Positions 1 through 64,000 of a stretch of 64,000 bases of DNA are shown in pieces (positions within the stretch are counted from its first letter, which is position 1; every line of letters starts with the position of its first letter). The position numbers were made by a program, and so were the translations under genes. The notes under the pieces are model-generated. The model made no database searches and was not told the DNA's origin. It saw only the letters and a program-made list of their open reading frames with translations. This stretch comes from an uncultured Bacilli bacterium (GTDB lineage Bacteria > Bacillota_I > Bacilli_A > ML615J-28 > CAG-698), in contig CAKOMG010000008.1 of NCBI GenBank assembly GCA_934096585.1, positions 34,690 to 98,689 of the forward strand, given 5' to 3'.

Positions 1-353
1 AAGTAAAATTGAATACTTGGATCATTAAATAATTTACTTTTTTTAATGAGTGTCCTTGTATAAAGTAAATCATCAGTAGCAATCAAACTGGCAAATCCAT
101 AAAAATACCAATCATAATTTTCATATCCTTTATTACGTAAGTGTTCAATTAAGGGAATGATTTTATCAAATGTTTTACTAAAAAATAGCGAATCGACTAA
201 ATATGTTATAGTATCTTGATTTATCGTCATTATAACATCTATTTTTTCAAGAATCTTATCATACATTTTTGCAATGTTTGAATAACTATTAGCATCATAT
301 AGTTGCGTAACTTCATTTATTATTAAAATTTCTTCTTTTGGGAATTTAATCAT
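1..353 (-). CDS. hypothetical protein, 3' end cut by window edge
   Basis: ATG at 353-351. Hand translation (MIKFPKEEILIINEV...) stays open as far as I followed it toward position 1. It is absent from the ORF track, presumably because it runs off the window. Confidence 0.4.
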   Translation of the reverse strand, partial: MIKFPKEEILIINEVTQLYDANSYSNIAKMYDKILEKIDVIMTINQDTITYLVDSLFFSKTFDKIIPLIEHLRNKGYENYDWYFYGFASLIATDDLLYTRTLIKKSKLFNDPSIQFY

Positions 354-446
354 ATTAATTCAACCTTTGTAATTATAGTATATCACACTAATCTTAATTT
401 TAGTTATAAAAAAGATAATTATTTTAAATAATTATCTTCAATAGTT

Positions 447-1151
447 TTATCTTTGTTCATAATCATCTAAATCATTTGGAAATGTAACTGTTACAGCTTC
501 ATATTTATAATTTGCTACATAAGTTATTTCATTGTCATCATAATATAATACTTTTTGAAGTTTATCTTTATATATTACTAGGTTAACAGTTCCAACACCA
601 TCTTCAGTAGTGAACTCAATTATATTAACATCATGTTCATCAGTTCCTGCTTTTTTAAATGTTTCTTTTGTAAAAGTGAACATTGAAGGTAAAGAACCAA
701 TCACTGATGAAGTTAATGAATCTAAATTTGATCCATCACTTTCAAATTCTATACGATATTTTTTTCCATTGTTATTAATATATGCATTGTTTTCTTTTAC
801 ATACATTGCAAATTCTAAATTACCAACTAGCTCTACTGATGCTTCAACTTTATCAGTAACATTTATTTTGGTAAGACCTGTGTATTCTACATCATCATCA
901 AATGATCCTTTTAGTTGTTGTGAATAGGAATAACTTTTTGTTTCTTTTAATGCTTTTAAAGCAGTATCTAATAAAGCCTTAGCGTCTTCATAAGATTTAT
1001 TTTCTTTATATGTGTAATTATATCTTAATCCATAATGGCTTTCATCATATGTATCTTTTTTTTCTGGTGTTTTTGGTGTACACGCAACTAGCATAATTGT
1101 TAAAAAGAACACTAGTATAACTGATGGAATACTTTTAATTAATGTTTTCAT
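447..1151 (-). CDS. putative lipoprotein, function unknown
   Basis: N-terminal signal peptide ending in the lipobox-like LVAC (MKTLIKSIPSVILVFFLTIMLVAC). A GGAGG-type SD (ggaggaacaaa) precedes the ATG. Confidence 0.7.
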   Translation of the reverse strand: MKTLIKSIPSVILVFFLTIMLVACTPKTPEKKDTYDESHYGLRYNYTYKENKSYEDAKALLDTALKALKETKSYSYSQQLKGSFDDDVEYTGLTKINVTDKVEASVELVGNLEFAMYVKENNAYINNNGKKYRIEFESDGSNLDSLTSSVIGSLPSMFTFTKETFKKAGTDEHDVNIIEFTTEDGVGTVNLVIYKDKLQKVLYYDDNEITYVANYKYEAVTVTFPNDLDDYEQR

Positions 1152-1238
1152 TTTGTTCCTCCGCTCTATTTATATTATATCATATATTTGTTTTTTTCGC
1201 AAATACTAATTATTTACTCTTTGATTTTTTCCTACTTA

Positions 1239-2039
1239 TTATGCTGGATCAACACGTTTCCAATTAGGGTCTATAACTTTTTTTATCTTCTTTTCTTCTT
1301 TTTCCCAGTAATTATAAACGTCCATTCTTGTCAATTCAGCATAAACAGTTGTTGAAGAAGAGACTGTTTTAACCTTCATAGACTCTTTATTTTCGTCTAA
1401 ATGCCAACCTTCAAACTTGTATCCAGCAACTTTAATTGTTGGTAAAACAAGTTCATTTTCAAATTCAATTTCCTTTGAAAAGTCAGATAATATAATGCCT
1501 GGAATATGATTTAAACAATATTTTACTCTAAATGATTGCCACCAATAAACTGTATCATCGTCTAGACAGAATAATTTTGCCGTATCTACAAGTGCTGCCC
1601 AACTAGAAACAAACATATTATCACACTTATTGTATGGATCAAATACTGTACATCCTTCATCGTTTCGCCAATAAGCAAAGAAACTTACTAAGAAAATCAC
1701 AAAATCTTTTAGGATATTATTGTGATATAAGTATCCTAGATATGTTGAAGTGGGTTGATTTTCAATATTATAATCACCATTTGGTGTAGCATAATATTTG
1801 TGAAAACCAAATCCTAATCCATAGCAACTATCTTTTCCATCTGCATACCAATCACACGCAAAATCTAAAAATTCTTCTTTTGAATGAATATTTTTACTTT
1901 CTAAATCTTCTTTACCATTATGGTTCAAAATAAAATCATAAAAACCGCCCATAAATTCATTATATAAAGCTTTTTTACTTACATATAAATCCTTATTAAT
2001 TTCGTGATCAATAAACTTTAAAACTACTTTTTTACTCAT
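1239..2039 (-). CDS. hypothetical protein with a C-terminal Listeria-Bacteroides (Flg_new-type) repeat
   Basis: I prefer the internal start MSKKVVLKF at 2039, preceded by AGGAGAAACAA. The track start at 2084 would overlap cysK. The C-terminus GYKFEGWHLDENKESMKV..VYAEL fits the GYxFxGW repeat signature. Confidence 0.6.
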   Translation of the reverse strand: MSKKVVLKFIDHEINKDLYVSKKALYNEFMGGFYDFILNHNGKEDLESKNIHSKEEFLDFACDWYADGKDSCYGLGFGFHKYYATPNGDYNIENQPTSTYLGYLYHNNILKDFVIFLVSFFAYWRNDEGCTVFDPYNKCDNMFVSSWAALVDTAKLFCLDDDTVYWWQSFRVKYCLNHIPGIILSDFSKEIEFENELVLPTIKVAGYKFEGWHLDENKESMKVKTVSSSTTVYAELTRMDVYNYWEKEEKKIKKVIDPNWKRVDPA

Positions 2040-2049
2040 TTGTTTCTCC

Positions 2050-2967
2050 TTATTTAAATAATTCTGTAGACATATACCTTTCACCTGTATCTGGAAAAAT
2101 AGTAATTATATTTTTTGCTATTCCTCTTTTTCCTATTTTAATTGCACCTGCTAAATTAGCACCAGATGAAATTCCTACTAATAGCCCTTCTTCTTTTGCA
2201 ATCTTTTTTCCCCATTCTACTGCCTCTTCATCTTCAATTGTTATTATTTCATCTATATAACTTAAATCTAAAATACTTGGTTTAAACCCTGCACCTATTC
2301 CTTGAATCTTATGAGTTCCTGAATAATGCTTTGTTAAAAAGGGAGATGATGCTGGTTCAATACCAAAAATTTTTATATTTGGATTTTTTAATTTTAAATA
2401 TTTTGCTATTCCTGTAATAGTTCCGCCTGTACCAATGCCAATAATCACAGCATCAATATTGCCATTCATATCTTCATATATTTCTTTTCCTGTTATTAAG
2501 TGTGCTCTAACAGATGCCTCATTATCAAATTGTCCTAATATAATAGAATCAGAAATACTTTCTTTTAATTCCTTTGCTTTTTTTATGGCACCTTGCATTC
2601 CTTCTTCTTTTTTTGTTAACACTAAGTTTGATCCATATATAGTCATTAATTTTTGTCTTTCTATAGACATGTTTTCAGGCATAACAATTATTACATTGTA
2701 TCCCAAATAAGAAGCTATTGCAGATATTCCAATCCCTGTATTTCCAGATGTTGGTTCAATAATTGTTGAAGTTTTTTTTAACTTTCCTGAATCAATAGCT
2801 TCCATAATCATTTGTTTCGCGACACGATCTTTAATTGATCCAGCTGGATTATTTTTTTCTATTTTAGCAAAAATATTAAAATTTAATTGTTCATTCTTTA
2901 TTATATTGTTCAATTTGATAGTAGGTGTATTTCCAATCAAATCTAGAATGGACTCTTTATAAGCCAA
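2050..2967 (-). CDS. cysK: cysteine synthase A (O-acetylserine sulfhydrylase)
   Basis: Has the PLP-lysine motif NPAGSIKDR, TSGNTGIG and the GIGTGGTITG loop. Length is 305 aa. TTG start with a GAGG SD 8 nt upstream. Confidence 0.93.
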   Translation of the reverse strand: MAYKESILDLIGNTPTIKLNNIIKNEQLNFNIFAKIEKNNPAGSIKDRVAKQMIMEAIDSGKLKKTSTIIEPTSGNTGIGISAIASYLGYNVIIVMPENMSIERQKLMTIYGSNLVLTKKEEGMQGAIKKAKELKESISDSIILGQFDNEASVRAHLITGKEIYEDMNGNIDAVIIGIGTGGTITGIAKYLKLKNPNIKIFGIEPASSPFLTKHYSGTHKIQGIGAGFKPSILDLSYIDEIITIEDEEAVEWGKKIAKEEGLLVGISSGANLAGAIKIGKRGIAKNIITIFPDTGERYMSTELFK

Positions 2968-3220
2968 TTTAATTACCTCACTAGTTTATTATATCATATT
3001 ATTACTTTTAAAGAAAGAAAATTATTAGAAATATTTTATTAAATTATTTGCTTGATAAAATAAACTATGTTATAATGAATCAAAAAAATTTTTAAATGGT
3101 TTTGCAAACTACAAACATTTTTAAATATGTTTATAAATGCATTATTTTAAAGAAAGTAAAAAGTGGAATTTAAAAATAAAGTAATTATTGTAATATGAAC
3201 TAGTAGCGAAATAGTTTTAT

Positions 3221-3248
3221 TTGATATTTTCATTTTAAATGATATAAT
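3221..3248 (+). promoter_or_regulatory. sigma-A-type promoter candidate for cysE
   Basis: TTGATA (3221-3226), 16-nt spacer, TATAAT (3243-3248), about 48 nt upstream of the cysE ATG. Confidence 0.5.
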
Positions 3249-3295
3249 CACAGTATTAATACTTTAAGCATAATATAAAATAAGAAAGGATAAAT

Positions 3296-4024
3296 ATGAT
3301 TTATAAAAAAGATGCATGTGAATTAATTTATTTATTACAAAATAAATTGTATCCAAATAAGTTTGAAAATAGTGGCATAATCCCTGATGCCACAATTATT
3401 AAAAGACTGGATTATGTTTTAACCAATCTTGATGTAACTAATATTGATTCTTCTTATTTTATATCTAAACTAGAAGATGTTAAAGAAAAATTAGAAAAAG
3501 ATTTGAAAGCTACATATGATAATGATCCCGCCGCAAAATCTATTGAAGAAATTATTATCTCTTATCCAGGATTTTATGCTACTATGATTTATCGTCTTGC
3601 CCATGAATTTTATTTAGCAAATATTCCATTATTGCCTAGACTAATGACTGAAGTTGCTCATTCAAAAACAGGTATTGATATTCATCCTGGAGCCACTATT
3701 GGGGAATATTTCTTTATTGACCATGGTACTGGAATTGTCATTGGAGAGACAACAATAATAGGCAACAATGTGAGAATCTATCAAGGAGTTACCCTTGGAG
3801 CTTTATCGCTTGAGCATCCGAGTGAATTACGAAACATAAAAAGACACCCAACAATCAAAGATAATGTTATAATTTACGCTGGAGCTTCTATACTTGGTGG
3901 AAATACAGTGATTGGAACTAACGTAACAATTGGTTCAAATGTCTTTATAACTAACTCTATAACAGACAATACAATCGTTAGATTTAAAGATACAAATTAT
4001 TCAATAAAGAAAAAGCAAGACTAA
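3296..4024 (+). CDS. cysE: serine O-acetyltransferase
   Basis: Hexapeptide-repeat core DIHPGATIGEYFFIDHGTGIVIGETTIIGNNVRIYQGVTLG plus a SATase-type N-terminal helical region. Divergent from cysK. Confidence 0.92.
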   Translation: MIYKKDACELIYLLQNKLYPNKFENSGIIPDATIIKRLDYVLTNLDVTNIDSSYFISKLEDVKEKLEKDLKATYDNDPAAKSIEEIIISYPGFYATMIYRLAHEFYLANIPLLPRLMTEVAHSKTGIDIHPGATIGEYFFIDHGTGIVIGETTIIGNNVRIYQGVTLGALSLEHPSELRNIKRHPTIKDNVIIYAGASILGGNTVIGTNVTIGSNVFITNSITDNTIVRFKDTNYSIKKKQD

Positions 4025-4037
4025 TCTTGCTTTTTTT
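4013..4037 (+). terminator. rho-independent terminator of cysE
   Basis: 8-bp stem AAGCAAGA/TCTTGCTT with loop CTAA, followed by a T run. It overlaps the stop codon. Confidence 0.8.
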
Positions 4038-4042
4038 ATAAT

Positions 4043-4075
4043 AAAAAAAACTCCTATTAGGAGTATATATTTTTC
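4043..4075. terminator. bidirectional hairpin terminator
   Basis: A8 run, then stem ACTCCT/AGGAGT (4050-4064), then a T-rich tail. It can terminate transcripts from either direction. Confidence 0.55.
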
Positions 4076-4302
4076 TTAAATGTGTAAGATAACCAATGTT
4101 AATGCAATGAACCATCTATGAATAATAATGCACCATCCAACACCGCATGTTTAAGTAATACACTATCGTGACGGGTGCGACAAACTTGGATTAGGTATGT
4201 ACAATCAATACAAAAAAAGATGCTATATCTATTCGATACAACATCTGGATTCTCTCAAAGCAGAAGGTTTTCTCTCAAATTTGATGTTGAAATGAGTAAA
4301 AG

Positions 4303-5350
4303 TTATAGTTTTATTATGTAGAATGAATTCTTTCCTGATCCACCTTTTTCAAGCTTTCCTTCTTCTACCATCTTAGCTAGAATTTTTTCAATTGAACTTA
4401 GAGATAACAATGGACACAATTCAGCAATATTTGATTTTGTTACTTTGCCCAGTTTCATGTCTAGTGCTTTTTTAATGGTATCATATGCACTAAGCTTTTT
4501 AGTCACCATCTCAACTCTATTTTTAAAATCATCATAAGACATTGATATTATGCTTAATAAATAACTTACAAATGGTGTCGGATCATCTTTTTTGTCATGC
4601 CAACCAATTTGTGAATTATATAATGCATCATAATATAAATCTTTGAGCTTAGAGATTTTTAATTCAAGTGATACATATTTACCAACATAATATCCCGAAC
4701 GATATAATAAAAGCGTTGTAAGTAATCTAGACATTCTTCCGTTTCCATCATTGAATGGATGAATGCATAAAAAATCATGAATAAAAATTGGAATTAAAAT
4801 TAATGGGGTAACTTCTCTTTTTTCGATAGTTTTATTATATTCATCACAAAGTGCTTGTATAGCCATTGGAGTTTCAAATGGAGATATTGGTGTAAAGAAA
4901 GTAAAAGAGTTACCTTTTTCATCAGTAGCACTTATATAATTTTGAACATTCTTAAATTTACCGCCATATGACACTTCATCATTTTTACTACATAATATTT
5001 GATGTAATTGCAATATGTAATCTGGTTAATGGGATGTATTCAAAACTTTCATAAATTGCATTTAGAGCATCTCTATATCCAGCTATTTCTTTTTCACTTC
5101 TATTTTTAGGAGTTGTTTTTTTATTAAAAATCTTTTTTAATCTTGTATCAGTAGTTCTTATCCCTTCAATAGCATTACTTGCTTCAGTACTTTGAATCTT
5201 AGCAAGCTCAACTAACTTATTTAATTCTTCAGGTTTTTGAGCAAGATAAAATTCCTGCCTACCTTTTGCTTCATGAATATGGGCAATCTTATTGATAATT
5301 GATGAATCCCATACTTTATTTTTTAAATTAGAATAATCAAACTGTCTCAT
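4303..5350 (-). pseudogene. Fic/DOC family protein (AMPylase-type), interrupted by a frameshift near 5023-5029
   Basis: The C-terminal ORF (4303-5013) has the Fic motif HPFNDGNGRMSRLL. The N-terminal ORF (4988-5350) has a Fic_N-like region with the inhibitory motif SNAIEG, i.e. (S/T)xxxE(G/N). The two frames join as ..IPL(T)PDYILQLHQIL.., which is typical of intact Fic proteins. Confidence 0.75.
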
Positions 5351-5833
5351 AATCTTAACTCCTTTCTCGTAAATTATATACTAAAATGAGAGAATAATTA
5401 TTCTTAAACAACTTGACAATTAGCCCTTTTAGAGTGATAAATAGAAAGTTTATTAAGTTTCAAGCATTCATTGATGAAATTAAAAACACAAATACACTTA
5501 ATCTAAAATTTAAAGATAGACTCTTTAATTTAACCATTCTCAATATCAAAGTGCATAAAGAAAACAATCTCGAATTCAATTTCAAAGATGGCTCGATAAT
5601 TAATATTGAACTCTAGTTTTAATAGCTGAAGTTTTTTATTGTCACGTGGGGGTATATGTAAAAATTGATATTATCTCCTATAAGCATTCCTATATATAGA
5701 ATGAAGTAGTTTAGCGATTAATAATATAACGATTAAATTTTATATATACTACTATCCATAAGGACATATGAGGCTAAATCTATTAAAAATAGGTCTACTA
5801 TCTATAATTATTGTTGTTTTACCCCTATATAAA

Positions 5834-5865
5834 GAAAAAATAGCTAATACTTTCGTATCAGCTAT
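5834..5865 (-). terminator. rho-independent terminator after tRNA-Arg
   Basis: Minus strand reads ATAGCTGATAC-GAAA-GTATTAGCTAT followed by T7, 12 nt downstream of the tRNA CCA end. Confidence 0.7.
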
Positions 5866-5877
5866 AGTTAACTCTAA

Positions 5878-5954
5878 TGGCCTCCCAGAAAGGATTCGAA
5901 CCTTCGACACACGGCTTAGAAGGCCGTTGCTCTATCCAGCTGAGCTACTGGGAG
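5878..5954 (-). tRNA. tRNA-Arg (anticodon TCT), CCA encoded
   Basis: The reverse complement folds by hand into a cloverleaf. Acceptor CTCCCAG/CTGGGAG, D arm GCTC-AGCTGGATA-GAGC, anticodon arm ACGGC-CTTCTAA-GCCGT, T arm GAAGG-TTCGAAT-CCTTT, discriminator G, then CCA. Length 77 nt. Confidence 0.9.
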
Positions 5955-5992
5955 ATGTTAACTATTATGATCAATATCACAACAGCAACAAT

Positions 5993-6021
5993 ATTTTACC
6001 ACAATCTATTAAATTTTGCAA
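5993..6021 (-). promoter_or_regulatory. promoter candidate for tRNA-Arg
   Basis: Minus strand has TTGCAA, a 17-nt spacer and TAAAAT with an upstream TG (extended -10). It lies about 35-40 nt upstream of the tRNA 5' end. Confidence 0.5.
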
Positions 6022-6034
6022 CCTTTTTTTCAAA

Positions 6035-6871
6035 TTACTTTATATATTTTTCCAAACAATAAAAACTATCTATAACAACATTAGCTTTCTTTTTAACTTC
6101 TTCATGAGCATGAGACATAACAAAACTATTAGGGAATGATTCAAATAGCGGCACATCATTACCAGAGTCACCAATTACAGCAACTTCTTCTTTGTCTATT
6201 CCTAATTCTTGAATCAATTTTTCTAATGCTCTTGCTTTATTAATTCCTTTATTCATGAATTCAATTGATTCAGTAGACCACATTACTTCGAAGGAATCTT
6301 TCAAGTCTTCACCAAACTTTTTTGATGCAATTCTAGCTTTTTCTGTTGCTTTTTTACCTAATCCATAAATTGCCATTACTTTATAGATTCTTGCATTTTC
6401 GTTTTCAATCATTTGTTTAAATCTTTTTTTTCCAAACTTACACTTACCAGTATAACCAAATTGAAAGAATAATACAATCCTATAAAATACTCTCAAAAAA
6501 CTAGATAAGCTATTATGTACGACTATCATATTATCTTTGTCTGTCATAAAAATCCATGTTAATATTTCTTTATTTTTGCAATTTTCTAAATAAAAATCAT
6601 ATACTTTTTTATGATCCATTGGTGAATCAAATATTAATTCATCACCTTTATAAATAACAGATCCATTACAAGCAATCATATCAATATCATTTTTAATTCT
6701 TTTTTTGACTCTATTCGAAATGAAATAATTTCTTCCTGAAACTAAAACAACTTCATTTCCTTGATTAATATAATCAATCATAAATTTTCTATTTTTTTTA
6801 GTTAATAATTTAAATTTTCTTTTTGGATAAAAAAGAGTTCCATCTAAATCAGTTGCTATTAATTTAATCAT
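6035..6871 (-). CDS. Cof-type HAD-IIB family phosphatase
   Basis: Motif I is IATDLDGTLF and motif IV is GDSGNDVPLF. I prefer the ATG at 6871 (MIKLIATD), 5 nt after AGGTGA, over the GTG at 6880. Confidence 0.88.
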   Translation of the reverse strand: MIKLIATDLDGTLFYPKRKFKLLTKKNRKFMIDYINQGNEVVLVSGRNYFISNRVKKRIKNDIDMIACNGSVIYKGDELIFDSPMDHKKVYDFYLENCKNKEILTWIFMTDKDNMIVVHNSLSSFLRVFYRIVLFFQFGYTGKCKFGKKRFKQMIENENARIYKVMAIYGLGKKATEKARIASKKFGEDLKDSFEVMWSTESIEFMNKGINKARALEKLIQELGIDKEEVAVIGDSGNDVPLFESFPNSFVMSHAHEEVKKKANVVIDSFYCLEKYIK

Positions 6872-6994
6872 TTTTGTCACCTATGCTTATTATTCTATTT
6901 TATCATTTTTATCCCCTTTTTTCAACAATTTTTTTAATAAGTTAAATAAGTTTTAAGAATTTATTTTTTTCATATAATTATATGAGGATTTAAC

Positions 6995-7870
6995 ATGTTA
7001 TTTATTATTATCATCTTTATAAGCTTAATTTTTAATTATAATAATACTATGAATAGTATTTATGATTCACTTGAAGTATGGCTATTTAATGTCTATCCAT
7101 CTCTTTTCTTATTATATATAATATCTTATTATTTTATTCACAATAAATTGTTTAATAAAATATCATTAATCTTAAAACCATTCATTTCTTTTGAATATAA
7201 TAAAAGTTATGCCATTATGTGTACAGGTTTCTTTTTAGGTAATCCTGGCACTATTACTTTAGCTTATAATGCTTTTTCGAATAATCACATATCACTTAAC
7301 GATTATAAAAAATTAGTTTACTTATCCATATTTATGAATCCTTTGTTTATTTTATCTTTTTTTAATAAAATTATTTTTGTTATTTATTTTATTTCTTCTT
7401 TTTTTACATTATTTATCTTTGATAAATTCATGCCTTTAAAAAAAAGAAATGTAGATAGCGAAAATGCTAACTACACTTATAAAGTTTTTTTAAATTCAAT
7501 CAATTCAATTATTAATGTATTACTAGTTGTTGCTTGTATTTCAGTTTTATGTAATGTTTTGAAAACTTCCATTGCTTTTTTATTATATACGGTAAATTTA
7601 AATTTTGATTTACCTCTTAGTTTTTTAGAGATAGGAACAGGATTAAAATATTTAACTAATAAAAATATGTTATATGCTTCTATTTTTCTAATTTCCTTTC
7701 AAGGGTTATGTATTATAATACAAAGTTTTAGTTTAATTAAAAACCTAAATATTTCCTTTTTTAAATACTTACTTTTAAGAATACTCGAATCTATTACTAC
7801 TACTTTAATTTTCTTTTTGATATATAGTTGCTTCAGCAGTTCCACGAATGAATTGTTTAATCATTTTTAA
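6995..7870 (+). CDS. polytopic membrane protein, YlbJ-like (nucleoside-recognition/Gate-type), uncertain
   Basis: About 8 hydrophobic segments. It is convergent with rsmD, as I recall for ylbJ versus ylbH in Bacillus. No diagnostic motif was seen. Confidence 0.45.
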   Translation: MLFIIIIFISLIFNYNNTMNSIYDSLEVWLFNVYPSLFLLYIISYYFIHNKLFNKISLILKPFISFEYNKSYAIMCTGFFLGNPGTITLAYNAFSNNHISLNDYKKLVYLSIFMNPLFILSFFNKIIFVIYFISSFFTLFIFDKFMPLKKRNVDSENANYTYKVFLNSINSIINVLLVVACISVLCNVLKTSIAFLLYTVNLNFDLPLSFLEIGTGLKYLTNKNMLYASIFLISFQGLCIIIQSFSLIKNLNISFFKYLLLRILESITTTLIFFLIYSCFSSSTNELFNHF

Positions 7871-8347
7871 ATCTTTGCTTATTTCAACGTTTCCTTTAAT
7901 ATAATGACATACAACAATACTACCTTCATTTAAAAAATCATTATCAACTAGGTACTTAATCAAATCGTTTGTTATATTCATTCTATAGGGTGGATCTAAA
8001 AATACAAGATCAAACTTTTTTCCTTGTAATCTTTTTAGTGCTTGTCTATAATCCATATTTAAAATTGTAACCTTATCTTCTTCATGCAGTGCTTTTACAT
8101 TTGTTTCAATTATTTTTGTAGCCTCTTTACTAAGTTCACTTATATATGAATGTTTCGCACCTCTACTTATTGCTTCAAGCGATAATGCACCACTTCCACC
8201 AAATATATCTAAAACTTCTATCGGTTCTAAATATGGGCCTATCGTATTAAATATTGACTCTTTCATTACATCCATCATTGGTCGTGTATTGTTTCCTTCT
8301 AATGTAACTAATTTTCTACTTTTGTGCCTGCCAGCAATAATTCTCAT
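7805..8347 (-). CDS. rsmD: 16S rRNA (guanine966-N2)-methyltransferase
   Basis: MRIIAGRHKSRKL N-terminus, SAM motif LDIFGGSGALSLEAISRG and catalytic DLVFLDPPY. Start moved to 8347 (MRIIAG) with an AAGGAAA SD. Confidence 0.88.
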   Translation of the reverse strand: MRIIAGRHKSRKLVTLEGNNTRPMMDVMKESIFNTIGPYLEPIEVLDIFGGSGALSLEAISRGAKHSYISELSKEATKIIETNVKALHEEDKVTILNMDYRQALKRLQGKKFDLVFLDPPYRMNITNDLIKYLVDNDFLNEGSIVVCHYIKGNVEISKDLKMIKQFIRGTAEATIYQKEN

Positions 8348-8558
8348 TATAATTTCCTTTCGTTTTTTTGTATAATATTTAATAAATGATACATAATAAT
8401 ATTGTAGCATAGTTGATTGTAAAAAGCAATTAAAAATGTTACATCATACTTCTCCTCTCCCTTTCACATATATCAAATAAAAAGTGAATTTATTAATTCG
8501 CTTTTTATTTTTAATTTAAAATAGTTGTCTTATTTATAAATAAAACAACTTTATTATA

Positions 8559-9140
8559 TTATAATCTAAAATATGGTATAGATGAAAAATAAATACCTGA
8601 ATAATGTTTTTTATAAGTGGTAACGCCATCATATTCTTGCATTGTAATTAAATCTAAATACTTATCACCAACTTTTATTGATGGAACTAAAGCAGAACTA
8701 ATTATAGTTTTAATTAGGTATCCTCTTGTGTCGCTTGGAATATTGGCAGTCTTGAAATGACTTTTATAATTTCTAATAGATTGTCCTGATTCATCTGTTT
8801 CATAGATCATTTGCCCATTTATTACATCTACAACTCTAACCCATGGACCTGTTTCCATACTTTTAATATATAAACTATGTAAATAATACTTTTCTTCATC
8901 CATTATTTCTATATAAAAGAAATCATTATTTGAAAAGTCAACAACAAAATATTGTAACTTATCATCATTGTTATATAATGGCCTTAATTCATATGTTTCA
9001 TCATCATCTAGATATTTTCTTTCAATTATTTTTCTAACATTATTAATATGCTCTTCATCAGTATAATATTTTGCTTTTTCACATCCTGATAAGGCAATAA
9101 CAATAAAAAATATGCATAATAACAAAACTACTTTTTTCAT
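8559..9140 (-). CDS. lipoprotein, paralog 1 of a three-member family
   Basis: Signal peptide with lipobox LSGC. About 60-90 % identical, in blocks, to the ORFs at 9161 and 13480. Confidence 0.75.
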   Translation of the reverse strand: MKKVVLLLCIFFIVIALSGCEKAKYYTDEEHINNVRKIIERKYLDDDETYELRPLYNNDDKLQYFVVDFSNNDFFYIEIMDEEKYYLHSLYIKSMETGPWVRVVDVINGQMIYETDESGQSIRNYKSHFKTANIPSDTRGYLIKTIISSALVPSIKVGDKYLDLITMQEYDGVTTYKKHYSGIYFSSIPYFRL

Positions 9141-9160
9141 AATTATCCTCATCCTCTTCT

Positions 9161-9739
9161 TTATAAATTAAACATTGCTTTTGGAGTAAATATTATACCA
9201 TAAGTATGACGTTTATAAGGAATATCCGTATACTCTTGCATTGTAATTAAATCTAAATATTTATCGCCAACCTTTATTGATGGAACTAATGCAGTACTAA
9301 TTGTAGTTTTAATTAGATATCCTCTTGTTTCACTTGGAATATTGGCAGCTTTGAAATGATTTTTGTAATTGTAAACATAGTGTCCTTCTGAATCTTTTTC
9401 AAATATCATATGTCCATTTACTACATCTACTACTCTAGACCATGGACACTCACCTACGCTTTGCATATATAACTTATGTTGTAAGAAATTTTCTTGTTCC
9501 ATAATTTTTACATAAATGAAATCATTATTTGAAAAGTCAACAACAAAATATTGTAACTTATCATCATTGTTATATAATGGTCTTAATTCATATGTTTCGC
9601 CATCTTTTAAATATTTTTCTTCAATTATTTTTCTAACATTATTAGTATGCTCTTCATCAGTATAATATTTTGCTTTTTTACATCCTGATAAAGCAATCAC
9701 GATAAAAATTAAACATAATAACCCTATTATTCTTTTCAT
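9161..9739 (-). CDS. lipoprotein, paralog 2
   Basis: Lipobox LSGC. I prefer the ATG at 9739 (MKRIIGLL), 6 nt after AAGGAGAAG, over the ATG at 9760. Confidence 0.75.
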   Translation of the reverse strand: MKRIIGLLCLIFIVIALSGCKKAKYYTDEEHTNNVRKIIEEKYLKDGETYELRPLYNNDDKLQYFVVDFSNNDFIYVKIMEQENFLQHKLYMQSVGECPWSRVVDVVNGHMIFEKDSEGHYVYNYKNHFKAANIPSETRGYLIKTTISTALVPSIKVGDKYLDLITMQEYTDIPYKRHTYGIIFTPKAMFNL

Positions 9740-9882
9740 AATCTTCTCCTTTTCTTTCATTAGAATTTTTAACCTTTTATTATATTATTATATCAATATT
9801 ATTTTTTTTAATTACTCCTAAATTAAATGACTTAATATTAAATAAATTTTCATACTTTTCCTTCTCTTGTATTATCAGTATA
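9525..9882 (-). repeat. segmental duplication copy A (5' third of the lipoprotein gene plus ~120 bp of upstream region)
   Basis: Near-identical to 13847-14208 (offset 4322-4326) on manual alignment of both the coding and the upstream sequence. Confidence 0.75.
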
Positions 9883-9924
9883 TCATAAAAGTAGACTATT
9901 GTATATAAAAATTTTAAATAAATA

Positions 9925-9962
9925 AAGTTGACTTATTAATTATAAATAAGCCAACTTTATTT
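9925..9962 (-). terminator. long hairpin terminator after the 1165-aa gene
   Basis: Minus strand reads AAGTTGGCTTATT...AATAAGTCAACTT with one mismatch and T-rich flanks, immediately after the stop at 9963. Confidence 0.6.
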
Positions 9963-12900
9963 TTATTCTGTAATTGTTAAATGAATTTTTAAAAAAATTC
10001 TTCTATTTAGTTTATAATTACCCATAATTAATGCTTCACCTGGACCAGATGAACTCACCATATTATGATGCTCCATGTCTACTGTAATGTCATCTATTGG
10101 TTCTATATCCCACACATAATAAGATATATATGGATATGGGCTATTTGAAAAATTCAATTCTAAAGTATATAATCCATTTTCACTTGAATATGAATAAGTC
10201 ATATAACTTTCTATTATAATTTCATCTGTTTTAGTTTCTTTTAATATTGTTAAATCTTTTTTATATACAATAGATGGATCTTCTTTATTAACTGCATATA
10301 TCGTTACGGATGAATCATTATTTACTGGCATTGCTAATACAGTTCCATATCCTGATACTTTAGCTATATTATCATCACTTGAATACCAATCATATTCAAG
10401 TCTTGACATAGGATCATTTTCACGATCTTTAACCATTAAATACAAGTTTCTTGTAAAACCTTCTGTAATTGTACTTCCTTTTAATGAACCATTATTAAAA
10501 ATAACTTCGCTTCCCAATTGGAATCCCTGTTTGTAAGCAGGATCAGTAACCAAGGTTCCTGATATATTTTGTTCTTGATCAACAAGTCGTTTTAATTCCA
10601 ATTTAATAGTTACATTATTTCTATTATTTAAATAACCAATATAATATGTTCCAGCATCTAAACACTTATAAAGAACACGATTTTTATCAGAATTATTAAT
10701 ATAAGTCATTGTATTTTTAACAACACAATAATATTCCTCATCACACCCTGGATCATGGTGCTTTTCTAAAATATATAAACTAATTAAATCAGTAAAGTTT
10801 CCGCTTATATTAATTTGTAGTTCAAATTTTGAGCGATGACTAATTGTAACTTCTTTGAAGTAACTATATAAAGTTTTATTACTAAACAATTCATTAGTAG
10901 TGGTGTTTGTTAATGATGATGCATAGTTAATATTATCAGACTCTACCTTTTCAATAGTAATTAATACAGGATCATAATCATTTGATGATAATTCAATATC
11001 AACATAATAACTAGTGTTTGCAAAGTATACATACATTTCATTTTCATTTGTAAATGATGAAGATAAATTGTTTTTATCACTAAGTCCTATTCTATTTACC
11101 ATCTCTTTTTTTCTATAATCATTATATATTTTTATACTTCCATCTTGATATGATGCATTAACACCAGCATCTAATTTTATTTTATAAAATCCAAAACTAT
11201 CATTGATAAAAACAAAGCATGCATGATTTTTATCATAAATAGTATTATGTAAATAAGATTTTATATTTGTTGTTCCTTCTTGCAATTCTACTCTATTAGC
11301 TCCCCATCTTAGAGTTATATTCATTTCGATTTGACCACCAGATGTATCACCACTAAATGATATTGATATATAATATGTATTTCGAGAAAAATAATAATTA
11401 TATATATTATAATTAATATCTATAAAATTCATATTACGATCATAAAGATTTATTAATACATCTTCTGAAGAAGTAGCAAGTATTTTATATGCTTTTGCAC
11501 AATTAACATTTAGTTTATATAATTTATTATATCCAGCATTTAATGTTAAATTTTGACTAATATTATGTTCGCAATCAATTAATAATTCATCAATATTTTC
11601 TGATGGTTTAATTATGTGCTTATAAGAATCCCAACTATAACCATTAACATAGTCAACTATTTTATTAGTTGGAACTATTATTTCAAGATCATCTGCACAT
11701 TCATCAAATCCGTATAAACCTAAATCTGGAATATTATTTTTTGATTTTAATACTTCAATTCTTGATAAATTAGTACATCCATAAAACGCTTCTTTTCCTA
11801 TGTATTCTATAAGACTAGGTATTATAATATTTGTAAAGCTTGAACAATTTTTAAATGCAGAAACTCCTATTCTCGTTAAATTATCTGGTAATGTAACATT
11901 TTCTAAATTTGTGCATCCTTCAAAGGCATTGTTACCTATATTGGTAACTGTATTTGGAATTGTAATACTTGTAAGGTTTGTGCAATTTTTAAAGGCACTT
12001 TTGCCTATATTGGTAACTGTATTTGGAATTGTAACATTAGTAAGACGCGTACACCCTTCAAAAGTATTATCATTAATACTATTAATTGTATTTGGTATAA
12101 TTACACTTGTAAGGTTCACACAATCTTTAAATGCAGAATCTCCAATTGAAGTTAATTTTTTTTGCATTATTACTGTTTTTAAACTCGTACATCCTTCAAA
12201 AGAGCTTGTTCCTATATGTATTATGTTATTCGGCAAGTGTACAGCAAGAATTTTTGTACATCCTTTAAATGCGTTATCTCCTATATATTTAAGATTTGAT
12301 GGCAATTGTAGCGATACTAAAGAAGAGCAATTTTCAAAAGCATTTGACCCAATTGTTGTAAGATTCATTGGGAAATTTATGTTAACAATATTAGTGCAAT
12401 TTTTAAATGCATTGTTGCCAATAGCTGTAATGGCAATATCATTAATATATGAAGGAATATTTACTCTATTTGGCAATGAAAAGTTTACTCCTATTATTGT
12501 TGATCCATCAGAGCTTAATTCATATAAGTCTTTTAGATCCGTACAATAACAAGCACATTTCACAATTCTATATTTATTATCAATAATTTCACCGGTATCT
12601 TTAAAATTATGTTCATGATCAACTGACATTCTAATTTGAAAACCAATGCAACTTGCTGGATACCATACATGAGCTGTTTCACTTTCCCCTCCATTATGTA
12701 CAATAAACCCTTCTTCTCCGTTATAAGTTGCATATCCATAAGCAACTACAACATGAAAATTACTAGCTTGTGTTCCTATCGGATTACAACCTAATATTAT
12801 AGGTTTTCCATTGTTAATATCTTCTTTTGCTTTGTTACTATTAAAAAATCCAGGCTTAATTTTAACAGTATCTTTCGATAATTTTGAATAACTTTTTATA

Positions 12901-13460
12901 AATTCTAATGCTCCATCCGCAACTAAATTTATTGCTTGACCTAAACCATAAGCACCTGAAAACGAATTTAAATCCATTAATTCTTCATAAAATCCTACTT
13001 CTGTACCAATACTAAATTTACCATAGCCTGTACCAACAGTTGTATTAATTTTAGGATTATCAACTACATTACGATAATCATCATTTAAATATCTTAAATT
13101 ATTACCTCCAAGTTTAGGAATTAATCGTCCATCAGAATAATAATTGTGATAACCCATAAGCATTTGCATAGCAACAGTTGTACATGTTCCAGCTTCATTA
13201 TCGCTTCCATCATTTGCAGCATGATACGGATTTACTTTAAAATAATTGGCATTTTCAATATATTTTATATTTTCAAAGTTTTTAATGCCTATGGTGTCAA
13301 TTATTTTATATATTATCTCTTCATCATCAGAAACATTAGAGTATATCTCAGTTTCATTAGTAACATCTACAGCCGCATTTGTTATTGGAATATTTATTAT
13401 AGTAATTAATATCAATAAAATTATAATTATTGTAATTTTGTTTAAATTCAAATGTTTCAT
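9963..13460 (-). CDS. secreted surface protein: papain-like cysteine-peptidase-like domain, BspA-type leucine-rich repeats and a Big_2-like C-terminal region
   Basis: Signal peptide MKHLNLNKITIIIILLILITIINIPITNA. Cys/His pair motifs EAGTCTTVAMQMLMGYHNYY and NFHVVVAYGY. About 11 repeats of 23 aa of the form IP..V..IG..AF..C..L (LRR_5/BspA type). Big_2-like DWYSSDDNIAKVSGYGTVLA. Confidence 0.8.
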   Translation of the reverse strand: MKHLNLNKITIIIILLILITIINIPITNAAVDVTNETEIYSNVSDDEEIIYKIIDTIGIKNFENIKYIENANYFKVNPYHAANDGSDNEAGTCTTVAMQMLMGYHNYYSDGRLIPKLGGNNLRYLNDDYRNVVDNPKINTTVGTGYGKFSIGTEVGFYEELMDLNSFSGAYGLGQAINLVADGALEFIKSYSKLSKDTVKIKPGFFNSNKAKEDINNGKPIILGCNPIGTQASNFHVVVAYGYATYNGEEGFIVHNGGESETAHVWYPASCIGFQIRMSVDHEHNFKDTGEIIDNKYRIVKCACYCTDLKDLYELSSDGSTIIGVNFSLPNRVNIPSYINDIAITAIGNNAFKNCTNIVNINFPMNLTTIGSNAFENCSSLVSLQLPSNLKYIGDNAFKGCTKILAVHLPNNIIHIGTSSFEGCTSLKTVIMQKKLTSIGDSAFKDCVNLTSVIIPNTINSINDNTFEGCTRLTNVTIPNTVTNIGKSAFKNCTNLTSITIPNTVTNIGNNAFEGCTNLENVTLPDNLTRIGVSAFKNCSSFTNIIIPSLIEYIGKEAFYGCTNLSRIEVLKSKNNIPDLGLYGFDECADDLEIIVPTNKIVDYVNGYSWDSYKHIIKPSENIDELLIDCEHNISQNLTLNAGYNKLYKLNVNCAKAYKILATSSEDVLINLYDRNMNFIDINYNIYNYYFSRNTYYISISFSGDTSGGQIEMNITLRWGANRVELQEGTTNIKSYLHNTIYDKNHACFVFINDSFGFYKIKLDAGVNASYQDGSIKIYNDYRKKEMVNRIGLSDKNNLSSSFTNENEMYVYFANTSYYVDIELSSNDYDPVLITIEKVESDNINYASSLTNTTTNELFSNKTLYSYFKEVTISHRSKFELQINISGNFTDLISLYILEKHHDPGCDEEYYCVVKNTMTYINNSDKNRVLYKCLDAGTYYIGYLNNRNNVTIKLELKRLVDQEQNISGTLVTDPAYKQGFQLGSEVIFNNGSLKGSTITEGFTRNLYLMVKDRENDPMSRLEYDWYSSDDNIAKVSGYGTVLAMPVNNDSSVTIYAVNKEDPSIVYKKDLTILKETKTDEIIIESYMTYSYSSENGLYTLELNFSNSPYPYISYYVWDIEPIDDITVDMEHHNMVSSSGPGEALIMGNYKLNRRIFLKIHLTITE
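11935..12034 (-). repeat. 69-bp tandem LRR unit with 31-bp exact cores
   Basis: CCTATATTGGTAACTGTATTTGGAATTGTAA occurs at 11935-11965 and again at 12004-12034. It encodes consecutive IPNTVTNIG LRR units. Confidence 0.85.
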
Positions 13461-13479
13461 AATAAGTTCCCTTCATATT

Positions 13480-14061
13480 TTATAATTTATATTTTGCTAT
13501 AGGTGCAAAATAAATACCTGAATAATGTTGTTTATAAGTAGAAACGCCATCATATTCTTGCATTGTAATTAAATCTAAATAATTATCACCAACTTTTATT
13601 GATGGAACTAAAGCAGAACTAATTATAGTTTTAATTAGATATCCTCTTGTGTCACTTGGTATATTGGCAACTTTAAAATGACTATTATAGTATAGAACAG
13701 GATTTCCTGATTCATCTGTTTCACCTATCATTTGCCCATTTACAACATCTACTACTTTAAACCATGAGCCTCTTCTTGTATTTTTAATATATAAACTATG
13801 TAAATAATACTTTTCTTCATCCATTATTTCTATATAAAAGAAATCATTATTAGAAAAGTCAACAACAAAATATTGTAACTTATCATCATTGTTATATAAT
13901 GGTCTTAATTCATATGTTTCGCCATCTTTTAAATATTTTTCTTCAATTATTTTTCTAACATTATTAGTATGCTCTTCATCAGTATAATATTTTGCTTTTT
14001 TACATCCTGATGAAGCAATCACGATAAAAATTAAACATAATAACCCTATTATTCGTTTCAT
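13480..14061 (-). CDS. lipoprotein, paralog 3 (chimeric between paralogs 1 and 2)
   Basis: The lipobox is SSGC here. The N-terminal ~78 aa match paralog 2 and the middle block DFFYIEIMDEEKYYLHSLYIK matches paralog 1. Start at 14061 as for paralog 2. Confidence 0.75.
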   Translation of the reverse strand: MKRIIGLLCLIFIVIASSGCKKAKYYTDEEHTNNVRKIIEEKYLKDGETYELRPLYNNDDKLQYFVVDFSNNDFFYIEIMDEEKYYLHSLYIKNTRRGSWFKVVDVVNGQMIGETDESGNPVLYYNSHFKVANIPSDTRGYLIKTIISSALVPSIKVGDNYLDLITMQEYDGVSTYKQHYSGIYFAPIAKYKL

Positions 14062-14208
14062 AATCTTCTCCTTTTCTTTCATTAGATTTTTTAACCTTTT
14101 ATTATAATATTATATCAATATTATTTCTTTTAATTACTCCAAAATTAAGTGACTTAATATTAAATAAATTTTCATACTTTTCCTTCTCTTGTACTATCAG
14201 TATATCAT
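13847..14208 (-). repeat. segmental duplication copy B
   Basis: See 9525-9882. It includes the duplicated putative promoter/5' region. Confidence 0.75.
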
Positions 14209-14455
14209 ATATATATATTCTTGTATACTATAAATTTTTATAAATTTTTTTAGTCTTGTCGAAATTTGTCGAAAAAGGTATGAAATGTATTCTTTTTTAA
14301 AAATGAATATGTTTATTTACAAAAATTAAAAATTCGATTTTTTGTTAATTTAAGTGACAAATTCCTACTTTTATTTTATATTTTTTTAATTTTGTTTTTT
14401 AAAATCCTTTATAAAAAAAGCTAATAAAGTATAAATACCTTACTAGCTCTATTGT

Positions 14456-16303
14456 TTATAATTTTGTTTTTTCCATCTCTTCATTGATAAATTGATTTTT
14501 ATATAAATTATAATATTCTTTTTGTAACTTCAATAATTCCTTATGATTTCCTTGTTCAATAATTTCACCATCTTTAATAACTAAAATTAAATCCGCATTT
14601 TGAATCGTTGAAAGACGATGAGCGACAATGAAAGATGTTCTTCCTTTTAACATTTTATTAATTACATTTTGAATTAAAACTTCTGTTTCTGTATCTATTG
14701 AAGATGTAGCTTCATCAAGAATCAAAATGCGTGGATTAGCAATTAATGCTCTAGCAAATGAAATTAATTGTCTTTGTCCTTGTGATAATTTTGATCCACC
14801 TTCGCCAACATTTGTTTCGTATTTATTTTCAAAATCATTAATAAATCCATCAGCACTTACTGCTTTTGCAGCTGCTATACATTCTTCATCTGTGGCATCT
14901 AATCTACCATACCTAATGTTTTCCATAATAGTTCCATTAAATAGATGTGGTGTTTGTAATACATAACCTAAATTTTCATGTAACCAGCCAATTGAGCGTT
15001 CTTTATAATTTTTTCCATCAATTAAAATTTCTCCACTTGTTGGTTCATAGAATCTACAAATCAAATTCACAATTGTACTTTTTCCACTTCCTGTTGCACC
15101 AACTAATGCTACACTAGTTCCTGCTTTAATATGTAAATTAAAGTCTTTAAGTACTGGTTCATTAGGAATATATGAAAAATTAACGTGATTAAAATCAATA
15201 TCTCCAACTAAAGGCTCCCAGTTTTCTCTTTTTGGCTCTGTAATAGTTCCATACTGTTTAACTACTTCATCAGTATCTTTAATTTCTGGTTCTGTTTCAA
15301 TCAGAGAAATTATTCTTTCCGCAGATGCTTGTGCTTGTTGAAGCTCTGCAAGAATTCTTGCTATTTGCATAATTGGATCAAAGAACATTGTTGTGTAGTT
15401 GATAAACAAATACAATACAGAAACTGTAATAGTTAATGTTCCAAATTCACCTAACACAAATCCTGCACCTACTCTTAATGTTATAGCAACACCAACATAA
15501 CCAAGTACTAGAATTAAAGGCCAAAATATAGATGATCTTATTACTGCTTTAATAGAATTCTTTTTCATATCAGAACATAACTCTTTAAACTCTTTTGCTT
15601 TTGTATCTTCCAAAACTAATGTTTTAGTTGTTTTAGTTCCTAATATTCCTTCATTATAAGCGCCAGTTATTTTTGAATTTATCTTTCTTACATTTCTATA
15701 GGCTTTTAAAATTGATTTTCTAAAGTACATACAAATTAAAAATAGTAATGGAGTAAGAATTGTAATAATTAAAGCAAGTGGCCAGAATATAACATATAAA
15801 ACTATTAATATTCCTGTCATCGTTCCAATACCCCAAATAAAATCAACCATTCCCCATGATATAATTTCTGCTAACTTTCTTGAATCACTTGTTAAACGTG
15901 CCATAATCCAACCAGCAGCTGTTTTATCATAATAACTAAATGGAAGTTCTTGTAATTTCAAGAATGCTTCTGTACGAAGTTCATCAGCAACTTCTACTTC
16001 AACTATTCCTGCCATATTGATGAAAGTATAAATAACACCCATATAAAGTAATGCTAATAATATATATATTCCAATATAAAGCCATGTTTTTTCAAATTGA
16101 GGGTTTTCTGAAAAGAAAACATCAATTACCTTTGAATTGACAATTGGAGTAACAATATCTAATGTAGCTAGTATTATTACTGAAATAATCATTATAATAA
16201 TATTCTTTTTTCTTTTAAATACTTTATGTAATATTTTCTTCCAAACACCAGCACTAAATTTTTCTTCTTGTAACTCTTCTTGATATTCTTCCATATCTTC
16301 CAT
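14456..16303 (-). CDS. ABC exporter, fused permease/ATPase subunit (heterodimer partner 2)
   Basis: Six-TM N-terminal half. Walker A GATGSGKST, signature LSQGQRQ, Walker B ILILDEATS. Its ATG overlaps the upstream stop (TAATG). Confidence 0.92.
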   Translation of the reverse strand: MEDMEEYQEELQEEKFSAGVWKKILHKVFKRKKNIIIMIISVIILATLDIVTPIVNSKVIDVFFSENPQFEKTWLYIGIYILLALLYMGVIYTFINMAGIVEVEVADELRTEAFLKLQELPFSYYDKTAAGWIMARLTSDSRKLAEIISWGMVDFIWGIGTMTGILIVLYVIFWPLALIITILTPLLFLICMYFRKSILKAYRNVRKINSKITGAYNEGILGTKTTKTLVLEDTKAKEFKELCSDMKKNSIKAVIRSSIFWPLILVLGYVGVAITLRVGAGFVLGEFGTLTITVSVLYLFINYTTMFFDPIMQIARILAELQQAQASAERIISLIETEPEIKDTDEVVKQYGTITEPKRENWEPLVGDIDFNHVNFSYIPNEPVLKDFNLHIKAGTSVALVGATGSGKSTIVNLICRFYEPTSGEILIDGKNYKERSIGWLHENLGYVLQTPHLFNGTIMENIRYGRLDATDEECIAAAKAVSADGFINDFENKYETNVGEGGSKLSQGQRQLISFARALIANPRILILDEATSSIDTETEVLIQNVINKMLKGRTSFIVAHRLSTIQNADLILVIKDGEIIEQGNHKELLKLQKEYYNLYKNQFINEEMEKTKL

Positions 16304-18135
16304 TATTCATTCACCTCCTTATCAACCATTTTCAAGAACTCACTTTCAAGTGCTCCTTGAATATCCCATAAGGATTTATATAAACCTGGTTTATGAGCTA
16401 ACTCTTCATGTGTACCAATTTCTGATACTTTACCTTTTTCTAAAACTATAATTTTATCTGCTTCTTTTGCAGTTGTAATACGATGAGTGATAATAATAGA
16501 TGTCATTTTTTCATCTCTTTGTTTTAAGGCATTACGAATTTGTAAATCTGTTTTTGTATCTAATGCACTTAAACTATCGTCAAATATTATTATTGGTTTG
16601 TTTAATACTAGCATTCTAGCAATAGCAATACGTTGCTTTTGCCCACCTGATAGTGTTGCTCCCTTTTCACCAACTAATGTATTATAGCCTTTATCAAAAG
16701 ATAAAATATCTTTATGAATAGCAGCTGTTTCTGCAGCTTGATAAATTGAATCTTCGTTTGAATTTGGTGTTGCAATACTTATATTTTCATATATTGTTTT
16801 TGCATATAAAAATGGATCTTGCAAGATTATACCTATATTTTCTCTTACATAATGTTTTTCAATATCTTTTAGTTCAACACCATCAATGGTTATACTACCT
16901 TTATCATAATCAAGCATTCTTACTAACATATTAACGATTGTTGACTTACCACTACCAGTTTTACCGACAATAGCTATTGTTTCACCTGACTTAATTTCAA
17001 AACTAACATCATCTAATAAGTGTTTATCCGTATCATCAAATTTAAATGAAACATGATCAAATTTGATGTTTCCTGTTATAACTGGTTTTAATGTTCCGTT
17101 ATTTTGGTATTCATCCGGTTTTGCAAGTATTTCATCAACTCTTCCTGCTGCTACTGTCGCTTTACCAAAATCGCCAATTATTCTTCCTAAACTTCTAATT
17201 GGATATACAAGCATAGCAATATATTCAATACATACTACTATATCACCTGTTGATAATCCGGTTTTAGCAAGATATATGCAGTATCCAATTGTTGCGGCAT
17301 ATTGAAGTAAAGTCATTCCATCACTAAATCCCCAATACATCGCCATTGCATGATTTAATTTAAAACTTTCAGTTTTAAATTTTTTACTTTTCTTATTAAA
17401 TTTATCTATTTCATATTTTTCTCTAGCAAATGCTTTAACAACACGTACACCATTAACACTTTCTTGAAGTGCTATTGTCATATCAGATTCATATTCTTCT
17501 ACTTCTTCAAACTTCTTTTTAACATATCTAAAGTAAATAAAGCTTGTTGAAACAGTAATTGGTAATACACATAATGTAATAAACATAATATTTATATTAA
17601 TGTTTGCCATTTGCAATGCACCTGCAACAAATGATGCAAAAATATACAAAATTTCTGGCAATTGTGTACTTATGAAACTTTTGATTGTGTCAATATCCGA
17701 TGTACATCTTTGAATTAAATCTCCTGTATCTACGGAGCTATGATATGAGTATGATAAATTCTGAATATGATTATAAAGTTTGGTACGCATATCATATGCT
17801 ATTCCTTCAGCAAACATTCCTTTTAATGTTCCGTTTAAGAACATTAATGCTCCTCGAATCAATTGATAAATTACAAGCACTACACCAACTGCTAATACAC
17901 TTTCTAAACCTTCAAATGAAGCAAAGAAATTAATTAAAAATTGGGGTAAAGTATTTGAAGCATCAGGGTTGGGTTCAAGAACATAATCAAATACATATTT
18001 TATAAATTGAGGAACATAGGAATATGTAACTGGGACTACGATTGTTATAATCATAATCATAATAAGTAAGACCAAATGTGGTTTTGCCCATTTAAATAAT
18101 TTGGACAAACTACTTTTGGATTTTTTTCTTTCCAT
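16303..18135 (-). CDS. ABC exporter, fused permease/ATPase subunit (heterodimer partner 1)
   Basis: Walker A GKTGSGKST, signature LSGGQKQR, Walker B IIIFDDSLS. The degenerate Walker B acidic residue is typical of asymmetric heterodimeric exporters. Confidence 0.92.
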   Translation of the reverse strand: MERKKSKSSLSKLFKWAKPHLVLLIMIMIITIVVPVTYSYVPQFIKYVFDYVLEPNPDASNTLPQFLINFFASFEGLESVLAVGVVLVIYQLIRGALMFLNGTLKGMFAEGIAYDMRTKLYNHIQNLSYSYHSSVDTGDLIQRCTSDIDTIKSFISTQLPEILYIFASFVAGALQMANININIMFITLCVLPITVSTSFIYFRYVKKKFEEVEEYESDMTIALQESVNGVRVVKAFAREKYEIDKFNKKSKKFKTESFKLNHAMAMYWGFSDGMTLLQYAATIGYCIYLAKTGLSTGDIVVCIEYIAMLVYPIRSLGRIIGDFGKATVAAGRVDEILAKPDEYQNNGTLKPVITGNIKFDHVSFKFDDTDKHLLDDVSFEIKSGETIAIVGKTGSGKSTIVNMLVRMLDYDKGSITIDGVELKDIEKHYVRENIGIILQDPFLYAKTIYENISIATPNSNEDSIYQAAETAAIHKDILSFDKGYNTLVGEKGATLSGGQKQRIAIARMLVLNKPIIIFDDSLSALDTKTDLQIRNALKQRDEKMTSIIITHRITTAKEADKIIVLEKGKVSEIGTHEELAHKPGLYKSLWDIQGALESEFLKMVDKEVNE

Positions 18136-18212
18136 ATTCTACCTCCTAACTAAATGCATAAGCATTTAGACGATTATATCATATAAAGTATTTAAAAGCA
18201 AGAAGTAATTGT

Positions 18213-18761
18213 TTACCTCTTGCACTTAACACATTCTTTGAGTAATATTACTGATATAATTAATATTGTAACTATCATTATATCTTTAATTTTATCTATT
18301 ACCATTATTATATAATCAATGTTATTTGCGAATGCATATCCTAATATAATAAGAAAAGAATTATAAATAAAAATGCCAATAAATGAATAAATAAAAAACT
18401 TTAGAAATTTTTGTTTATTTATTCCTGATACTAAGGAAATATAAATTCTAACTATTGGAATAAACCTTCCAATTAAAACTGATATGTTTTGATGTTTTTC
18501 ATAATAATCAAATGCCTTTAAAATCTTTTTTGATTTTATGTTTTCTTTTTTAATTCTCTTTCCTATTATATATAATATTATAGATGCAATGAATGATATG
18601 CAATTTATAATAACAATATTCCATAGGCTAAAATGATAATCATTTAAATAGCAACCAAATAATGGCATTATTATTTCACAAGGAATTGGAATTCCTAAAA
18701 ATGTAAAAAAGGTGACAATATAAAAAAATAAAAAACCATACTTTTCAATTAATATATTCAT
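18213..18761 (-). CDS. DedA/VTT-family membrane protein
   Basis: GIPIPCE..MPLFG near the N-terminus, then GRFIPIVRIYISLVSG, with 4-5 TM segments. Confidence 0.7.
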   Translation of the reverse strand: MNILIEKYGFLFFYIVTFFTFLGIPIPCEIIMPLFGCYLNDYHFSLWNIVIINCISFIASIILYIIGKRIKKENIKSKKILKAFDYYEKHQNISVLIGRFIPIVRIYISLVSGINKQKFLKFFIYSFIGIFIYNSFLIILGYAFANNIDYIIMVIDKIKDIMIVTILIISVILLKECVKCKR

Positions 18762-18794
18762 AATTAATTATATGTATGGTTTTTATTTTTATTA

Positions 18795-19460
18795 TTAAAT
18801 TATTTTATATACAAACCTTGGACCTTCTAATCCATTTATACCAAGTGGAATAAATCCACATTTTTCAAGCACTCTTTGAGAAGCCTTATTATTTGGATCT
18901 GTTTCAGCTTCAATTCTTTTAGCGCCTTCTTTTAATGCCCATTCAATAATTTTATTTACTGCTTCGGTTCCATATCCTTTGTTTTGATATTTACTGGTAA
19001 TTCCATATCCTACTTCAACTGTTTTATCATCCGAAATTCCTTTAAAACATAAGTCCCCAATAGTAGTTCCATTTTTTAATTTAATATTCCAAGCTATATA
19101 CCATTGTTGTAATGCAGGATATTTAGTAGCACCATCTAACATTTCTTTATATGCTTTTTTTAATTCTTTATCTTTTGTTTTTAAGATTAAATTTTTCATT
19201 TCTTGGATTGTTAAAGGATATATTATTAGTCTTTTTGTTTCAAGTAATATATTTAATTCACGTTTATGAAATTTGATTATTTCTTCTTTTAGTGAAATCT
19301 TTGTTATTTCATAACCATAATTGATTAATTCGTATTTATATTTTAAAAATAAATGATCAATTTTGTTATCCGTTATATTTTGTATATCTTTAAAAGATAA
19401 TGTATAATCCTCTTGATTATTGTTTTTAAAATATTCAAAAAGTTTATTATATTTACTCAT
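18795..19460 (-). CDS. GNAT family N-acetyltransferase (RimJ/RimL-like) with an extra ~70-aa N-terminal domain
   Basis: Acetyl-CoA motif QNKGYGTEAVNKIIEWAL and C-terminal ASQRVLEKCGF. Confidence 0.85.
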   Translation of the reverse strand: MSKYNKLFEYFKNNNQEDYTLSFKDIQNITDNKIDHLFLKYKYELINYGYEITKISLKEEIIKFHKRELNILLETKRLIIYPLTIQEMKNLILKTKDKELKKAYKEMLDGATKYPALQQWYIAWNIKLKNGTTIGDLCFKGISDDKTVEVGYGITSKYQNKGYGTEAVNKIIEWALKEGAKRIEAETDPNNKASQRVLEKCGFIPLGINGLEGPRFVYKII

Positions 19461-19512
19461 TTTTTTTACCCTACACTATTTTATCATATTTTAAATTATT
19501 TTAAAAGTATAA

Positions 19513-19536
19513 AATACACTTCCTAAGAAGTGTATT
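19513..19536 (-). terminator. hairpin terminator, copy 1 of a duplicated 24-bp element
   Basis: AATACACTTC-CTAA-GAAGTGTATT, with a T run following on the minus strand. Confidence 0.65.
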
Positions 19537-19538
19537 CA

Positions 19539-19634
19539 TTAAAGATATTCAGCATACCTAGCAAACCTGTAATAACCGTATTCAGCAATAAATCCAGCTA
19601 TAGTTTTATTAGAATTCTTTTTGCTAGCTTTCAT
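19539..19634 (-). CDS. possible 31-aa small ORF (MKASKKNSNKTIAGFIAEYGYYRFARYAEYL)
   Basis: ATG to TAA read by hand. It is bracketed by the two identical hairpins. No clear SD, so the call is weak. Confidence 0.2.
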   Translation of the reverse strand: MKASKKNSNKTIAGFIAEYGYYRFARYAEYL

Positions 19635-19700
19635 TTATTATATCATTAATCCGGTAAAATGTAAAGTAAAGGCTGTACAGTTTATACGACATGTACAAAA

Positions 19701-19724
19701 AATACACTTCCTACGAAGTGTATT
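19701..19724 (-). terminator. hairpin terminator, copy 2
   Basis: AATACACTTC-CTAC-GAAGTGTATT, 13 nt after the stop of the LRR lipoprotein gene. Confidence 0.65.
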
Positions 19725-19736
19725 CCTATATCATAT

Positions 19737-20570
19737 TTATCCCCAAATAACTTTAGTTCCACCATTCCAATCTCTATTCCAAGTTTGTGGACGTCTAGAT
19801 AATTCACATGTTATTGTTAAATTACTGCACCCAATAAATGCATCGTTACCAATTGATTCAACATTTTTAGAAATTGTAAGTTTTGATAAAGATGTGCAAT
19901 TTGCAAATGCATAACTTCCAATTTTTGAAAGATTAGTAGGTAATGTAAAATCTTCTAATTTTTCACAATTATAAAATGCATATCTTGTAATTTCTTTTAC
20001 ATTTTCCATACCATGTACAACTTTTAAGTTTTTGGCTTTATAAAAGCATGAACCTTCTATAATTGTAATATTACTATTTAATGTTACTTCTTCTAAATAT
20101 TTATTGTTTTCAAAAGCAAAATAACCTAAACTTTGAACAGTACTTGGTAACTCATATTTTTTATTATTTAAACTAGACGGATAACAAACTAATTCTGTCA
20201 TATCAATATTATAAAGAACATTATCTTTACTAATATAACTTTTATTATTTTTATCAACAGTAATTTTCTTTAAGTTAACACAATTAGAAAATACATACCA
20301 TCCCATTACTTCAATATTTTTACCAATGTAAATTGATTCCATTTGGCTATTTTCTAATGCGGAAGTATCAAGTTCAGTAACTGGTAAACCATTATATTCA
20401 TCAGGAATTTTACGATTATAATAATCATCTTCAAATCCAACAATAGCATAGCTTTTGCCATCGTTAATTAAATTATAAATAAAGCCTTCTTCACTGTATT
20501 GTGTATTAGTTGTACAACCAACTAATAAAAACATTACAAACAATATTAATATTATTTCAATTTTTTTCAT
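19737..20570 (-). CDS. lipoprotein with BspA-type leucine-rich repeats
   Basis: Lipobox LLVGC. LRR_5-like units (IGSYAFANCTSLSKLTISKNVESIGNDAFIGCSNL). Confidence 0.8.
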   Translation of the reverse strand: MKKIEIILILFVMFLLVGCTTNTQYSEEGFIYNLINDGKSYAIVGFEDDYYNRKIPDEYNGLPVTELDTSALENSQMESIYIGKNIEVMGWYVFSNCVNLKKITVDKNNKSYISKDNVLYNIDMTELVCYPSSLNNKKYELPSTVQSLGYFAFENNKYLEEVTLNSNITIIEGSCFYKAKNLKVVHGMENVKEITRYAFYNCEKLEDFTLPTNLSKIGSYAFANCTSLSKLTISKNVESIGNDAFIGCSNLTITCELSRRPQTWNRDWNGGTKVIWG

Positions 20571-20574
20571 TTTT

Positions 20575-21849
20575 TTACTTGAATATTACACTTATTCCAT
20601 CCGGAATAACTGTCACTAATTTATCCTTTCCAACTATATTATATGCCTTTTCTAATGCTTCATCAATTGTATAAGCATGTTTTATATGCATATCTGTAAT
20701 GATTTTAGGATCACATTTATCAGTAACAATTATAACAGTAGCTTTGCATAAAATTCTTGCTAATATCTGTGCTTCCCATTGATCAAATTCTGTATTTTCT
20801 GGAGCTACATCATTTAATTTTTGATAAGCATCATGAGCATCTTTACTATCTGCAAGCAAATGATAAAAGAAATCTCCACCTGTTCCATCAGCGCATGAAG
20901 AACAAATAATGATAACTCCACCCTCATTTACACATGCTTCACCTGCAGTCATACCTTTAACAGTTTGATAAATGTTTTGGTCAAGTGGATAGCCACCATT
21001 TGTTGTGATGACAATATCAGAATGAATTGGTTCCACTTGTGCAATTTCTTTAACTAAATTACATCCATGTGCATGGGCATCTTCTAGATCTCCCGCGAAT
21101 GCTTTTATTATTTTTTTCTCTCCATTTATTACTACATTTAAAATAAATTGTAAATTAACTTGTTTAGCCGCAAAAAGCATATCTCTATGAATTGGATTAT
21201 CCTTTAAGTTACCAGCTCTAGAATATTTTGATGCAATAAATCTAGCATTGTGATTCCATAATACCGTTTTTTTAGAAGCAATACCTGGTAATACTGATTT
21301 TCTTCCTCCGGAAAATCCCGCAAAGAAATGAGGTTCAATAAAGCCTTCACTCATTAGAAAATCACATTCATCCACAAGCTTATTTACCCATAATTCTCCA
21401 CCTGATGGTAAAATACCTTTAAAAGTCATTTCTTTATCATCATAGGCATTATGGATAACAATTTCTTCTTCAGTAACTATTTTTTCACCATACTTATTAA
21501 CTAACTCTTCATGAGTTGTTGGTCTATGCATACCTGTTGCAATAAGTATTGTAATTTTGATATCTTTATTATATTTTCTTATTTCTTCTAATATTATAGG
21601 CATTGTAATATGACTTGGAACAGGTCTAGTATGATCACTCGATATAACTACAACATGTTTCTTATCTTTACAAAGAACAGATAAAGATAGAGAATTAATT
21701 GGATTTTCTAAAGCATCTCTTACTAATTCTTGTTCTGTTTTATCAACCTTATAGCTTTCAGTTTTAGAAACAAGTACACCCGCAATTTTTTCTTCTTCTA
21801 TGTTTAAATCGATATGTCCTTTATAAAAAGGTAATTTAATATTTTTCAT
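20575..21849 (-). CDS. LarA-family nickel-pincer-dependent 2-hydroxyacid racemase/epimerase homolog
   Basis: 424 aa. SDHTRP motif, FSGGRKSVLPG (Lys in the position of the NPN-tethering lysine) and a following WNHNARF His. The overall layout matches DUF2088/LarA. Confidence 0.8.
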   Translation of the reverse strand: MKNIKLPFYKGHIDLNIEEEKIAGVLVSKTESYKVDKTEQELVRDALENPINSLSLSVLCKDKKHVVVISSDHTRPVPSHITMPIILEEIRKYNKDIKITILIATGMHRPTTHEELVNKYGEKIVTEEEIVIHNAYDDKEMTFKGILPSGGELWVNKLVDECDFLMSEGFIEPHFFAGFSGGRKSVLPGIASKKTVLWNHNARFIASKYSRAGNLKDNPIHRDMLFAAKQVNLQFILNVVINGEKKIIKAFAGDLEDAHAHGCNLVKEIAQVEPIHSDIVITTNGGYPLDQNIYQTVKGMTAGEACVNEGGVIIICSSCADGTGGDFFYHLLADSKDAHDAYQKLNDVAPENTEFDQWEAQILARILCKATVIIVTDKCDPKIITDMHIKHAYTIDEALEKAYNIVGKDKLVTVIPDGISVIFK

Positions 21850-21870
21850 TTTTTACATCCTTTTTAAAAT

Positions 21871-21904
21871 ATAAGAGTGTGCAGAAATTGCACACTCTTT
21901 TTTA
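21871..21904. terminator. strong hairpin between the malic enzyme and larA-like genes
   Basis: 11-bp stem AAGAGTGTGCA/TGCACACTCTT. The T run follows on the + strand only, so it is either an intra-operon structure or a terminator of antisense transcription. Confidence 0.5.
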
Positions 21905-23086
21905 TTAGATTCTAGCAATTCCTTGTTCACGAGCAACTCTTCCAACTTCTTTTGCAACTACTGAACATACACGTTTATCAAATGGAGATGGAATAATATA
22001 ATCTTCATTTAATTCTTCAGGTGTTACAAGTGAAGCAATTGCACGGCTTGCTGCCATCTTCATTTCTTCAGTTATATTCTTAGCTCTTACGTCTAATGCA
22101 CCTCTAAAGATACCAGGGAATACTAATACATTATTAATTTGGTTAGGGAAATCACTTCTACCAGTAGCAACAACTCTTGCACCACCTTGTTTGGCAAGAT
22201 CAGGCATAATTTCTGGAGTTGGATTTGCCATAGCAAAGATGATAGGATCTTTAGCCATTGTTTGAACCATTTCAGGAGTAACAAGATTTGGAGCAGAAAC
22301 ACCAACAAATACATCTTTATCTTTGATAATTTCTTTTAGTGGTCCTCTTTGCTTATTTTTATTTGTTACTTCAGCCATAGCTTTTTGAGCAGGATTCATC
22401 CATTCTTCACCTGGTGCTAATGCTCCTTGTTTATCAACAAGTACTACATCGCCAACACCAAATTGTAACATTAATTTACAAATTGAAATACCAGCAGAAC
22501 CAGCACCATTGATAACAACACGTGCATCTTCCATTTTCTTTCCAACTACTTTTAAAGCATTGATTAAACCAGCACATACAACGATTGCTGTACCATGTTG
22601 ATCATCATGAAATACTGGAATATCTAGTTCTTCTTTTAATCTTCTTTCAACTTCAAAACATCTTGGAGCAGAAATATCTTCTAGATTGATACCACCAAAT
22701 GATGGTGCAATTCTTTTTACAGTTTCTACGATTTCATCTACATCTTTAGTATCTAAACAAATAGGAAATGCATCAACATTTGCAAACTCTTTGAATAAAA
22801 TTGATTTACCTTCCATAACTGGCATAGCAGCAAGTGGTCCAATATCTCCTAGTCCTAATACAGCAGTTCCATCACTTACTACAGCAACTAAATTTCCTTT
22901 AGCAGTGTATTTATAAACATCATCTGGATTTGCATGAATTTTTCTACAAGGTTCAGCAACACCTGGAGTGTATGCTAAAGACAACTCTTCTTTATTTGTA
23001 ACTGGTACTTTTGATATAACTTCTACTTTACCATGATTCTTTTCATGAAGTTCTAGACTTCTTTCATATACTGTTTTTTCAGCCAT
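21905..23086 (-). CDS. NAD(P)-dependent malic enzyme (short form)
   Basis: YTPGVAEPC, dinucleotide fold INGAGSAGI, FANVDAFPICL. Length 393 aa. Confidence 0.92.
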   Translation of the reverse strand: MAEKTVYERSLELHEKNHGKVEVISKVPVTNKEELSLAYTPGVAEPCRKIHANPDDVYKYTAKGNLVAVVSDGTAVLGLGDIGPLAAMPVMEGKSILFKEFANVDAFPICLDTKDVDEIVETVKRIAPSFGGINLEDISAPRCFEVERRLKEELDIPVFHDDQHGTAIVVCAGLINALKVVGKKMEDARVVINGAGSAGISICKLMLQFGVGDVVLVDKQGALAPGEEWMNPAQKAMAEVTNKNKQRGPLKEIIKDKDVFVGVSAPNLVTPEMVQTMAKDPIIFAMANPTPEIMPDLAKQGGARVVATGRSDFPNQINNVLVFPGIFRGALDVRAKNITEEMKMAASRAIASLVTPEELNEDYIIPSPFDKRVCSVVAKEVGRVAREQGIARI

Positions 23087-23101
23087 TTTGATTACCTCTT
23101 C

Positions 23102-24226
23102 CTAATATGCACTCTTAAATTTATTGTTTCCTTCTACATCGAAGTCACCAAAATATTTTTTATAATCCATACCTAAATATTTAGCCATGTCAATCATTTC
23201 TCTTACAGTGTTTTCATTTACAGGAATGCCTTCTTTTTTAACTCTTTCGATTGAAAGCATTTCTTTTTCACCATGTGTATAAATTCTTTCAGCTCCATTA
23301 GCTTTTGGACTTTCACGTAATTCTTCTAAATATTCACTGAAATGTTTTTTGATTGCTTCAGCGTCCCCGAAGAATGCTGGATTGATTGCCATAAATCCAT
23401 GGCAAATTCCTGAGAATCCATTTTGCATTGTATGTGCAGATGTTACACCTTGTGATAAAATTGAAGAGAATAATTCGCAAAGCATACCATATCCATATCC
23501 TTTATGTCCACCTAATAATTCAGTGTCTCCTCCTAGTGGAACAATACCACCACCTTCATGAGCTTTAATGTTTCCTAATACTTCTGTTGCATTATTAGAT
23601 GAAACACCATCTTTATTTACTGCCCATCCAGTTGGAATTGGTTCACCTTTCTTATTATATATTTCAAGTTTTCCACGAGTTACAACAGTAGTTGATGCAT
23701 CAAAAAAGAATGGGTAAGGTTCAGCTGGTGCACAACATGCAATTGGGTTAGAACCTAACATTGCTTTTTTACCAAATGTTGGGACCATAATAGCTTCTGA
23801 GTTTGTGCAAGAGAATCCAATTAATCCTTGATCCATTGCCATTCTTGCATAGTATCCAGCAATACCATAGTGATTTGAGTTTTTAACTGTTACAATACCA
23901 ACTCCACTTTTCTTAGCTTTTTCAATTGCCATTTCCATAGCTTTGTGTCCTAATAATTGACCCATACCTGAATGACCATCAATTACAGCACTAATTGGTG
24001 TTTCAAATACTACTTCTGGTTTTGCATCAATTTTGATTAAACCACTTTCAATTCCTTTATGATATCTAACTAAACGTTGCATACCATGTGATTCAATTCC
24101 AAAGTCATCAGACATTAAAAGAACGTCTGTAATGATTCTACTTTCATCATTTGTAAATCCAAACTTTTGGAATGCCTCCATACAAAACTTGTCTAATAAA
24201 TCATGTGAATAATTAATATAAGCCAT
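23102..24226 (-). CDS. Ldh_2-family (malate/L-lactate/sulfolactate-type) 2-hydroxyacid dehydrogenase
   Basis: ESHGMQRL, VKNSNHYGIAGYY and GGHKGYGYGM, all characteristic of the Ldh_2 fold family. Confidence 0.85.
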   Translation of the reverse strand: MAYINYSHDLLDKFCMEAFQKFGFTNDESRIITDVLLMSDDFGIESHGMQRLVRYHKGIESGLIKIDAKPEVVFETPISAVIDGHSGMGQLLGHKAMEMAIEKAKKSGVGIVTVKNSNHYGIAGYYARMAMDQGLIGFSCTNSEAIMVPTFGKKAMLGSNPIACCAPAEPYPFFFDASTTVVTRGKLEIYNKKGEPIPTGWAVNKDGVSSNNATEVLGNIKAHEGGGIVPLGGDTELLGGHKGYGYGMLCELFSSILSQGVTSAHTMQNGFSGICHGFMAINPAFFGDAEAIKKHFSEYLEELRESPKANGAERIYTHGEKEMLSIERVKKEGIPVNENTVREMIDMAKYLGMDYKKYFGDFDVEGNNKFKSAY

Positions 24227-24453
24227 AAATCTAATTTCCTTTCTATATATTAATTTATAATTCTATTATATCATTTATTTAATACATTAGCAAACATATT
24301 TTTAATTTTATTTAATGTTAGTTTATAGTTAGATTATTTTATTGTAATCGAGTTCTATAAGTATTCTTATTTTATAATTATATATAAAATTATATATCAT
24401 ATATAAAATTATATATCATATATAATAAGAAATATTATTTAAAATTTATAATT

Positions 24454-24687
24454 GATCACACCCTTAACAAATCAGAACAAGACATTGAAGAAAATGAAAT
24501 ACTACTAGATTCAATCATGTTTAGAATAATTCAAATATCAGAAAATAATAATCATCTATCATTAGATTTCAAATCTAAACACCCCACTATACCTTGGGCT
24601 TCTATTAAAGGCATGCGCAATAAAAGCGTTCATGAATATGGTGTTATAAACATTACTATTATTTATGACACAATTACTAAGTATTAA
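24454..24687 (+). pseudogene. N-terminally truncated HepT/DUF86 (HEPN) toxin remnant
   Basis: Hand translation DHTLNKSEQDIEENEILLDSIMFRIIQISENNNHLSLDFKSKHPTIPWASIKGMRNKSVHEYGVINITIIYDTITKY* contains the Rx4HxY HEPN motif (RNKSVHEY). No proper start and no MNT partner. Confidence 0.65.
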
Positions 24688-24727
24688 ATAACATTTAAAA
24701 AAACATCAAGAATTCAACTTGATGTTT

Positions 24728-25915
24728 TTATTTTACCAGCCATTCTCCAATATCAATTATTCTAATTCCTTCATATAAATACTCAGGATGTTTTGTTCTA
24801 GCAATTAATATTTTAGGATATGCATCTTTTATCTTTAATAAAGAACTAACCTCTCTATTAAATGTACTTTCATTTTCAATATTATCTGATACTTGAATAT
24901 ATATCTTTTCATCTCGCTTCATACATACAAAATCTATTTCTGATTTATAAAGCACACCCACATAAACTTCATATCCTCTTCTAAGAAGCTCAATAGCAAC
25001 AATGTTTTCATACATTCTTCCATAGTTCATATCTTTAATTCCTAGAACTGATGTTTTTAAACTAACATCACATAAATAATACTTTTCTGATGATGATAAG
25101 TACTTTTTCCCCTTTATATCGTACCTATTAACTTTATAAAATAAAAATGCCTGACATAAACCACCTATATATGAGCCTATTGTTTTATCATTAACTTTCA
25201 TATCATTTTTATTAATAATATCACTAATATTTTTAATTGATGTTAGATTTGAAATATTGTCCATTAAGAATGATGTTACTTTAGTTAGAACATTTTTATT
25301 TCTTATTTTTTTTCTTTCTATTAAATCTCTTTCAATTATTGTTTGATAAACAGAATTGATATAATCTTTACGGGCTTTTTCTGTTTGATATAAATATGAT
25401 CCACTAAATCCTCCCATTTCAATAAATTGATTAAAATTAGAAATAGCATCATTTAATTCAAAATACTCTAAATATTCTTTATAAGAGAATGGAAATACCT
25501 TCAATTCTATTGTTCTACCTGTAAATAGCGTAGCCAAATTACTTGATAATAAAAAAGCATTTGATCCTGTAATATAAATATCATATTTATTTTGTGAGTG
25601 TAAACTATTTATCGTTTTTTCAAAGTTTTTACACATTTGTACTTCATCAATGATTAAATAATTATTTTTACTTTCATCATAATTAGAAATAACATAATTA
25701 TTTAATTCATGATATTCATGTAGTTTTTCAAATTCTAAATTATTAAAATCTATATAAATGATATTTGCTTTTTCATCACTGTTCATTATATATTCTTTAA
25801 ATGAAGTAATTAACATAGACTTACCCGATCGTCTTATTCCTGTTATTACTTTAATATCTTGAGTTCCTTTATAATCTATTAATTCTTGTAAATAATCTCT
25901 TTTAATAATTTTCAT
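24728..25915 (-). CDS. AAA_14/DUF4143-type ATPase
   Basis: Walker A ITGIRRSGKS, Walker B YLIIDEVQ and a C-terminal restriction-endonuclease-like region. This is the typical ~395-aa architecture. Confidence 0.8.
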   Translation of the reverse strand: MKIIKRDYLQELIDYKGTQDIKVITGIRRSGKSMLITSFKEYIMNSDEKANIIYIDFNNLEFEKLHEYHELNNYVISNYDESKNNYLIIDEVQMCKNFEKTINSLHSQNKYDIYITGSNAFLLSSNLATLFTGRTIELKVFPFSYKEYLEYFELNDAISNFNQFIEMGGFSGSYLYQTEKARKDYINSVYQTIIERDLIERKKIRNKNVLTKVTSFLMDNISNLTSIKNISDIINKNDMKVNDKTIGSYIGGLCQAFLFYKVNRYDIKGKKYLSSSEKYYLCDVSLKTSVLGIKDMNYGRMYENIVAIELLRRGYEVYVGVLYKSEIDFVCMKRDEKIYIQVSDNIENESTFNREVSSLLKIKDAYPKILIARTKHPEYLYEGIRIIDIGEWLVK

Positions 25916-25968
25916 AATTCATCCTTTGCTTTAATTATATCATAATTAATTTTCAAAATCAAGATTTC

Positions 25969-26115
25969 TATTTCGAAATTTTGATTTTTTTTCATTTTCT
26001 CGAAATAGAATTATCAGATTATTTCGAAATTTTGATTTTTTTTCATTTTCTCGAAATATAATTATTATTTTATTTCGAATTTTTAAATTTTGATTATTTG
26101 CATTTTTTATTTTTT
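25969..26115. repeat. 51-bp tandem repeat, 2 good copies plus 1 degenerate, each carrying the palindrome ATTTCGAAAT
   Basis: TATTTCGAAATTTTGATTTTTTTTCATTTTCTCGAAATA occurs at 25969-26007 and 26020-26058. A degenerate copy starts at 26071. Confidence 0.85.
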
Positions 26116-26193
26116 TACAGTCTTTTTCATAATCCATTAAACCATGAATTGTAAAGGCAAATGACATTGCATCCATTTCTAAGTTTTTAAAAT

Positions 26194-26622
26194 TTAATAC
26201 TTTTTTTGTTCTAGCTCCTTAAAAATATATTTTGTCATATTGATCATTTTTTCTGTTTCAACAATCATTATTTTTGCAGCTTCACTTGAAGTTGTGCGTT
26301 CAGAGTAAATAATGGAATAGAACATTAACATACTTTCTTCGCTTGTAAGTGCAATATAATTATTAACTAATGTTGTTAAGATAAGAAACGGATCATTACC
26401 TTCTAGTTTTGGCATTTCCGTATGAGTCTTTTGTTTCGCTTGGCTCCTTAAATAATTATACATTTCATTATTTAATTGTTCTTTTGAACTAAAATGATTA
26501 TAAAGTGATGGTTTTTTTATTCCTACTTCTTTCGCAATCATACTCATTGATACAGCTTTTAATCCATATACTGATGCTAAACGAAGTGTTGCATTAATTA
26601 TTTCTTCTTTTCTATTATTCAT
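26194..26622 (-). CDS. TetR/AcrR family transcriptional regulator
   Basis: N-terminal HTH MSMIAKEVGIKKPSLYNHFSSKEQL. Start at 26622 (MNNRKEE) after GGAGAAAAA. Confidence 0.88.
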   Translation of the reverse strand: MNNRKEEIINATLRLASVYGLKAVSMSMIAKEVGIKKPSLYNHFSSKEQLNNEMYNYLRSQAKQKTHTEMPKLEGNDPFLILTTLVNNYIALTSEESMLMFYSIIYSERTTSSEAAKIMIVETEKMINMTKYIFKELEQKKY

Positions 26623-26678
26623 TTTTTCTCCTATTCTACCATTTGGTAGTATTTTTATCATTTTTATTAAAATATTGC

Positions 26679-26707
26679 AAAAAAAATACGGATAAAATAT
26701 CCGTATT
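26679..26707 (-). terminator. rho-independent terminator after the acidic lipoprotein gene
   Basis: Minus strand has AATACGGAT-loop-ATCCGTATT followed by T8. Confidence 0.75.
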
Positions 26708-27608
26708 ATTTCGCATATTGATAATTGTATTCGTATTCATTAGTTTCTGTATTTAAAACAGCACGAACAATTATATTTTTAACTTCTTTTCCTTCTTTAA
26801 CTTGAATCTTAATAAACTTGTTTTGTCCTTCTTTATGTTCTTTAAATCTATAACTTCTTTTAAAACCATTTTTAGATTCTTTAACTTCAATTGATAATTT
26901 ACCATCTTCTTCTTCAAGTTCAAAAGATACTGTTTCTACTTTCTTGCCATTTGCAACTATTTCATATTTAAATTCATGCTCATATTCATTTTGTTCTTGT
27001 TCAAATTCTTCTTTTACAACAATATAATTATCCTTATCTTGAATAATTTTAAAATATGATTCATTTTCTACTTCATCTTTATCTTGTTCTTTTTCAATTT
27101 TTCCTTCTAATTGATAAACAACATCATTTGAAATACAAATACCTGTTACACTGTACTCTTCTTCAACTTCATCACTTTCATCTTTGTCTTCATCTTTGTC
27201 TTCATCTTCTTCTTTAATTAATTCTTGATTATAATATAAATCATAAGATGCTTCGTTTCCTTGCAAGTCTTTTGTTGTGATACGAATATAATTTGCATAT
27301 TCTGGTTTATCAGATTCTTTTACTTCCGTTTTCATGCCACCATCTGTAGCTATAAATTCTTCCATTAAGTTTAAATATTTTTGAACTTCTTCTTGTTCCG
27401 TAACTTCAACTGCGTCTTCTGATTGACTCATTTTTTGTACTCTACTAAATTGTTCTTTTGCTTCAAGTAGTTTAATTGATGATAAAGTTTGATAAGAAAT
27501 ATTGCCTTCCACTTTATCCAAAGCACTACTGCTTTCTTGTTTAACACATCCTGTACCAATCACTAATAGTGATACTAACATTACAACAACTAACAAAAAC
27601 TTTTTCAT
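26706..27608 (-). CDS. acidic lipoprotein, paralogous to the ectodomain of the adjacent anti-sigma-like protein
   Basis: Lipobox IGTGC. Has a D/E-rich segment. Shares YDLYYNQ../..YQLEGKIE.. patterns with the 27680 ORF (YTLYFNK../..YQIIGKTE..). Confidence 0.7.
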   Translation of the reverse strand: MKKFLLVVVMLVSLLVIGTGCVKQESSSALDKVEGNISYQTLSSIKLLEAKEQFSRVQKMSQSEDAVEVTEQEEVQKYLNLMEEFIATDGGMKTEVKESDKPEYANYIRITTKDLQGNEASYDLYYNQELIKEEDEDKDEDKDESDEVEEEYSVTGICISNDVVYQLEGKIEKEQDKDEVENESYFKIIQDKDNYIVVKEEFEQEQNEYEHEFKYEIVANGKKVETVSFELEEEDGKLSIEVKESKNGFKRSYRFKEHKEGQNKFIKIQVKEGKEVKNIIVRAVLNTETNEYEYNYQYAK

Positions 27609-27679
27609 AATTTTTCCTCCTAGTATTTGTTTATTTACAACTAATAAACAAACAAGATGTTAATTTTATTGGTAAAATT

Positions 27680-28672
27680 TTAAAAAATTTTAAATTTTTT
27701 TTCTATTTGTTCATTAATAAAATAATAAATGATATATTGATCCTGTTCACTAACTTTTATATTACCTTTATAATTATCTAAATCTACTTTTAAAGTAATT
27801 TTATCCTTTTTTTGTTTGGCTTTAATTTTACCATTTGTATCTTTGTTTTCTATTTCTATGACTACTTCTATTTCTGTTCCGTCTATTTCGTATGATAATT
27901 GATATTTAGAAACTAATTTATTATTTACAAATTCCATATAAACATATTCATATTCATCTTCTTCTTTTTCTTGTTGAATGACAAAATACTTATCATTAGT
28001 CAAAATAACTTTAATTTCAGTTTCTATTTCATCACTTTCTATTTCTGTTTTGCCAATAATTTGATATTGAATATTATTTATAATCATAATACCTTCTAAA
28101 TCATATACTTCTTCTTCATCATCATGCTCTTTTAGCGTTTTATTGAAATATAATGTATATTGAAGAGATATATTACTATTAAGTATTGGCTTAATTTCCA
28201 TTTGATATGCATACCCTGGTTTAGATGAAGGAGCAATTGTATAATCAACTTTACTTTTTGTTAACATTTGTCTTATTGTTAAAAAGTGATAATGAATATC
28301 TTTACTCACTTCATTCACATTTTGCGTGCTCAATTTCCTTAATGATAAATTAGATATATTATTTATACCACTTGTATATATATGATTTGCGGCTGCCATT
28401 AATTCAAAAGCATAGGATTCATCAACAGTAGAAGCAATAATTGGTTTATCAGGATTATTTATAGAAGGGCTTGATACTGAAACTACCCCAACAATTATTA
28501 AAATTAAAAATGTTAAAGCGCTAAGTCCAAGTTTAAAGAACCCTTTAAAGCTTTTCTTTTCTTGATGTACATATTTATATTTAATTTGTTGTTTTCTATC
28601 AATAACTTCGATGTTATTAACTTCTTCTTTTAAATTAGTGATAAACTCTTCATATTTACTCATTTTATTCAC
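27680..28672 (-). CDS. putative anti-sigma factor (single-pass membrane protein)
   Basis: Overlaps the sigma gene stop by 8 nt. Has a short cytoplasmic N-terminus, one TM (LSALTFLILIIVGVVSV) and a large ectodomain. Confidence 0.55.
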   Translation of the reverse strand: MNKMSKYEEFITNLKEEVNNIEVIDRKQQIKYKYVHQEKKSFKGFFKLGLSALTFLILIIVGVVSVSSPSINNPDKPIIASTVDESYAFELMAAANHIYTSGINNISNLSLRKLSTQNVNEVSKDIHYHFLTIRQMLTKSKVDYTIAPSSKPGYAYQMEIKPILNSNISLQYTLYFNKTLKEHDDEEEVYDLEGIMIINNIQYQIIGKTEIESDEIETEIKVILTNDKYFVIQQEKEEDEYEYVYMEFVNNKLVSKYQLSYEIDGTEIEVVIEIENKDTNGKIKAKQKKDKITLKVDLDNYKGNIKVSEQDQYIIYYFINEQIEKKFKIF

Positions 28673-29186
28673 CTACCTTTTCTTTCATCTTTTTTACTGC
28701 TTTGTTATAAAGCCATGTAATTGTTCCTAAAGGTTTTTTCATTATTTTCGCTATTTCTTTATGTTTTAAATCATCAATAACATGCATAATAAATACATCT
28801 AATTCCTTACCCTCTAGAGTTTGATAAACTAAATCTAATAGTTTATTATCTTCTGTTTCATTAACATAAGTATCTTCGTATAAAGAAAAATCATGAAATT
28901 CTTCTTTTTTATGTTTGTTATAATAATTAATTGCTAAGTTTCTTGCAATTGTTACAATAAAGGCAACAACATTAGTATTTTCTTTATATTTATGAATATT
29001 ATTTAAAAATCTTAAATACGTATCTTGCATTATATCTTCTGTAGTCATTTTGTTTTTTACAACTGAAAGAATGGTTACATATACTTGATTTTTTGTTAGA
29101 TCATAAAATTCATCAAACATATCTAAATTGTCATTTTTTAATTGTTTAACAATTTCTTGCATTAATAAGCTATCATTTCTATTCAT
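28665..29186 (-). CDS. ECF-type RNA polymerase sigma-70 family factor
   Basis: Region 2 is EDIMQDTYLRFLNNIHKY..FIVTIARNLAINYY. Region 4 HTH is LKHKEIAKIMKKPLGTITWLYNKAVKKM. Start at 29186 after GGAG. Confidence 0.85.
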   Translation of the reverse strand: MNRNDSLLMQEIVKQLKNDNLDMFDEFYDLTKNQVYVTILSVVKNKMTTEDIMQDTYLRFLNNIHKYKENTNVVAFIVTIARNLAINYYNKHKKEEFHDFSLYEDTYVNETEDNKLLDLVYQTLEGKELDVFIMHVIDDLKHKEIAKIMKKPLGTITWLYNKAVKKMKEKVGE

Positions 29187-29332
29187 GTTATATCTCCACT
29201 TAATAAACAAATATTATTTTACTTTTATTGGTTTATTTTATCATATTTTTGAAACTTTTAAAATATTTTATTTATTTTTTTAAGATATTAATTTTTATGT
29301 TATGATTAAATAAATTATAGGAGGCTTAAAAA

Positions 29333-29944
29333 ATGAATAATGAACCAAAAACATATGGCTATGTTCGCGTTTCAACACTTACACAAAAAATAGATCGACA
29401 AATGAACGAACTATATAACCTTGGAATTGATAAAAAATACATTTATATTGATAAACAAAGTGGCAAAGATTTTAATCGCCCTAATTATCAGAAATTAAAA
29501 AAGAAATTAAAAAAAGATGATTTATTAATTATTAAATCAATTGATAGGTTAGGTCGTAACTATGAAATGATTATTGAAGAGTGGGCATGTATAACAAAAA
29601 TTATTAAAGCTAATATTTTTGTTATTGATTTTCCTTTACTAGATACTAGGAGTGAAACTAACTTAATTGGTAAGTTTGTAAGTGATATTTTTTTACAGGT
29701 ATTATCGTTTGTGGCGGAAAATGAAAGACAAAATATAAAACAAAGGCAAATGGAAGGCATCCGTATTGCTAAGCTTAAGGGTACACACATGGGACGCCCT
29801 AAAATAATACTTCCCGATAACTTTATTGATGCTGTTAACGAGATATCAAAAAATAATCAATCATATAAAGTGGGTGCAAAGCTAACAGGAATGAAAGATG
29901 GAACCTTTTATAAATATATGAAAATATATTTAGCAAACAATTAA
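29333..29944 (+). CDS. small serine recombinase (resolvase/invertase family)
   Basis: Catalytic N-terminus YGYVRVSTLTQKIDRQ, DRLGRN, a helix-E-like region and a C-terminal HTH. Strong SD AGGAGG. Confidence 0.9.
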   Translation: MNNEPKTYGYVRVSTLTQKIDRQMNELYNLGIDKKYIYIDKQSGKDFNRPNYQKLKKKLKKDDLLIIKSIDRLGRNYEMIIEEWACITKIIKANIFVIDFPLLDTRSETNLIGKFVSDIFLQVLSFVAENERQNIKQRQMEGIRIAKLKGTHMGRPKIILPDNFIDAVNEISKNNQSYKVGAKLTGMKDGTFYKYMKIYLANN

Positions 29945-30023
29945 TATCTTATATGTTTAAAATAAGTAATATCTTACATATTTTTAAACAAGTAAGATAA
30001 CGAGTAAGATAACGAGTAAGATG
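29943..30023. repeat. cluster of direct and inverted repeats abutting the recombinase stop codon
   Basis: Direct ~26-bp repeat AATATCTTA(T/C)AT..TTTAAA.(T/C)AAGT. Inverted pair TATCTTAC/GTAAGATA. A 12-bp unit GTAAGATAACGA repeated 2.7 times (29992-30023). Confidence 0.7.
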
Positions 30024-30163
30024 TTGATTTTGTTCTTTACAACCAGTTAATAGTTTAGAAAAAATACCAAGTTTAAGAAAGATATCAAAAATTAAAAGTA
30101 TTCATTCATCTATTGAAATTGAACATAATAGTTTAACTTTTGATTAAGTTACTAACATTATTA

Positions 30164-30298
30164 ATGAAAAAAATACTAGATTCACAAGACTATATTATAA
30201 CTATTAAAAATGCTATTGAAGCCGGGTTATTATTAATGACTGAACCTGATAAACCAACTTCTAAAAATCAAAGATATTATAAAAATATTAACATATAA
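30164..30298 (+). pseudogene. 44-codon remnant resembling the C-terminal winged-helix tail of a larger protein
   Basis: Hand translation MKKILDSQDYIITIKNAIEAGLLLMTEPDKPTSKNQRYYKNINI*. There is no SD, and the ...PDKP.S.NQ(K/R)Y ending resembles C-termini I recall from Fic/ATPase-type proteins. Weak call. Confidence 0.25.
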
Positions 30299-30319
30299 AC
30301 TATATTTTTAAGATTTTAC

Positions 30320-30348
30320 TTGAAATTATTATCAATTTAGTATATTAT
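30320..30348 (+). promoter_or_regulatory. promoter candidate for efp
   Basis: TTGAAA, 17-nt spacer, TATTAT. Confidence 0.45.
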
Positions 30349-30385
30349 ATATTATATATCTATAGAAAGGGTTAGGATTATAATT

Positions 30386-30955
30386 ATGGAAATGATTTCA
30401 GCAATCGATCTACGTGCTGGTCATGCATTCGAATATAATGGAAGTGTATGGCAAGTATTAGAACAAGACTTCATGAAACCAGGAAAAGGTAATGCCGTAA
30501 TGCGTGTTAAGATGAAGGATTTAAAGAGTGGTTCTATTGTACAAACTACTTTAAACCCAAATAACAAGTATCGTAAATGCATTATTGATAAAAAAGATAT
30601 GTTATTCTCTTATGTGGATGGAGATTCATATGTATTCATGGATAATGAAGATTACACAACAATTGAAGTACCTGCAGAAAACTTAAAATGGATGAAAAAC
30701 TTCATCGTTCCAGGTGAATCTAATTGTGTTGTATCAATGTGTGAAGGTGATATCTTAGGAGTCGCAACAAAAGAAGAAAAAGTTGCTTTAACAGTTAGTG
30801 AAGCAGAACCAGCAGTCAAAGGTAACACTTCTCAAACTGCAAGAAAGAAAGTAACTTTAGAAACAGGATTCCAAGTTGAAGTTCCTTTGTTCATTGAAGA
30901 AGGCGATAAAGTTATCGTTAATGTGACAGATGGATCTTACTGTTCTAGAGCTTAA
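30386..30955 (+). CDS. efp: elongation factor P
   Basis: MISAIDLRAGHAFEYNGSVWQVLE..KPGKGNAVMRVKMKDL contains the conserved modified-Lys loop PGKG. Three-domain length of 189 aa. Confidence 0.93.
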   Translation: MEMISAIDLRAGHAFEYNGSVWQVLEQDFMKPGKGNAVMRVKMKDLKSGSIVQTTLNPNNKYRKCIIDKKDMLFSYVDGDSYVFMDNEDYTTIEVPAENLKWMKNFIVPGESNCVVSMCEGDILGVATKEEKVALTVSEAEPAVKGNTSQTARKKVTLETGFQVEVPLFIEEGDKVIVNVTDGSYCSRA

Positions 30956-30960
30956 TAATA

Positions 30961-30990
30961 AAAAAAGAACTCACGATGAGTTCTTTTTTT
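30961..30990 (+). terminator. rho-independent terminator of efp
   Basis: AAGAACTCA-CGA-TGAGTTCTT followed by T7. Confidence 0.85.
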
Positions 30991-31224
30991 ATTTATTTTA
31001 TAGTTTTTTAAATTAGTTTTTAATTTGATAATAATTATAAAACTTTTTTATAATTCTTTCATTAATAAAAAGTCTTTAATTTTTTATATGTTTAATTATA
31101 CTATTTTATTTAAAGTATTGTCAACAAAACTGTTCAGTTTGTAACTTGTTCTTATCATTTGATATTAATAAGTTGTTGACTTTTATATTGATTAATGTTA
31201 AAATAAATATGAGGATAAAGAAAA

Positions 31225-32079
31225 ATGAACTACAATATTAAATCTGATTTATTATTAATAAGAGAACTATTTCAACTTACTCAAGAAGAATTAGCTAATA
31301 AATTACAAGTTGAACCTTTAAGAATTGCTAGAATAGAATTAGGAAAATCTTACCCTAGAGAAGAATTTATTGATAAATTCTATAATTTTTGCTTTAAAAG
31401 TAAATTAAACCTAAATAAACAAAAAGAAATGTTTTATAAAGAAGAAATGAAAGAAAACCATATTCTTTTAACTCATGCATCAAAATATGGTATAGAAGGA
31501 GCTTTATCTCTTGATAAGAGTAAAGACAATAATGATTTTGGAAAAGGATTCTATTGTGGAAATTCTTACGATAATTCAGTATCATTTGTTTGTAAATTTC
31601 CATCTGCAAGTATTTATTTTATTGATTTTGATTTTAAAGGTTTAATAAAAAAAGAATTTAAAGTTGATACAGAATGGATGATGGCTATTGCTTATTTTAG
31701 AGGTAAATTAGAAAACTATAAAAATCATAAAATTATTAAAAATATTATCAATTCTTTAAAAGCAGTTGATTATATTATCGCTCCAATTGCGGATAACAGA
31801 ATGTTTGAAATTATTGATACATTTATTAATGGTGAAATCACAGATGAACAATGCAAACATTGCTTAGCCGCCACTAATCTTGGTATGCAATATATTTTTA
31901 TTTCCAATAAATCTCTTGAACATATTCATATACTTGAAAAATGTTTTATATCAAGTGTTGAAAAAGAGCATTATCAAAAAGAGCAAATTAATTATTTAAT
32001 AACAGGAAATAATAAAACTAAACTAGCTAGAATACAATATAAAGGGCAAGGAAAATACTTAGAGGAAATACTAATATGA
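31225..32079 (+). CDS. XRE-type HTH fused to a DUF3990-like domain
   Basis: N-terminal HTH LIRELFQLTQEELANKLQVEPLRIARIELG. The core THAS...DFGKGFYCGNSYDNS aligns with the 51284 ORF (YHGS...DYGLGFYCTES). Confidence 0.7.
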   Translation: MNYNIKSDLLLIRELFQLTQEELANKLQVEPLRIARIELGKSYPREEFIDKFYNFCFKSKLNLNKQKEMFYKEEMKENHILLTHASKYGIEGALSLDKSKDNNDFGKGFYCGNSYDNSVSFVCKFPSASIYFIDFDFKGLIKKEFKVDTEWMMAIAYFRGKLENYKNHKIIKNIINSLKAVDYIIAPIADNRMFEIIDTFINGEITDEQCKHCLAATNLGMQYIFISNKSLEHIHILEKCFISSVEKEHYQKEQINYLITGNNKTKLARIQYKGQGKYLEEILI

Positions 32080-32876
32080 AAGAAATGGATAAAGATGGTT
32101 TATTATTATGCCAAATGCAAGCAAATATATTTGTTATGTCTTTACAATATACTGAATCTAGTTCAGAAATATTTATTCGTAGATTTATGAATTCGAATAT
32201 AGCTAAAGAATTCGATTCATCTTCTATACTAAATGATTCCATTAATGAATTAGGTATTTTAAAATCTATTGAAAACGAATATGGAAAAACATCATATGGA
32301 AAGAAAAAGTATAGTGAAGATGCTTTATATTGGATTGGATATTTGTATCGCTATATGTCATATATTTATGATATATCTTCAAAACAAGCATACAAAATCA
32401 TAAAGGAAAAGGAATTAAATCTATTATTCTACTCTTATCATACTTTAGATTGTAAAAAAGCAATTGACTTAATACTTGAATCCAAAAATGTTAATTTGAA
32501 TGCTGATAATAGAAATAAAGTGCTTCTTGATTTAATTAAAAAACATTCATATGAAGAAAACATAAAATTAATAGCTAATTCTAATGTTCTTTTAATTGAA
32601 TACAAAGATGAAATCGTTGGAAAAGTGAATCTAAACAAACAAACTGATAGTATATATTTAACTGACATACAAACAAAAATTGAAAATAATCAATTCAAAC
32701 ATGTTTTAATCAATAAAATTTTTGAATATATTGATAATCAAGATATCATAAAACAATTAAATGTTAAAGTAAATAAAAATGATATCGATAGTATTAAACT
32801 ATATAAAAAAAATAAATTCTCATATTTTTATGAAACTGATGATTATTGTTATTACTATAGGAAAAAGGAGGCATAA
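32076..32876 (+). CDS. DUF3791-like N-terminal domain protein with a degenerate GNAT-like C-terminal half
   Basis: ATGA overlap with the upstream gene. The N-terminal ~110 aa are similar in pattern to the N-terminus of the 50656 ORF. The C-terminal LIEYKDEIVGKVNL...SIKLYKKNKF is GNAT-like but lacks a clear Q/RxxGxG/A motif. Confidence 0.5.
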   Translation: MKEMDKDGLLLCQMQANIFVMSLQYTESSSEIFIRRFMNSNIAKEFDSSSILNDSINELGILKSIENEYGKTSYGKKKYSEDALYWIGYLYRYMSYIYDISSKQAYKIIKEKELNLLFYSYHTLDCKKAIDLILESKNVNLNADNRNKVLLDLIKKHSYEENIKLIANSNVLLIEYKDEIVGKVNLNKQTDSIYLTDIQTKIENNQFKHVLINKIFEYIDNQDIIKQLNVKVNKNDIDSIKLYKKNKFSYFYETDDYCYYYRKKEA

Positions 32877-32889
32877 AGCCTCCTTTTTT
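32862..32889 (+). terminator. rho-independent terminator
   Basis: GGAGGC-ATAAA-GCCTCC followed by T6. It overlaps the stop codon. Confidence 0.85.
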
Positions 32890-33086
32890 AGTTTACAATT
32901 TGCCTCTTTTTATATTTGTTTGCTTTTTTCCCAAGTTCTCAAATGAACAGGAAAGCAAATTATAATCTATCTTACCCTATTAAATTCTAAAGTTAATAAA
33001 TGGACAGGAGAGTAAGATATGTTGCGCCATACTTTAAACATACTTTTATTATAAATTTTTTTGTTATAAACTTCAATACTTAAATA

Positions 33087-35048
33087 TTATGTTTTTAAAT
33101 TTTCACTTCTTGTTAATTTAATAACCTTTTTGCCAAAAACACTATAAGTGAAATCATCAAAATATATATTAGTTAGTGTTGCAGTAAAATCTTGCATTTT
33201 TTCATTTATTTTTTGTGCTTCATCAACATCTGTATTTTTATGATAAACAACTCCTAAAATATAAAGACATGAATTTTCATTTAATTTTTGTTTTATAACA
33301 TATGCACTTTGTATTTGATCAAATTCTTTTACTTTTTCTTTTATTTTATTTATTGTTTCACTATCTAAATCATGTTTTTCATATGTATTGATTTTATGCT
33401 TTTCTTGATAAAGATTGATTGTTTCTAATTCTTCTAATTTATCAGATGATTTAGTTCTATAGTCTTCTATTAAATCTGTTCTTCCATTATTATTTATATA
33501 CATTCCTTTTATATTATTAAGTACTTCATAATAACTAATATTTAGTTTTAAACATTCATCTATATCTTTTAAGCATTCTTCCATATTTAATCCATATTCT
33601 ATTATGCATTTAAAGTAAAGTGCATTTTCATTCTTTTCTTTTTCGAGTATTTTACTATAATATACTAATGCTTCTTTTAATCCTTTTACATTTAAAACAC
33701 TATATGAAAACTTTAATTTATCGCTTAGATCAAGTGTATCAAAGTCTTTATTTATAAGCTCTTCATATGTTTTAACAAGTGTTAGATAATAATTATGTTC
33801 ATCAGTCCAAACAGTAGTATAAGATAGATTTTCGTTTTGATTTATTTGCTTTTTAATTTCTTCTACTTCTTTTTTTAACTCTTCACTTTGATTATTTTCA
33901 AAGTTAATATCAAAATGATCGACACCTAAATCTTTCATTCTTTCTTTAAATGATGGATGAGTATCATATTTTCTTTCTAAGGCGTTATTTAAAAAATAAT
34001 CATACATTTCTTTATTTTCTAAATAATTTTTTATTTTAGCATTCAAATAATATCCTACTATATCTTCAGGCAGTTTCTTTTCCTTATATATATTAATGTT
34101 ATTTCTAAAATCATCTTGAAATATAATGAGCATTGATTTTGCTAGTGCATTTATATATATTTGTTTATCACCAAACTCAAGTATCGCTTTATCCGCATTT
34201 TTCTCTCTATCAAGCCTGATAAATAACATAAACATTTCTATTTTTTCATTTAACTTGAAATCTTCAAATAATATCAACTTATGAAAAGATGGCATATACA
34301 TTTTTTTTAAAATATCAGTACTAATTTTAAGATCGCCATTTTTTACATGCGCCATTTCATGAATTAATGCATTTTCAAGTTCTATATCACTTAGTATTGA
34401 TAATACGTATATTCCAATTGTTAAGTATATTTCATTATTAAAATATCGTATATTAATATCAAAATTTGGTTCAAATATTAATTTTACTTCCTCTTCAATA
34501 TTAAAATAGCTTTTACATTTGTTTACGATTTTTTCTAAATATTCATATTTTTTATTCTTATGTTCTATTTTTGGAAAATATTTACTAATTATTGAATATA
34601 TTATATCTATTGGAAGGAAAAGTAATACTATAAACGTAATCATTTCTTTAACTTCTAATGTTTTAATAGAACACCCTAAAGTAATAAAAAATATATATTC
34701 TATTATTAATATAATAATTAGTTTTATTGTTCTTCTTTTTAGTTTTTTATTTATTTCTTGATATTTAGCATCAAAGTCTTTTGTTTCTTCTTTATATTTA
34801 TTAAGCTTTTCTATTCTATCTTTTACTTTTATATTTTCTTGTTTCTTTTTTTCTTTATCTGTTTTTATAGATAAAATTATAAAAACAAAGATTAAAAATA
34901 CTAGATAAAGAGCAAATACCATTTCAAAGTTTATAAATTCTTTTAATTTTGATTGTCCTATTAAATATCCTAAGAATACACATATACTAGAAATAATAAG
35001 TGATATAAGTATAGATATAAGTAGTGGTTTAATAACTTGTTGTTTCAT
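33087..35048 (-). CDS. membrane-anchored M48/M56-like zinc metallopeptidase with a long helical C-terminal domain
   Basis: Several N-terminal TM segments. HExxH within ALIHEMAHVKNGD. The C-terminal ~300 aa are repeat-like and helical. Confidence 0.6.
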   Translation of the reverse strand: MKQQVIKPLLISILISLIISSICVFLGYLIGQSKLKEFINFEMVFALYLVFLIFVFIILSIKTDKEKKKQENIKVKDRIEKLNKYKEETKDFDAKYQEINKKLKRRTIKLIIILIIEYIFFITLGCSIKTLEVKEMITFIVLLFLPIDIIYSIISKYFPKIEHKNKKYEYLEKIVNKCKSYFNIEEEVKLIFEPNFDINIRYFNNEIYLTIGIYVLSILSDIELENALIHEMAHVKNGDLKISTDILKKMYMPSFHKLILFEDFKLNEKIEMFMLFIRLDREKNADKAILEFGDKQIYINALAKSMLIIFQDDFRNNINIYKEKKLPEDIVGYYLNAKIKNYLENKEMYDYFLNNALERKYDTHPSFKERMKDLGVDHFDINFENNQSEELKKEVEEIKKQINQNENLSYTTVWTDEHNYYLTLVKTYEELINKDFDTLDLSDKLKFSYSVLNVKGLKEALVYYSKILEKEKNENALYFKCIIEYGLNMEECLKDIDECLKLNISYYEVLNNIKGMYINNNGRTDLIEDYRTKSSDKLEELETINLYQEKHKINTYEKHDLDSETINKIKEKVKEFDQIQSAYVIKQKLNENSCLYILGVVYHKNTDVDEAQKINEKMQDFTATLTNIYFDDFTYSVFGKKVIKLTRSENLKT

Positions 35049-35544
35049 ATTTACCTCTTTTCTTATGTTGTAATATTAATAATATTATACAATAACTAAA
35101 ATATTTTTGCAAACATAAAAAATTTTGAGTTTCCATCTTTTTTTCTAAAACTATTAATAGTAATTATTTTTGATATAATTTTTACTATACAATTTAATAA
35201 AAATATGTATGTTTGTATAACATTTAAAACAATTTAATAGTGATTAATATTATTAAGTATATTTTTTTATATTTGCTACAGATTTTAAAAAATGGGAAAA
35301 CTTAAAGAAAAAAACTACTAGATAACTAGTAGCCCTTTTTATGCAACTTAATGCCGTGCTCACAAAATTAATTGTGATCTAGTAAAAACGGTCCCCCGCT
35401 ATACTACCTTCAATTCATAACACTATTATATCATACTATAAAATAAATAGCAAATTTTAAATGTTTATTTTTTGATTAATTTACCAATTATCAATTATTT
35501 AGTACTTAAATTTATACTTTTTTGATAAAAATACTTCTATTTTC

Positions 35545-35703
35545 TTATAAAGGTTTACCTTTATAAACGCATTTTATAGCAAGAAAATAACACTTGCTAT
35601 ACTAGGAGGAATCTATATGAGAAGACTTAGAATACAATACTCTATATTTATCATATTAGCATTTTTATCTATTATGAGTGTAGGTTTTGCTTCTTGGGTA
35701 ACA
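35545..35703 (+). repeat. 159-bp inverted repeat, left arm (5' UTR, SD and first 29 codons of the small cassette gene)
   Basis: Base-for-base identical, by my manual comparison, to the reverse complement of 45186-45344. Confidence 0.9.
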
Positions 35704-36231
35704 GCAAATGATAGTTCTTTTGAAATCAATGGCTCTATCATAGTTGATGATGTAAGAAGTAATAATGAATACTTAGAATGCGATGAAACACAAATTGAAG
35801 TATTTGAATTTTTTAAAACCGGATTCGTAAGTAACGATGGAGAGATAATAGATACAGGAGAAATTTATATTCCTTTTACAGTAAAAGTAAATAATTGTAG
35901 AGATGAATTTAAAAATAGTTCAAAGTTGGAAATTGTATTGAACTTTACAACAACCAATATGAATTTATTTGTTAATGATCCATTAAATATGAGTATAGTA
36001 TTAAAAAATAATAATGATGAAATTATTAAAACTATTGCTTCAACCAAAGATGGATTATTATCGTTTGAAATAAGTGGTTTACAGACTATTTCAAATAATA
36101 TAGATTATAAATTATATTATCAATTTACAAAAAATGAAATTGAAAAAACATTTAAAGATGATGTCTATCCAGAATTATTAAAAGATGGATTTACATTTCA
36201 GTTAAATGCTAAAATAACGGGAAGTGATTAA
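35617..36231 (+). CDS. cassette A small exported protein (TasA/CalY-like N-terminus, function unknown)
   Basis: AGGAGG SD. N-terminus MRRLRIQYSIFIILAFLSIMSVGFASWVTANDSSFEINGSIIVDD. Paralogous to the ORFs at 44670 and 45472. C-terminus AKITGSD. Confidence 0.8.
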   Translation: MRRLRIQYSIFIILAFLSIMSVGFASWVTANDSSFEINGSIIVDDVRSNNEYLECDETQIEVFEFFKTGFVSNDGEIIDTGEIYIPFTVKVNNCRDEFKNSSKLEIVLNFTTTNMNLFVNDPLNMSIVLKNNNDEIIKTIASTKDGLLSFEISGLQTISNNIDYKLYYQFTKNEIEKTFKDDVYPELLKDGFTFQLNAKITGSD

Positions 36232-36232
36232 T

Positions 36233-39200
36233 ATGAAAAATATCCGTCAAACAAGAATATTTTTAATTTCAATTTTAGTAATATCAATTGCAACTGTTAT
36301 AGGATTTTCTACATGGTTAATATCTGATAGTATTAATATAAAACCTAGTCCTGGAATAGATAAAGTAATAACTAGATATTTGTCAGGAAATGAAGGAACA
36401 TATGATGGAAATGTATTATTGCCATCAAGTGAAGCGATTGGTTTAGTTAATAATGGACGAAATACAGATTTACAATATAAGTATAAAAAAGCAAATTCAA
36501 CAGATGATTATATTAATTGTGAAGATAGTAATCAATCTGTAGGGCCAATTGATGCTGGAGATTATTTAATTGAAGTAACATATATAATTAATGAAACCGA
36601 ATCAGAAACAATTTCAAATATAAAGTTTACAATTAATCCTTTAGATATTGAAAATTGCGATGACATATTTATTGAATTCACGGAACATTCAGATAATAAA
36701 TTTATATATACTGGTAATGAAATCAGACCTGATGATTTACAAGTAAAGTATAAGCAAAGAATATTAGCGTTTGATAATGATTATACTGTGAATTATTTAA
36801 ATAATATAAATGTTAGTACTGAGGCTATAGTTCAAGTCATAGGACAAGGTAATTTTAAAGGAACTAAACAATTATATTTTGAAATTACTGATAAACCACA
36901 AATTATATATTTAAAAGCAATAAATGGAATTAATCAAACTGTAACATACAATGGAACACAACAAAAACCAGAAATAGTTGCTTATGCTGATGAAAACTAT
37001 ACACAAGTATTAGAAGATGTAACTTTAACGTATAATAATGTTCCTACTAATGCAAGAGAAACAGCATACATTGTCAGAGTTACAGCGTCAAAAGAAAATT
37101 ATGAAAGTACTTATATAGACATTTATCTAACAATTGAGCAAAAAGAGCTTGAATTAGAATGGCATAAATCAGAATACACATATACAGGATTATCTCAAGG
37201 GCCTGCATGTATAGCAACAAATTTAATAGATGGTGATAATTGTAATATTTTTTCAACAAAAGAGATAAATGCGGGAGATTATGTTGCTTCTATTATAAGC
37301 GTTAGTAATTCGAATTATAAATTACCGACAAATAATTTAACTTGCAATTTTATTATTAATAAAGCTAATTATAAATGCAAAACAATTGGTAAATTAAATT
37401 TTGATGGTGATTATTATATTGAAGGTAATCAATTAAACGTTAGTGGTTATGTATTAACAGATATTTTCGGAAATGAAATTAGTTGTGCTCAAGAAGCAGA
37501 CATATCGCAAACTAAGTTTACTGATGGAAATAGTGAAACTGTTAATGCTAATGTTAGTATTATATGTTCAGCCATAACTAAAGATTCTAATTACAATGAT
37601 TATATTACCTCTACATCAGTAGTTGTATATGCAGTAGCAACAATAGGAAGTAAATACTATGGTACTGTAGAAAGAGCATTAACAAACGCAGTAAGTGGAA
37701 ATGAAGTATATTTAATTCCTAATAGAAATCCTACTCTTAGAGAAAACGCTGAAGTTAAAAGTAATGTAACTCTATATTTAGTTTATCAAGCAGGTAAATT
37801 TTTAGATAATAGACAAAATTCTGTTGCGAATATTTTTGCTGAATCGCAAGAAACTAAATATTTGCAAAACACTTTAACAATTGAAAAAAGTATTGTTCTA
37901 ATTAATAATGGAACAATCAAAATAGATGGTATTACTGGAAATGCTGGTGCGATATATGCAGGACAAACATCTGGGTTTTATACACAAATAGTTATGAACG
38001 AATCATCTTCCATCAAAAATACTGGAGTAATTTACTGTTTAGGTTTTATTAAAGAATCATATAATGAAAATAATAGCATTATTTATATACAAAGTGGAAC
38101 GCTAACTGCCCCATTAGTTTTTTACGATTTTAAAGGTGGATCTGTATCAAACTATTTAAATGGGAAAAAAGTTTTTCCTATGAAAGTATTTGATATGCCT
38201 AATATTAGACCATTAATTAGAATAACTCAAGGGGCTAAATATGAAGCTATAACTGATATTTATATGAATAATAAACATTTTAATCAACAAGATTTATATG
38301 TTATAGGAACTTCTTCGGATAGTAATGCTCTATTAAAAATGACTTCTGGATATATAGATTTAAAATATAATACTACAGGAACCCCAACAATTAATTCAGG
38401 ATATCATGATTTTAATATATATGGAAATTGTGAGACTGGAAAATTAAAAGTCAACTTAGCTGGTACAGATGTAAGTACGGAAAATTTTTATTGCCCTATG
38501 TCATGGAAATTTAAAATCAAAATTTATAATAGCATGACAATAAAATCAAAATTTGAGTTTTTACCAGGATCATCTTTAATAATAAATAAAAATGCTACTT
38601 TGCAAATTGATAAAGATTGCTGTTTTTATCAATCATATAAAGATAAAGGTGGTCAAACTCCACTATATCCAAATATAAATAATGCAGCATTATTGAAAAT
38701 TAATGGAGTCTGTAAGATTAATGCTAATTTTTGTGGACGAATTGTTACTGAAGTATCTGGAGCTCAACTATACGTTTCAAATAACAATTTGACAGGAATT
38801 ACTGATGGAAGTGCTACAGCAAAATATGGCGGTTTTTCAGGTGATATGGTTTATGCCCAATGTGGAGATGTAACTTTAAATAATGCAACATTATATGCTT
38901 ATGGATGTTTTGAAAATAGCACAGATTTTTCACAAAAATTTAGTAGTAATGCGTATTATCTATCAAATGGCGATTATTGGAGCAATCAAGTATCAAGTGG
39001 TGAATTTAATGTTATTTACCACTATAAAGATTTAGATGGAAATGATCAATCTCAAACAATAACTTATAATATATTCTCTGGAATCACCCCTACTATACCT
39101 TTAATATCTGACCCTATTAGAAGATATTATAATTTTGATGGTTGGTTTACTGACGAATCTTACTCATATAGTTATGACACTATTAATGTTTCCGCAAATG

Positions 39201-40927
39201 GTACTTATAATATTTATGCAAAATATTCACCGATTGAATACACATTAATTTATGAGGATTTGAGTGATAATATTAAATTAGATAATGTTACATTTACTTA
39301 TGAAAATTATCAAAATATTATTATTGCAAATGAATTAATAGATGGAAAGACATTTATAGGATGGTATATTACTAAAGATTGGACTGATTCTGACATTGCT
39401 ATACCAGCAGGAAGCACAGGACAAGCAATTTTAAGATTAATTGAACAAATGTATAATAATAATATTAATGCCTTAACTTTATATGGAAAATATGATATTA
39501 TGCATAAAATTCAGTTTAATATCGGTTTAGAAGAATTTGATTTCGATGATGAATATGTTAGTGATGGTGGAACAATCTCTAAAATTAATGCTTATTCAAA
39601 TGCGTTAAGATCTCTTGAAAGCAATGATACTCAAAAAATGTACTTTGTTGAATGGATTGATAGTGATAATAATGTAATTACATCAAATACCATTATTACA
39701 AAAGATATGATTTTAAACGCGAAATTACAAACAAAAGCTCACACAATTACTTTCACTGGTGGTAATGAAGATGATATTCGTTATTCTAATACTACAGATT
39801 CATATATCATTCCTATCGAGGCTATTAAATCACCAACCGGTAGTAAAGATAAAGGTGATACTGAAGTAGAATATAATTTTGTTAATTGGCTTTGTGAAAA
39901 TGATGGAACAAATTACAATAAGGGTGACTCTATTGCTATAAATAGTAATTTAACATTCACAGCGAAATTTACAGAATCGACTTATTGCTATATATCAGCG
40001 AGCACTACTTCTGAAACTATCACAAAAATAACGATAGGCAATGAAGAAATATCTCAAAGCGGAGGATATTGGAAAGTATTACAAAATTCATCAATTACTG
40101 TAACAGTAACCCATAAGAATACAGGTAATGGATCTTCACAATCATTTAGTTATGATGATGGTTCAACGCATAACTTAACTGGTAATACTAATGGCGTTTA
40201 TAATTTTACTATAACTAAAAACACTGAAATTACTGCTTCTTCATCTGATGGATGTATAATAGAAGGAACTTTGATAACATTAGCAGATGGAACAAAGAAA
40301 AAAATTGAAGAACTACAATTTGGCGATTTATTGCTTACATGGGATTTCTTTACTGGAAGTTTCGATGTTAAACCTTTAATTGCATTAGAAAAAACAACTA
40401 GAAGAAATTTCGAAGTATTAAATATTTATTTAGATAATGGTTATAAAATCCAAGTCATAAGTGCACAATCTTTCTTCGATATGAACCTAAGAGAATACTT
40501 TGAAATTAATTTAACTAATTATGAAAGTGCAATAGGCAAACGCATTATGATTGTTGATGATGATAAGATTTCTTCTTCTAAGATTAGTACTATTCAAATA
40601 GAAGAGATTGAAACAGTAGCTTATGAATTAATTACAGCTGAAGATTTTAACTTTGTAGCAAATGATATTTTGACTATAGAACCATTTATATTCTGGGTTA
40701 ACACATTCAAAATTGATGAAAACTATCGATATAATATTGATCAATTTAACAAAGATGTAGAAAAATATGGATTATATGAATATGAAGAATGGTCAGATTA
40801 TTTAACAAAAGAAGAATTTGAAGCATTTAATGGAAAATACTTCAAAGTTGCTGTAGGTAAAGGATTAATTACAAAAGAATACATTTTAAAAGCTTTATCT
40901 ATTTATAAAAATAGTTATAAACATTAA
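36233..40927 (+). CDS. cassette A giant surface protein: N-terminal anchor, MBG-type repeats, beta-helix-like core, Listeria-Bacteroides repeats, C-terminal Hint domain
   Basis: Its ATG lies 1 nt after the small-gene stop (a GTG at 36224 is the alternative). TM plus IGFSTWLISD. MBG-like GPIDAGDYLIEVTY and YNGTQQKPEI. YYGTVERAL..NNGTIKIDG. GW repeats YYNFDGWFTDES, FIGWYITKDW and YNFVNWLCEN. Hint block A is G|CIIEGTLITLADGTKKKIEELQFGDLLLT. Confidence 0.85.
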   Translation: MKNIRQTRIFLISILVISIATVIGFSTWLISDSINIKPSPGIDKVITRYLSGNEGTYDGNVLLPSSEAIGLVNNGRNTDLQYKYKKANSTDDYINCEDSNQSVGPIDAGDYLIEVTYIINETESETISNIKFTINPLDIENCDDIFIEFTEHSDNKFIYTGNEIRPDDLQVKYKQRILAFDNDYTVNYLNNINVSTEAIVQVIGQGNFKGTKQLYFEITDKPQIIYLKAINGINQTVTYNGTQQKPEIVAYADENYTQVLEDVTLTYNNVPTNARETAYIVRVTASKENYESTYIDIYLTIEQKELELEWHKSEYTYTGLSQGPACIATNLIDGDNCNIFSTKEINAGDYVASIISVSNSNYKLPTNNLTCNFIINKANYKCKTIGKLNFDGDYYIEGNQLNVSGYVLTDIFGNEISCAQEADISQTKFTDGNSETVNANVSIICSAITKDSNYNDYITSTSVVVYAVATIGSKYYGTVERALTNAVSGNEVYLIPNRNPTLRENAEVKSNVTLYLVYQAGKFLDNRQNSVANIFAESQETKYLQNTLTIEKSIVLINNGTIKIDGITGNAGAIYAGQTSGFYTQIVMNESSSIKNTGVIYCLGFIKESYNENNSIIYIQSGTLTAPLVFYDFKGGSVSNYLNGKKVFPMKVFDMPNIRPLIRITQGAKYEAITDIYMNNKHFNQQDLYVIGTSSDSNALLKMTSGYIDLKYNTTGTPTINSGYHDFNIYGNCETGKLKVNLAGTDVSTENFYCPMSWKFKIKIYNSMTIKSKFEFLPGSSLIINKNATLQIDKDCCFYQSYKDKGGQTPLYPNINNAALLKINGVCKINANFCGRIVTEVSGAQLYVSNNNLTGITDGSATAKYGGFSGDMVYAQCGDVTLNNATLYAYGCFENSTDFSQKFSSNAYYLSNGDYWSNQVSSGEFNVIYHYKDLDGNDQSQTITYNIFSGITPTIPLISDPIRRYYNFDGWFTDESYSYSYDTINVSANGTYNIYAKYSPIEYTLIYEDLSDNIKLDNVTFTYENYQNIIIANELIDGKTFIGWYITKDWTDSDIAIPAGSTGQAILRLIEQMYNNNINALTLYGKYDIMHKIQFNIGLEEFDFDDEYVSDGGTISKINAYSNALRSLESNDTQKMYFVEWIDSDNNVITSNTIITKDMILNAKLQTKAHTITFTGGNEDDIRYSNTTDSYIIPIEAIKSPTGSKDKGDTEVEYNFVNWLCENDGTNYNKGDSIAINSNLTFTAKFTESTYCYISASTTSETITKITIGNEEISQSGGYWKVLQNSSITVTVTHKNTGNGSSQSFSYDDGSTHNLTGNTNGVYNFTITKNTEITASSSDGCIIEGTLITLADGTKKKIEELQFGDLLLTWDFFTGSFDVKPLIALEKTTRRNFEVLNIYLDNGYKIQVISAQSFFDMNLREYFEINLTNYESAIGKRIMIVDDDKISSSKISTIQIEEIETVAYELITAEDFNFVANDILTIEPFIFWVNTFKIDENYRYNIDQFNKDVEKYGLYEYEEWSDYLTKEEFEAFNGKYFKVAVGKGLITKEYILKALSIYKNSYKH

Positions 40928-40960
40928 AATTTCTTCTTATTAATTAATGTAAACACATTT

Positions 40961-40998
40961 AAAAAAGTACGATTTCGTAAATGAGTCGTACTTTTTTG
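40961..40998 (+). terminator. rho-independent terminator after giant A
   Basis: AGTACGA-13 nt loop-TCGTACT followed by T6. Confidence 0.65.
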
Positions 40999-41884
40999 TT
41001 ATTTGATTTAAAAGCAGTAGTTTCATAATAAAAGCAAGTTATTTTATATAACTTTTGCAAGTTTTATAAATATAATTTAATAATCGTTTTTATATAAAAT
41101 CTATAGCATTGTTTTTTTCTTTAAAAAAATAATAATAAAATTATTAAAAAATAAATTTGAAAATATATCATATAATTAAATAAAAAGTAAAGTAGATTTA
41201 ATAATTTTTATACCCACTATAAAAATTATAAAAAATTAAAAGGAAAAGTAGAAAAATAAAGTAAGCTAAAATTTTCAAAAAATCATAAACAATTAAAAAT
41301 TTAATCATTTTTATTAAAATTTATAAAAAACTAAAAATTGTCAAAAAGTAAGAATTAAAAGTATAATTTGCTTAAAAAAGAAAATGGAAAATAATGTCAA
41401 ATTATTATTTCGTATTTCCCCTTAAATTTTAGCCATAATCTACTTTTATTTTTTTTACTGCTCATTTTACATTGAACATTTTAACCAAATTATAACGCAA
41501 ATTTCCGTTTTTTGAAAATTCTTAAATTTTTCAATAAATAATCAAAAAATTGATAAAAATTTAAGAAAAATCAATGATATAGGGGTATGAATTAAAAAGT
41601 TGATAAATCATTAAAACGCGGAATTGATAAAGAATTGAAAAAGGGCGTTTTTTAACTAAAAATTTATTCTTTTTTATCAAATTAATAAAACCATATATTT
41701 GTTTAATAATTAAGTGAAAAATGAACATAAAAATATTGATAATTGCCTATTTTAAGCCATTTATTAAATCATATTTTTTATATAAATTTATGCTAACAAA
41801 AAGAATTTATATGAACAAAAATAATAAAGGCGCTTTTTTCAATTTAATGATAAAAACGCCTTTAAATTATCTGTTTTTTACTAT

Positions 41885-44668
41885 TTATTTTTTAATTTCA
41901 TTCTTTTCCAGCGTTATATCAGCATATTTAGGAATATAAATATCAACTGAAACGACCCTTAATACTTTTATAGATGTAGCAGTAAAACTATGAGCTTCCT
42001 TAGAAACAACAGATGAATTGGTAGCATTAATTGATCCACTAGATATAATATTAACAATTCCTCCAAATGATGTAGCAAAAATTTTACCACTACAATTTAA
42101 AATTGCATCATCTTTTTTTGGGTAAGGTTGACTACCTAAATCGCCTTGTTCTACTGTTGTTCCATTAGGATATAAAGATTCACTTTTATAAACAGCAATT
42201 TCTTTAGCATTAAGTGTTACACCTTCATTTATAGTTAGTGATGAACCAGGTAATAATTTAAAACTTTGAGATGATGTATTTACAGTTGCAGTATTACCAT
42301 TTTCATAACTGTTCAAATTAATAATAAAGTAAAAAGGAACAGGTAAGAACACATTTTTTGATGAGACATTGATTTTTACATGAGCCGTAATACCCCATTT
42401 ACTTTTTTTAATGGCAAAATATACATCAATGCTTCCAAGTTCCCATGAACCAAAGGTATTTATTGAACATTTTTGTTTCTCTGTATTGAAAAAGCCTGTT
42501 AAACTTGCACCATTACTTAATTTAATTAAGCCATCACTAGAAATAATTTTCATATCAGCAGCATTGTGCTCACCATCAGCAAATAAAGCTGCTTTGCCTA
42601 CTAGTTTTGCACCATAATCAAATTTGAAATTAACATTTATAAAGCCATCTAAATACCATCTATTAAAAACATAACATACAGGTTTACCTTCACCTGTGGT
42701 TTTTCCACTCATACTTACGGAACTATTAACAACACTTTCAACTTCACTTTTATCTTTGCCTGCCATACCTGCAAATCTTGAACCGCCCCTATGTTCTACA
42801 ATTACATAAGGCATATTAACTATTGCTGTCGAACTATTTATTATAGATATATCATTTGAATTGTTTCCAGATATATAACCATAACAATTAATTGTTGAAT
42901 TATTGATTATTTTTGAAGAATTTAATAATTGAATTTCTGTATACTCTTGAGTTGCATTTCCATTTAGTAATTTTCCACCGCCTCCACTATTTTGGACAGC
43001 CCCTATTGTTAAAGTGCCATTATTAGTTAATGTTGAATTATTTATTATTTGAATAAATTGTTTTCTGTTGTCTGTTTTTGTATAGGCTATACTTGTTGAA
43101 TCATTTACATAACTGTGACTAGTAGTTCCACTGTATGGTAAACATAGTTCAACATTACTCTTTATCGTACAAGATTCTCTGATATAAGGGTTTCTATCAA
43201 TAATACAATAAATCACTCCTGAAGAAACAGAAGATAAAGCTAACTCTATTCTACTATAATATGTTGATCCATTATAACATACTGCTTTAACAGTTGTTGA
43301 AACCTTTATAACTAAAGAATTATAGTTTTGTGAATAAGAAGTAGGAATAAATGTTAATTCAATATCTGTAGCCTGAAGTGTTTCACTACTTCCTGATATA
43401 TTATATTGTGTTGTATCATATGACCATGTTCCGATAATTGTTCCATCATTTCCTACACCATTTACAGTTCCTTTGTTAGCACCATCAATTTCTGCTTGAT
43501 AACTACCAACAAATTCTTTTAATTTAGGTTCAGTTTCAAGTGTTAAATTAGCTTTATTTATAGTAAATGTTTTATTTTCTTTTACACAATCATAATTACT
43601 AGAACTGTTCCCTTTTAATCCAGTAATACTAAGTTTATATAAACCTGCATTTACATATCCACTTAGTATATCTGTTTGAAGCGATACATCATCGCCATCA
43701 TACACTGAGCCTTCTTTGATGGATGCAGATGGTGTATAAGCATAATCATGACCTTGATACACTGCATCACTTGGTATATTCCATTCAATATCTAACATTT
43801 TTTTATTTATTTGTAGATTAAATGAAGTTTCTGCTTTTTTAAATCCTTCCATAGTAACAGAAATTGTAACTTTATAAGAACCAGCATTAACTGCAAAATT
43901 ATCAATTAAGTCTATTCCAGCGGTTTGTGGTTGAAATTTATAATTAATATTGCTTTTGTCAATAGCTATGCTTTCGCCATTACTAGTAAAAGTAATGTCT
44001 TCAACTGGCACTATGAATTTTTCTTTATCATATATTTTTTCATAATTAGTTTTTGATAATGTAATTACTAAATCTGAAACAATAGTAAATTGTTCAGATA
44101 AAGTGCCTATATAATTACCCTGCCCAGCAAGAGTCATAGTAGCAATACCCCGATTAGTATTATTTAAATAACTGATTGTATAATCATTAGAAGTAAGAGT
44201 TAATACTTCATTATCTTCTATATCTACAGTAACACTTTCTATTTCTGGTTCCACTGCTGTACCAATATATGATAATTCATATTCTTTGAGTATTAGTAAG
44301 CCATTGCTGATGTCTCTTCTTTGAATAGTATGATTAAATTCAACAAATATATCACTAGAAGTAGTGTCAATTACTTTAACAATATATTCACCCGCATTTA
44401 TTGGCGCTCCATCAGTGTAGTCTTCAGAACTTGATTTATTCTTGTGCATTATTTTGCAATCAATTAAATTGTTCTTTTTTATGGCTTCTTTACCACTATA
44501 AATGCTTGTTTCTGTTTTTAAATAATAATTAACAACATCTTCAAAACTATATGTTGGTGTACTGTCAACGCTTGTTGTTATAAACCATGTTGCTAATCCA
44601 ATTAATGTTATTAATGGTAATAATAATATTAACATTAATGATGTAATAGATAAATTCTTTTTTTTCAT
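41885..44668 (-). CDS. cassette B giant surface protein (N-terminal anchor, MBG-type repeats, beta-helix-like core; no GW repeats, no Hint)
   Basis: ATG at 44668 (MKKKNL), 1 nt after the small-gene stop. IGLATWFITTS, INAGEYIVKV, YIGTAVEPEIESV, NAGSYKVTISV, TYYSRIELAL..NNGTLTIGAVQNSGGGG. Confidence 0.85.
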   Translation of the reverse strand: MKKKNLSITSLMLILLLPLITLIGLATWFITTSVDSTPTYSFEDVVNYYLKTETSIYSGKEAIKKNNLIDCKIMHKNKSSSEDYTDGAPINAGEYIVKVIDTTSSDIFVEFNHTIQRRDISNGLLILKEYELSYIGTAVEPEIESVTVDIEDNEVLTLTSNDYTISYLNNTNRGIATMTLAGQGNYIGTLSEQFTIVSDLVITLSKTNYEKIYDKEKFIVPVEDITFTSNGESIAIDKSNINYKFQPQTAGIDLIDNFAVNAGSYKVTISVTMEGFKKAETSFNLQINKKMLDIEWNIPSDAVYQGHDYAYTPSASIKEGSVYDGDDVSLQTDILSGYVNAGLYKLSITGLKGNSSSNYDCVKENKTFTINKANLTLETEPKLKEFVGSYQAEIDGANKGTVNGVGNDGTIIGTWSYDTTQYNISGSSETLQATDIELTFIPTSYSQNYNSLVIKVSTTVKAVCYNGSTYYSRIELALSSVSSGVIYCIIDRNPYIRESCTIKSNVELCLPYSGTTSHSYVNDSTSIAYTKTDNRKQFIQIINNSTLTNNGTLTIGAVQNSGGGGKLLNGNATQEYTEIQLLNSSKIINNSTINCYGYISGNNSNDISIINSSTAIVNMPYVIVEHRGGSRFAGMAGKDKSEVESVVNSSVSMSGKTTGEGKPVCYVFNRWYLDGFINVNFKFDYGAKLVGKAALFADGEHNAADMKIISSDGLIKLSNGASLTGFFNTEKQKCSINTFGSWELGSIDVYFAIKKSKWGITAHVKINVSSKNVFLPVPFYFIINLNSYENGNTATVNTSSQSFKLLPGSSLTINEGVTLNAKEIAVYKSESLYPNGTTVEQGDLGSQPYPKKDDAILNCSGKIFATSFGGIVNIISSGSINATNSSVVSKEAHSFTATSIKVLRVVSVDIYIPKYADITLEKNEIKK

Positions 44669-44669
44669 C

Positions 44670-45272
44670 TTATTCACCATTACCTGTTATTTTTGCACTA
44701 TATGTAAATTTACTATTCTTTAAACTATTATAAATAGTTGCAAAACTATCTAAATTATTTGTTATAGTAAATGATATAGTGATAGTTTTAGTATCTTGTG
44801 CTAAATCTTTAATTTCTATTTTTGATATACATTCATTCCCATTCACTGCTATATCATTACTTATTAATGAATCATCAGACACTTTAATTGTTACTGGAAG
44901 ATTTGTTGGATCATTAAAGAAGTTAAAACTATTATCACTATAAGTTGTTGTAAAGTATAAATTTAAAGATGTAGCATCTTTAAATGTTTCTTTACATTTT
45001 TTTATATCTATTGTAAGTTCTATACTCATAGTTCCTGTTTGACTGATACTTCCTTCATTTGTTACAAAACCTGTTTTATAGAATTTTAGTTTTGTTGGAG
45101 AAACATTTGTAATATATTCATTACTTTCAATGACATCATCTACTTGAATTGATCCTTCAATTGAAGATATTGGTGAATCAGTTGTTGTTACCCAAGAAGC
45201 AAAACCTACACTCATAATAGATAAAAATGCTAATATGATAAATATAGAGTATTGTATTCTAAGTCTTCTCAT
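44670..45272 (-). CDS. cassette B small exported protein
   Basis: The first 29 codons are identical to cassette A, and it diverges after that. C-terminus AKITGNGE. Confidence 0.8.
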   Translation of the reverse strand: MRRLRIQYSIFIILAFLSIMSVGFASWVTTTDSPISSIEGSIQVDDVIESNEYITNVSPTKLKFYKTGFVTNEGSISQTGTMSIELTIDIKKCKETFKDATSLNLYFTTTYSDNSFNFFNDPTNLPVTIKVSDDSLISNDIAVNGNECISKIEIKDLAQDTKTITISFTITNNLDSFATIYNSLKNSKFTYSAKITGNGE

Positions 45273-45344
45273 ATAGATTCCTCCTAGTATAGCAAGTGTT
45301 ATTTTCTTGCTATAAAATGCGTTTATAAAGGTAAACCTTTATAA
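45186..45344 (-). repeat. 159-bp inverted repeat, right arm
   Basis: See 35545-35703. Confidence 0.9.
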
Positions 45345-45396
45345 ATAGGGAAAATGAAAAAATCTTTCAAACGTTTTCACTTTTTTTCATAGAAGT

Positions 45397-45425
45397 TTGC
45401 ATTTTTTTACACTATATGTTATAAT
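45397..45425 (+). promoter_or_regulatory. promoter candidate for cassette C
   Basis: TTGCAT, 17-nt spacer, TG-n-TATAAT (extended -10), 47 nt upstream of the ATG at 45472. Confidence 0.55.
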
Positions 45426-45471
45426 ATATATATAGTTTATAAAGGTTTGGGTTAGTGAAAGGAGGGTTTAA

Positions 45472-46080
45472 ATGAAAAGATTAAGAACTCAATATTTTGT
45501 TCTTACTATATTAGCAGCACTATCTATAGTTAGCGTTGGTTTTGCTTCTTGGGTAACTGCTAATGACACTACCTTTTCTTTTAACGGTTCTATTGTTGTA
45601 GATGATATACAAGATAATAATAACTATATAACTTGTAATAACTTAAAGATATTTAAATATTTCAAAACAGGTTTTGTTGATGAAAACAACAAAATTGTTA
45701 ATAATGGTTCTATTTCTTTTGATTTAGTTATAAACAATAAAAATTGTAAAGCTAAATTCACTGATTCAACAGATCTTGAAATTAGTTTACAGTTAGAATC
45801 TAATAATTTAAATTTATTCCATAGTGATATTATATCTATGGAAGTAAAAAAAGATAATGAAACTCAAAACCCATTATTCAGTTTTGATCAAACCCTTTGT
45901 GTATTACCTATTACAATAACAAACTTTAAACAAGAGAAAGATACAATAACATTAAAAATCGAATATTTATTCACTATTACTAATTTAGATGAATTTAGTA
46001 ATACAGTTTATCCAATATTACTAACTAATGATTTTAATTTTGTATTAAGTGCAAAATTAACAGGAAGTGTAGGTGAGTAG
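45472..46080 (+). CDS. cassette C small exported protein
   Basis: GGAGGG SD. MKRLRTQYFVLTILAALSIVSVGFASWVTANDTTFSFNGSIVVDD. C-terminus AKLTGSVGE. Confidence 0.8.
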   Translation: MKRLRTQYFVLTILAALSIVSVGFASWVTANDTTFSFNGSIVVDDIQDNNNYITCNNLKIFKYFKTGFVDENNKIVNNGSISFDLVINNKNCKAKFTDSTDLEISLQLESNNLNLFHSDIISMEVKKDNETQNPLFSFDQTLCVLPITITNFKQEKDTITLKIEYLFTITNLDEFSNTVYPILLTNDFNFVLSAKLTGSVGE

Positions 46081-46082
46081 TA

Positions 46083-49000
46083 TTGATTGAATTTAAGAAA
46101 ATCAAAGTATTTTTGATTATGGTTCTAATAATACCAATACTTGTACTAATTGGTTTTAGTACCTGGATAATAACTAATAAATTAATTATTAAACCAGATA
46201 TCGAAGTAAATAAGGTATTAACAGAATATCTAAACTCACAAGAAGGAACATACAATGGAAATGTCCTTCTACCAAATAGTAAAGTAATAGGTATTGTTAA
46301 TAATGGTAGAAACACTGAATTAACATATTATTATAAGCAAAATACAGATGATAATTATATTGAGTGTGTTGATAGTAATACTTCAATTGGTCCTATTAAT
46401 GCCGGTGAATATTTAATTAAGGTAAAATATATAGTTAATGATACTATTTATACAATAGATAATATTGCTTTTAAAATTAATAAAGCAATCTATGATATGA
46501 GTAATATTACCTTTAATAATACTAGTAAAGTATATAATCGTGAGAATCAAATTATAGAATGTAATGGAACTCTGCCAAAAGGTGTAACTGTGACATATAC
46601 AGGTTTTGGAAAAAATGTTGGAGAATATCCTATTACAGCTTCATTTTCAGGTGATACTAGAAACTATGAAGCTATACCTGATAAAACAGCTACATTAACT
46701 ATTACTCCAAAAGATATAAGTGAATGTAGAATATACTTTAGTAATGTTGATATAACAACGGAAAATAATGGCTTTATCTTTTTAAGTGAAAGAACACTTA
46801 GTTATATTCAATCTGGTTTAACTATAAAAGATAATGAAGATATATTAAATGAATCTAGTGAGTATACAATTGATTGGAACAATTGTGGAGTACTTCCTGG
46901 TAGTACTAATACAGCAAACATTAGTGGTACAGGTAACTATACTGGTACATCTACTATAACTTACAAAATAGAACAACCAGAATTAATTGTTGTTGCCTCA
47001 TTAGAAGGCCAAATTGATTCAGCAACATACGATGGAAATATACATTATCCAAGTGTAAAAGTTATAACTAAATATAGTTCTACACCTTTAACTGATTATA
47101 CATTATCATATGATATGGAACCTATTAATGCTGGTCAATATAACGTTAAAGTAACAGCATCAAAATCTGGATATTTAGATGGATCTAGTTCAGTTTCAAT
47201 TGTTATTTATCCAGCAAGCATTAAAGATGCTGTAGTTAATGTTAGTTCACATTCTGATAATCCTAATTTCTTTGTTTATAATAATGGTAATGAAATTAGA
47301 CCATCAGTAGAATCGGTAGTTTTAAATGGAAAAACATTAACAGTTAATACTGAATATAATGTATCTAGTTATTCAAGCAATAGAAATGCATGTACAAATG
47401 CTGCAATAGTTACTGTTAAAGGAACAGGTAACTATACAGGTGAAGCTTCAGGATCATTTTCAATTCTAAAAGCAACTCCTATTGTTACTCTTCCAACATT
47501 CATAAAAAATACTATAATTGAAGGTGAAAAGCCAACTATTAAGTCACAAGGAGTAGCTAAACATAATAATGTAAATGTTAGCGGAACTTTCACTTCTTCA
47601 AACATTAATAATATTACATTTACTGTAGGAACAAATCCTACTAGTGAATTTGGTATTAATTATTCATTTATACCGAGTGATACAAATAATTATAACACTA
47701 TTAGTGATGCTGGTAGTGTAACTGTTACAGTATATGGTGTTGGATATAATAGTTCTAATAAAAACTATTATGGTACTATAGAAAAAGGGTTAAGTGCTGC
47801 TGCTTCTGGTCAAACTTTATGGGTAGTAACAAAGATATATGAAAATAGTGGTTTTTATCCAACTATTAAATCAAATTGTGCAGTAGGTAGTGGAATTACT
47901 TTAGCACTTACATATAAAGATGGTGATTATTCGACTGGATATAAAATATATAATAATGGTGATTCTTATGTATCAAATCCTGATGGAAATGCTATTGGAG
48001 CATGCTTGAAAGTAAACAACACTGCTACTATTACAATTAATGGTACACTTCTTGTGGGTGGTTATATGGATGTTAATTCAATTACTCAAGCAAGAGCTTC
48101 TTTAATGAATAATGGGATTATTAATTTTGAAAGCGGAAGTATTGTCAAAGCATATGGAAATATTAAAGGGATTGGAAATATCTACGCAAAAAGTGGTTCT
48201 ACTATTTATGATGCCTTTAGAATTTATGACTTCCCTGGAGCAAGATATGCAGCCGGTATGTATTATAAAACTAAGAAACCTCTAGCAAGTGATACTTATA
48301 ATAATATTATGCCATTTAATTGCTATTCACTACATAATATTTCCTGTCCTATTAATATTTATTATAATTGCAATTATTTTGCAAGATATCAATTAAATGT
48401 TTCAAATACTATCTATGCAGATGATATTAAAATGTTTGGTTCTAATGGCTTTTTCAATCTTACAACTGATAATGAAGGTTCATTAGACAAAGGATACATC
48501 AGAAGAACCATTGAAGATACTACAAAAAGCACAAATATAAATTCCTCTTTTTCAACTTCTAATCAAGATCTTACTCAAAGAGAGGTATATGAAATTTATT
48601 CAAACATTATAGACAATGAAATACATGTTTCTTTAAAAATTTTAACTGTATCAGTAAATATTAATACTTCTACTGACTTGGCTATGCCAATTGGATTGAT
48701 GAAGTTAATTATTAAGAATGGATATACTGTCACTTTTTCAAAAAACTCATATAAATTCTTACCTGGTTCTTTGTTACAAATTGATGAGGGAGGCAAATTG
48801 CTTCTTAATAATGCAACGAATACTATTTTTTATGATGAATATTATGATAATTTTACTTCAACAAACCAAGGTGGAACCTCTACTAATCATGCTTCTTTTT
48901 CATATCATATACAACATAAAGCTCTATATAATGTTAGTAATGATATTTACACAGTAAAAGAAAATTATATTTCAAAAATAATTGTAAATGGTACCTTAGA

Positions 49001-50600
49001 AGTTCAAGGTGGATTTGGTGGTCTTATTGAAACAAATTCAACAAATGGTAAAATTATTTTTAATTCAAATAACGCAACAATTAATAGATTAATAAGCATC
49101 AAAGAATTAGCTAACTCTGAAGTTTTGAATATAAATCATGGAGTTGTATATCAAGACACTCAATATTCAAGACTTAAAATGTACAATGGCGAAAGCATTA
49201 ATAGTGGTTATAGTACTGTTGCTGCTGGAACATATTATTCTATTCAAGATAATTATGGTAATTATGGATGGCGTACAGATAAATTAAATATTAGTTATGA
49301 TTTAAATGGAGGATCTGGCATTACTCCTGATCCTATTCTAAACATACCTGTTTCAACGGGAGGTTATACTATTCAATCTACAGACATACCATCTGATGTT
49401 TTCACTAGAGAGTATTATGAATTTATTGGTTGGGCTCTTGATGGTCATGGAAATTCTATGATCATTCCAAATGAAACAATTATTTATGCAAGTTCTGTAT
49501 TTTATGCAATATGGAATCCTATCCCATACTCTATTACATATCATAACGTTTATTATAATAATTGTGGAAGTGGAGACAATTTAGATATTAATCCGAACCC
49601 AAGTGAATTAACTATAGAAAGTGCTTTTAATTTGGGCAATCCAACAAATGGAAATTACTTATTTGATGGTTGGTATACTGATCCATCTTGTAATAGCGAG
49701 TATCGTATTACTAGTATTCAAAACATGCATAATGATTTAATCTTATATGCTCATTGGTTCCCAGAAGGAACTAAAACAATTACTATTAAGTATAATATTA
49801 ATGTACATTCAGATGTTACTGATTTAATTCCTGATATGCCCGATGAAACAATTCCTCTTGTCAATAATCAAACGTCTTGGCAACCTATGGACCTTAAAGC
49901 AATAGCTAACAATAATAACACAATACAATATTACTTTGAAGGATGGTATTTTGAAGATGGTACTGATTATAGTCCAGAAGAATTATCAAGTAGAATTCAA
50001 GAAGATAATACTATTACTACAGTAACATTAAAAATATATGTTAAAGCTAAACTTAAAGTAACATATGTGGATGTTGAAGGCTTTGAGTACATTAGTAAAC
50101 CTGATGATTATTATATTATTCCAGGATCCACAATTACTTTAGCAAGTGGTTCTGCTCAAACTATCACAGATGATGCAAAAGGAGAAAAAAAGATTTATAC
50201 TTTTTCAACATATTCAATTACTGGAATGACAGGACAATTTGATCTTGGATCTTCTGTTCAAATCAATAGTGCTACTGATAATATAGTTACTATAAAACCT
50301 ATTTTAACAACAAAATCATTATATAAAATTAGCTATTCAGATAGTAAAAAAATTGTAAGCAGTATAACTTATGATGGTACTAATGTAACTGATGGTATGT
50401 ATGTTGAAATAGGCAAAGTGTTAATCGTAAAACTTAAAAATGTAGGAAAAACAGATACTGCTAATTCTTTAACTATAACAAACGGCAGCATCCTTGAAGC
50501 AACATTTACTCAAGCGAAAACATGGTTTGGATCTGGTAACCCTAAAGAATTCACTTATACATGGTCATCCTTTAAGGGCACTTTGATTATTTCAAGTTAA
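46083..50600 (+). CDS. cassette C giant surface protein (N-terminal anchor, MBG-type repeats, beta-helix-like core, Listeria-Bacteroides repeats)
   Basis: TTG start 2 nt after the small-gene stop, with an AGGTGAG SD. IGFSTWIITN, INAGEYLIKVKY, INAGQYNVKVTAS, NYYGTIEKGL. GW repeats YYEFIGWALDGHG, YLFDGWYTDPSCNSEY and YYFEGWYFEDGTDY. Confidence 0.85.
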   Translation: MIEFKKIKVFLIMVLIIPILVLIGFSTWIITNKLIIKPDIEVNKVLTEYLNSQEGTYNGNVLLPNSKVIGIVNNGRNTELTYYYKQNTDDNYIECVDSNTSIGPINAGEYLIKVKYIVNDTIYTIDNIAFKINKAIYDMSNITFNNTSKVYNRENQIIECNGTLPKGVTVTYTGFGKNVGEYPITASFSGDTRNYEAIPDKTATLTITPKDISECRIYFSNVDITTENNGFIFLSERTLSYIQSGLTIKDNEDILNESSEYTIDWNNCGVLPGSTNTANISGTGNYTGTSTITYKIEQPELIVVASLEGQIDSATYDGNIHYPSVKVITKYSSTPLTDYTLSYDMEPINAGQYNVKVTASKSGYLDGSSSVSIVIYPASIKDAVVNVSSHSDNPNFFVYNNGNEIRPSVESVVLNGKTLTVNTEYNVSSYSSNRNACTNAAIVTVKGTGNYTGEASGSFSILKATPIVTLPTFIKNTIIEGEKPTIKSQGVAKHNNVNVSGTFTSSNINNITFTVGTNPTSEFGINYSFIPSDTNNYNTISDAGSVTVTVYGVGYNSSNKNYYGTIEKGLSAAASGQTLWVVTKIYENSGFYPTIKSNCAVGSGITLALTYKDGDYSTGYKIYNNGDSYVSNPDGNAIGACLKVNNTATITINGTLLVGGYMDVNSITQARASLMNNGIINFESGSIVKAYGNIKGIGNIYAKSGSTIYDAFRIYDFPGARYAAGMYYKTKKPLASDTYNNIMPFNCYSLHNISCPINIYYNCNYFARYQLNVSNTIYADDIKMFGSNGFFNLTTDNEGSLDKGYIRRTIEDTTKSTNINSSFSTSNQDLTQREVYEIYSNIIDNEIHVSLKILTVSVNINTSTDLAMPIGLMKLIIKNGYTVTFSKNSYKFLPGSLLQIDEGGKLLLNNATNTIFYDEYYDNFTSTNQGGTSTNHASFSYHIQHKALYNVSNDIYTVKENYISKIIVNGTLEVQGGFGGLIETNSTNGKIIFNSNNATINRLISIKELANSEVLNINHGVVYQDTQYSRLKMYNGESINSGYSTVAAGTYYSIQDNYGNYGWRTDKLNISYDLNGGSGITPDPILNIPVSTGGYTIQSTDIPSDVFTREYYEFIGWALDGHGNSMIIPNETIIYASSVFYAIWNPIPYSITYHNVYYNNCGSGDNLDINPNPSELTIESAFNLGNPTNGNYLFDGWYTDPSCNSEYRITSIQNMHNDLILYAHWFPEGTKTITIKYNINVHSDVTDLIPDMPDETIPLVNNQTSWQPMDLKAIANNNNTIQYYFEGWYFEDGTDYSPEELSSRIQEDNTITTVTLKIYVKAKLKVTYVDVEGFEYISKPDDYYIIPGSTITLASGSAQTITDDAKGEKKIYTFSTYSITGMTGQFDLGSSVQINSATDNIVTIKPILTTKSLYKISYSDSKKIVSSITYDGTNVTDGMYVEIGKVLIVKLKNVGKTDTANSLTITNGSILEATFTQAKTWFGSGNPKEFTYTWSSFKGTLIISS

Positions 50601-50614
50601 TTAAAAAATTCATA

Positions 50615-50650
50615 AAAGGACAAACCTTTCTTAGGTTTGCCCTTTTTCTT
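50615..50650. terminator. bidirectional terminator between convergent genes
   Basis: AAGGACAAACCT-TTCTT-AGGTTTGCCCTT with A/T runs on both sides. Confidence 0.7.
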
Positions 50651-50655
50651 ATCCA

Positions 50656-51294
50656 TTATTCCTCTAATAAATCCTCTATCCTACATCCTAATACTTTAGA
50701 TAATCTAAATAATATATCTACTTGTGCTTTATTTATATCATTCTTCCTTTGTTCATACATTTGAATATTTCGAATTGATACTTCTGCTGCTTTTGCTAAT
50801 TCACTTTGAGATAAACCCGCAATACTTCTAAATTTTTTTAAATTCGTTACTTCCACTTTTTTATTTACATATTCATCTGCAACACTATAAAACTTTGTTA
50901 TATCAGCTTCATGTAATGGGTTATATAAACCAATTATTTTATCAACCGGAAATCTTTTATTGATAGTTTCAAATGATATACATTTATAGTTTTGATAATA
51001 TGCAAGTACATAACCTGTCCAGTAATATTTATTGCGATCAAAAAAAGGTTTAATGTTTTTTAACTTTTCTCTTTCTTTAGATTCTTCAATAATTATATAC
51101 AATAACTCTTCTGCTGATAAACCAACTAAATACTTAGGATTACCTCTTTCTATTTCTTTTGCAACTTTTGAACAAACAAATCTATTCCAAAAATTAATTA
51201 TATCTATTCCACAATTATTAACATATGTTAACATTGTGCCTAAGTTATCAGCAACACTTTCAACGTATAGCTCATTATAAGATCTAATTGACAT
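50656..51294 (-). CDS. DUF3791-like domain protein with a C-terminal XRE-type HTH
   Basis: I prefer the ATG at 51294 (MSIRSY), 5 nt after GAGGTGG, which overlaps the upstream gene by 11 nt. C-terminal HTH LKKFRSIAGLSQSELAKAAEVSIRNIQMYEQRKNDINKAQVDILFRLSKVLGCRIEDLL. Confidence 0.7.
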   Translation of the reverse strand: MSIRSYNELYVESVADNLGTMLTYVNNCGIDIINFWNRFVCSKVAKEIERGNPKYLVGLSAEELLYIIIEESKEREKLKNIKPFFDRNKYYWTGYVLAYYQNYKCISFETINKRFPVDKIIGLYNPLHEADITKFYSVADEYVNKKVEVTNLKKFRSIAGLSQSELAKAAEVSIRNIQMYEQRKNDINKAQVDILFRLSKVLGCRIEDLLEE

Positions 51295-51937
51295 CTTTTC
51301 CACCTCTTCTAATAATATCCATTATAAACAAATCATTAGAATCAATCTTTTTAGTATTATTGGTATAATATTTTCTTGCTGTTTCATCTCTTTTCATTCT
51401 TTTATCATAATACTCCACTGGATTAACAGTATCAAAGCCCAAATATTTTATATTATCAAAAGCATCTTTTGATTTTAAAACTATTTGTATTCCAAGTTCA
51501 CCTAAATACATGGCTTCTTCAAGTTGTTTGATTGAAATAACATTATTTATAAAATCTTTCGCAAAACTAAAGTATGAATCATCAGCGCGATATCCAATAA
51601 TGATATCATAATTATCTACATCTATATAATAATTGTTGATTAAAAATTCTTTTGCTTCCCCTCCAACAACTGTGTTAATAGAAAAAGATCTAAATTTTAG
51701 TAATATTGCCATCCAATTTAAAATACTATATTTAGTTAAATATAATACCTTATATTTACTTTCATCTATTTCATATTTATTGGCATAACAATTAGCCTCA
51801 AAATCTGTACATGCCCATTCTTTGGCAAGTTCTAAACTTTCTGTACAATAAAATCCTAAGCCATAGTCATTATAAATATTACCTTTTTTAAATATTGGTT
51901 TTTCAATTATATTTTTTGATCCATGATAAATAATCAT
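51284..51937 (-). CDS. DUF3990-like protein
   Basis: MIIYHGSKN...DYGLGFYCTESLELAKEWA. The conserved GFY motif is the family hallmark as I recall it. Paralogous to the core of the 31225 ORF. Confidence 0.7.
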   Translation of the reverse strand: MIIYHGSKNIIEKPIFKKGNIYNDYGLGFYCTESLELAKEWACTDFEANCYANKYEIDESKYKVLYLTKYSILNWMAILLKFRSFSINTVVGGEAKEFLINNYYIDVDNYDIIIGYRADDSYFSFAKDFINNVISIKQLEEAMYLGELGIQIVLKSKDAFDNIKYLGFDTVNPVEYYDKRMKRDETARKYYTNNTKKIDSNDLFIMDIIRRGGKDVN

Positions 51938-52090
51938 TTTATATACCTTTCCTTTATTATATTATATCATTATAATGATATAGTGTCAAATACATATTAT
52001 AATTATATTACATTTTACAAATATTATTTATAAAAAATGACAAGCATTTAACTTGCCATTAATTTAAATTTTTTAATATAAATAATAAAA

Positions 52091-52771
52091 CTATGCTTCT
52101 AGTAATTTATATCTTTCTCTATATTGATTATACTTGCTCCAACTTAAATGATGATCATTCATTAATCTACCTAAACAAATATATGGTTTCACATTGTTTT
52201 CTTTCGCTAAAGAGAATATAGATTTTAAATCATATTTATTTTCTAAAACAAACTTTTCATAACTTTCTTTTGAAATTAAATAATTTGCAGCACATTCATT
52301 AGCACGCTTTTCTATTATATCTTGTGTATCACTATAATCTATATAAATATTTTTAATATTACCATTAATAATGTGAGCAATCTCATGAAATAGTGAAAAC
52401 CAAAATATATCCGCATAGCCACCTCGTATTGTCATATATAAAGATAAACCATCTCTACTGTTTTTTCTAATATATCCTTGTACTGGAGCACCAGAAAAAC
52501 TTTTCATCAAATAAAAACTTATTCCGCATTTTGCAAATACTTTACGAAGTTCTGGAATAATATAATCCGTATCTAAAAACATAATATTTTTAATATCACT
52601 AATGGATTTTTTTAATAAATCAATATTAAAAACAATATCTTCACTATGTTCACTGTTTTCATCAATTAATTCACACAAATGTTCCCAAGCATATAAAACA
52701 TAGTCATCAACGCTAATGCTTTTATTAATTCTATATGCACCAGTATGAGTCAGTTTAGGTATCTGGAGCAT
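52091..52771 (-). CDS. ImmA/IrrE (M78, DUF955) family metallopeptidase, possibly 5'-truncated
   Basis: HExxH within SLFHEIAHIINGN. No convincing SD. The 5' end abuts an unrelated gene remnant on the other strand. Confidence 0.7.
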   Translation of the reverse strand: MLQIPKLTHTGAYRINKSISVDDYVLYAWEHLCELIDENSEHSEDIVFNIDLLKKSISDIKNIMFLDTDYIIPELRKVFAKCGISFYLMKSFSGAPVQGYIRKNSRDGLSLYMTIRGGYADIFWFSLFHEIAHIINGNIKNIYIDYSDTQDIIEKRANECAANYLISKESYEKFVLENKYDLKSIFSLAKENNVKPYICLGRLMNDHHLSWSKYNQYRERYKLLEA

Positions 52772-53016
52772 TAAAGATCTCTTATTCTACTTCAATTACA
52801 CTTGCAATACATTACTCTTATTCCAAAAAAGGAAAAAGGGAAAATGATTGTTCTTCTGCAAACTACATTTCCTATAACGGAACAAAGGTTGGTAGTAAAG
52901 CAGGCGGAAGTTATAAACTATTTAGTGACGGCTTTTATGCATTACAAGATCAAAACGATACTTATACACCTTCAACTGCAGATGTTGCAATTGAAATTTA
53001 TTCTACGCCAGCATAA
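52759..53016 (+). pseudogene. 3' remnant of a further giant-adhesin paralog
   Basis: An 85-codon frame without a start (..SSANYISYNGTKVGSKAGGSYKLFSDGFYALQDQNDTYTPSTADVAIEIYSTPA*). It is followed by a copy of the terminator found after giant C. Compare SSITYDGTNV in the giant C tail. Confidence 0.55.
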
Positions 53017-53024
53017 TATTTCAT

Positions 53025-53062
53025 AAAAGGACAAGCCTATTTCTTAGGTCTGTCCTTTTTCT
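53025..53062. terminator. diverged duplicate of the 50615-50650 terminator
   Basis: TTCATAAAAGGACAAGCCTATTTCTTAGGTCTGTCCTTTTTCTT compared with TTCATAAAAGGACAAACCTTTCTTAGGTTTGCCCTTTTTCTT. Confidence 0.6.
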
Positions 53063-53203
53063 TCTTTATTATAATAAAAAAAGAGAGTCCAGCACTAGTT
53101 GCTTTTCTCTCATAAAAATTAAAATTATTTTTTTTCTATTTTCGGCTAAAAATAGACAAACCACATTTCGAATCACTAGTTGATTCATTAATATTGTATG
53201 CTA

Positions 53204-53232
53204 ATTTTATCATAAATATTATGCAATGTCAA
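53204..53232 (-). promoter_or_regulatory. near-consensus promoter candidate reading toward the ImmA-like gene
   Basis: Minus strand has TTGACA, a 17-nt spacer and TAAAAT. Confidence 0.45.
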
Positions 53233-53262
53233 CATTTTTTTAAAATTTTTGTTAATACTTTT

Positions 53263-54696
53263 TCAACTTAAATATAATTCTTGATATTGTGCTAATGCAT
53301 AATCATCTGTCATATAAGATATATATTTTGCAATTTCTTTTAATAAGATATTACCGATTAGAAATTGATAATATTCTGTTTTAATGTTATTATTGTTCAA
53401 TTTCATTTCTTTAATTAAATCTCTAAATTTTTTATTTTCATCATCATTACGTTTACAAAGATTTGCATATTCGTTTTTGATTTTATTTATAACTTTGTCA
53501 TCCAATAATTCTGGATTATTGTAATATGCTTTAAATAACTGACGAATAATATATTTAGATTTACCATCAGACTTTCTTATAGCAATATTTTTTAAAGAAT
53601 ACTTCTTTTTAATAAATTTAATATATTCTATTTTAAAATATGTAGATTTATTATCAAAATTAATATAATTATCTCTACTTATATACTTACTATAATTTGA
53701 AATATTTAAATCATTTGTATTTTTTTCAAAGTAAAAATATAATTTTTGACATTCTTTTAACATTTTTATCTTTTCTTCATAGATTTTATCTTTAAATTCC
53801 ACTCTTACTTTTTGTTCAAAAGTATTAATTACATCATCAATAAAACCATTTTTAATAGCTTTTAAGATTTTATTATTCATACTACGCATGCTACTTTCAT
53901 CTTTATCTTCACATTTTATATTCAATATATTTGATAATTTCAACATTTTATTATATCTTAAAGTGTCATCTAAATCAGAATACAATTGCGCTATTTCATC
54001 AGCTATAGCAATAATTTGGCCTTCCAAAGACAATGAGAAATTATTTATATAAGAATTTTGATTAGAAAAATACTTTTTATATAGTTCCGTGTTTTTTAAA
54101 ACTAGTTTCAACCAATTCAATTCTGACACATCTACTCTAGCTAGTTTATTATCATAAGTAACATCAGTATGCTGTAATACTCCATCTAAAATTTTCCAAT
54201 ATGTAACATTATTTTGTATTAAAAGTTCTACAGAATTGACATTATGCTTAAAAAATGAAGTTTTTTTAATCCATTCTTTATAAAACAAACCGTCATTTGA
54301 TTCTAATTGTGTTTTAAAATCATTATCGTATATAAGGCCTCCTAAACTATCATCTCTTTTTAAAATTGATTGAATCGTTCTTTCTCCAACATGCCCGAAT
54401 GGAGTATGACCAATGTCATGAGCTAATCCAATTGCTTCAATTAATTCTGTAGAAATAAAGTTTGCATCGCTTAATTCAAAAAGTCTTAATAATACATTAT
54501 TTGCTTTTCTGGCAATATCTTTAGCAATAGTCACAACTTCTAAAGTATGTGTCATTCTATTTCTATAATGATCGTCCATAGATACTGAATACAATTGAGT
54601 CTTACTTTTTAATCTTCTTATTTCTTTTGAAAAGACAATTTGCTCCAAACTGTGATTAATAATGTTAAGTTCATCATCATTATATATTAAATTCAT
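53263..54696 (-). CDS. dGTPase-like HD-domain deoxynucleoside triphosphate triphosphohydrolase
   Basis: RMTHTLEVVTIAKDIA (H..) and GLAHDIGHTPFGHVGER (HD...H) match the Dgt/dNTPase family. GAGG SD. The C-terminal half is long and K/N-rich. Confidence 0.75.
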   Translation of the reverse strand: MNLIYNDDELNIINHSLEQIVFSKEIRRLKSKTQLYSVSMDDHYRNRMTHTLEVVTIAKDIARKANNVLLRLFELSDANFISTELIEAIGLAHDIGHTPFGHVGERTIQSILKRDDSLGGLIYDNDFKTQLESNDGLFYKEWIKKTSFFKHNVNSVELLIQNNVTYWKILDGVLQHTDVTYDNKLARVDVSELNWLKLVLKNTELYKKYFSNQNSYINNFSLSLEGQIIAIADEIAQLYSDLDDTLRYNKMLKLSNILNIKCEDKDESSMRSMNNKILKAIKNGFIDDVINTFEQKVRVEFKDKIYEEKIKMLKECQKLYFYFEKNTNDLNISNYSKYISRDNYINFDNKSTYFKIEYIKFIKKKYSLKNIAIRKSDGKSKYIIRQLFKAYYNNPELLDDKVINKIKNEYANLCKRNDDENKKFRDLIKEMKLNNNNIKTEYYQFLIGNILLKEIAKYISYMTDDYALAQYQELYLS

Positions 54697-54857
54697 TTTT
54701 TACCTCATTTCTAAATCTTTTTATTAGTAATTTAATCATCTTTATTGTATCATTATTTTTTCAAAAAAATCAACATTTACATATAAATTTTGTGGTTTTT
54801 TATAAATTTTTCAAATTTTAAATAATCATTTTATAAAAAATTGTTTTTTTATAAATT

Positions 54858-54975
54858 TTATTTTTCTAATAAATCTTCTATCATTTATTCATACATTTGA
54901 ATATTATGAATTTCTACTCCTGCTTATTTTGATAATTCACTTTATGATAATTCAGAAATAATTCTATACTTTTAT
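54858..54975 (-). pseudogene. decayed copy of the 3' end (HTH region) of the 50656-type gene
   Basis: TTATTTTTCTAATAAATCTTCTATC..TTCATACATTTGAATATTATGAATT..GATAATTCACTTTATGATAA aligns to 50656-50830 with a ~60-bp internal deletion and substitutions. Confidence 0.6.
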
Positions 54976-55017
54976 ATTCATTTTATCTCTTTTGTCTATA
55001 AATTTGATAATATGTAA

Positions 55018-55287
55018 TTATTCAAATCCTAATAATTCTTTATCATAATTAGCTTGTAAATTAATCCAAAAAATTGCATCCATTCCTAAAGCATATTCTA
55101 ATTTTTTCGCAAAGTTTATAGAAATATTCTTTTTTCCACTTATAACATTACTTATATGCTTTTCACTACATCCACACCTAATAGCTAAATCCTTTGGACT
55201 CATATTTTTTTCGTCTAGAACTTCAGCTATCGTTTCTCCTGGATGAATAATGAAATCACGGGATAATCCATTTATTTTTTGTACCAT
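55018..55287 (-). CDS. HigA/VapI-type XRE-family HTH protein (antitoxin-like), no cognate toxin gene seen
   Basis: IHPGETIAEVLDEKNMSPKDLAIRCGCSEKHISNVISGKKNISINFAKKLEYALG. GGAG SD. Confidence 0.8.
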   Translation of the reverse strand: MVQKINGLSRDFIIHPGETIAEVLDEKNMSPKDLAIRCGCSEKHISNVISGKKNISINFAKKLEYALGMDAIFWINLQANYDKELLGFE

Positions 55288-55408
55288 GATATTTACAACT
55301 CCTTTTGTTAAGTAGCTTATTATAACATTTATAACTCTTAATTACAATAAGCATTTTAATTATAAAGTATCATAAAAAAATGACAAGTATTTAACTTGTC
55401 ATTTATTT

Positions 55409-56494
55409 TTACTCTAATTCCCAAATTGCATATAACGTTAAATTTGAAAGAATAGGTGTAATATCAGTAAATGGACCAGATGAAGGAGTTACAATCTTAT
55501 TTCTATACCAACCCATAAACTTATATCCAGGTCTAGTTGGAATAGGAATTGCTCCCCAATTATTGTCTTCAAAGTATGTATTTCTTCTAACAGGATATAC
55601 CTTATAACTTCCTGCTGGCATACTGGCTTTTACTTCACTATCTGCATCATTAAGTTCAAATGTAATATTATAATAATTATTATCATCTTCAAAACTAACA
55701 ACACTTACCCATACACCATTTTCTTTAGTGTAAATAACTTTATGAGCATGATCAAAGTAATAATCACCATTACTACCTAAATCAAATGAAGGAACAGATG
55801 CCCCACTAAACCACTTGTTTGGTTCAGCTGGTTTATTAAATACTAACCTTTCACTTGTTCCATCACTATAATTTACAGTTAAAACATATAACCCTTCTTC
55901 TTCTGAAGCCATCATTGAGCTAATACCTAATCCTTTTTCAGGTGCAGGAATTGTTATAACAACATCTTCAGATTTTGAAAAGTGGAAAGAAATAGTTGTT
56001 GATTTATCATCATTAACTACAACATCATAACCAGTCATACCATTTCCTTCATCACCCTTTTCACCCTTTGGTAAAAGAATTGGATCAGATGTAGTATTGT
56101 TACTATAACTTACAACCATATATGTATTGTTATCTTCTTCATTCACAAACGTAGAAACACCAATAATTGATATACCATGAGGTACAGTAAATGTCACTGG
56201 ATCCTTTTTATCATCTGTATATGTAATTGTAAGAATTGTTGAAGAGGAATCTTCACTCTCAGTTGTAACAATAGATTTAATACCAACACCATCAATTCCT
56301 TGTGGAATATAAAAGACATCAGGTGCTCTTGTTTCATCAGAATATGTGATTGTAATTTTTGTTCTTCCATCACTTTCCACTTCGTTAGTGATAGAAACAA
56401 TCTCAAGTGCTTCATCACCATTAAAAAATGTACAACCTGTAAGCACAAAAACAAATAATAGTAAGAACACAAATAATAGCTTTTTAAATTTCAT
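55409..56494 (-). CDS. repeat-containing lipoprotein with a C-terminal Listeria-Bacteroides repeat (operon gene 6)
   Basis: Lipobox VLTGC. Four ~40-aa units of the form ..I(T/S)Y(S/T)D.....P..(F/I)..P.G..G.GI. C-terminus RPGYKFMGWYRN. Confidence 0.75.
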   Translation of the reverse strand: MKFKKLLFVFLLLFVFVLTGCTFFNGDEALEIVSITNEVESDGRTKITITYSDETRAPDVFYIPQGIDGVGIKSIVTTESEDSSSTILTITYTDDKKDPVTFTVPHGISIIGVSTFVNEEDNNTYMVVSYSNNTTSDPILLPKGEKGDEGNGMTGYDVVVNDDKSTTISFHFSKSEDVVITIPAPEKGLGISSMMASEEEGLYVLTVNYSDGTSERLVFNKPAEPNKWFSGASVPSFDLGSNGDYYFDHAHKVIYTKENGVWVSVVSFEDDNNYYNITFELNDADSEVKASMPAGSYKVYPVRRNTYFEDNNWGAIPIPTRPGYKFMGWYRNKIVTPSSGPFTDITPILSNLTLYAIWELE

Positions 56495-56497
56495 GTT

Positions 56498-58906
56498 CTA
56501 TTTACCTCCTTTGGCATTTTCAATTAACTCCGATACTTGAGGTGTCTTCCCATATAAATAACCATTACCCTTCATACATACAAACTTGAAAGGTTCATAA
56601 CCAGTTACAACAGTAACTGATTTTAACATCATATTTTGAAGCATACCAACAGTATCTGTTCTCTTTGGTAAATTAAGATATGTATCAAGTAAATCAAGTT
56701 TTAATTCATTTCCTAAATTTGATTTACCATCTAAATTATTAATAGTGACAGTTGATAAATTCAATCCTCCACCATAATAAGCAATAGGAACATTGATATA
56801 TGATCCCGTTGATGCCGTATATAAACATCCAGCTTTAGCAGCATCAGTTGTTAAATACTTTTTAATTGGGAATATTTTGTCAATATTAATTATTCCTGAG
56901 TAATCAGGATCAACACTCGCCGCAAATGATGAAATATTTTCTTTAATAAGTCCCGTAATGTCAAGTTCTTCTGTCTTTTTATAGTCATAAAACTTAGTAC
57001 TACCAGTTATATCAACACTAACAGGATATGATACACCTGACAAGTTAGTAAATTTATACTCACCTAAACTTGTACCATCACTAGTTTGAAGCATTGCTAA
57101 AATCTTAGAAATAGATGAAGGAATATTAGAGTATAAGAATGGTCCATTAAACTGTGATTCAAGTGCAATACATGCAATACCACTCTTATAAAACAATGTA
57201 TCTTTAATTGTAATGCTTCCCTTAATAATATTTACATCATTTTTATCATTAAAGGCATTTTGCATTGAAAGAAGTGCTTCTTTCATTTTAGCTACATCTG
57301 TATATTCCGTCATCAAATACTTATTTAAAATATCATCGCCAACTCCTTCTTGTTTAAAGAACTCTTTAACAAGGCTAGTTGTAATATTTCCATCACTATC
57401 AATAAAATTTTTAACATCATTTTCTTTAATCTTTACATATTCATTGCTACCAACTTCAACTAAAAAGTTTCTTGAATTTGATAACATCGAGTTTTCTAAT
57501 GTAAAGTTTAAAGAAGAAAAACATCTAAGAACATTTTTGCCATTTTGAAGACGTGAATTAATAACTTTGTTATTTTTTCCATTTACTTCAACAACAGTTC
57601 CTGTATATTCAAGATTGGATACCATATTTCCAAAATCGCAGTTCTTTAAATTGATATCATTAACCGTAATATTATCGCCATCCACATATAACCCCACATT
57701 ATCTTGGCCATATGCCACAATTAAAGGCATATTATTAGGATCACCAAGAGCATAAAATGGAAGTGGGCCACGGAATAAATCCTTATCCCCAAGATATGGA
57801 ACCTTTACAATAGTTCCATCACTACTTGTAACATCCATTGTTTTTGATGGGAATGTTAAATTATGCATATTAATTGTATAACCGTTTCCATAAAAATCTT
57901 TTTGTACATGTAGTCCAACATTGATTTGGTCACTCAAATAATTAGTTCCATTTTTATCTTTAACTGTTTTGTTCCATTGATCAATATAATTTTTATTATA
58001 TGTTGTAGTAAAATGATATACTTCATTTTTAAAACTAAATTCTTTTGAATAATCATCATAATTACCAAATAAAGTAACGTTTGTGGAATCTTTTAAAGTT
58101 TCATAGTTATCTAAAGATTCAAAAGACTTTCTTAAAACCACAACTTCTCCAGTATTTGATCTATTTGTACAATTTAGTAAATCATCATATGTATAACAAT
58201 TTACCCCCTCAACAATCTTAAAGCTATAAGATATTGGTTTTGCAATCTCATCACTAACACAACCGACAGTAAATGATGCATCTCCTGTATCTTTTAAATA
58301 TACCTTTTGTTCATTAAGGTCTATTTCAAGATTTGAGGTAGTAAATTTCACTTCTACTTGACTTTTAAGTGATTCAGGAATAACTAAGACATCTAGATCT
58401 ATCTTCGCTCTAACCTTAGATTTTCCGTCCAAATCATATAACCCATAATAAATATCATCATCGATATTATTTTGGCTAGATGCAATATGTGGTTGCACAA
58501 GAATTACACTCTTATCGTATATAATTCCTGTCATTTTTTTAAACACATTTCCTTTTTGATTACTACAAGTAATCACTACTTCACCAGGAATTAAAGCTTT
58601 TAAATAAAAGCTATTATTGTTATTTATTAATTCAGCATGTACCTCTGTATCACTCTTATCTTTGTTTTCTATAGTCCACACTAAATTATTACCTTCTCCA
58701 ACAGGGCTATTTTTAGGATTAAGTCCAACAGCAGTTAAAGCATATGTATTATCTTGAACTTTAAATGCTTCAATATCTTTATAATTCCATCTAATTGCTA
58801 TTATGTCGTTTTCAACAAGGTTGAATGTGGAATTGATGGTTACAACTCCAAGTAAAGCAATAATAAAAGGAATTAAAAGTAGTATTATTAAATTCTTTTT
58901 TTTCAT
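56498..58906 (-). CDS. N-terminally anchored exoprotein with a Big_2-like domain and a right-handed beta-helix-like region (operon gene 5)
   Basis: TM/signal MKKKNLIILLLIPFIIALLGVV. Big_2-like LVWTIENKDKSDTEVHAEL..GEVVITCSN. PbH1-like NGKNNKVINSRLQNGKNVLRCFSSLNFTLENSMLSNSRNFLVEVG. Confidence 0.7.
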   Translation of the reverse strand: MKKKNLIILLLIPFIIALLGVVTINSTFNLVENDIIAIRWNYKDIEAFKVQDNTYALTAVGLNPKNSPVGEGNNLVWTIENKDKSDTEVHAELINNNNSFYLKALIPGEVVITCSNQKGNVFKKMTGIIYDKSVILVQPHIASSQNNIDDDIYYGLYDLDGKSKVRAKIDLDVLVIPESLKSQVEVKFTTSNLEIDLNEQKVYLKDTGDASFTVGCVSDEIAKPISYSFKIVEGVNCYTYDDLLNCTNRSNTGEVVVLRKSFESLDNYETLKDSTNVTLFGNYDDYSKEFSFKNEVYHFTTTYNKNYIDQWNKTVKDKNGTNYLSDQINVGLHVQKDFYGNGYTINMHNLTFPSKTMDVTSSDGTIVKVPYLGDKDLFRGPLPFYALGDPNNMPLIVAYGQDNVGLYVDGDNITVNDINLKNCDFGNMVSNLEYTGTVVEVNGKNNKVINSRLQNGKNVLRCFSSLNFTLENSMLSNSRNFLVEVGSNEYVKIKENDVKNFIDSDGNITTSLVKEFFKQEGVGDDILNKYLMTEYTDVAKMKEALLSMQNAFNDKNDVNIIKGSITIKDTLFYKSGIACIALESQFNGPFLYSNIPSSISKILAMLQTSDGTSLGEYKFTNLSGVSYPVSVDITGSTKFYDYKKTEELDITGLIKENISSFAASVDPDYSGIINIDKIFPIKKYLTTDAAKAGCLYTASTGSYINVPIAYYGGGLNLSTVTINNLDGKSNLGNELKLDLLDTYLNLPKRTDTVGMLQNMMLKSVTVVTGYEPFKFVCMKGNGYLYGKTPQVSELIENAKGGK

Positions 58907-60499
58907 CTAATTCACCACATCAAGCTCTAAAAACATATCATTAACGTTACGTTTTAGATATATAACTAGAGGAATTAAACATCCCATATATATTACAAAT
59001 ACAATTAAGTATGCAAGTAATATATGAAGATTTAAATATGAAGATAAAATCACTATAACAAACATTAGTAATGATAAAAAATATAACATAGCTGTAGATA
59101 AAAAACTAGATCTCGCTTTATGATGGCGAATTGATAGTTCTTCTATTAAAGCTATTAAATTATAAATAACTAACATTATTAAAGTAAATATACTTCCAAT
59201 TATAAATGTTTTAAAACTAATAACTCCACTTATTAGTAATACTAAGTTGGATATAACCATTGCAATTGTTGATAAAACAAGTGGTATTAATACTTTTACA
59301 ACTATTTGATGTATTGTACTAATGGGTATTGTTTTAACAATTTTAATTGTTTTAGTTTCCATTTGAATATAATTAGATGCGCCTTGTGATATGATTAAAC
59401 TAAATAGCATCATCACAAGTATTGTTAAGGCATCTAGGAATGTTGGGACCATGGATATATAATACGCAAAGACCCCACTTCTAAATATTGTTGTTAAGGC
59501 TTTAAGAACTAAATAGGCAAGTAATGGCTCAACAATTAACAAACTTGTAAATGTAGTCATATATGAAGAGTTCTTAACAAACATAATAAGTTCTTTTTTT
59601 ATTAATGCTTGGTTAACTGTTTTAACTTTGTAAGGATATGGTTTTACTTTTACATTTATTGTTAAAGATATATTTCTTACATAGTTAAATGCAAATATCG
59701 AAACACTTAAGCCAAGAATAAATATTCCACCACCAATTCCAAGATAAGGGAATAAGTAACGCATCTTCCCTTCAACAAATACTTCAGTTAAGAAGTTTAT
59801 TGGTACTTGGTATTTTTGTAAATTAATTATTTTGTTAATTGAATCTGTTGTAAATAAACTATTAATATTTCCTCCCGCAACAATCTTAATAAATAAATTT
59901 AATACTTTAGAGTATAACAATGTAACTCCAAGCATTAGGATTGTTGAGGCAATAAAACGCAATACATAGTGTTTATGCAAATATTTCTTTAGTAACCAAA
60001 ATGGATATACAAGTAAAAGGGCAACTCCACCAATAAAGAAGAATGTTATTACTGGATAAAATAATCCAAGATAATAAAACTTTATTGTTTTTGCACCAAT
60101 AATTCCATAAGACACAAAGATTGGGTATGTAAATATTAAACTCGTAAAATAGTGAGTTAAAAACATAAAGAATAATTTGGATAAAATTATATCTGTATTT
60201 CCAATCGGTCTTGTGGATAATTGTTCAATATCCTTTTCGTTAAAAAATAATTTATTGGCATTAAGTAAGTTAGAAACTATCAAAAGTAAAGAAATGATAA
60301 ACAAGAATAAACTCGTAAAAGCATTTTGTGCTTGATGAAAAGTTCCTATCTTCTTTAGTATCGTTGTAAACAAGAATACTTCTATTGCTACAAATGATCC
60401 TATAAATAATATCGATATTAATAATGATATTATTCTATTTGATAATTTCTTCTCACTATGGAATAACAACTTAAAATCTTTAACAAGTAAGGTTAACAT
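58907..60499 (-). CDS. polytopic membrane protein, putative ABC-exporter permease component (operon gene 4)
   Basis: At least 10 hydrophobic segments. It immediately follows the ABC ATPase with a GGAGG SD. No catalytic motif. Confidence 0.6.
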   Translation of the reverse strand: MLTLLVKDFKLLFHSEKKLSNRIISLLISILFIGSFVAIEVFLFTTILKKIGTFHQAQNAFTSLFLFIISLLLIVSNLLNANKLFFNEKDIEQLSTRPIGNTDIILSKLFFMFLTHYFTSLIFTYPIFVSYGIIGAKTIKFYYLGLFYPVITFFFIGGVALLLVYPFWLLKKYLHKHYVLRFIASTILMLGVTLLYSKVLNLFIKIVAGGNINSLFTTDSINKIINLQKYQVPINFLTEVFVEGKMRYLFPYLGIGGGIFILGLSVSIFAFNYVRNISLTINVKVKPYPYKVKTVNQALIKKELIMFVKNSSYMTTFTSLLIVEPLLAYLVLKALTTIFRSGVFAYYISMVPTFLDALTILVMMLFSLIISQGASNYIQMETKTIKIVKTIPISTIHQIVVKVLIPLVLSTIAMVISNLVLLISGVISFKTFIIGSIFTLIMLVIYNLIALIEELSIRHHKARSSFLSTAMLYFLSLLMFVIVILSSYLNLHILLAYLIVFVIYMGCLIPLVIYLKRNVNDMFLELDVVN

Positions 60500-60501
60500 C
60501 T

Positions 60502-61251
60502 TTAACCTCCATAGGTATCAATAAAAATTTTAGATAGTTGAAGTCTCTTATTTGGATTTTTATTTAAGTCAAATAATTCCTGTACAACGCCATCATTAAT
60601 AATAGCTACGCGGTCACAAATCTTTGATACTAGTTCAATATTATGGCTTGTTACAAATACGGTATTGCCATGATTTGCATACTCTCTCATCATTTTTTTA
60701 AGTTCTTCAACTGCCATTATATCTAATCCAACTGTTGGTTCATCTAGAATCCATATTTTTGGACTATATAATAAACTTCCAACTAAACATAATTTTTGTT
60801 TCATACCATGTGAATAATCAGATATTGGATTAGATAATTCATCTATCTTTAACATAAGTCTATTGCATAAATATTCAGTATTTTTCTTAAATTCACCTTC
60901 ACTAATTTGATAAATACTAGCAATAAATTCTAAGTATTCATATCCAGTCATTTCTTCATAACACGCTGGTTCACTAGCTACATAGCCAAATGAATATTTT
61001 GCTTCAATTGGATTTTTAGTAATATCAAAATCATTTATAAAAATATTTCCTTTATCAAATTTTTTTGATCCGATAATGCAATCAATTGTTGTTGACTTAC
61101 CAATACCATTGCGTCCAATAAAGCCAAATAATTCGCCACTATATACTTCTAAATTTAAGCCTTTTAATACTTCTTTTTTGCCATAAGACTTATATAAATT
61201 TTCTACTTTAATTGAAGGGATAATTATCTCTTCTTGAATTTTTTCTTCCAC
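60502..61251 (-). CDS. ABC transporter ATP-binding protein (operon gene 3)
   Basis: Walker A GRNGIGKST, signature-like YSHGMKQKL, Walker B ILDEPTVGLD, H-loop TSHN. GTG start 7 nt after an AAGGAGG that lies inside the upstream gene. Confidence 0.88.
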   Translation of the reverse strand: MEEKIQEEIIIPSIKVENLYKSYGKKEVLKGLNLEVYSGELFGFIGRNGIGKSTTIDCIIGSKKFDKGNIFINDFDITKNPIEAKYSFGYVASEPACYEEMTGYEYLEFIASIYQISEGEFKKNTEYLCNRLMLKIDELSNPISDYSHGMKQKLCLVGSLLYSPKIWILDEPTVGLDIMAVEELKKMMREYANHGNTVFVTSHNIELVSKICDRVAIINDGVVQELFDLNKNPNKRLQLSKIFIDTYGG

Positions 61252-61252
61252 C

Positions 61253-62488
61253 CTACAACCTCCTTATCTTTTTAAACCATATTGTATTTTTATCTTTGAA
61301 TAAGTAACTAGAATTACAAGAAGTACATATATATAAATTTTTCTTATTTTCAATTTCTTTACTTTTACATACTGGGCAGTATGTAGTATATACTTCTTTC
61401 TTTCCTGTGTAAGTTTTTATACTTTCACTTATGATATAGTCTATTAATTCTTGTTCTAATTTGGGATTATGAAATACAAGATGATTGTTATCTAGACTTT
61501 CAATATTGTATATTTTTAATAAATAATTAAAATCACCATCTAAATTTAAATCTTTTGTTTCTTCATTTAAATCAATATAAATATTAGTTATTGATTTTAT
61601 ATTTTTATATTCTACTGTATATTTAATATAATCATCTTTAATATTAATATTAATTTTAAAATCATTTGCATTAAAATATACATCACTTAAATCTTTAGTT
61701 TCTTCATCAAGAACAAATTTTCTTTCTTTAAAGTTTTGGATTATTAATACTAAATAGTATTTCTTTAAGTCATTTAATAATGCTTCATAGTCTGTATATT
61801 GTATAAACTTTTTATAGAACTTAAAGCAATAGTTATATAAACGATCTTTTGTAAGAATGTTTGTTGGGGTAATGACATGTCCCCTTAAACTTTCCTTTGA
61901 TACTTCTTTATAAAAGTATGTTCCTTTGATATAGCGAAGTCTTCTATTAAGTTTTTTCGCATATTGGATTAATTCTTCTATAGTTTTATCTTCTCTTAAT
62001 TCCTGTGTACCATCGATTGATGGAATTAATGATTCATACATATCTAAAAATGTGTTTACTTCAATATCAATTAAATCGATAAGCATACCAATAAAAATAT
62101 TTTCGTATATTTTTATATCATCTGTATATTGAAAATGATGCACATATTCAGGGACCATTTCATACTCTTTTTCTTTCCAAAGTGATGGTTCTTTATAACA
62201 CATTTGAAAGGCTTCATTAGAAATGTGCCCTGCAATATCGCTTCTTAAAATTATATCTTCTGTTTTATTTGATATATGTGGTTTTGCAATAATTGATGTT
62301 ATTGCATCAAGAACAAATGAAACATCATCGAAGAATTCATTATTCTTTTCACTATATAATTCTTGTAATGATTCAAGTTTTATTTTGTTTATGTTTTTAT
62401 AAAAAGATATAATGTTTTCTGACTTGTTTTGATATTCATTTATGATATTTGTTATATCTTTAAGTCTTCTTTCTTCGATGATTCTCAT
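61253..62488 (-). CDS. McrC-position partner protein with a C-terminal CxxC...CxxC zinc ribbon (operon gene 2)
   Basis: Starts 2 nt after the McrB-like gene. C-terminus YCPVCKSKEIENKKNLYICTSCNSSY. There is only a tentative D...ExK (KDDYIKYTVEYK), so the nuclease assignment is unproven. Confidence 0.5.
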   Translation of the reverse strand: MRIIEERRLKDITNIINEYQNKSENIISFYKNINKIKLESLQELYSEKNNEFFDDVSFVLDAITSIIAKPHISNKTEDIILRSDIAGHISNEAFQMCYKEPSLWKEKEYEMVPEYVHHFQYTDDIKIYENIFIGMLIDLIDIEVNTFLDMYESLIPSIDGTQELREDKTIEELIQYAKKLNRRLRYIKGTYFYKEVSKESLRGHVITPTNILTKDRLYNYCFKFYKKFIQYTDYEALLNDLKKYYLVLIIQNFKERKFVLDEETKDLSDVYFNANDFKININIKDDYIKYTVEYKNIKSITNIYIDLNEETKDLNLDGDFNYLLKIYNIESLDNNHLVFHNPKLEQELIDYIISESIKTYTGKKEVYTTYCPVCKSKEIENKKNLYICTSCNSSYLFKDKNTIWFKKIRRL

Positions 62489-62490
62489 AA

Positions 62491-63990
62491 TTACAACCTT
62501 CTTAAAATACTATTTATTGTTTGTTCACTACGTTTTAGAACATTAGCTCCATAAGTTTTATTAATTAATGTTAATAATTCTTTTAAAGCTACTTTTACAT
62601 AATCTTCAAATCTTCCTTCTATTTTACTAATTACTTTACGAGAAAGTAAGAAGTCTAAGGCATCTTCTTTTTTACCACCACATGATACAAATATTGGAAC
62701 TATTTCTTCTATTTGTGTTAAGATACGGTTACCAAATGTAATATCAAATTCATCTTTAATGAATGATGTAATTTTTGTAAACTTTTCAAAGTCTTTATCA
62801 GTCATCTTAAAGCTTTCATTTGCTTTAGCATTATTATATAATTCTTGTAATTTTGAATTACTTAAATTAACTGGACTAGCATCTCCTTCAACTAGGAAGG
62901 CATCATTTCTATCTTCAAAATCAATTGTTATAGCACGGTCATATACTTTATCAGTAATTGTGAATGTTGAATCGTCCTTGTTTGCTGTACCAACAAAATA
63001 AGAATTGTTAGGGATTTGAATTAATCCGTTATCTAATTTTGCGGGTGGGATGAATCCGTATGGAAGTTGCATAACTCTAATCTTCCATTCATCTTCTGGA
63101 TATTCAAGAACAGATAAGAAATCCGCAAAGTAATATTCAACACGTGAAATGTTCATTTCATCTAATACGAAGATATGAATCATATCAGGATTATAGTTTG
63201 CATGATATAATGTTGTTAAGAAATCTGTTTCCGAATAACTTTTTGAGAAGTCACTAAAGTATCCAATTAGATTTGTTTTGTCTCTCCATGTTGCTTGAAC
63301 TGGAATGAATAAACAATTAGCTTTAATGAATTTTGCAAAGTATCTTGGTAAACTTGATTTACCTGTACCTGACAAACCTTCAAGAATTGTGAAGTGACTT
63401 GTTCCAAATCCACTTATAAAGAATCTGATGGTATCAATATCAAAGTATAATTTTTCTGTTTGTGCTAGATAATTTCTAAATCTTTCACATAATTCATTTA
63501 GTGTTATGTTGTCTGTTTCGACCTTTTCAATTACATATCCACTATATTCTTCATCCATTGTTGATAAAGCAGGGAATACTTTTGATCTGTCATCAAGTGT
63601 TTCCGCTTGACGAGTGATTGATTGTGCTTCTCCGCCTCCACTAACAACTCCAGTTCCTATACCACTAGCATTAACTGACATATTATCTGGTGTATCAAAG
63701 TTAGCAGTTACATCTGTATTATCTTCTTCATCATCAAATTCAGGTAACTCTTTTTGATCAACTGATTTAAATGGTTTGTCAACTAATATAAAGTTAACAA
63801 CGAACATTAGTACTCCACCAATTAATGCAAATAAGAATACGTAAATGCATGTTGCAAGTAAGATACTTTGCCAAACAAATAATAATACATTTCCTAAGTT
63901 TTCTTTTGTCATTGGACTTTGGATTAATAATCCAACACCTAGTGATAATACTAAACAAGTAAGTAGTGATAATACATATGTTATTATCAT
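62491..63990 (-). CDS. membrane-anchored McrB-like (AAA_5) NTPase (operon gene 1)
   Basis: 2-3 N-terminal TM helices and an acidic/G-rich linker. Walker A LEGLSGTGKSS, Walker B/McrB-type VLDEMNISRVEYYFADFLSVLE (compare DEINRAN..FGE...LLE), and FVGTANKDDSTFTITDKVYDRAITIDF (compare GTMNTADRS..D.AL.RRF). The reading frame stays open upstream to the window edge, so the true start may lie beyond 64000. Confidence 0.7.
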   Translation of the reverse strand: MIITYVLSLLTCLVLSLGVGLLIQSPMTKENLGNVLLFVWQSILLATCIYVFLFALIGGVLMFVVNFILVDKPFKSVDQKELPEFDDEEDNTDVTANFDTPDNMSVNASGIGTGVVSGGGEAQSITRQAETLDDRSKVFPALSTMDEEYSGYVIEKVETDNITLNELCERFRNYLAQTEKLYFDIDTIRFFISGFGTSHFTILEGLSGTGKSSLPRYFAKFIKANCLFIPVQATWRDKTNLIGYFSDFSKSYSETDFLTTLYHANYNPDMIHIFVLDEMNISRVEYYFADFLSVLEYPEDEWKIRVMQLPYGFIPPAKLDNGLIQIPNNSYFVGTANKDDSTFTITDKVYDRAITIDFEDRNDAFLVEGDASPVNLSNSKLQELYNNAKANESFKMTDKDFEKFTKITSFIKDEFDITFGNRILTQIEEIVPIFVSCGGKKEDALDFLLSRKVISKIEGRFEDYVKVALKELLTLINKTYGANVLKRSEQTINSILRRL

Positions 63991-64000
63991 TTTTAAGCTA

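Follow-up and report, generated by a model that had tools for sequence, protein, structure and literature searches.

The three cassettes described here, each of which joins the gene of a small exported protein to that of a giant adhesin-like protein, are best explained as strain-variable output modules of a conserved SipW-like gene cluster, an explanation that as a whole we give about an even chance of being right. They lie in the 64,000 nucleotides that were analysed (the window), and gene order suggests that they are the variable tail of a larger cluster of ~11 genes, which was overlooked in an earlier note on this DNA. This cluster, built round a TasA-type (SipW-like) signal peptidase, is undescribed. 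The earlier note had read the cassettes as a TasA/CalY-like fibre with adhesins. Its SipW link, jelly-roll fold, small-giant linkage and diversification stand, whereas the TasA/CalY homology, the TIGR04088-type signal and the beta-helix core are not supported. The cassettes consist of six genes, all identified as open reading frames (ORFs), the giants also by domain searches:

35617 to 36231, plus strand: S1, small exported protein of cassette 1, 204 aa
36233 to 40927, plus strand: G1, giant of cassette 1, 1564 aa from ATG
44670 to 45272, minus strand: S2, small exported protein of cassette 2, 200 aa
41885 to 44668, minus strand: G2, giant of cassette 2, 927 aa from the ATG at 44668
45472 to 46080, plus strand: S3, small exported protein of cassette 3, 202 aa
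46083 to 50600, plus strand: G3, giant of cassette 3, 1505 aa, TTG start

The three translationally coupled pairs proposed before were confirmed, with gaps of 1-2 nt. Read directly, the junctions are TAA-t-ATG (S1/G1), TAA-g-ATG (S2/G2) and TAG-ta-TTG (S3/G3, with an AGGTGAG Shine-Dalgarno sequence), and at all three a Shine-Dalgarno-like GGAAG/GGTGA lies inside the final codons of the small gene. Alternative starts are an in-frame GTG at 36224 for G1 (1567 aa) and an ATG at 44680 for G2 (931 aa). A terminator-like hairpin is predicted 3' of G1 (40960 to 40998, plus strand), and a terminator lies 3' of G3 (50614-50646). The small proteins share 52% (S1-S2, over 137 aa), 41% (S1-S3) and 40% (S2-S3) identity, and the giants 26% (G1-G2) and 25% (G2-G3); G1 and G3 are 56% identical in the first 135 aa and ~24% beyond.

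All six proteins begin with a hydrophobic helix closing in G-[FL]-[AS]-[ST]-W (S1, SVGFA|SW; G1, IGFS|TW; G2, IGLA|TW; G3, IGFS|TW). The pattern G[FLIVM][AS][ASTG]W occurs six times in window ORFs of at least 60 aa, every time at the N-terminus of a cassette protein. Thus the reading that the giants repeat the helix and motif of the small proteins holds for G1, G2 and G3, and the motifs quoted for the small proteins are also accurate, except that the spacing from F to GSI in S1 and S3 is three residues, not four. The consensus of 184 distinct small proteins reads S-[VI]-G-F(97%)-[AS](98%)-[SAT]-W, and stand-alone homologues of the giant core also bear G-x-x-x-W. The shared module, a helix ending in G-F-[AS]-[ST]-W-x-[IVL], co-occurs with a SipW-like gene across lineages. 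The cleavage site predicted from the sequence, G-F-A|S-W, has an aromatic residue at P2' like TasA. TasA is cleaved at VGGGTWA|AF by the ER-type peptidase SipW, and E. coli LepB cleaves poorly where the P2' residue is aromatic (PMC10269814). In our explanation, Sec-exported precursors would be cut by a dedicated peptidase after G-F-[AS], which would place small residues at P3 and P1 and the invariant Trp at P2', and cleavage would bare a conserved N-terminal beta-strand-like segment.

A SipW-type peptidase gene is found on the same contig, which continues the window sequence with 0 mismatches over 12,748 nt. The earlier statement that the window holds no sipW is literally true but misleading, because this gene lies 277 nt past coordinate 64000, within the same conserved cluster as the cassettes. 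The cluster genes are as follows, the first three in window-extended coordinates:

66025-66669, minus strand: small protein with GFA(S/A)W, A-type
65290-66006, minus strand: small protein with GFA(S/A)W, A-type
64277-65281, minus strand: SipW-type signal peptidase, 334 aa (TIGR02228, NF046067)
62491 to 64000, minus strand: membrane protein with a McrB-like AAA domain, 597 aa, cut by the window end
61253 to 62488, minus strand: 411-aa protein with a C-terminal zinc-ribbon-like motif
58907 to 61251, minus strand: 530-aa multi-pass permease and ABC ATPase (249 aa)
56498 to 58906, minus strand: 802-aa exported protein, family unassigned
55409 to 56494, minus strand: lipoprotein, 361 aa, with an LTGC lipobox and a Flg_new repeat

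The peptidase scores 64.4 bits against TIGR02228 (cutoff 51.85), matches NF046067 SipW with E 1.2e-17 and keeps the SGSM, VIHRI and RGDAN motifs (catalytic SGSM, HR, GDAN). One member of its 90%-identity cluster carries the NCBI name 'signal peptidase I', and the enzyme could be the general signal peptidase of the organism rather than a dedicated one. The AAA domain matches PADLOC PDC-M26A (E 1e-40), and the permease matches 12TM_1 / ABC2_membrane_4, both weakly. "A-type" is our own name for the SipW-adjacent small proteins. The two encoded here have their first 54-73 residues in common with the small proteins of the cassettes. By hhalign the match is 96.8% and 90.2% against single sequences and 98.5% between the two families, the latter over the N-terminal 57 columns only.

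The order [small, small]-SipW-AAA-Zn ribbon-ABC-permease-800 aa-lipoprotein-[small-giant], checked by phmmer, recurs in about 50 metagenomic loci, though these represent only about ten independent lineages because many are strains of one species. The hosts are uncultured, very low-GC gut Bacilli, with MAG labels Bacilli or Acholeplasmataceae. The A-type genes form 2 to 6 tandem paralogues across loci, and in other lineages the lipoprotein gene is directly upstream of a small-giant pair. In the source genome, the peptidase is ~13.7 kb from the nearest cassette, with an inserted block of defence-like genes between. The SipW connection of the cassettes is strongly supported.

In nearly all related loci the small homologues are linked to giants, and in one instance small protein and giant are fused. 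Within 30 nt downstream of 35 of 67 small genes there is an ORF of at least 500 aa, which carries the motif in 33 cases; 14 of the 67 are followed by another small gene and 8 by SipW. Of the remaining six, four precede ORFs that bear the motif but fall short of the length limit (on short contigs or near a locus end). The natural fusion, P0148 (1538 aa, two cluster members from independent sources), occupies the cassette position in a conspecific strain. Its small domain is joined directly to '...YWLIT...', without the hydrophobic helix of the giant but with the W-strand kept, and the W-strand therefore has a function that does not depend on membrane insertion. This places the N-terminal strand of the next protein on the C-terminus of the small domain, resembling engineered self-complemented (donor-strand) pilins. 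Given the tight 1:1 translational coupling and the fusion, a heterodimer is a better fit than a tipped polymer, and the small proteins of the cassettes seem closer to giant-specific adaptors or base subunits. The mature small protein, a predicted jelly-roll/beta-sandwich whose first roughly 15 residues are unpacked in the monomer model, would bind its cognate giant, most likely by complementation of its sandwich with the N-terminal W-strand of the giant, as TapA does for TasA. Its own N-terminal segment would plug the pair into a common scaffold, which may be the SipW-adjacent A-type proteins or other small subunits. The tip adhesins of chaperone-usher pili (FimH/FimG) embody the same concept, in that strand complementation couples an adhesin to a small Ig-like adaptor; for the cassettes such complementation is hypothetical. 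Unlike that system, there is no usher, periplasmic chaperone or homology, and the organism is monoderm or wall-less.

On the other hand, the helix might stay on the protein and anchor it permanently in the membrane instead of being cleaved off. Small proteins and giants would then be type-II membrane proteins in a bacterium that probably lacks a wall. G-F-A-S-W would be an interfacial (aromatic-belt) or helix-packing motif that pairs small protein with giant in the membrane, and the SipW-like enzyme would act only on the two adjacent A-type proteins or be the general signal peptidase. The AF2 model of S1 shows residues 3-23 as a helix, and membrane anchors often have a Trp where the transmembrane helix ends. 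Moreover, sortase/LPXTG anchoring is impossible in wall-less Acholeplasma-like organisms, and no giant ends in LPXTG. Nevertheless, we regard this arrangement as unlikely. Ahead of [ST]-W, positions -3 and -1 are invariably small (G and A/S/G, respectively), which is the classic signal-peptidase pattern, and the same motif adjoins the peptidase gene in every lineage. The W-strand persists in the fusion that has lost the giant's helix, and ~25 residues past the W are conserved between the otherwise unrelated A-type and cassette small proteins.

With regard to the fold of the small proteins, the AF2 model of S1 (pLDDT 82) has a helix at 3-23 and a beta-sandwich/jelly-roll at 40-203, with residues 20-37 below 50 pLDDT and a free, unpacked N-terminal segment. 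Its Foldseek matches are jelly-rolls. Three of them are archaeal filaments with donor strands, AbpA (7ueg, E 7e-4), the cannulae (9h8b) and Hyper2 (9bab); for AbpA and the cannulae, E is 7e-4 to 8e-4. TM-scores are low (0.2-0.4), the top matches are the generic jelly-rolls MAM, ephrin LBD and CBM4, and TasA is not among the top 50. The S1 family has 624 representatives at E<=1e-3. The small proteins have no match in Pfam, NCBIfam or a PDB profile search, and alignment of their family with the TasA family by hhalign gave a probability of 0.66%; the TasA/CalY-like character assigned to them thus finds no detectable TasA, CalY or Peptidase_M73 homology, and they do not match the TIGR04088-type signal model.

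A homopolymer reading like that of the earlier note, in which the cassette small proteins polymerise into long fibres by donor-strand exchange, as TasA does, and every giant is the cap or nucleus of a fibre of its own, agrees with the SipW linkage, with the free N-terminal segment of the jelly-roll and with the weak Foldseek matches to AbpA and the cannulae. The way in which abpA-abpB and tapA-tasA are arranged offers precedents for it: the N-terminus of TapA is donated to TasA (PMC10151520), and the AbpA gene is followed by that of the larger AbpB, a proposed initiator and adhesin (PMC9245690). We nonetheless find it rather improbable for the cassettes, since coupling and fusion imply 1:1 stoichiometry, TasA homology is lacking, and the A-type proteins, which have tandem paralogues, are stronger candidates for the main fibre subunit. 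Pyrobaculum AbpA/AbpB (7UEG) and the CanA-type cannulae (9H8B) do resemble the cassettes, having a jelly-roll pilin with an N-terminal donor strand and, in AbpA/AbpB, a pilin gene immediately followed by a larger signal-bearing protein. However, the S1 model has low query-normalised TM-scores (0.30-0.42) to these AbpA and cannulae structures. HHpred links AbpA to PF12389 at 97%, but the cassette small family has no such match, and no dedicated peptidase was found in the archaeal AbpA/AbpB operon.

The giants vary in layout. G1 has MBG-like repeats, an all-beta core, Flg_new repeats and a C-terminal Hint-like module with a tail domain; G2 has Ig/MBG-like repeats and a 490-aa all-beta core; G3 has MBG-like repeats, the core and Flg_new repeats. 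The Listeria-Bacteroides repeats attributed to the giants are significant (Flg_new / List_Bact_rpt) in G1 and G3 but absent from G2, and MBG_3 is only a weak match, in G3 (E 0.015). A beta-helix-like core had also been proposed. The core model of G2 is confident (pLDDT 86, pTM 0.86), and its structure search gave no significant fold neighbour and nothing with E below 0.1; the best matches, tailspikes and beta-helix adhesins, are not significant. One further feature was found by Pfam:

40190 to 40927, plus strand: Hint-like autoprocessing module (CIIEGTLITLADG...) plus C-terminal domain of G1

Conservation of this module and the following ~90-aa domain at the ends of G1 and P0148, and the defence-like genes flanking the hypervariable cassettes, might suggest a polymorphic toxin or contact-dependent competition system with Hint-released C-terminal effectors from the giants and small proteins as export or immunity partners. 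This is very improbable: the module is in G1 and not in G2 or G3, its matches (Hint, E 3.2e-4; Intein_splicing, E 6.9e-4) are below the Pfam gathering cut-off, the small genes are upstream and their products exported, unlike immunity genes, no downstream immunity-like ORF was found, and the genes conserved alongside encode a signal peptidase, a lipoprotein and an exported protein.

Diversification of the cassettes, suspected from their divergence within the window, is real and extreme: in alignments of conspecific strains the flanks are 96-98% identical and the cassettes about 70% or unalignable, with differing positions and orientations and with rearrangements at their conserved 5' ends. Four features bear on this variation:

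35545 to 35712: inverted-repeat arm 1, the first 32 codons of S1 and the 72 nt 5' of them
45177 to 45344: inverted-repeat arm 2, the S2 5' end plus its upstream region
41104 to 41789: conserved non-coding stretch between the convergent G1 and G2, from strain comparison
29333 to 29944, plus strand: serine recombinase (resolvase/invertase-type), 203 aa (Pfam Resolvase, E 1.8e-24)

The non-coding stretch is 79-83% identical to its equivalent in strains L056 and L057 and 72% to that in L001, whereas the adjoining giants are unalignable; it has no ORF of at least 80 aa and no Rfam match at gathering score. The arms are 168 nt long and 99% identical. Arm 1 opens with a palindrome, TTATAAAGGT-TT-ACCTTTATAA (35545-35566; arm 2 copy at 45323-45344), of 22 bp with 10-bp dyad half-sites and a 2-bp core, for which 0.03 matches are expected by chance. 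In strain L057, the inversion breakpoints fall in the repeat arms, one of them at the palindrome centre, and in L001 a 204-aa resolvase is encoded in the same neighbourhood. The serine recombinase is, on this sequence evidence, a candidate catalyst of cassette inversion, though the palindrome could instead be a regulator's operator. The candidate site has the architecture of those of Hin/hix, Gin/gix, Cin and shufflons; as in serine-invertase systems, inverted sites lie at the 5' ends of alternative surface-protein genes, the resolvase-family gene is ~5.6 kb off and one strain's breakpoint is exactly at the core. Unlike in the Hin/Gin switches, the cassettes each seem to retain an upstream region of their own, so that an on/off switch is not evident, and inversion here rests on comparison between strains rather than within a population. 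That the giants are prophage-derived tail fibres or tailspikes with an invertase (cf. Mu gin, P1 cin), as the inverted repeats, nearby resolvase, central breakpoint and tailspike-like fold matches might suggest, is hardly tenable given the absence of phage structural genes in the window, the secretion signals on all the proteins, the chromosomal synteny with SipW, ABC genes and lipoprotein across lineages, and E values of the core's fold matches that never fall below 0.1.

Our preferred reading, that the cassettes are output modules of a SipW-like cluster, is best compared with Bacillus tapA-sipW-tasA and B. cereus sipW-tasA-calY, which likewise encode a dedicated ER/archaeal-type signal peptidase beside its substrates. 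Like tapA-sipW-tasA, the present system has several substrates with one specialised signal (small P3/P1, aromatic P2'; cleavage predicted here), a ~200-aa small secreted beta-sandwich/jelly-roll with a conserved N-terminal segment, and a larger accessory protein of the same signal class. In contrast to the Bacillus system, its cassette small proteins have no PF12389 homology or TIGR04088 match, its motif is G-F-A|S-W and not the G-G-T-W-A|A-F-N-D of TasA, and its accessory proteins are adhesin-like giants of 930-1570 aa coupled 1:1 to small genes. The present cluster also has six more conserved genes (AAA, Zn ribbon, ABC pair, 800-aa protein, lipoprotein), and the cassettes are multiplied and shuffled in a very low-GC, Acholeplasma-like gut lineage. 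As the variable end of a SipW-like peptidase cluster, the cassettes therefore probably form a new cell-surface display system. The giants would provide its variable binding surfaces through MBG/Ig-like repeats, a novel all-beta core and Listeria-Bacteroides repeats, and recombination at the shared 5' ends, probably including serine-recombinase inversion at the 22-bp palindrome, would swap and diversify the adhesins.

The three cassettes of the window, each consisting of a gene for a small exported protein (S1-S3) and a coupled gene for a giant adhesin-like protein (G1-G3), are the variable arm of an undescribed gene cluster centred on a SipW-like signal peptidase. The six open reading frames are present as the earlier note gave them, and its junctions and shared N-terminal motif were also confirmed.

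35617-36231, plus strand: S1, ORF
36233-40927, plus strand: G1, ORF
45272-44670, minus strand: S2, ORF
44668-41885, minus strand: G2, ORF
45472-46080, plus strand: S3, ORF
46083-50600, plus strand: G3, ORF

The junctions read TAA-t-ATG (S1-G1), TAA-g-ATG (S2-G2) and TAG-ta-TTG (S3-G3), and the Shine-Dalgarno sequence of each giant gene is formed by the final codons of the preceding small gene. Each of the six proteins opens with a charged tip and a hydrophobic helix, behind which stands G-[FL]-[AS]-[ST]-W; among the window's ORFs of 60 aa or more, a scan detected this motif at no other site. Pairwise identity is 40-52% among S1-S3 and 24-26% among G1-G3, except for the first 135 aa of G1 and G3 (56%). 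The cassette paralogues are old; their divergence outside the N-termini had been noticed before, and cassettes also differ between conspecific strains. The window is very AT-rich (~26% G+C), and a promoter scan of such DNA was uninformative (126 sites vs 136 expected).

A sipW-type peptidase, to be sought outside the window according to the earlier note, is encoded on the same contig. A genome scan found loci in which the gene for a 340-aa protein with SGSM, HR and GDAN motifs is immediately preceded by genes for two small proteins (...SVGFASW... and ...STGFAAW...). The window's own contig was read past coordinate 64000 (overlap with the window of 12,748 nt, 0 mismatches), and it carries the following genes, given in coordinates extended from the window.

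64277-65281, minus strand: SipW-type peptidase of 334 aa, contig ORF, 277 nt beyond the window
65290-66006 and 66025-66669, minus strand: two small GFA(S/A)W proteins (A-type), contig ORFs

The 334-aa protein matched TIGR02228 (archaeal/ER-type signal peptidase I) at 64.4 bits (cutoff 51.85, profile positions 2-156 of 158) and the Bacillus SipW model with E 1.2e-17, a score under the equivalog cut-off of the latter (64 vs 190). It also carries an additional transmembrane region at its N-terminus and is extended by ~95 aa at the C-terminus. The motifs SGSM, VIHRI and RGDAN..D are kept in its complete homologues, and for proteins that match it at 90% identity or more, the NCBI name is 'signal peptidase I [Bacilli bacterium / Acholeplasmataceae bacterium]'. 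The two A-type proteins have only the first 54-73 residues in common with the cassette small proteins, with hhalign values of 96.8% and 90.2% for the single proteins and 98.5% over 57 columns for family against family. Thus, the helix, the motif and ~25 post-motif residues constitute a portable module. In a metagenomic relative (L053, 9106-13868), six tandem small GFASW-motif genes lie directly upstream of the SipW-like gene, an expansion of the A-type subunits.

A metagenome scan with a 22-sequence small-protein alignment yielded 47 loci from human gut, rumen and giraffe samples. ORF calling and phmmer with the window proteins revealed a recurring order in them: [small, small]-SipW-AAA(597)-Zn ribbon(411)-ABC ATPase-530-aa permease-~800-aa exported protein-Flg_new lipoprotein-[small-giant]. 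The window holds all the genes from AAA to lipoprotein (64000-55409, minus strand), and the peptidase shares one gene string with small+giant pairs in loci L009, L011-L035 and L048. The small genes are also linked to giants elsewhere: among 67 of them, 35 are followed within 30 nt (mostly -4 or 0 nt) by an ORF of at least 500 aa, 14 by another small gene, eight by SipW and six by other genes, while four have no downstream ORF in the locus. The W motif is present in 33 of the 35 large ORFs, and four of the six other neighbours are motif-bearing ORFs below the counting length, on short contigs or near the locus end. Because many loci are strains of one species, independent lineages number only ~10. 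A literature search on the GFASW-type motif, or on SipW in Acholeplasma, Mollicutes or gut adhesins, found nothing relevant.

We considered whether the AAA and Zn-ribbon pair (62491-64000 and 61253-62488) is merely an inserted defence system, since the AAA domain of the membrane-anchored McrB-like AAA protein matches the PADLOC candidate PDC-M26A (E 1e-40). On the other hand, every cluster-carrying lineage has the pair in this one place, between the SipW-like gene and the ABC genes. The pair may be a defence module or a component of the surface system. Defence-like genes also occur on both sides of the cassettes (50656-55287 and 31225-32876), including an M78 peptidase, HTH regulators and the following genes.

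53263-54696: dGTPase-like HD protein in the defence-like block
51284-51937, 31225-32079 and 32076-32876: DUF3990 proteins, PADLOC candidates PDC-M42A/B and PDC-M13

The block at 50656-55287 parts the cassettes from the remaining cluster; in other lineages cluster and cassette are contiguous. The M48/M56 peptidase beside cassette 1 was rejected as a processing enzyme, because it is not conserved beside the cassettes in other lineages.

By every sequence test, the small proteins are not members of the TasA/CalY (camelysin) family, to which the earlier note had likened them. Profile scans of S1-S3 and of the A-type pair matched no Pfam or NCBIfam family, and therefore both PF12389 (Peptidase_M73/TasA) and TIGR04088 were undetected; in the Pfam scan, PF12389 was absent at E<=1 from S1-S3 and from the SipW-adjacent small proteins. 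Searches of PDB sequences, both from S1 alone and from a profile of 49 sequences, brought up nothing but noise (IL-1 alpha, adenovirus fibre), and the profile retrieved neither TasA nor AbpA. For direct comparison, the TasA reference sequence was checked against PDB 8AUR, and 28 TasA-family proteins were aligned from a collection that carries PF12389 throughout. The hhalign probability of the 49-sequence small-protein alignment was 0.66% (E 0.086) against this TasA alignment and 0.57% for the small family against TasA alone. The alignment was non-significant and confined to the signal regions (VGFASW/VGGGTW and G.I.VD/GTLDL), and thus a divergent TasA homologue was rejected.

The small proteins form a large family of their own. 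A word-indexed search for relatives found only 17, and an exhaustive HMM search built on the alignment of these sequences found 624 representatives at E<=1e-3 and 193 at E<=1e-10 (50% cluster level); nearly all of the best 150 of the 624 matches are 190-250 aa long. The AlphaFold model of S1 (18-sequence alignment, pLDDT 82, pTM 0.72) consists of a helix (3-23), a low-confidence unpacked segment (20-37) and a compact beta-sandwich (40-203). Foldseek against the PDB matched this model to jelly-rolls such as MAM, the ephrin-receptor LBD and CBM4, and the matches with E<1e-3 include three archaeal donor-strand filaments (AbpA bundling pili 7ueg, cannulae 9h8b and Hyper2 9bab), with low TM-scores of 0.2-0.4 and TasA outside the top 50. 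The predicted fold class is compatible with a TasA-like subunit, not diagnostic of it.

The consensus of 184 distinct small proteins is S(82%)-[VI]-G-F(97%)-[AS](98%)-[SAT]-W-x-[IVL], and that of the larger motif-bearing proteins (giants and stand-alone core proteins) is G-[YFKL]-[SAG]-x-W-[IVLM]-[ILF]. This motif can be read as a predicted signal-peptidase site with G at P3, A/S/G at P1 and an invariant W at P2'. The SipW-cognate signal peptide of TIGR04088 type reads ...GGTxAxFxD. The putative site G-F-[AS]↓[ST]-W resembles that of TasA in its small P3 and P1 residues and aromatic P2' residue, but its motif is distinct from the TIGR04088 type. TasA is cut at VGGGTWA↓AF, so that its P2' residue is F, and the enzyme that processes it is SipW, a dedicated peptidase of ER type; E. 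coli LepB cleaves sites with an aromatic P2' residue poorly (PMC10269814). A TasA-like cleavage logic would explain why motif and peptidase occur together.

With regard to the giants, the term adhesin-like is reasonable. The repeats formerly ascribed to them hold in part: Flg_new/List_Bact_rpt (Listeria-Bacteroides) repeats are significant in G1 and G3, MBG repeats are weak, and G2 has neither. A common core of ~490 aa has homologues that stand alone at 520-570 aa with the same signal motif. Its AF2 model (pLDDT 86, pTM 0.86) is all-beta, and Foldseek found no neighbour with E<0.1 in PDB or BFVD, with Ag43, tailspikes, Awp1 and Hbp as the best, non-significant matches. The beta-helix that had been suggested for this core was therefore rejected as an established label and is unproven. 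The C-terminus of G1 (40190-40927, residues ~1323-1567) carries a Hint/intein-like module (CIIEGTLITLADG...; CIIEGTLITLADGTKKKIEEL...) that scores under the gathering cut-off of Pfam (E 3e-4); behind the module stands a conserved tail of ~90 aa. This module, found only in G1 among the three giants, also ends a natural small-giant fusion protein (P0148), and it may autoprocess or release the C-terminus.

In loci L011-L035 and L048, from near-identical strains of one gut species, the giant downstream of a 226-227-aa small gene ranges from 1024 to 1615 aa. Because its length varies while all flanking genes keep theirs, the giant is a strain-level hypervariable gene. The window also encodes three paralogous ~200-aa lipoproteins with an LSGC lipobox (8559-9152, 9161-9760 and 13480-14082) around a BspA-type leucine-rich-repeat surface protein of 1165 aa (9963-13460), whose signal peptide is of the ordinary AXA type, and a second BspA-LRR protein (19737-20570). 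They look like another variable surface-protein family in the same genome.

The conspecific strains L056 and L057 have flanks 96-98% identical to the window and different cassettes: 210+760 aa, a 1538-aa fusion and 202+1360 aa in L056, and only S3-G3 and S1-G1 in L057. An L056 cassette at the other position matches the start of S3+G3 with 95% identity. Moreover, the upstream region and the first 32 codons of S1 and S2 form a 168-nt inverted repeat (99% identical), each arm of which begins with a perfect 22-bp palindrome, TTATAAAGGT-TT-ACCTTTATAA (chance expectation 0.03 matches).

35545-35566 and 45323-45344, in inverted orientation: palindrome of 10-bp half-sites and a 2-bp TT core, 51-72 nt upstream of S1 and S2
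29333-29944: resolvase-family gene, 203 aa, Pfam Resolvase PF00239, E 1.8e-24

In L057, S1-G1 has the opposite orientation with respect to the flanks. At the M48-proximal junction of this segment (L057 16140-16162), the sequence agrees with the window over the left half-site and the TT core and departs from it beyond them, so the break falls at the palindrome centre. The cassette rearrangement looks like a serine-recombinase crossover, as judged from this one junction in a between-strain comparison. The palindromes could instead be operators. With its inverted dyad sites around a 2-bp core and the resolvase-family gene nearby, the rearrangement may be a cassette inversion of Hin/Gin type. Between the convergent G1 and G2, a roughly 650-nt non-coding stretch (41104-41789) is 72-83% conserved in three other strains or species, where the adjacent giants are unalignable; it has no ORF of at least 80 aa and no Rfam match at the gathering score (Rfam found only a tRNA).

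How the small proteins and giants come together is suggested by the fusion protein P0148 (1538 aa), a small domain fused to a giant, which sits at a cassette position in a conspecific strain and whose cluster has two members from independent sources. At its junction, the hydrophobic helix of the giant is gone and '...YWLIT...' is kept. This Rosetta-stone fusion sets the mature N-terminal strand of the giant beside the C-terminal strand of the small protein, and the keeping of the W-strand without the helix speaks for a function of the strand once the protein is exported. TapA gives its N-terminus to TasA (PMC10151520); for AbpB, whose gene lies next to abpA on the downstream side, the same has been proposed, together with an adhesin function (PMC9245690). 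The giants have their helix and G-x-[AS]-[ST]-W-x-I module in common with the small proteins and may be accessory proteins of this kind. Given these precedents, strand complementation would be the most economical mechanism: the N-terminal strand of the giant would complement the small protein, which in turn would complement a common scaffold. In view of the 1:1 coupled pairs, the tolerated fusion and the separate A-type proteins beside the peptidase gene, we see the cassette small proteins more as adaptor or base subunits than as the main polymer, which is the least certain step of this proposal. Indirect hints of donor-strand polymerisation are the unpacked residues 20-37 of the model, the conserved predicted post-cleavage segment and the fusion junction. 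Sortase-dependent or type IV pili were rejected, because the C-termini of the giants have no LPXTG and the hydrophobic helix lies before the motif, not after it; as the earlier note had said of such machinery in the window, Pfam scans of part of the ORFs found no sortase or pilus ATPase in the window or cluster.

The present cluster is thus like tapA-sipW-tasA in its apparent peptidase-substrate logic and unlike it in sequence family. As a bold and, in our estimation, rather unlikely extension, it may be a new donor-strand surface-filament system of wall-less/low-GC gut bacteria. A dedicated SipW-like peptidase would unmask an N-terminal strand common to backbone subunits, cassette adaptors and giant adhesins, and these proteins would assemble extracellularly by themselves, with no need of a chaperone, usher or sortase; tip adhesins would be exchanged by site-specific inversion at the hix-like palindrome, and the small-giant fusion would be an evolved 'self-complemented' subunit.

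To our knowledge, no chaperone-free donor-strand filaments are known from monoderm prokaryotes other than the SipW-dependent matrix fibres (TasA, CalY, BsaA and their archaeal relative AbpA), all recognised so far through a single Pfam family. The locus points to a second, sequence-unrelated family with apparently the same peptidase logic, whose representatives (50%-identity clusters) are all unannotated. Its hosts are uncultured Bacilli of the human and animal gut that bear the label Acholeplasmataceae, and in them it is wired to giant strain-specific adhesins. The combination of S-[VI]-G-F-[AS]-[ST]-W with a TIGR02228-positive neighbour provides a simple annotation key for hundreds of hypothetical proteins, and cassette shuffling is a candidate mechanism of antigenic variation. 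If confirmed, these findings would extend the SipW-substrate paradigm to a new lineage and a new architecture, and would give a handle on host or partner attachment by uncultured, probably wall-less gut bacteria.

Follow-up and report, generated by a model that had tools for sequence, protein, structure and literature searches.

Gene cassettes and inverted arms

The 64-kb stretch of DNA analysed here (the window) belongs to an uncultured, Shine-Dalgarno-using gut lineage of low GC content (25% GC), and carries three cassettes, A, B and C, each consisting of two genes that encode a protein of ~200 aa and a protein of 900–1600 aa (Table 1). The cassette proteins form a family with at least 620 representatives and no Pfam model, and are probably surface-exposed. 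No Pfam or NCBIfam family was found for the small protein of cassette A, and its AF2 model (pLDDT 80.7) matches only generic jelly-roll structures. The large genes of cassettes A and B converge on spacer X, which is 69–83% conserved in three related contigs (L001, L028 and L015).

Table 1 Features of the cassette locus and the linked recombinase gene (positions in the window).
Feature	Position	Strand	Description
Small serine recombinase	29333..29944	+	Candidate invertase, 203 aa; PF00239, E 1.8e-24, residues 8-151
Arm A	35545..35712	+	Site, 5' UTR with hairpin and AGGAGG, first 29-32 codons of A1
Site A	35545..35566	+	Perfect 22-bp palindrome TTATAAAGGT-TT-ACCTTTATAA; core TT 35555-35556
A1	35617..36231	+	Small cassette protein, 204 aa; N-terminal membrane helix and beta-sandwich domain; ATG at 35617
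A2	36233..40927	+	Large cassette protein, about 1564 aa; Listeria-Bacteroides repeat
Spacer X	40928..41884		AT-rich, non-coding, between convergent A2 and B2
B2	41885..44668	-	Large cassette protein, 927 aa
B1	44670..45272	-	Small cassette protein, 200 aa; ATG at 45272
Arm B	45177..45344	-	Inverted copy of arm A
Site B	45323..45344	-	Same perfect palindrome, opposite core orientation; plus-strand core AA 45333-45334
P	45345..45436	+	Invertible promoter segment, 92 bp; -35 TTGCAT 45397-45402, extended -10 TGtTATAAT ending 45425; faces cassette C
Site C	45437..45458	+	Consensus inner half and core (TTATAAAGGT-TT), degenerate outer half (GGGTTAGTGA)
C1	45472..46080	+	Small cassette protein, 202 aa
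C2	46083..50600	+	Large cassette protein, 1505 aa; Listeria-Bacteroides repeats

Cassettes A and B are enclosed by the inverted repeat which an earlier, sequence-only reading had reported, and a base-by-base check bears it out: 35545–35703 is the exact reverse complement of 45186–45344 (159 bp). The first mismatches fall at 35704 and 35708, a repeat search returns arms of 168 nt with 99% complementarity and two mismatches, and outward of 35545 and 45344 the similarity ceases. The repeat is real, its length and exactness exclude chance. Each arm contains, in order, the 22-bp palindrome, a 50-nt 5' UTR with AGGAGG and codons 1–29 of the small gene, and, as had also been described, the coding sequence beyond the arm is only distantly related (47% protein identity between A1 and B1). 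Collapse of the two arms during assembly, the artefact which that reading had named as its own undoing, is unlikely because the same two-arm layout recurs in contigs assembled separately from other samples (at least four: L002/L006/L009/L017 from scaffold_158).

The perfection of the repeat is specific to this strain, as the arms of L002 are broken by an 11-nt indel. This contig is 99.93% identical to the window over 18 kb, yet its A-arm UTR patch differs and is 11 nt shorter; it retains a short A-type UTR, where the window carries a B-type UTR in arm A. That the patch is polymorphic among near-identical contigs points to gene conversion, and the perfect arm identity appears to be a recent, non-reciprocal conversion patch. 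Similarly, L015 has its own inverted repeat (158 nt, 97%) with matching anatomy and a different UTR sequence, and its arms appear to have been homogenised independently, that is, by concerted evolution. Across strains, N-terminal modules are joined to bodies in mosaic fashion, for example P0004/P0006 combine an arm-type N-terminus with a C-type body, and P0013 is another mosaic. The suggestion that recombination or gene conversion keeps the arms alike thus holds, on the strength of the L002 patch and the mosaic N-termini. The 159-bp repeat would then exist as cassettes A and B share one 5' module (site, UTR and signal peptide) that was recently homogenised by gene conversion.

Recombination sites and a promoter segment found in both orientations

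A perfect 22-bp palindrome lies at the outer edge of both arms. The 12-mer TTATAAAGGTTT at this edge, which the sequence-only reading had singled out together with its recurrence before cassette C, proved to be the important motif: the window has four copies where chance would give 0.07 (35545 on the plus strand; 45333 on the minus strand; 45437 on the plus strand, before C; and 43300 on the minus strand, inside B2), and breakpoints fall at the core of the site that contains it. Comparison of copies indicates that an asymmetric core of 2 bp (TT/AA), which sets the polarity of the site, lies between half-sites of 10 bp (consensus TTATAAAGGT). In all loci examined, core polarity is inverted for each pair of sites that shows, or is predicted to undergo, inversion, including the three-site loci of the window (A, B and C), L015 (S1, S2 and S3) and L029 (far site, half-site and full site). 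The core of the far site in L029 is AT, not TT/AA, which counts against this scheme.

Sites B and C, 114 bp apart from core to core, delimit segment P, which is flanked by 12–13-bp inverted repeats. A consensus scan of the B–C intergenic region (45260–45480) gave a single promoter-like match, the predicted strong sigma-70-type promoter TTGCAT-17-TGtTATAAT, whose hexamers are kept in L015 and the sister species (species 2), and the scan found no plus-strand promoter beside site A. The idea of two fixed promoters in the outer flanks of the arms fares poorly here: in one flank TTGATA-18-TATAAA has no T at -10 position 6, in the other the spacer measures 21 nt, and both are weak. Nor is the switch bounded by 35545–45344 as had been proposed, since the strong promoter sits just outside, on the invertible 45345–45436. 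In the window arrangement cassettes A and B would be silent. Weak promoters may however arise from the site's own TATAAA and an upstream TTGATA (in the flank of the window left of site A, flankL, and upstream of S3 in L015), so cassette A may not be silent.

The promoter segment occurs in both orientations in natural populations of close relatives, as represented by consensus contigs. Within the species of the window, L028 and L029 have identical flanks, and a 116-bp stretch (9841–9956) is 100% identical between them in reverse complement. In the sister species, a 97-bp segment between 16-bp inverted repeats is exactly reverse-complemented in three contigs (L022/L025/L027) relative to three others (L023/L024/L026), the flanks differ by only 2–7 SNPs over 11.7–18.6 kb, and all six contigs carry an identical P0005 gene. 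L033/L036 and the window type form a further pair of orientations. The differences lie between samples, and could be fixed differences between extremely close strains, not ongoing switching.

A perfect palindrome overlapping a -10-like TATAAA before every cassette resembles an operator, and HTH genes flank the locus; the palindrome could accordingly be imagined as purely the binding site of a dimeric transcription factor co-regulating all cassettes, with the orientation differences as assembly artefacts at short inverted repeats. We regard this as highly improbable: both orientations were recovered in more than one study and by more than one assembler (Logan, ENA), the junctions are clean and the inner segment between them is exactly reverse-complemented, and in species 2 the differing inner half-sites swap sides, as a physical inversion predicts.

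The point of exchange is narrowly confined. In the flips of the window's species (species 1), the repeat consists of the core and inner half-site, and the outer halves differ (ACCTTTATAA vs. GGGTTAGTGA). In those of species 2, the outer halves, the core and 2 bp are common to both sites, and the inner halves, which differ, change sides. Homology of L001 to the window on the flankL side ends exactly after the TT core of site A, and a hybrid junction in L030 combines an L029-type far site with a full site, the switch lying at the core. Combining the flip with the L001 or the L030 junction reduces the crossover interval in species 1 to the 2-bp core, and across the flips of both species it is at most 4 bp. 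These four comparisons of natural variants locate the probable crossover in the 2-bp centre of the site, in agreement with a serine recombinase.

The breakpoints also bear on a model in which RecA-type recombination between the 159–168-bp arms inverts the 9.8-kb segment and swaps cassette bodies behind two fixed promoters of unequal strength, the palindrome being only a promoter/operator element. The inverted repeat is long and perfect, and homologous recombination clearly acts on the arms, as seen in the L002 conversion patch, the P0004/P0006 and P0013 mosaics and the homogenised arms of L015. We nevertheless consider the model quite unlikely. Exchange within the long arms had been proposed from the window alone, whereas across strains all arrangement breakpoints fall at the 2-bp centre of the 22-bp site and not inside the arms, relatives with two cassettes invert with a repeat of 13–16 bp, too short for RecA, the 11-nt indel interrupts the arms of L002, and the strong promoter lies on the invertible 92-bp segment and not in a fixed flank. 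Because breakpoints lie at the site core and two-cassette relatives flip with so short a repeat, the long repeat does not appear to be the recombination substrate that defines the system, although RecA-type recombination in the arms may contribute extra exchange.

Cassette relocation and a candidate recombinase

Whole cassettes have also moved between contexts in relatives. The P0006 cassette is 100% identical over 713–723 bp in eight contigs and occurs in two contexts, either behind the large gene of another cassette or directly behind the promoter segment, with the breakpoint at the edge of the site. Cassette A (99.2% identical) adjoins flankR and the promoter segment in L001, but flankL in the window. 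As whole cassettes have moved at these sites, inversion of the 9.8-kb segment by recombination between sites A and B is likely in this strain. The inverted isomer itself was found in none of the contigs carrying both A and B: in all of them A lies at flankL, B lies beside the promoter segment and the promoter faces C. In the comparison of related genomes that had been suggested as a check, the proposed inversion-based expression switch holds for the locus, where the promoter segment is found both ways in relatives, while the 9.8-kb inversion that was originally invoked is seen in none of these contigs.

This single orientation would be expected if only the 92-bp promoter segment flips and the 9.8-kb segment is static here, its arms a shared 5' module of paralogous cassettes kept alike by gene conversion and the strain differences rare rearrangements with no programmed switch. 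An inversion alone would moreover not turn the window into L001, which has no B cassette, a spacer X of only 83% identity and a different A2 C-terminus. Such a restricted switch is unlikely in our judgement, as sites A and B, which have inverted polarity, reproduce perfectly the site at which the promoter segment flips, a cassette identical at the DNA level (P0006) is joined at the site in two contexts, and L015 shows the complementary three-site topology.

We therefore favour, with a probability of about 0.7, a shufflon-like system in which multiple inversions bring about phase variation of the two-gene surface-protein cassettes. In front of each cassette lies a 22-bp recombination site whose core asymmetry sets polarity. 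Recombination between sites B and C would flip the 92-bp segment and redirect transcription from cassette C, the state of the window, to cassette B, whilst recombination between sites A and B would invert the 9.8-kb segment, after which cassette A adjoins the promoter, and one promoter could in this way serve three alternative cassettes in turn. Strand exchange would take place at the central dinucleotide in the manner of serine recombinases, most likely catalysed by the Sin-like serine recombinase, whose gene lies 5.6 kb away on the left.

This enzyme is the only recombinase in the window, and its linkage to the cassette locus is conserved, which makes the gene at 29333, pointed out in the earlier reading, the best candidate. 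Small serine recombinases have an N-terminal catalytic domain with the nucleophilic serine and a D-R-x-x-R motif, and this protein has the PF00239 domain and the conserved motifs YGYVRVS and SIDRLGRN. Its best solved relatives are Sin/Bin3 (4e-28), the gamma-delta and Tn3 resolvases and Gin (2e-14); in alignment with Sin (2r0q), YGYVRVSTLTQ pairs with IGYARVSSLDQ and SIDRLGRN is identical. Proteins of this family are about 180–210 aa long and carry a C-terminal HTH DNA-binding domain that follows a GR hinge; here, in a protein of 203 aa, a GRPK hinge is present, the last 62 aa have no Pfam HTH match even at E ≤ 1, and the top NCBIfam match, the Mpi family, is below threshold. In both species the gene adjoins efp near the cassette locus, in synteny and 3.5 kb away in species 2.

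Linkage and crossover geometry are what make the Sin-like enzyme the most likely catalyst. Against the assignment, housekeeping genes (efp) intervene between gene and sites, the closest solved relatives are resolvases (Sin) and not Hin/Gin invertases, Pfam detected no C-terminal HTH, and a 114-bp loop would be very short for a serine-recombinase synapse. Alternatively, the sites could be recombined by a tyrosine enzyme of the Xer, Rci or FimB type whose gene lies elsewhere in the genome, with the linked serine recombinase unrelated, e.g. a mobile-element remnant. Tyrosine recombinases operate in most of the multi-cassette inversion systems characterised in low-GC wall-less bacteria (vpma, vsp, vsa; PMC2268961), and the serine recombinase gene is not directly adjacent to the sites. 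However, the recombining partners overlap by only 2–4 bp around the dyad centre, less than the 6–8-bp overlap region such enzymes need, the half-sites abut a 2-bp spacer, a search of the 64-kb window found no tyrosine recombinase, and the serine recombinase keeps its linkage and 73–74% identity across species where neighbouring genes have 39–63%. We judge a tyrosine enzyme very unlikely.

A more specific proposal, which we put forward tentatively and at somewhat less than even odds, is that this Sin-like, resolvase-type enzyme runs a true shufflon through one 22-bp palindrome with polarity only in the central TT/AA, inverting both the 114-bp promoter module and cassette blocks of 5–10 kb, such that a single promoter is dealt among at least three two-gene operons. 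If true, few segments proposed for a serine invertase would be as short as the 114-bp module (core to core), whose inversion would therefore require the DNA to be strongly bent, and the operons sharing the promoter would encode surface proteins of an uncharacterised family from an uncultured gut lineage of low GC content.

Comparison with known inversion systems

Serine invertase switches include Hin/hix, Gin/gix, Cin and Pin, which underlie Salmonella flagellar phase variation and the tail-fibre G and C segments of Mu and P1. The cassette locus resembles them in having a small serine recombinase in the locus region and, apparently, a site of dyad symmetry whose polarity depends on an asymmetric core of 2 bp; inverted half-sites, breakpoints confined to the core and inverted polarity were all found, as deduced from natural variants (the features of Hin, Gin, Cin and Pin are partly from a review, PMC11868660). 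As in hixL/hixR, the inverted repeat comprises one half-site and the core, and the other half-sites differ. The 9.8-kb segment also resembles the G segment of Mu, in that its two two-gene cassettes converge and would take turns behind an expression signal located outside it. The Hin/Gin type further features a Fis-bound recombinational enhancer and an invertase gene beside the sites. The locus differs from this type in that the recombinase is nearer to Sin/Bin3 resolvases than to Gin and its gene lies apart from the invertible DNA, the site spans 22 bp (half-sites of 10 bp), only 92 bp of promoter DNA are flipped vs. roughly 1–4 kb, and at least three sites per locus give alternative inversions.

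In function, close parallels are single-promoter multi-cassette inversion systems such as vpma/Xer1 of Mycoplasma agalactiae, vsp of M. bovis and vsa/HvsR of M. pulmonis (PMC2268961). As in the cassette locus, several alternative surface-protein genes begin with one conserved module of 5' UTR and signal peptide, each 5' UTR contains a recombination site, site-specific inversion connects a single promoter to different cassettes, and the recombinase gene is linked to the locus. At least three sites per locus were likewise found here, with relocation seen for the P0006 cassette and cassette A, not for the window's own pair of A and B. Those systems use tyrosine recombinases, whereas the crossover geometry and the linked gene here point to a serine recombinase; the promoter here lies between two divergent cassettes on a very small segment that inverts by itself, and cassettes consist of two-gene operons where the mycoplasmas have single lipoprotein genes. 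The locus works like the vpma/vsa systems and is not an enzymatic member of the group defined by tyrosine catalysts (Xer1, HvsR, Rci).

Invertible promoters (invertons) are also known in the Mpi-controlled capsule promoters of the gut bacterium Bacteroides fragilis and the mpl promoters of Mycoplasma penetrans (PMC2268961; PMC11602134; PMC10403206). Segment P is similar in carrying a predicted promoter on a short, repeat-flanked segment found in both orientations among natural relatives, and, as with Mpi of B. fragilis, the enzyme would be a serine recombinase. Invertons mostly switch one operon ON or OFF, whereas the promoter here would toggle two divergent cassettes and cassettes could invert at the same sites; the sites themselves are unrelated in sequence, and the lineage has 25% GC and uses Shine-Dalgarno sequences.

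In the sap S-layer locus of Campylobacter fetus, inversion is mainly RecA-dependent and takes place within conserved regions of about 600 bp. The organisation is alike, with a single promoter on an invertible element between opposed cassettes sharing a conserved 5' region, and larger inversions that would bring other cassettes to the promoter. Here, in contrast, repeats of 13–16 bp suffice, and breakpoints fall at a defined 2-bp core and not within the 159–168-bp arms, although gene conversion of the arms does occur.

The R64 shufflon (Rci/sfx) uses the tyrosine recombinase Rci to swap C-terminal coding segments of one gene. Inversions among at least three sites in one locus would likewise yield alternative gene products here, in keeping with the term shufflon as defined in PMC11868660; unlike R64, whole promoter–cassette junctions would be swapped, not C-terminal segments, and the R64 enzyme is of the tyrosine type. 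The locus thus represents a known kind of phase variation, here in a new lineage.

Cassettes, arms and palindromic sites

The locus holds three cassettes (A, B and C), each made of a small and a large gene and preceded by a site of the same name. A repeat search of the window returned the A and B arms as an inverted repeat of 168 nt (99% identity), and base-by-base comparison of 35545-35703 with 45344-45186 showed perfect identity over 159 bp, the first mismatches falling at 35704 and 35708, with no similarity outward of the arms; this bears out the identical 159-bp repeat described in the sequence-only reading. Each arm runs from a 22-bp perfect palindrome through a 50-nt leader with AGGAGG into the first 29 codons of a ~200-aa gene, and is a 5' module common to full-site cassettes, made up of site, signal peptide and, between them, a leader whose hairpin directly precedes the Shine-Dalgarno. 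The same arrangement occurs in contigs assembled separately from other samples, which makes assembly collapse an unlikely source of the identity.

Positions of the cassette locus features and of neighbouring features in the window
Feature	Position	Strand	Description
Fic/DOC gene, apparently split	4303-5350	-	Fic_N in 4988-5350, Fic domain in 4303-5013
Lipoprotein-like paralogues	8559-9152, 9161-9760, 13480-14082	-	~200 aa each
BspA-type protein	9963-13460		1165 aa, leucine-rich repeats
Serine recombinase	29333-29944		203 aa
HTH + DUF3990, left	31225-32876		fused 284-aa gene
Candidate small RNA	35300-35453	-	promoter 35453 to 35425, terminator 35339 to 35308
Arm A	35545-35712		
Site A	35545-35566		core TT on plus strand
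Leader with hairpin, A	35567-35616		
A1	35617-36231	+	~200-aa small gene, then A2 (about 1564 aa)
Spacer X	40928-41884		~950 bp, 22% GC
12-mer copy in B2	43300-43311	-	exact half-site and core
B1	44670-45272	-	~200-aa small gene, then B2 (927 aa)
Arm B	45177-45344		
Leader with hairpin, B	45273-45322		
Site B	45323-45344		core AA on plus strand
Segment P	45345-45436		92 bp, flanked by sites B and C
Site C	45437-45458		consensus half and core TT, then unrelated outer half GGGTTAGTGA
C1/C2	45472-50600	+	third cassette, divergent from B
HTH + DUF3990, right	50656-51937		separate 215-aa and 217-aa genes
Left outer flank (flankL)			junction marker …CTTCTATTTTC
B body			junction marker …ACAACAACTGATTCACC

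The palindrome, TTATAAAGGT-TT-ACCTTTATAA, consists of two 10-bp half-sites around an asymmetric 2-bp centre, and the 12-mer TTATAAAGGTTT occurs four times in the window against 0.07 expected by chance. The fourth copy lies in mid B2 coding region (codon ~457) with the polarity of site B; it is not conserved in the homologue on the related contig L015, and may be either a chance match or a cryptic recombination site within the gene. A degenerate palindrome inside B2 (42170-42191, four mismatches, core TC) is probably chance, and the likeness of 41848-41870 to the flankL site of contig L001 was rejected as too AT-rich to trust. A terminator role for the palindrome was also rejected, as no T-run follows it.

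At the N-terminus, the small and the large cassette proteins alike have a hydrophobic helix and after it the motif (I/V)GF(A/S)(S/T)W; the large ones carry Listeria-Bacteroides repeats, and both kinds appear to be surface-exposed. The structure model of A1 (pLDDT 80.7) is a membrane helix with a beta-sandwich, for which Foldseek against the PDB gave only generic beta-sandwich matches (TM 0.3-0.35), so its function was not assigned; Pfam and NCBIfam searches with the small proteins and ten distant relatives found no family. A profile search (E <= 0.001) returned 620 representatives, a sizeable family without annotation, which the phase-variation switch would mark as surface-exposed and under host or phage selection. 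Some relatives encode both proteins as one fused ORF (1549 aa at 5166-9815 of contig L029), and the N-terminus of the 1538-aa representative P0145 matches the small-protein profile, which suggests that the small and large proteins act together. Spacer X, between the convergent A2 and B2, has no ORF; the motif TTGATAAA recurs in it, and its conservation in L001, L028 and L015 is 69-83%.

Inversion of the promoter segment and its predicted crossover point

Segment P carries the sole promoter-like element of the B-C intergenic region, a predicted promoter (TTGCAT-17-TGtTATAAT) that points at C. By the same criteria no plus-strand promoter was found near site A: the TTGATA-18-TATAAA element proposed there earlier lacks a T at position 6 of its -10, and the candidate proposed for copy B has a spacer of 21 nt. 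Relatives were found by looking up contigs encoding members of the small-protein family, of which public data contain few (17 clusters at 90% identity), and orientations were compared between consensus contigs. L028 and L029, two contigs of the window's species, share identical flanks, but the 116 bp that span the repeats and what lies between them match, at 100%, in reverse complement. Six contigs of a sister species, in which EF-P is 93% identical, carry an identical P0005 gene, the promoter pointing leftward in three and rightward in three; here the 16-bp repeat TTTTATAAATGTAAAC encloses a 97-bp inner segment that is exactly reverse-complemented, with only 2-7 SNPs in the flanks over 11.7-18.6 kb. 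The promoter points toward the full-palindrome cassette in L015, L033 and L036, and toward the half-site cassette in the window, L001, L002, L007-L013, L028 and L039. An invertible segment this short raises the mechanistic question of how serine-recombinase synapsis could take place.

The two species bound the crossover from opposite sides. In flips of the window's species the repeat comprises the core and the inner half-site, with outer halves that differ, so exchange falls at or inside the core; in the sister species the outer halves, core and 2 bp are shared, while the inner halves ACCTTTATAA and ACTTAAATAA swap sides, so exchange falls at or outside the core plus 2 bp. Homology between L001 and the left flank of the window extends as far as the end of TTATAAAGGT-TT, and the junction upstream of the P0006 cassette in L030 is a hybrid switching at the core: on the left it matches the L029 far site that lies downstream of the neighbouring cassette, on the right the full site. 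Intersecting these comparative intervals places the predicted crossover at the central dinucleotide, the 2-bp stagger of a serine recombinase, and core polarity permits the invoked inversions in every locus. Tyrosine recombinases have an overlap of 6-8 bp; the shared overlap here is too short for such a core, which was rejected. Repeats of 13-16 bp are likewise too short for RecA to be the cause of the flips.

The 64-kb window encodes a single recombinase, of the serine type and with intact catalytic motifs; its best solved relatives are Sin/Bin3 (4e-28), then the gamma-delta and Tn3 resolvases, then Gin. It is 73-74% identical in the sister species, compared with 39% for the neighbouring M48 peptidase and 62-63% for the neighbouring Flg_new protein, and its position beside efp and the cassette locus is kept in both species. 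From this linkage and the crossover geometry we infer that it is the switch enzyme.

Cassette relocation and exchange between the arms

The interpretation given in the sequence-only reading, an expression switch by inversion between the arms, is partly supported. In the window, sites A and B are perfect and inverted, and A x B recombination is expected to invert 9,778 bp from core to core; no inverted isomer of this segment occurs among the contigs found. Indirect evidence for inversion of large segments comes from the P0006 cassette, carried at 100% identity (713-723 bp) by eight contigs of different sample origin: five have it in tandem, behind the large gene and terminator of another cassette, and three directly behind the promoter segment with the promoter pointing at it. 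The two contexts part at the outer edge of the site, as predicted if a full site recombined with a far site to give an inversion. The three contigs with P0006 behind the promoter (L033, L036, L037) all stop 50-60 bp into the large gene, which hints at another repeat or branch point breaking assemblies, in the conserved N-terminal region of the large genes. Cassette A (99.2% identical) also differs in place: the window has it at flankL, whereas in L001 it lies beside the promoter segment, with a half-consensus site left at flankL. Three sites are present in L015, whose own inverted repeat (158 nt, 97%) is built in the same way except that its arms point outward; inversion there would carry the promoter to the third cassette.

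The arms of the window became perfectly identical only recently. Over 18 kb L002 matches the window at 99.93%, but the leader in its A arm is of another type, 11 nt shorter, which indicates a non-reciprocal conversion patch on the A arm; the short leader is also found in L001, L003 and L005, and the B-type leader on A in the window and L004. The proteins P0004, P0006 and P0013 join an N-terminal module of one kind to another body. The conversion patch and the mosaic proteins show that homologous recombination is at work in the arms, where it may produce inversions as well, though it is not what defines the switch. A hairpin lies directly 5' of the Shine-Dalgarno in every leader allele of the full-site cassettes (in the window, L001, L002, L015, L028 and L030), with stems that differ by allele (UAUAGCAAG/CUUGCUAUA, AUAGCA/UGCUAU, UAGUAUA/UAUACUA, UGUAG/CUACA), which suggests a conserved RNA structure kept by compensatory change; the sister species has no leader hairpin.

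Occurrence, neighbouring genes and comparison with known systems

The lineage is nearly absent from genome collections, with one MAG among 185,579 GTDB species representatives. A GTDB scan with the 22-bp site gave a single MAG, that of the sister species (GCA_964516425.1), and one with A1/B1/C1 peptide patterns no confirmed match; two chance-like matches to the site in JGI metagenomes had no cassette or UTR nearby. Megablast of 35000-46000 found no match in a plasmid collection, so the locus is taken as chromosomal, and the P0013 and P0011 contigs begin at or near the site and add little context. GCA_964516425.1, the sole genome-collection relative (L014/L016, contig CAZFAM010000006.1), is labelled 'uncultured Bacteroidales bacterium'; its strong AGGAGG Shine-Dalgarno sites and TTGACA/TATAAT-type promoters, and the ~25% GC of the related window, are atypical for Bacteroidales and make the label doubtful.

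Between the M48 peptidase gene and site A lies a candidate small RNA with a promoter-like TTGCTA-17-TGnTATAAT, a GC-rich body amid AT-rich spacer, a 14-bp terminator hairpin with T-run and a fold z-score of -4.7; it is conserved in L001 (16270-16400) and has no Rfam match. Rfam gave only a tRNA across the window, and nothing in the A-flank and spacer X beyond a sub-threshold miRNA match treated as chance. HTH and DUF3990 genes (DUF3990 is related to ADP-ribosyltransferases) flank the cassette locus left and right; the sister species has none at its locus, so they may be inserted modules, toxin-antitoxin-like or mobile. Three paralogues with lipoprotein-like N-termini (…LSGC…) and no Pfam family bracket the BspA-type protein, and this region (8559-14082) is a second surface-protein cluster. 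The Fic/DOC gene, which appears as two overlapping ORFs, may be a frameshifted pseudogene or a sequencing error.

At this locus the same sites serve a promoter toggle between divergent operons and, probably, the inversion of cassettes, giving a concrete and testable phase-variation system in an uncultured human-gut lineage, with site, predicted crossover point, candidate enzyme and controlled genes all defined. Metagenome assemblies will break or mis-orient this locus, so its orientation is better scored at read level. The system belongs to a well-known kind: it works like the single-promoter, multi-cassette inversion loci of mycoplasmas, which use tyrosine recombinases (PMC2268961), and like the C. 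fetus sap locus, whilst its site geometry and candidate enzyme are of the type of the serine invertases (Hin/Gin, Mpi), extending the single-promoter, many-cassettes logic from mycoplasma tyrosine recombinases to a serine recombinase.

Follow-up and report, generated by a model that had tools for sequence, protein, structure and literature searches.

Six minus-strand ORFs, here called D to I, occupy the last part of the window (the whole stretch of 64,000 nucleotides analysed), with exactly the coordinates given in a preliminary description of this DNA, and all the junctions quoted there read the same when we went back to the sequence (Table 1). The start of D had been placed at an ATG (position 63990), which proved to be internal, the frame being open to the window end. 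Given this open frame and the 597 aa of a full-length homologue (P0001), the window carries only about residues 96-597 of the protein. The suspicion that the operon begins beyond the window edge was borne out by same-species contigs (99.3-99.5% identical to the window), in which three further, tightly linked genes stand upstream of D. These code for the small secreted proteins A and B and the signal peptidase C, and C overlaps D by 8 nt, so that the stop codon of the former overlaps the start of the latter. The whole, conserved operon has at least nine genes in the order A/B-C-D-E-F-G-H-I, of which the six in the window make up the distal two thirds.

The hairpin and T-run right behind gene I form the sole strong minus-strand terminator, and a search across the operon for a comparable internal terminator found none. 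Promoter-like matches are rarer in the operon than in shuffled sequences (49 vs 67), and a split of the operon by an internal promoter or terminator was rejected, there being no convincing site. A strain-variable island containing an HD/dGTPase-like gene, an M78 peptidase gene and HTH genes adjoins the operon.

Table 1. Features of the window, by position (lengths in aa are those of the encoded proteins).
Feature	Position	Strand	Description
Putative cargo cassette 1	35617..40927	+	204-aa A-like protein (...SVGFASWV) overlapping 1567-aa adhesin-like protein (...VIGFSTWLI; Flg_new)
Putative cargo cassette 2	41885..45272	-	200-aa A-like protein (SVGFASWV) overlapping 931-aa protein (LIGLATWFI)
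Putative cargo cassette 3	45472..50600	+	202-aa A-like protein (SVGFASWV), then 1505-aa protein (LIGFSTWII; Flg_new x2)
Intrinsic terminator, operon end	55378..55404	-	11-bp stem, 5-nt loop, T-run; 4 nt past the gene I stop codon
Gene I, 361-aa lipoprotein	55409..56494	-	Lipobox LTGC, MKFKKLLFVFLLLFVFVLTGC; short beta repeats, C-terminal Listeria-Bacteroides (Flg_new) repeat
Junction H/I	56498/56494	-	Reads GGAGGTAAATAGAACATG
Gene H, 802-aa extracytoplasmic protein	56498..58906	-	Conserved N-terminal TM anchor (one segment), probable right-handed beta-helix core
Junction G/H	58907/58906	-	Reads TAGATG
Gene G, 530-aa polytopic permease	58907..60499	-	About 10-12 TM helices, short loops
Junction F/G	60502/60499	-	Reads GGAGGTTAAAGATG
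Gene F, ABC transporter ATPase, DrrA/GldA-like ABC-2 type	60502..61251	-	GTG start; Pfam ABC_tran 82.5 bits
Junction E/F	61253/61251	-	Reads TAG-G-GTG; AAGGAGG at 61265-61259
Gene E, 411 aa, cytoplasmic	61253..62488	-	DUF2357-like (McrC N-terminal) region, beta-rich domain, C-terminal CPxC...CxxC zinc ribbon
Junction D/E	62491/62488	-	Reads TAA-TT-ATG
Gene D, cut by window edge	62491..64000	-	About residues 96-597 of a 597-aa protein

In the D protein, four N-terminal TM helices are joined by a linker rich in Gly and acidic residues to an AAA+ GTPase domain of the McrB type. Among 19 diverse homologues the Walker A (GLSGTGKS) and Walker B (VLDEMN) motifs are invariant, as are residues G303, S305, G306, T307, G308, K309, S310, D375 and E376 and the signature N435-x-D437, which is followed by D or E at position 438 (GTANKDDST). 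This N-x-D, usually followed by D/E and replacing NxxD, defines the NxD clade of McrB GTPases (Bell et al. 2024, PMC11090510). A full-length D profile had retrieved only spurious GPCR matches from the PDB, which came from the TM region, and the search was therefore redone with the ATPase domain alone; only McrB chains then matched (6hz4, 6ut6, 7vsr; E 1.5e-6), the next match being at E 0.66. The Pfam AAA_5 score was 15 bits, below the cut-off of 22, and FtsB/DivIC had no Pfam match in D at E<=0.1. On these sequence grounds D is a membrane-anchored McrB-type GTPase of the NxD clade, with a predicted GTPase activity.

The E protein has no TM segment, and its zinc-ribbon residues C371, C374, C388 and C391 are invariant. 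Pfam DUF2357 was found in 12 of 36 close E homologues (best E 1.3e-6), the window's E itself giving no match at E<=0.1, and in seven of the eight E partners of distant free-standing D genes, six of these reaching the Pfam cut-off of 23.3 bits. The idea of a McrC-like PD-(D/E)xK nuclease was rejected for E: Pfam, NCBIfam and PADLOC gave no nuclease family match, the profile search against PDB sequences returned zinc-ribbon noise only, and Foldseek found no PDB fold, McrC structures included, that matched the confident AF2 model (pLDDT 84; best E 0.41, thus none at E<0.4). E is the probable DUF2357 partner of D; it carries a zinc ribbon, and a nuclease could not be detected in it. The pair resembles E. 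coli McrBC in the NTPase domain of D, for which McrB is the only PDB match, in the Walker A/B motifs and Asn/Asp signature, and in the DUF2357 region of the E family, the part of McrC by which the McrB hexamer is activated (Bell et al. 2024, PMC11090510). It differs in that the DNA-binding N-domain of E. coli McrB is replaced by four TM helices, the NxxD signature by NxD, and the PD-(D/E)xK nuclease of McrC by a protein without one, and in that the genes lie inside an envelope operon.

Upstream of D, gene C scores 64.7 bits against TIGR02228 (cut-off 51.85), the model for SipW/archaeal-type signal peptidases, and its catalytic Ser, His and Asp residues are conserved, with S112, H167, D182 and D188 kept in at least 95% of 59 homologues; C thus looks like an active peptidase of this type. 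Proteins A and B, their paralogues and giant adhesin-like proteins have a common N-terminal signal, G-F-[AS]-x-W, laid out as a basic n-region, about 18 hydrophobic residues and then G-F-[AS]-[AST]-W-[VI]. It occurs in 103 of 127 A/B homologues and on adjacent proteins of 600-1550 aa, the giant genes mostly forming small-plus-giant pairs that adjoin the operon. Within the window six ORFs have this signal, in three such pairs (35617-50600). Cassette 1 is related to A/B by phmmer (1e-6) as well as by the motif, and the N-terminal 135 aa of the cassette 3 and cassette 1 giants are 56% identical.

A dedicated archaeal/ER-type signal peptidase beside its secreted substrates is also found in the SipW fibre systems (TapA-SipW-TasA of B. 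subtilis, SipW-BsaA of C. perfringens, archaeal bundling pili), and the cargo signal here, a hydrophobic stretch followed by Gly and aromatic/small residues, is similar to TasA-type signals, those of far relatives being canonical. In contrast with these systems, C has one more TM helix at its N-terminus and, in the cytoplasm, a tail of about 95 aa, and A/B have no sequence or fold similarity to the fibre subunits TasA/camelysin. The curated SipW-cognate model TIGR04088 did not match A, B, the window's small A-like proteins or the 1505-aa giant. A TasA-like (TasA/camelysin, Peptidase_M73) or pilin-like identity of A/B was tried and dropped, as no Pfam or PDB profile matched, and the best Foldseek match of the AF2 model (pLDDT 86) to solved folds was to an unrelated protein (E 0.036). 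Since A/B resemble neither TasA, pilins nor a solved fold, the term filament subunit would be pure inference for them. To our knowledge, the known SipW fibre systems require no NTPase, ABC transporter or beta-helix partner.

An ABC transporter and a probable beta-helix protein are encoded here downstream of E. F matches the NCBIfam models DrrA subfamily (4e-50) and GldA (2e-44), in both cases under the equivalog cut-offs. Gene G, which comes after F in every locus examined, has ten hydrophobic segments, an ABC2_membrane_4 score of 22.1 bits (cut-off 27) and a weak precomputed 12TM_1 match, and probably encodes a fused ABC-2-type permease. Among the homologues of H (n=37) identity is 31-59% and 34 positions, P13 of the anchor among them, are invariant, a strong conservation that suggests an enzyme or assembly factor. 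A Big_2 assignment had been proposed for H in the preliminary description, and no Pfam match at E<=0.1 was found for it; the beta-helix proposed along with it is weakly supported, by Pfam Beta_helix in three of the 37 homologues (best E 5.6e-5). H matched no PDB sequence, and homology to the giant cargo proteins or to NosD was rejected for lack of sequence similarity. Protein I matches Flg_new (33.4 bits, cut-off 27) and TIGR02543 (30 bits, cut-off 20.95). NosDFY-NosL reportedly (Mueller et al., Nature 2022) consists of an ABC-2 ATPase and permease, a periplasmic beta-helix protein and a lipoprotein, so that the same four types of parts stand in one operon in both cases. The likeness is an analogy only, since no sequence similarity of H to NosD was detected and both cargo and organisms differ, but it suggests that ATP powers conformational work on a beta-helix protein outside the cytoplasm and not the transport of a solute.

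The preliminary description knew of no system that combines a McrBC-like pair with such a transporter module. A name for a related arrangement does exist: CoCoPALM systems, in which TM-fused NxD-type McrB GTPases are linked to signal-peptidase-family 'pilus assembly' genes, were named but not analysed by Bell et al. 2024 (PMC11090510). What holds of the claim is that the ABC-2 pair, the beta-helix protein and the lipoprotein are absent from the CoCoPALM description in that paper, as are the cargo signal G-F-[AS]-x-W and the pairing of small with giant cargo genes. The two have in common a membrane-anchored NxD GTPase, a (here probable) DUF2357 McrC homologue, a signal-peptidase-family neighbour and a role predicted to lie in pilus or surface assembly. 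The CoCoPALM GTPase has an FtsB-like single TM helix and a coiled coil, with coiled coils on both partners, whereas D has four TM helices and a linker; in the E model no long coiled coil is seen, and no helix exceeds 26 residues. The operon is best read as a variant of the CoCoPALM systems. Our literature search found no analysis or follow-up of CoCoPALM and nothing relevant on SipW with McrB, on PDC-M26 or on SipW in Mollicutes, and the accessible part of the Bell et al. 2024 supplements (PMC11090510) holds no CoCoPALM tables.

The gene neighbourhood was compared across genomes, as the preliminary description had proposed, and the order is not limited to one genome. C-D-E-F-G-H-I is colinear in 41 of 55 loci, which come from different species and have a flank long enough to test; A/B genes lie upstream of C in nearly all of these 41 loci, and C is found in every one. 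The median gene gaps across conserved operon loci are 1-4 nt. Operon carriers comprise dozens of uncultured gut Bacilli, and across these dozens of species the parts of the operon diverge in step. A mobile McrBC-like defence pair could by chance have entered a transporter operon at its head, in one genome only, as had also been considered, and the usual mobility of the family is all that speaks for it; the colinear conservation refutes this explanation, which we regard as hardly credible, and D sits in the middle of the operon rather than at its head.

Relatives of D are encoded in at least 594 species-level genomes, and their surroundings bear on whether the operon is one functional unit. In two far relatives (L080 and L083) canonical SipW-type signals (GSTFAWFT, GATLAWF) are followed by SipW and then D, the L080 protein reaching 18.7 bits against TIGR04088 (cut-off 19), which suggests from the gene order that the association of SipW with D is old. 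In three other loci (L066, L068 and L071) TM-anchored D/E stand directly behind PilC (6.7e-58) and PilB (4.5e-110). It could be that separate modules are merely co-transcribed, SipW with A/B as a TasA-like matrix, F/G as an ABC-2 exporter or immunity pump with H and I, and D/E as an unrelated regulatory GTPase pair. SipW-D occur without F-I in the two far relatives, F resembles generic DrrA/GldA-type ATPases, and in 11 loci D/E stand free, with neither SipW nor cargo or pilus genes nearer than 10 kb, so that the D/E module is not strictly dependent on them. The 0-4 nt junctions and the gene order are, however, kept down to about 40% identity of D, F-G-H-I without C-D was found in none of 80 loci, and rearranged loci hold all the parts together with cargo genes inserted among them (in L070, a cargo pair between I and F), which makes separate modules an unlikely explanation.

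The McrB family is overwhelmingly defensive, and the operon might instead be, in line with the defence or sensing at the envelope that the preliminary description also raised, an envelope-associated anti-phage or abortive-infection system, in which a membrane-anchored McrBC derivative would sense phage adsorption or DNA entry and trigger an effector, or remodel surface receptors via the ABC transporter and surface proteins. The PADLOC defence-candidate model PDC-M26A matches the ATPase core of D (E 5e-41), a match that counts against a role in surface assembly; it covers only profile positions 300-438 of 724, and the 700-800-aa relatives have no TM helices. Soluble relatives on plasmids retain their nuclease partner and are flanked by IS elements, and the strain-variable island next to the operon also fits defence. 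Against this, the A component is the only part of PDC-M26 that is matched, E matching no PADLOC model, and neither a nuclease nor another effector could be recognised. Plasmids and two phage-like contigs hold only soluble ATPase-core relatives, and the TM-anchored form was missing from the plasmid and phage collections searched. The stable nine-gene order with its in-step divergence is unlike typical patchy defence islands, and the operon has ties to a cargo family and a signal peptidase. We therefore consider a defence function quite unlikely.

The joining of a signal peptidase and its cargo with a nuclease-less, membrane-anchored McrBC relative and an ABC transporter makes the building or display of surface proteins, not DNA cutting, the most likely role. 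Our preferred reading, to which we give a probability of about 0.6, is that the operon encodes a processing, assembly or display machine for a dedicated family of surface proteins, possibly a filament, and that a McrBC-derived motor was co-opted for it. An assembly or secretion apparatus with a recruited McrB-like motor was among the three possibilities raised in the preliminary description, which did not choose between them, and it is favoured by the upstream SipW-type peptidase with two cognate secreted proteins, the nine-gene synteny, the nuclease-less E and the distant D/E beside SipW-type cargo or type IV pilus genes. Cleavage by C, a D-E complex, a contact between C and D, and a coupling of F/G to H and I are inferred by analogy. 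Cargo would be exported via Sec and retained in the membrane by its h-region, and C would cleave after G-F-[AS], so that Gly falls at -3 and a small residue at -1. On the model of McrBC, D would form a hexamer with E plugged in, and D/E could act at the cytoplasmic face as a motor or gate by which GTP hydrolysis is coupled to cargo being released, ordered or polymerised at the peptidase. F2-G may use ATP to move H and I on the outer face, in analogy to NosFY-D-L, and H and I would attach or assemble the cargo, with the small A-like proteins serving as subunits or adaptors for the giant adhesins.

In its logic such a machine would be comparable to type IV pili, which also combine a dedicated peptidase, small paralogous subunits with a common N-terminal signal and large modular adhesin-like members with a cytoplasmic NTPase on a polytopic membrane base, and whose PilC-PilB genes some TM-anchored D/E pairs adjoin. 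There are nevertheless no homologous components, the G-F motif follows the hydrophobic helix instead of preceding it, and Glu5 is missing. In a wider and more tentative form, to which we give somewhat less than even odds, this would be a pathway for sorting proteins and assembling filaments in gut Bacilli that are poor in sortases and have thin walls or none (RF39, Acholeplasmatales and relatives), in which a nuclease-less, membrane-embedded McrBC-derived GTPase ring, a SipW-type peptidase and the ABC-2/beta-helix/lipoprotein module would release and polymerise or anchor every G-F-[AS]-x-W protein, including megadalton-scale adhesins.

None of the NxD-clade McrB GTPases and CoCoPALM systems has been characterised experimentally so far, and the locus is a concrete, widely conserved example of a nuclease-less membrane-bound McrBC. 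Its cargo signal is identifiable, it has its own peptidase and its partners are defined, which makes the role of such proteins testable. The finding also calls for caution, in that matches to a McrB-like ATPase alone do not justify automatic 'defence system' calls. The carriers are abundant uncultured gut Bacilli, some lineages of which have no sortases (PMC10868615). The operon could be the main adhesin-display route of these sortase-less lineages and so bears on host colonisation. If the wider reading given above is true, the surface-appendage machinery would represent a new class, and a restriction motor would have been exapted for envelope biogenesis.

The six minus-strand reading frames of the preliminary description, D to I, were recovered with near-zero spacing. 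D, the membrane-anchored McrB-type GTPase, is separated from its McrC-like partner E by TAA-TT-ATG, E from the ABC ATPase F by TAG-G-GTG, and the junctions GGAGGTTAAAGATG, TAGATG and GGAGGTAAATAGAACATG are all found further down, towards the permease G, the 802-aa ectoprotein H and the 361-aa lipoprotein I. In our scan of the window sequence the sole strong minus-strand terminator is the one that follows I, with none comparable inside the operon, and promoter-like matches are rarer there than in shuffled sequence. The start of D is not where it had been placed: the ATG at 63990 lies within the gene, whose frame runs on uninterrupted as far as base 64000, and the complete protein has 597 aa, as in the full-length homologue P0001. 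The operon does begin beyond the window edge, as had been suspected, given that three same-species contigs (L001-L003, with 99.3-99.5% identity to the window across the operon) carry three more same-strand genes directly upstream, coding for the small secreted proteins A and B and the signal peptidase C.

Coordinates of the operon genes and of neighbouring features (window positions unless a contig is named)
Feature	Position	Strand	Remarks
A	upstream of D in L001-L003	same as D	220 aa
B	upstream of D in L001-L003	same as D	250 aa
C	upstream of D in L001-L003	same as D	334 aa; 8-nt overlap of its stop with the D start
D	62491-63990	minus	cut by window edge
E	61253-62488	minus	
AAGGAGG	61265-61259		near the E/F junction
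F	60502-61251	minus	
G	58907-60499	minus	
H	56498-58906	minus	
I	55409-56494	minus	
Strong terminator	55404-55378	minus	11-bp hairpin and T-run, 4 bases past last stop codon
Island	50656-55287		between operon and cargo cassettes
Three small-plus-giant cargo pairs	35617-50600		
1567-aa giant	36224-40927		
Inverted repeats	35545-35712 / 45177-45344		168 nt each, 99% complementary, 9464 nt apart
Multi-TM protein	33087-35048		653 aa; M48/BlaR1-type (M56) peptidase similarity; just before first cargo cassette
Small serine recombinase	29333-29944		Sin/Bin3/DNA-invertase family, E 4e-28; ~5.6 kb from repeats
Two-TM protein	L001 6867-7319		150 aa; weak DUF6560 similarity; 240 nt before gene A

An alignment of the TM-anchored ATPase was scanned against one genome per species, and the ORFs of the 80 best loci were fetched and searched with the nine operon proteins. 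Relatives of D occur in at least 594 species-level genomes, and the order (A/B)n-C-D-E-F-G-H-I is present in 41 of the 55 loci having enough flank, persisting to about 40% identity of D, with a median gap of 1-4 nt between consecutive genes. The linkage of McrB-like, ABC and exoprotein genes therefore recurs across species and is not peculiar to this genome, which refutes the earlier suggestion of a defence pair that had landed by chance at a transporter operon. In a distant group (L059, L060, L063, L070 and L076) the parts are unchanged but their order differs, and in L070 a pair of cargo genes, that is, genes for A/B-like and giant adhesin-like proteins with a common N-terminal signal, sits between I and F. 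The carriers are uncultured gut MAGs, mostly labelled Bacilli, Mollicutes, Acholeplasmatales, Anaeroplasmataceae, Onthovivens or Enteromonas, with a minority labelled Clostridia or Christensenellales.

From its four TM helices and basic loops, D has its NTPase on the cytoplasmic side. Neither Walker A nor Walker B varies, nor does the signature N435-x-D437-[D/E], by which the 'NxD' clade of McrB GTPases is recognised (Bell et al. 2024, PMC11090510), and the NTPase-domain profile has E. coli McrB as its sole PDB-sequence match (E 1.5e-6). E is a cytoplasmic protein in which four cysteines (CPVC...CTSC) never vary. The N-terminal domain of McrC, DUF2357, was detected in 12 of 36 close E homologues. 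Of 8 E partners encoded beside distant D genes that stand alone, 7 have it too, 6 of these scoring no lower than the Pfam cut-off; the window's own E gave no DUF2357 match in Pfam at E<=0.1. No nuclease domain was found in E, and its confident AF2 model (pLDDT 84, pTM 0.73) had no significant PDB match. Among the best 150 D-family representatives, 88 are TM-anchored, and the family's 700-800-aa forms are soluble. Plasmid relatives have only the ATPase core in common with D; on the one that was examined, from Lactococcus lactis, the D relative is followed by a nuclease-domain protein between IS elements, and the TM-anchored form is absent from the plasmid and phage records searched. Taken together, the anchored NxD protein, the nuclease-less partner and the wider family point to an McrBC-derived pair that appears to have lost the features making McrBC a restriction enzyme. 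That the whole operon is a defence system, a reading left without an effector and poorly fitted by the stable synteny, keeps some probability because of the history of the McrB family and the PADLOC match of D.

The island that separates the operon from the cargo cassettes encodes an HTH protein, a DUF3990 protein, an M78/ImmA-like peptidase, an HD plus HD_assoc (dGTPase-like) protein and a second HTH protein. It is entirely missing at this site in L001, where a cargo gene follows I, and about 1.95 kb holding the HD gene is missing from it in L002 and L003. It thus varies between strains, and may be linked to defence.

C resembles SipW and scores 64.7 bits against TIGR02228 (archaeal/ER-type signal peptidase I; curated cut-off 51.85), with Ser112, His167, Asp182 and Asp188 each conserved to 95% or more across 59 homologues. 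At their N-termini A and B have a basic segment, then a run of about 18 hydrophobic residues and then G-F-A-[SA]-W-[VI]. The motif G-F-[AS]-[AST]-W-[VI] lies some 22-27 residues from the N-terminus in 103 of 127 A/B homologues, and is also carried by neighbouring proteins of 600-1550 aa, usually encoded after a small A-like gene, just downstream of I or within the operon. The residues at -3 (Gly) and -1 (Ala/Ser/Gly) suit signal-peptidase cleavage after G-F-[AS], the probable site. A and B form a new protein family. They had no Pfam, NCBIfam or PDB profile matches; in its AF2 model (pLDDT 86) B begins with a helix that leads into a beta-sandwich with helices, and Foldseek gave no significant match to this model.

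Within the window's cargo pairs, the 1567-aa and 1505-aa giants are 56% identical over their first 135 residues and both have Flg_new repeats. The C-terminal ~280 aa of the former begins CIIEGTLITLADGTKKKIEELQFGDLL, which may resemble the start of a Hint/intein-like domain; this C-terminus had no Pfam match at E<=0.001. The inverted repeats take in the upstream region of two small-plus-giant cassettes that face in opposite directions, together with the first ~96 nt of each, and the segment between them looks invertible, so that it could switch the expressed adhesin cassette.

Concerning the distal genes, F is a DrrA/GldA-type ABC ATPase and G a permease whose TM helices number about 10-12, with short loops and sub-threshold ABC-2 similarity. 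The lipoprotein I carries a Flg_new repeat. In H the N-terminal anchor is conserved, with P13 invariant, and the protein's unusually high conservation (31-59% identity and 34 invariant residues in 37 homologues) suggests catalysis or precise docking. The beta-helix label first given to H is weakly supported, Pfam beta-helix matches being obtained for only 3 of the 37. The make-up of F-I recalls NosF-NosY-NosD-NosL, an ABC-2 ATPase and permease that act with a beta-helix ectoprotein and a lipoprotein, where ATP hydrolysis powers conformational work on the outer side of the membrane; since no sequence similarity was found between H and NosD, the comparison is an analogy only.

The deeper relatives appear to link D/E to filament systems. 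In L080, a Tenericutes MAG, and L083, canonical SipW-type signals (GSTFAWFT, GATLAWF) occur on proteins flanking a SipW gene that is directly followed by D, one such protein reaching 18.7 bits for TIGR04088 (cut-off 19). In L066, L068 and L071, a four-TM D and a DUF2357 partner come directly after the type IV pilus genes PilC (E 6.7e-58) and PilB (4.5e-110) on the same strand, with a PilM-like gene also upstream. At 11 loci D/E stand alone, no SipW, cargo or pilus genes being found within 10 kb. In Clostridia MAGs (L055, L058, L061, L062, L065, L067, L073-L075 and L077), a four-TM McrB-like GTPase and a DUF2357 protein lacking a nuclease occur as a pair on their own, with no signal peptidase, cargo or pilus genes inside 10 kb and no conserved third neighbour. 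In L079 and L082, D has a single TM helix and is present as two copies, one on either side of a DUF2357 gene (D-E-D); the genes that come next encode proteins exceeding 1000 aa, of which one has an antigen I/II C2 domain.

The best-supported reading is that the operon serves specifically to build a family of surface proteins, which may form a filament with adhesin tips. The assembly apparatus with a McrB-like motor, proposed as one possibility in the preliminary description, gains from the gene content, the conserved order, the peptidase and the common cargo signal; complex formation, polymerisation and mechanotransmission would be its more conjectural part. C would remove the cargo signal, D/E would provide GTP-driven control or force at the membrane, and F/G-H-I would act on its outer face. 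'CoCoPALM' systems were named in a single paragraph, with their analysis deferred to a later paper (Bell et al., eLife 2024, PMC11090510), which was not found in the literature searched. The locus has in common with them an NxD GTPase, its membrane anchoring and an adjoining signal peptidase gene, but differs in its four-TM anchor, in being without evident coiled coils and in its four additional conserved genes and defined cargo signal, so we class it as a variant of a kind already named but uncharacterised. A further CoCoPALM feature, the DUF2357 McrC homologue, is seen here through the relatives of the window's E. Some carrier lineages of gut Bacilli are without sortases (PMC10868615), and a sortase-independent display route in them would, if true, be biologically important.
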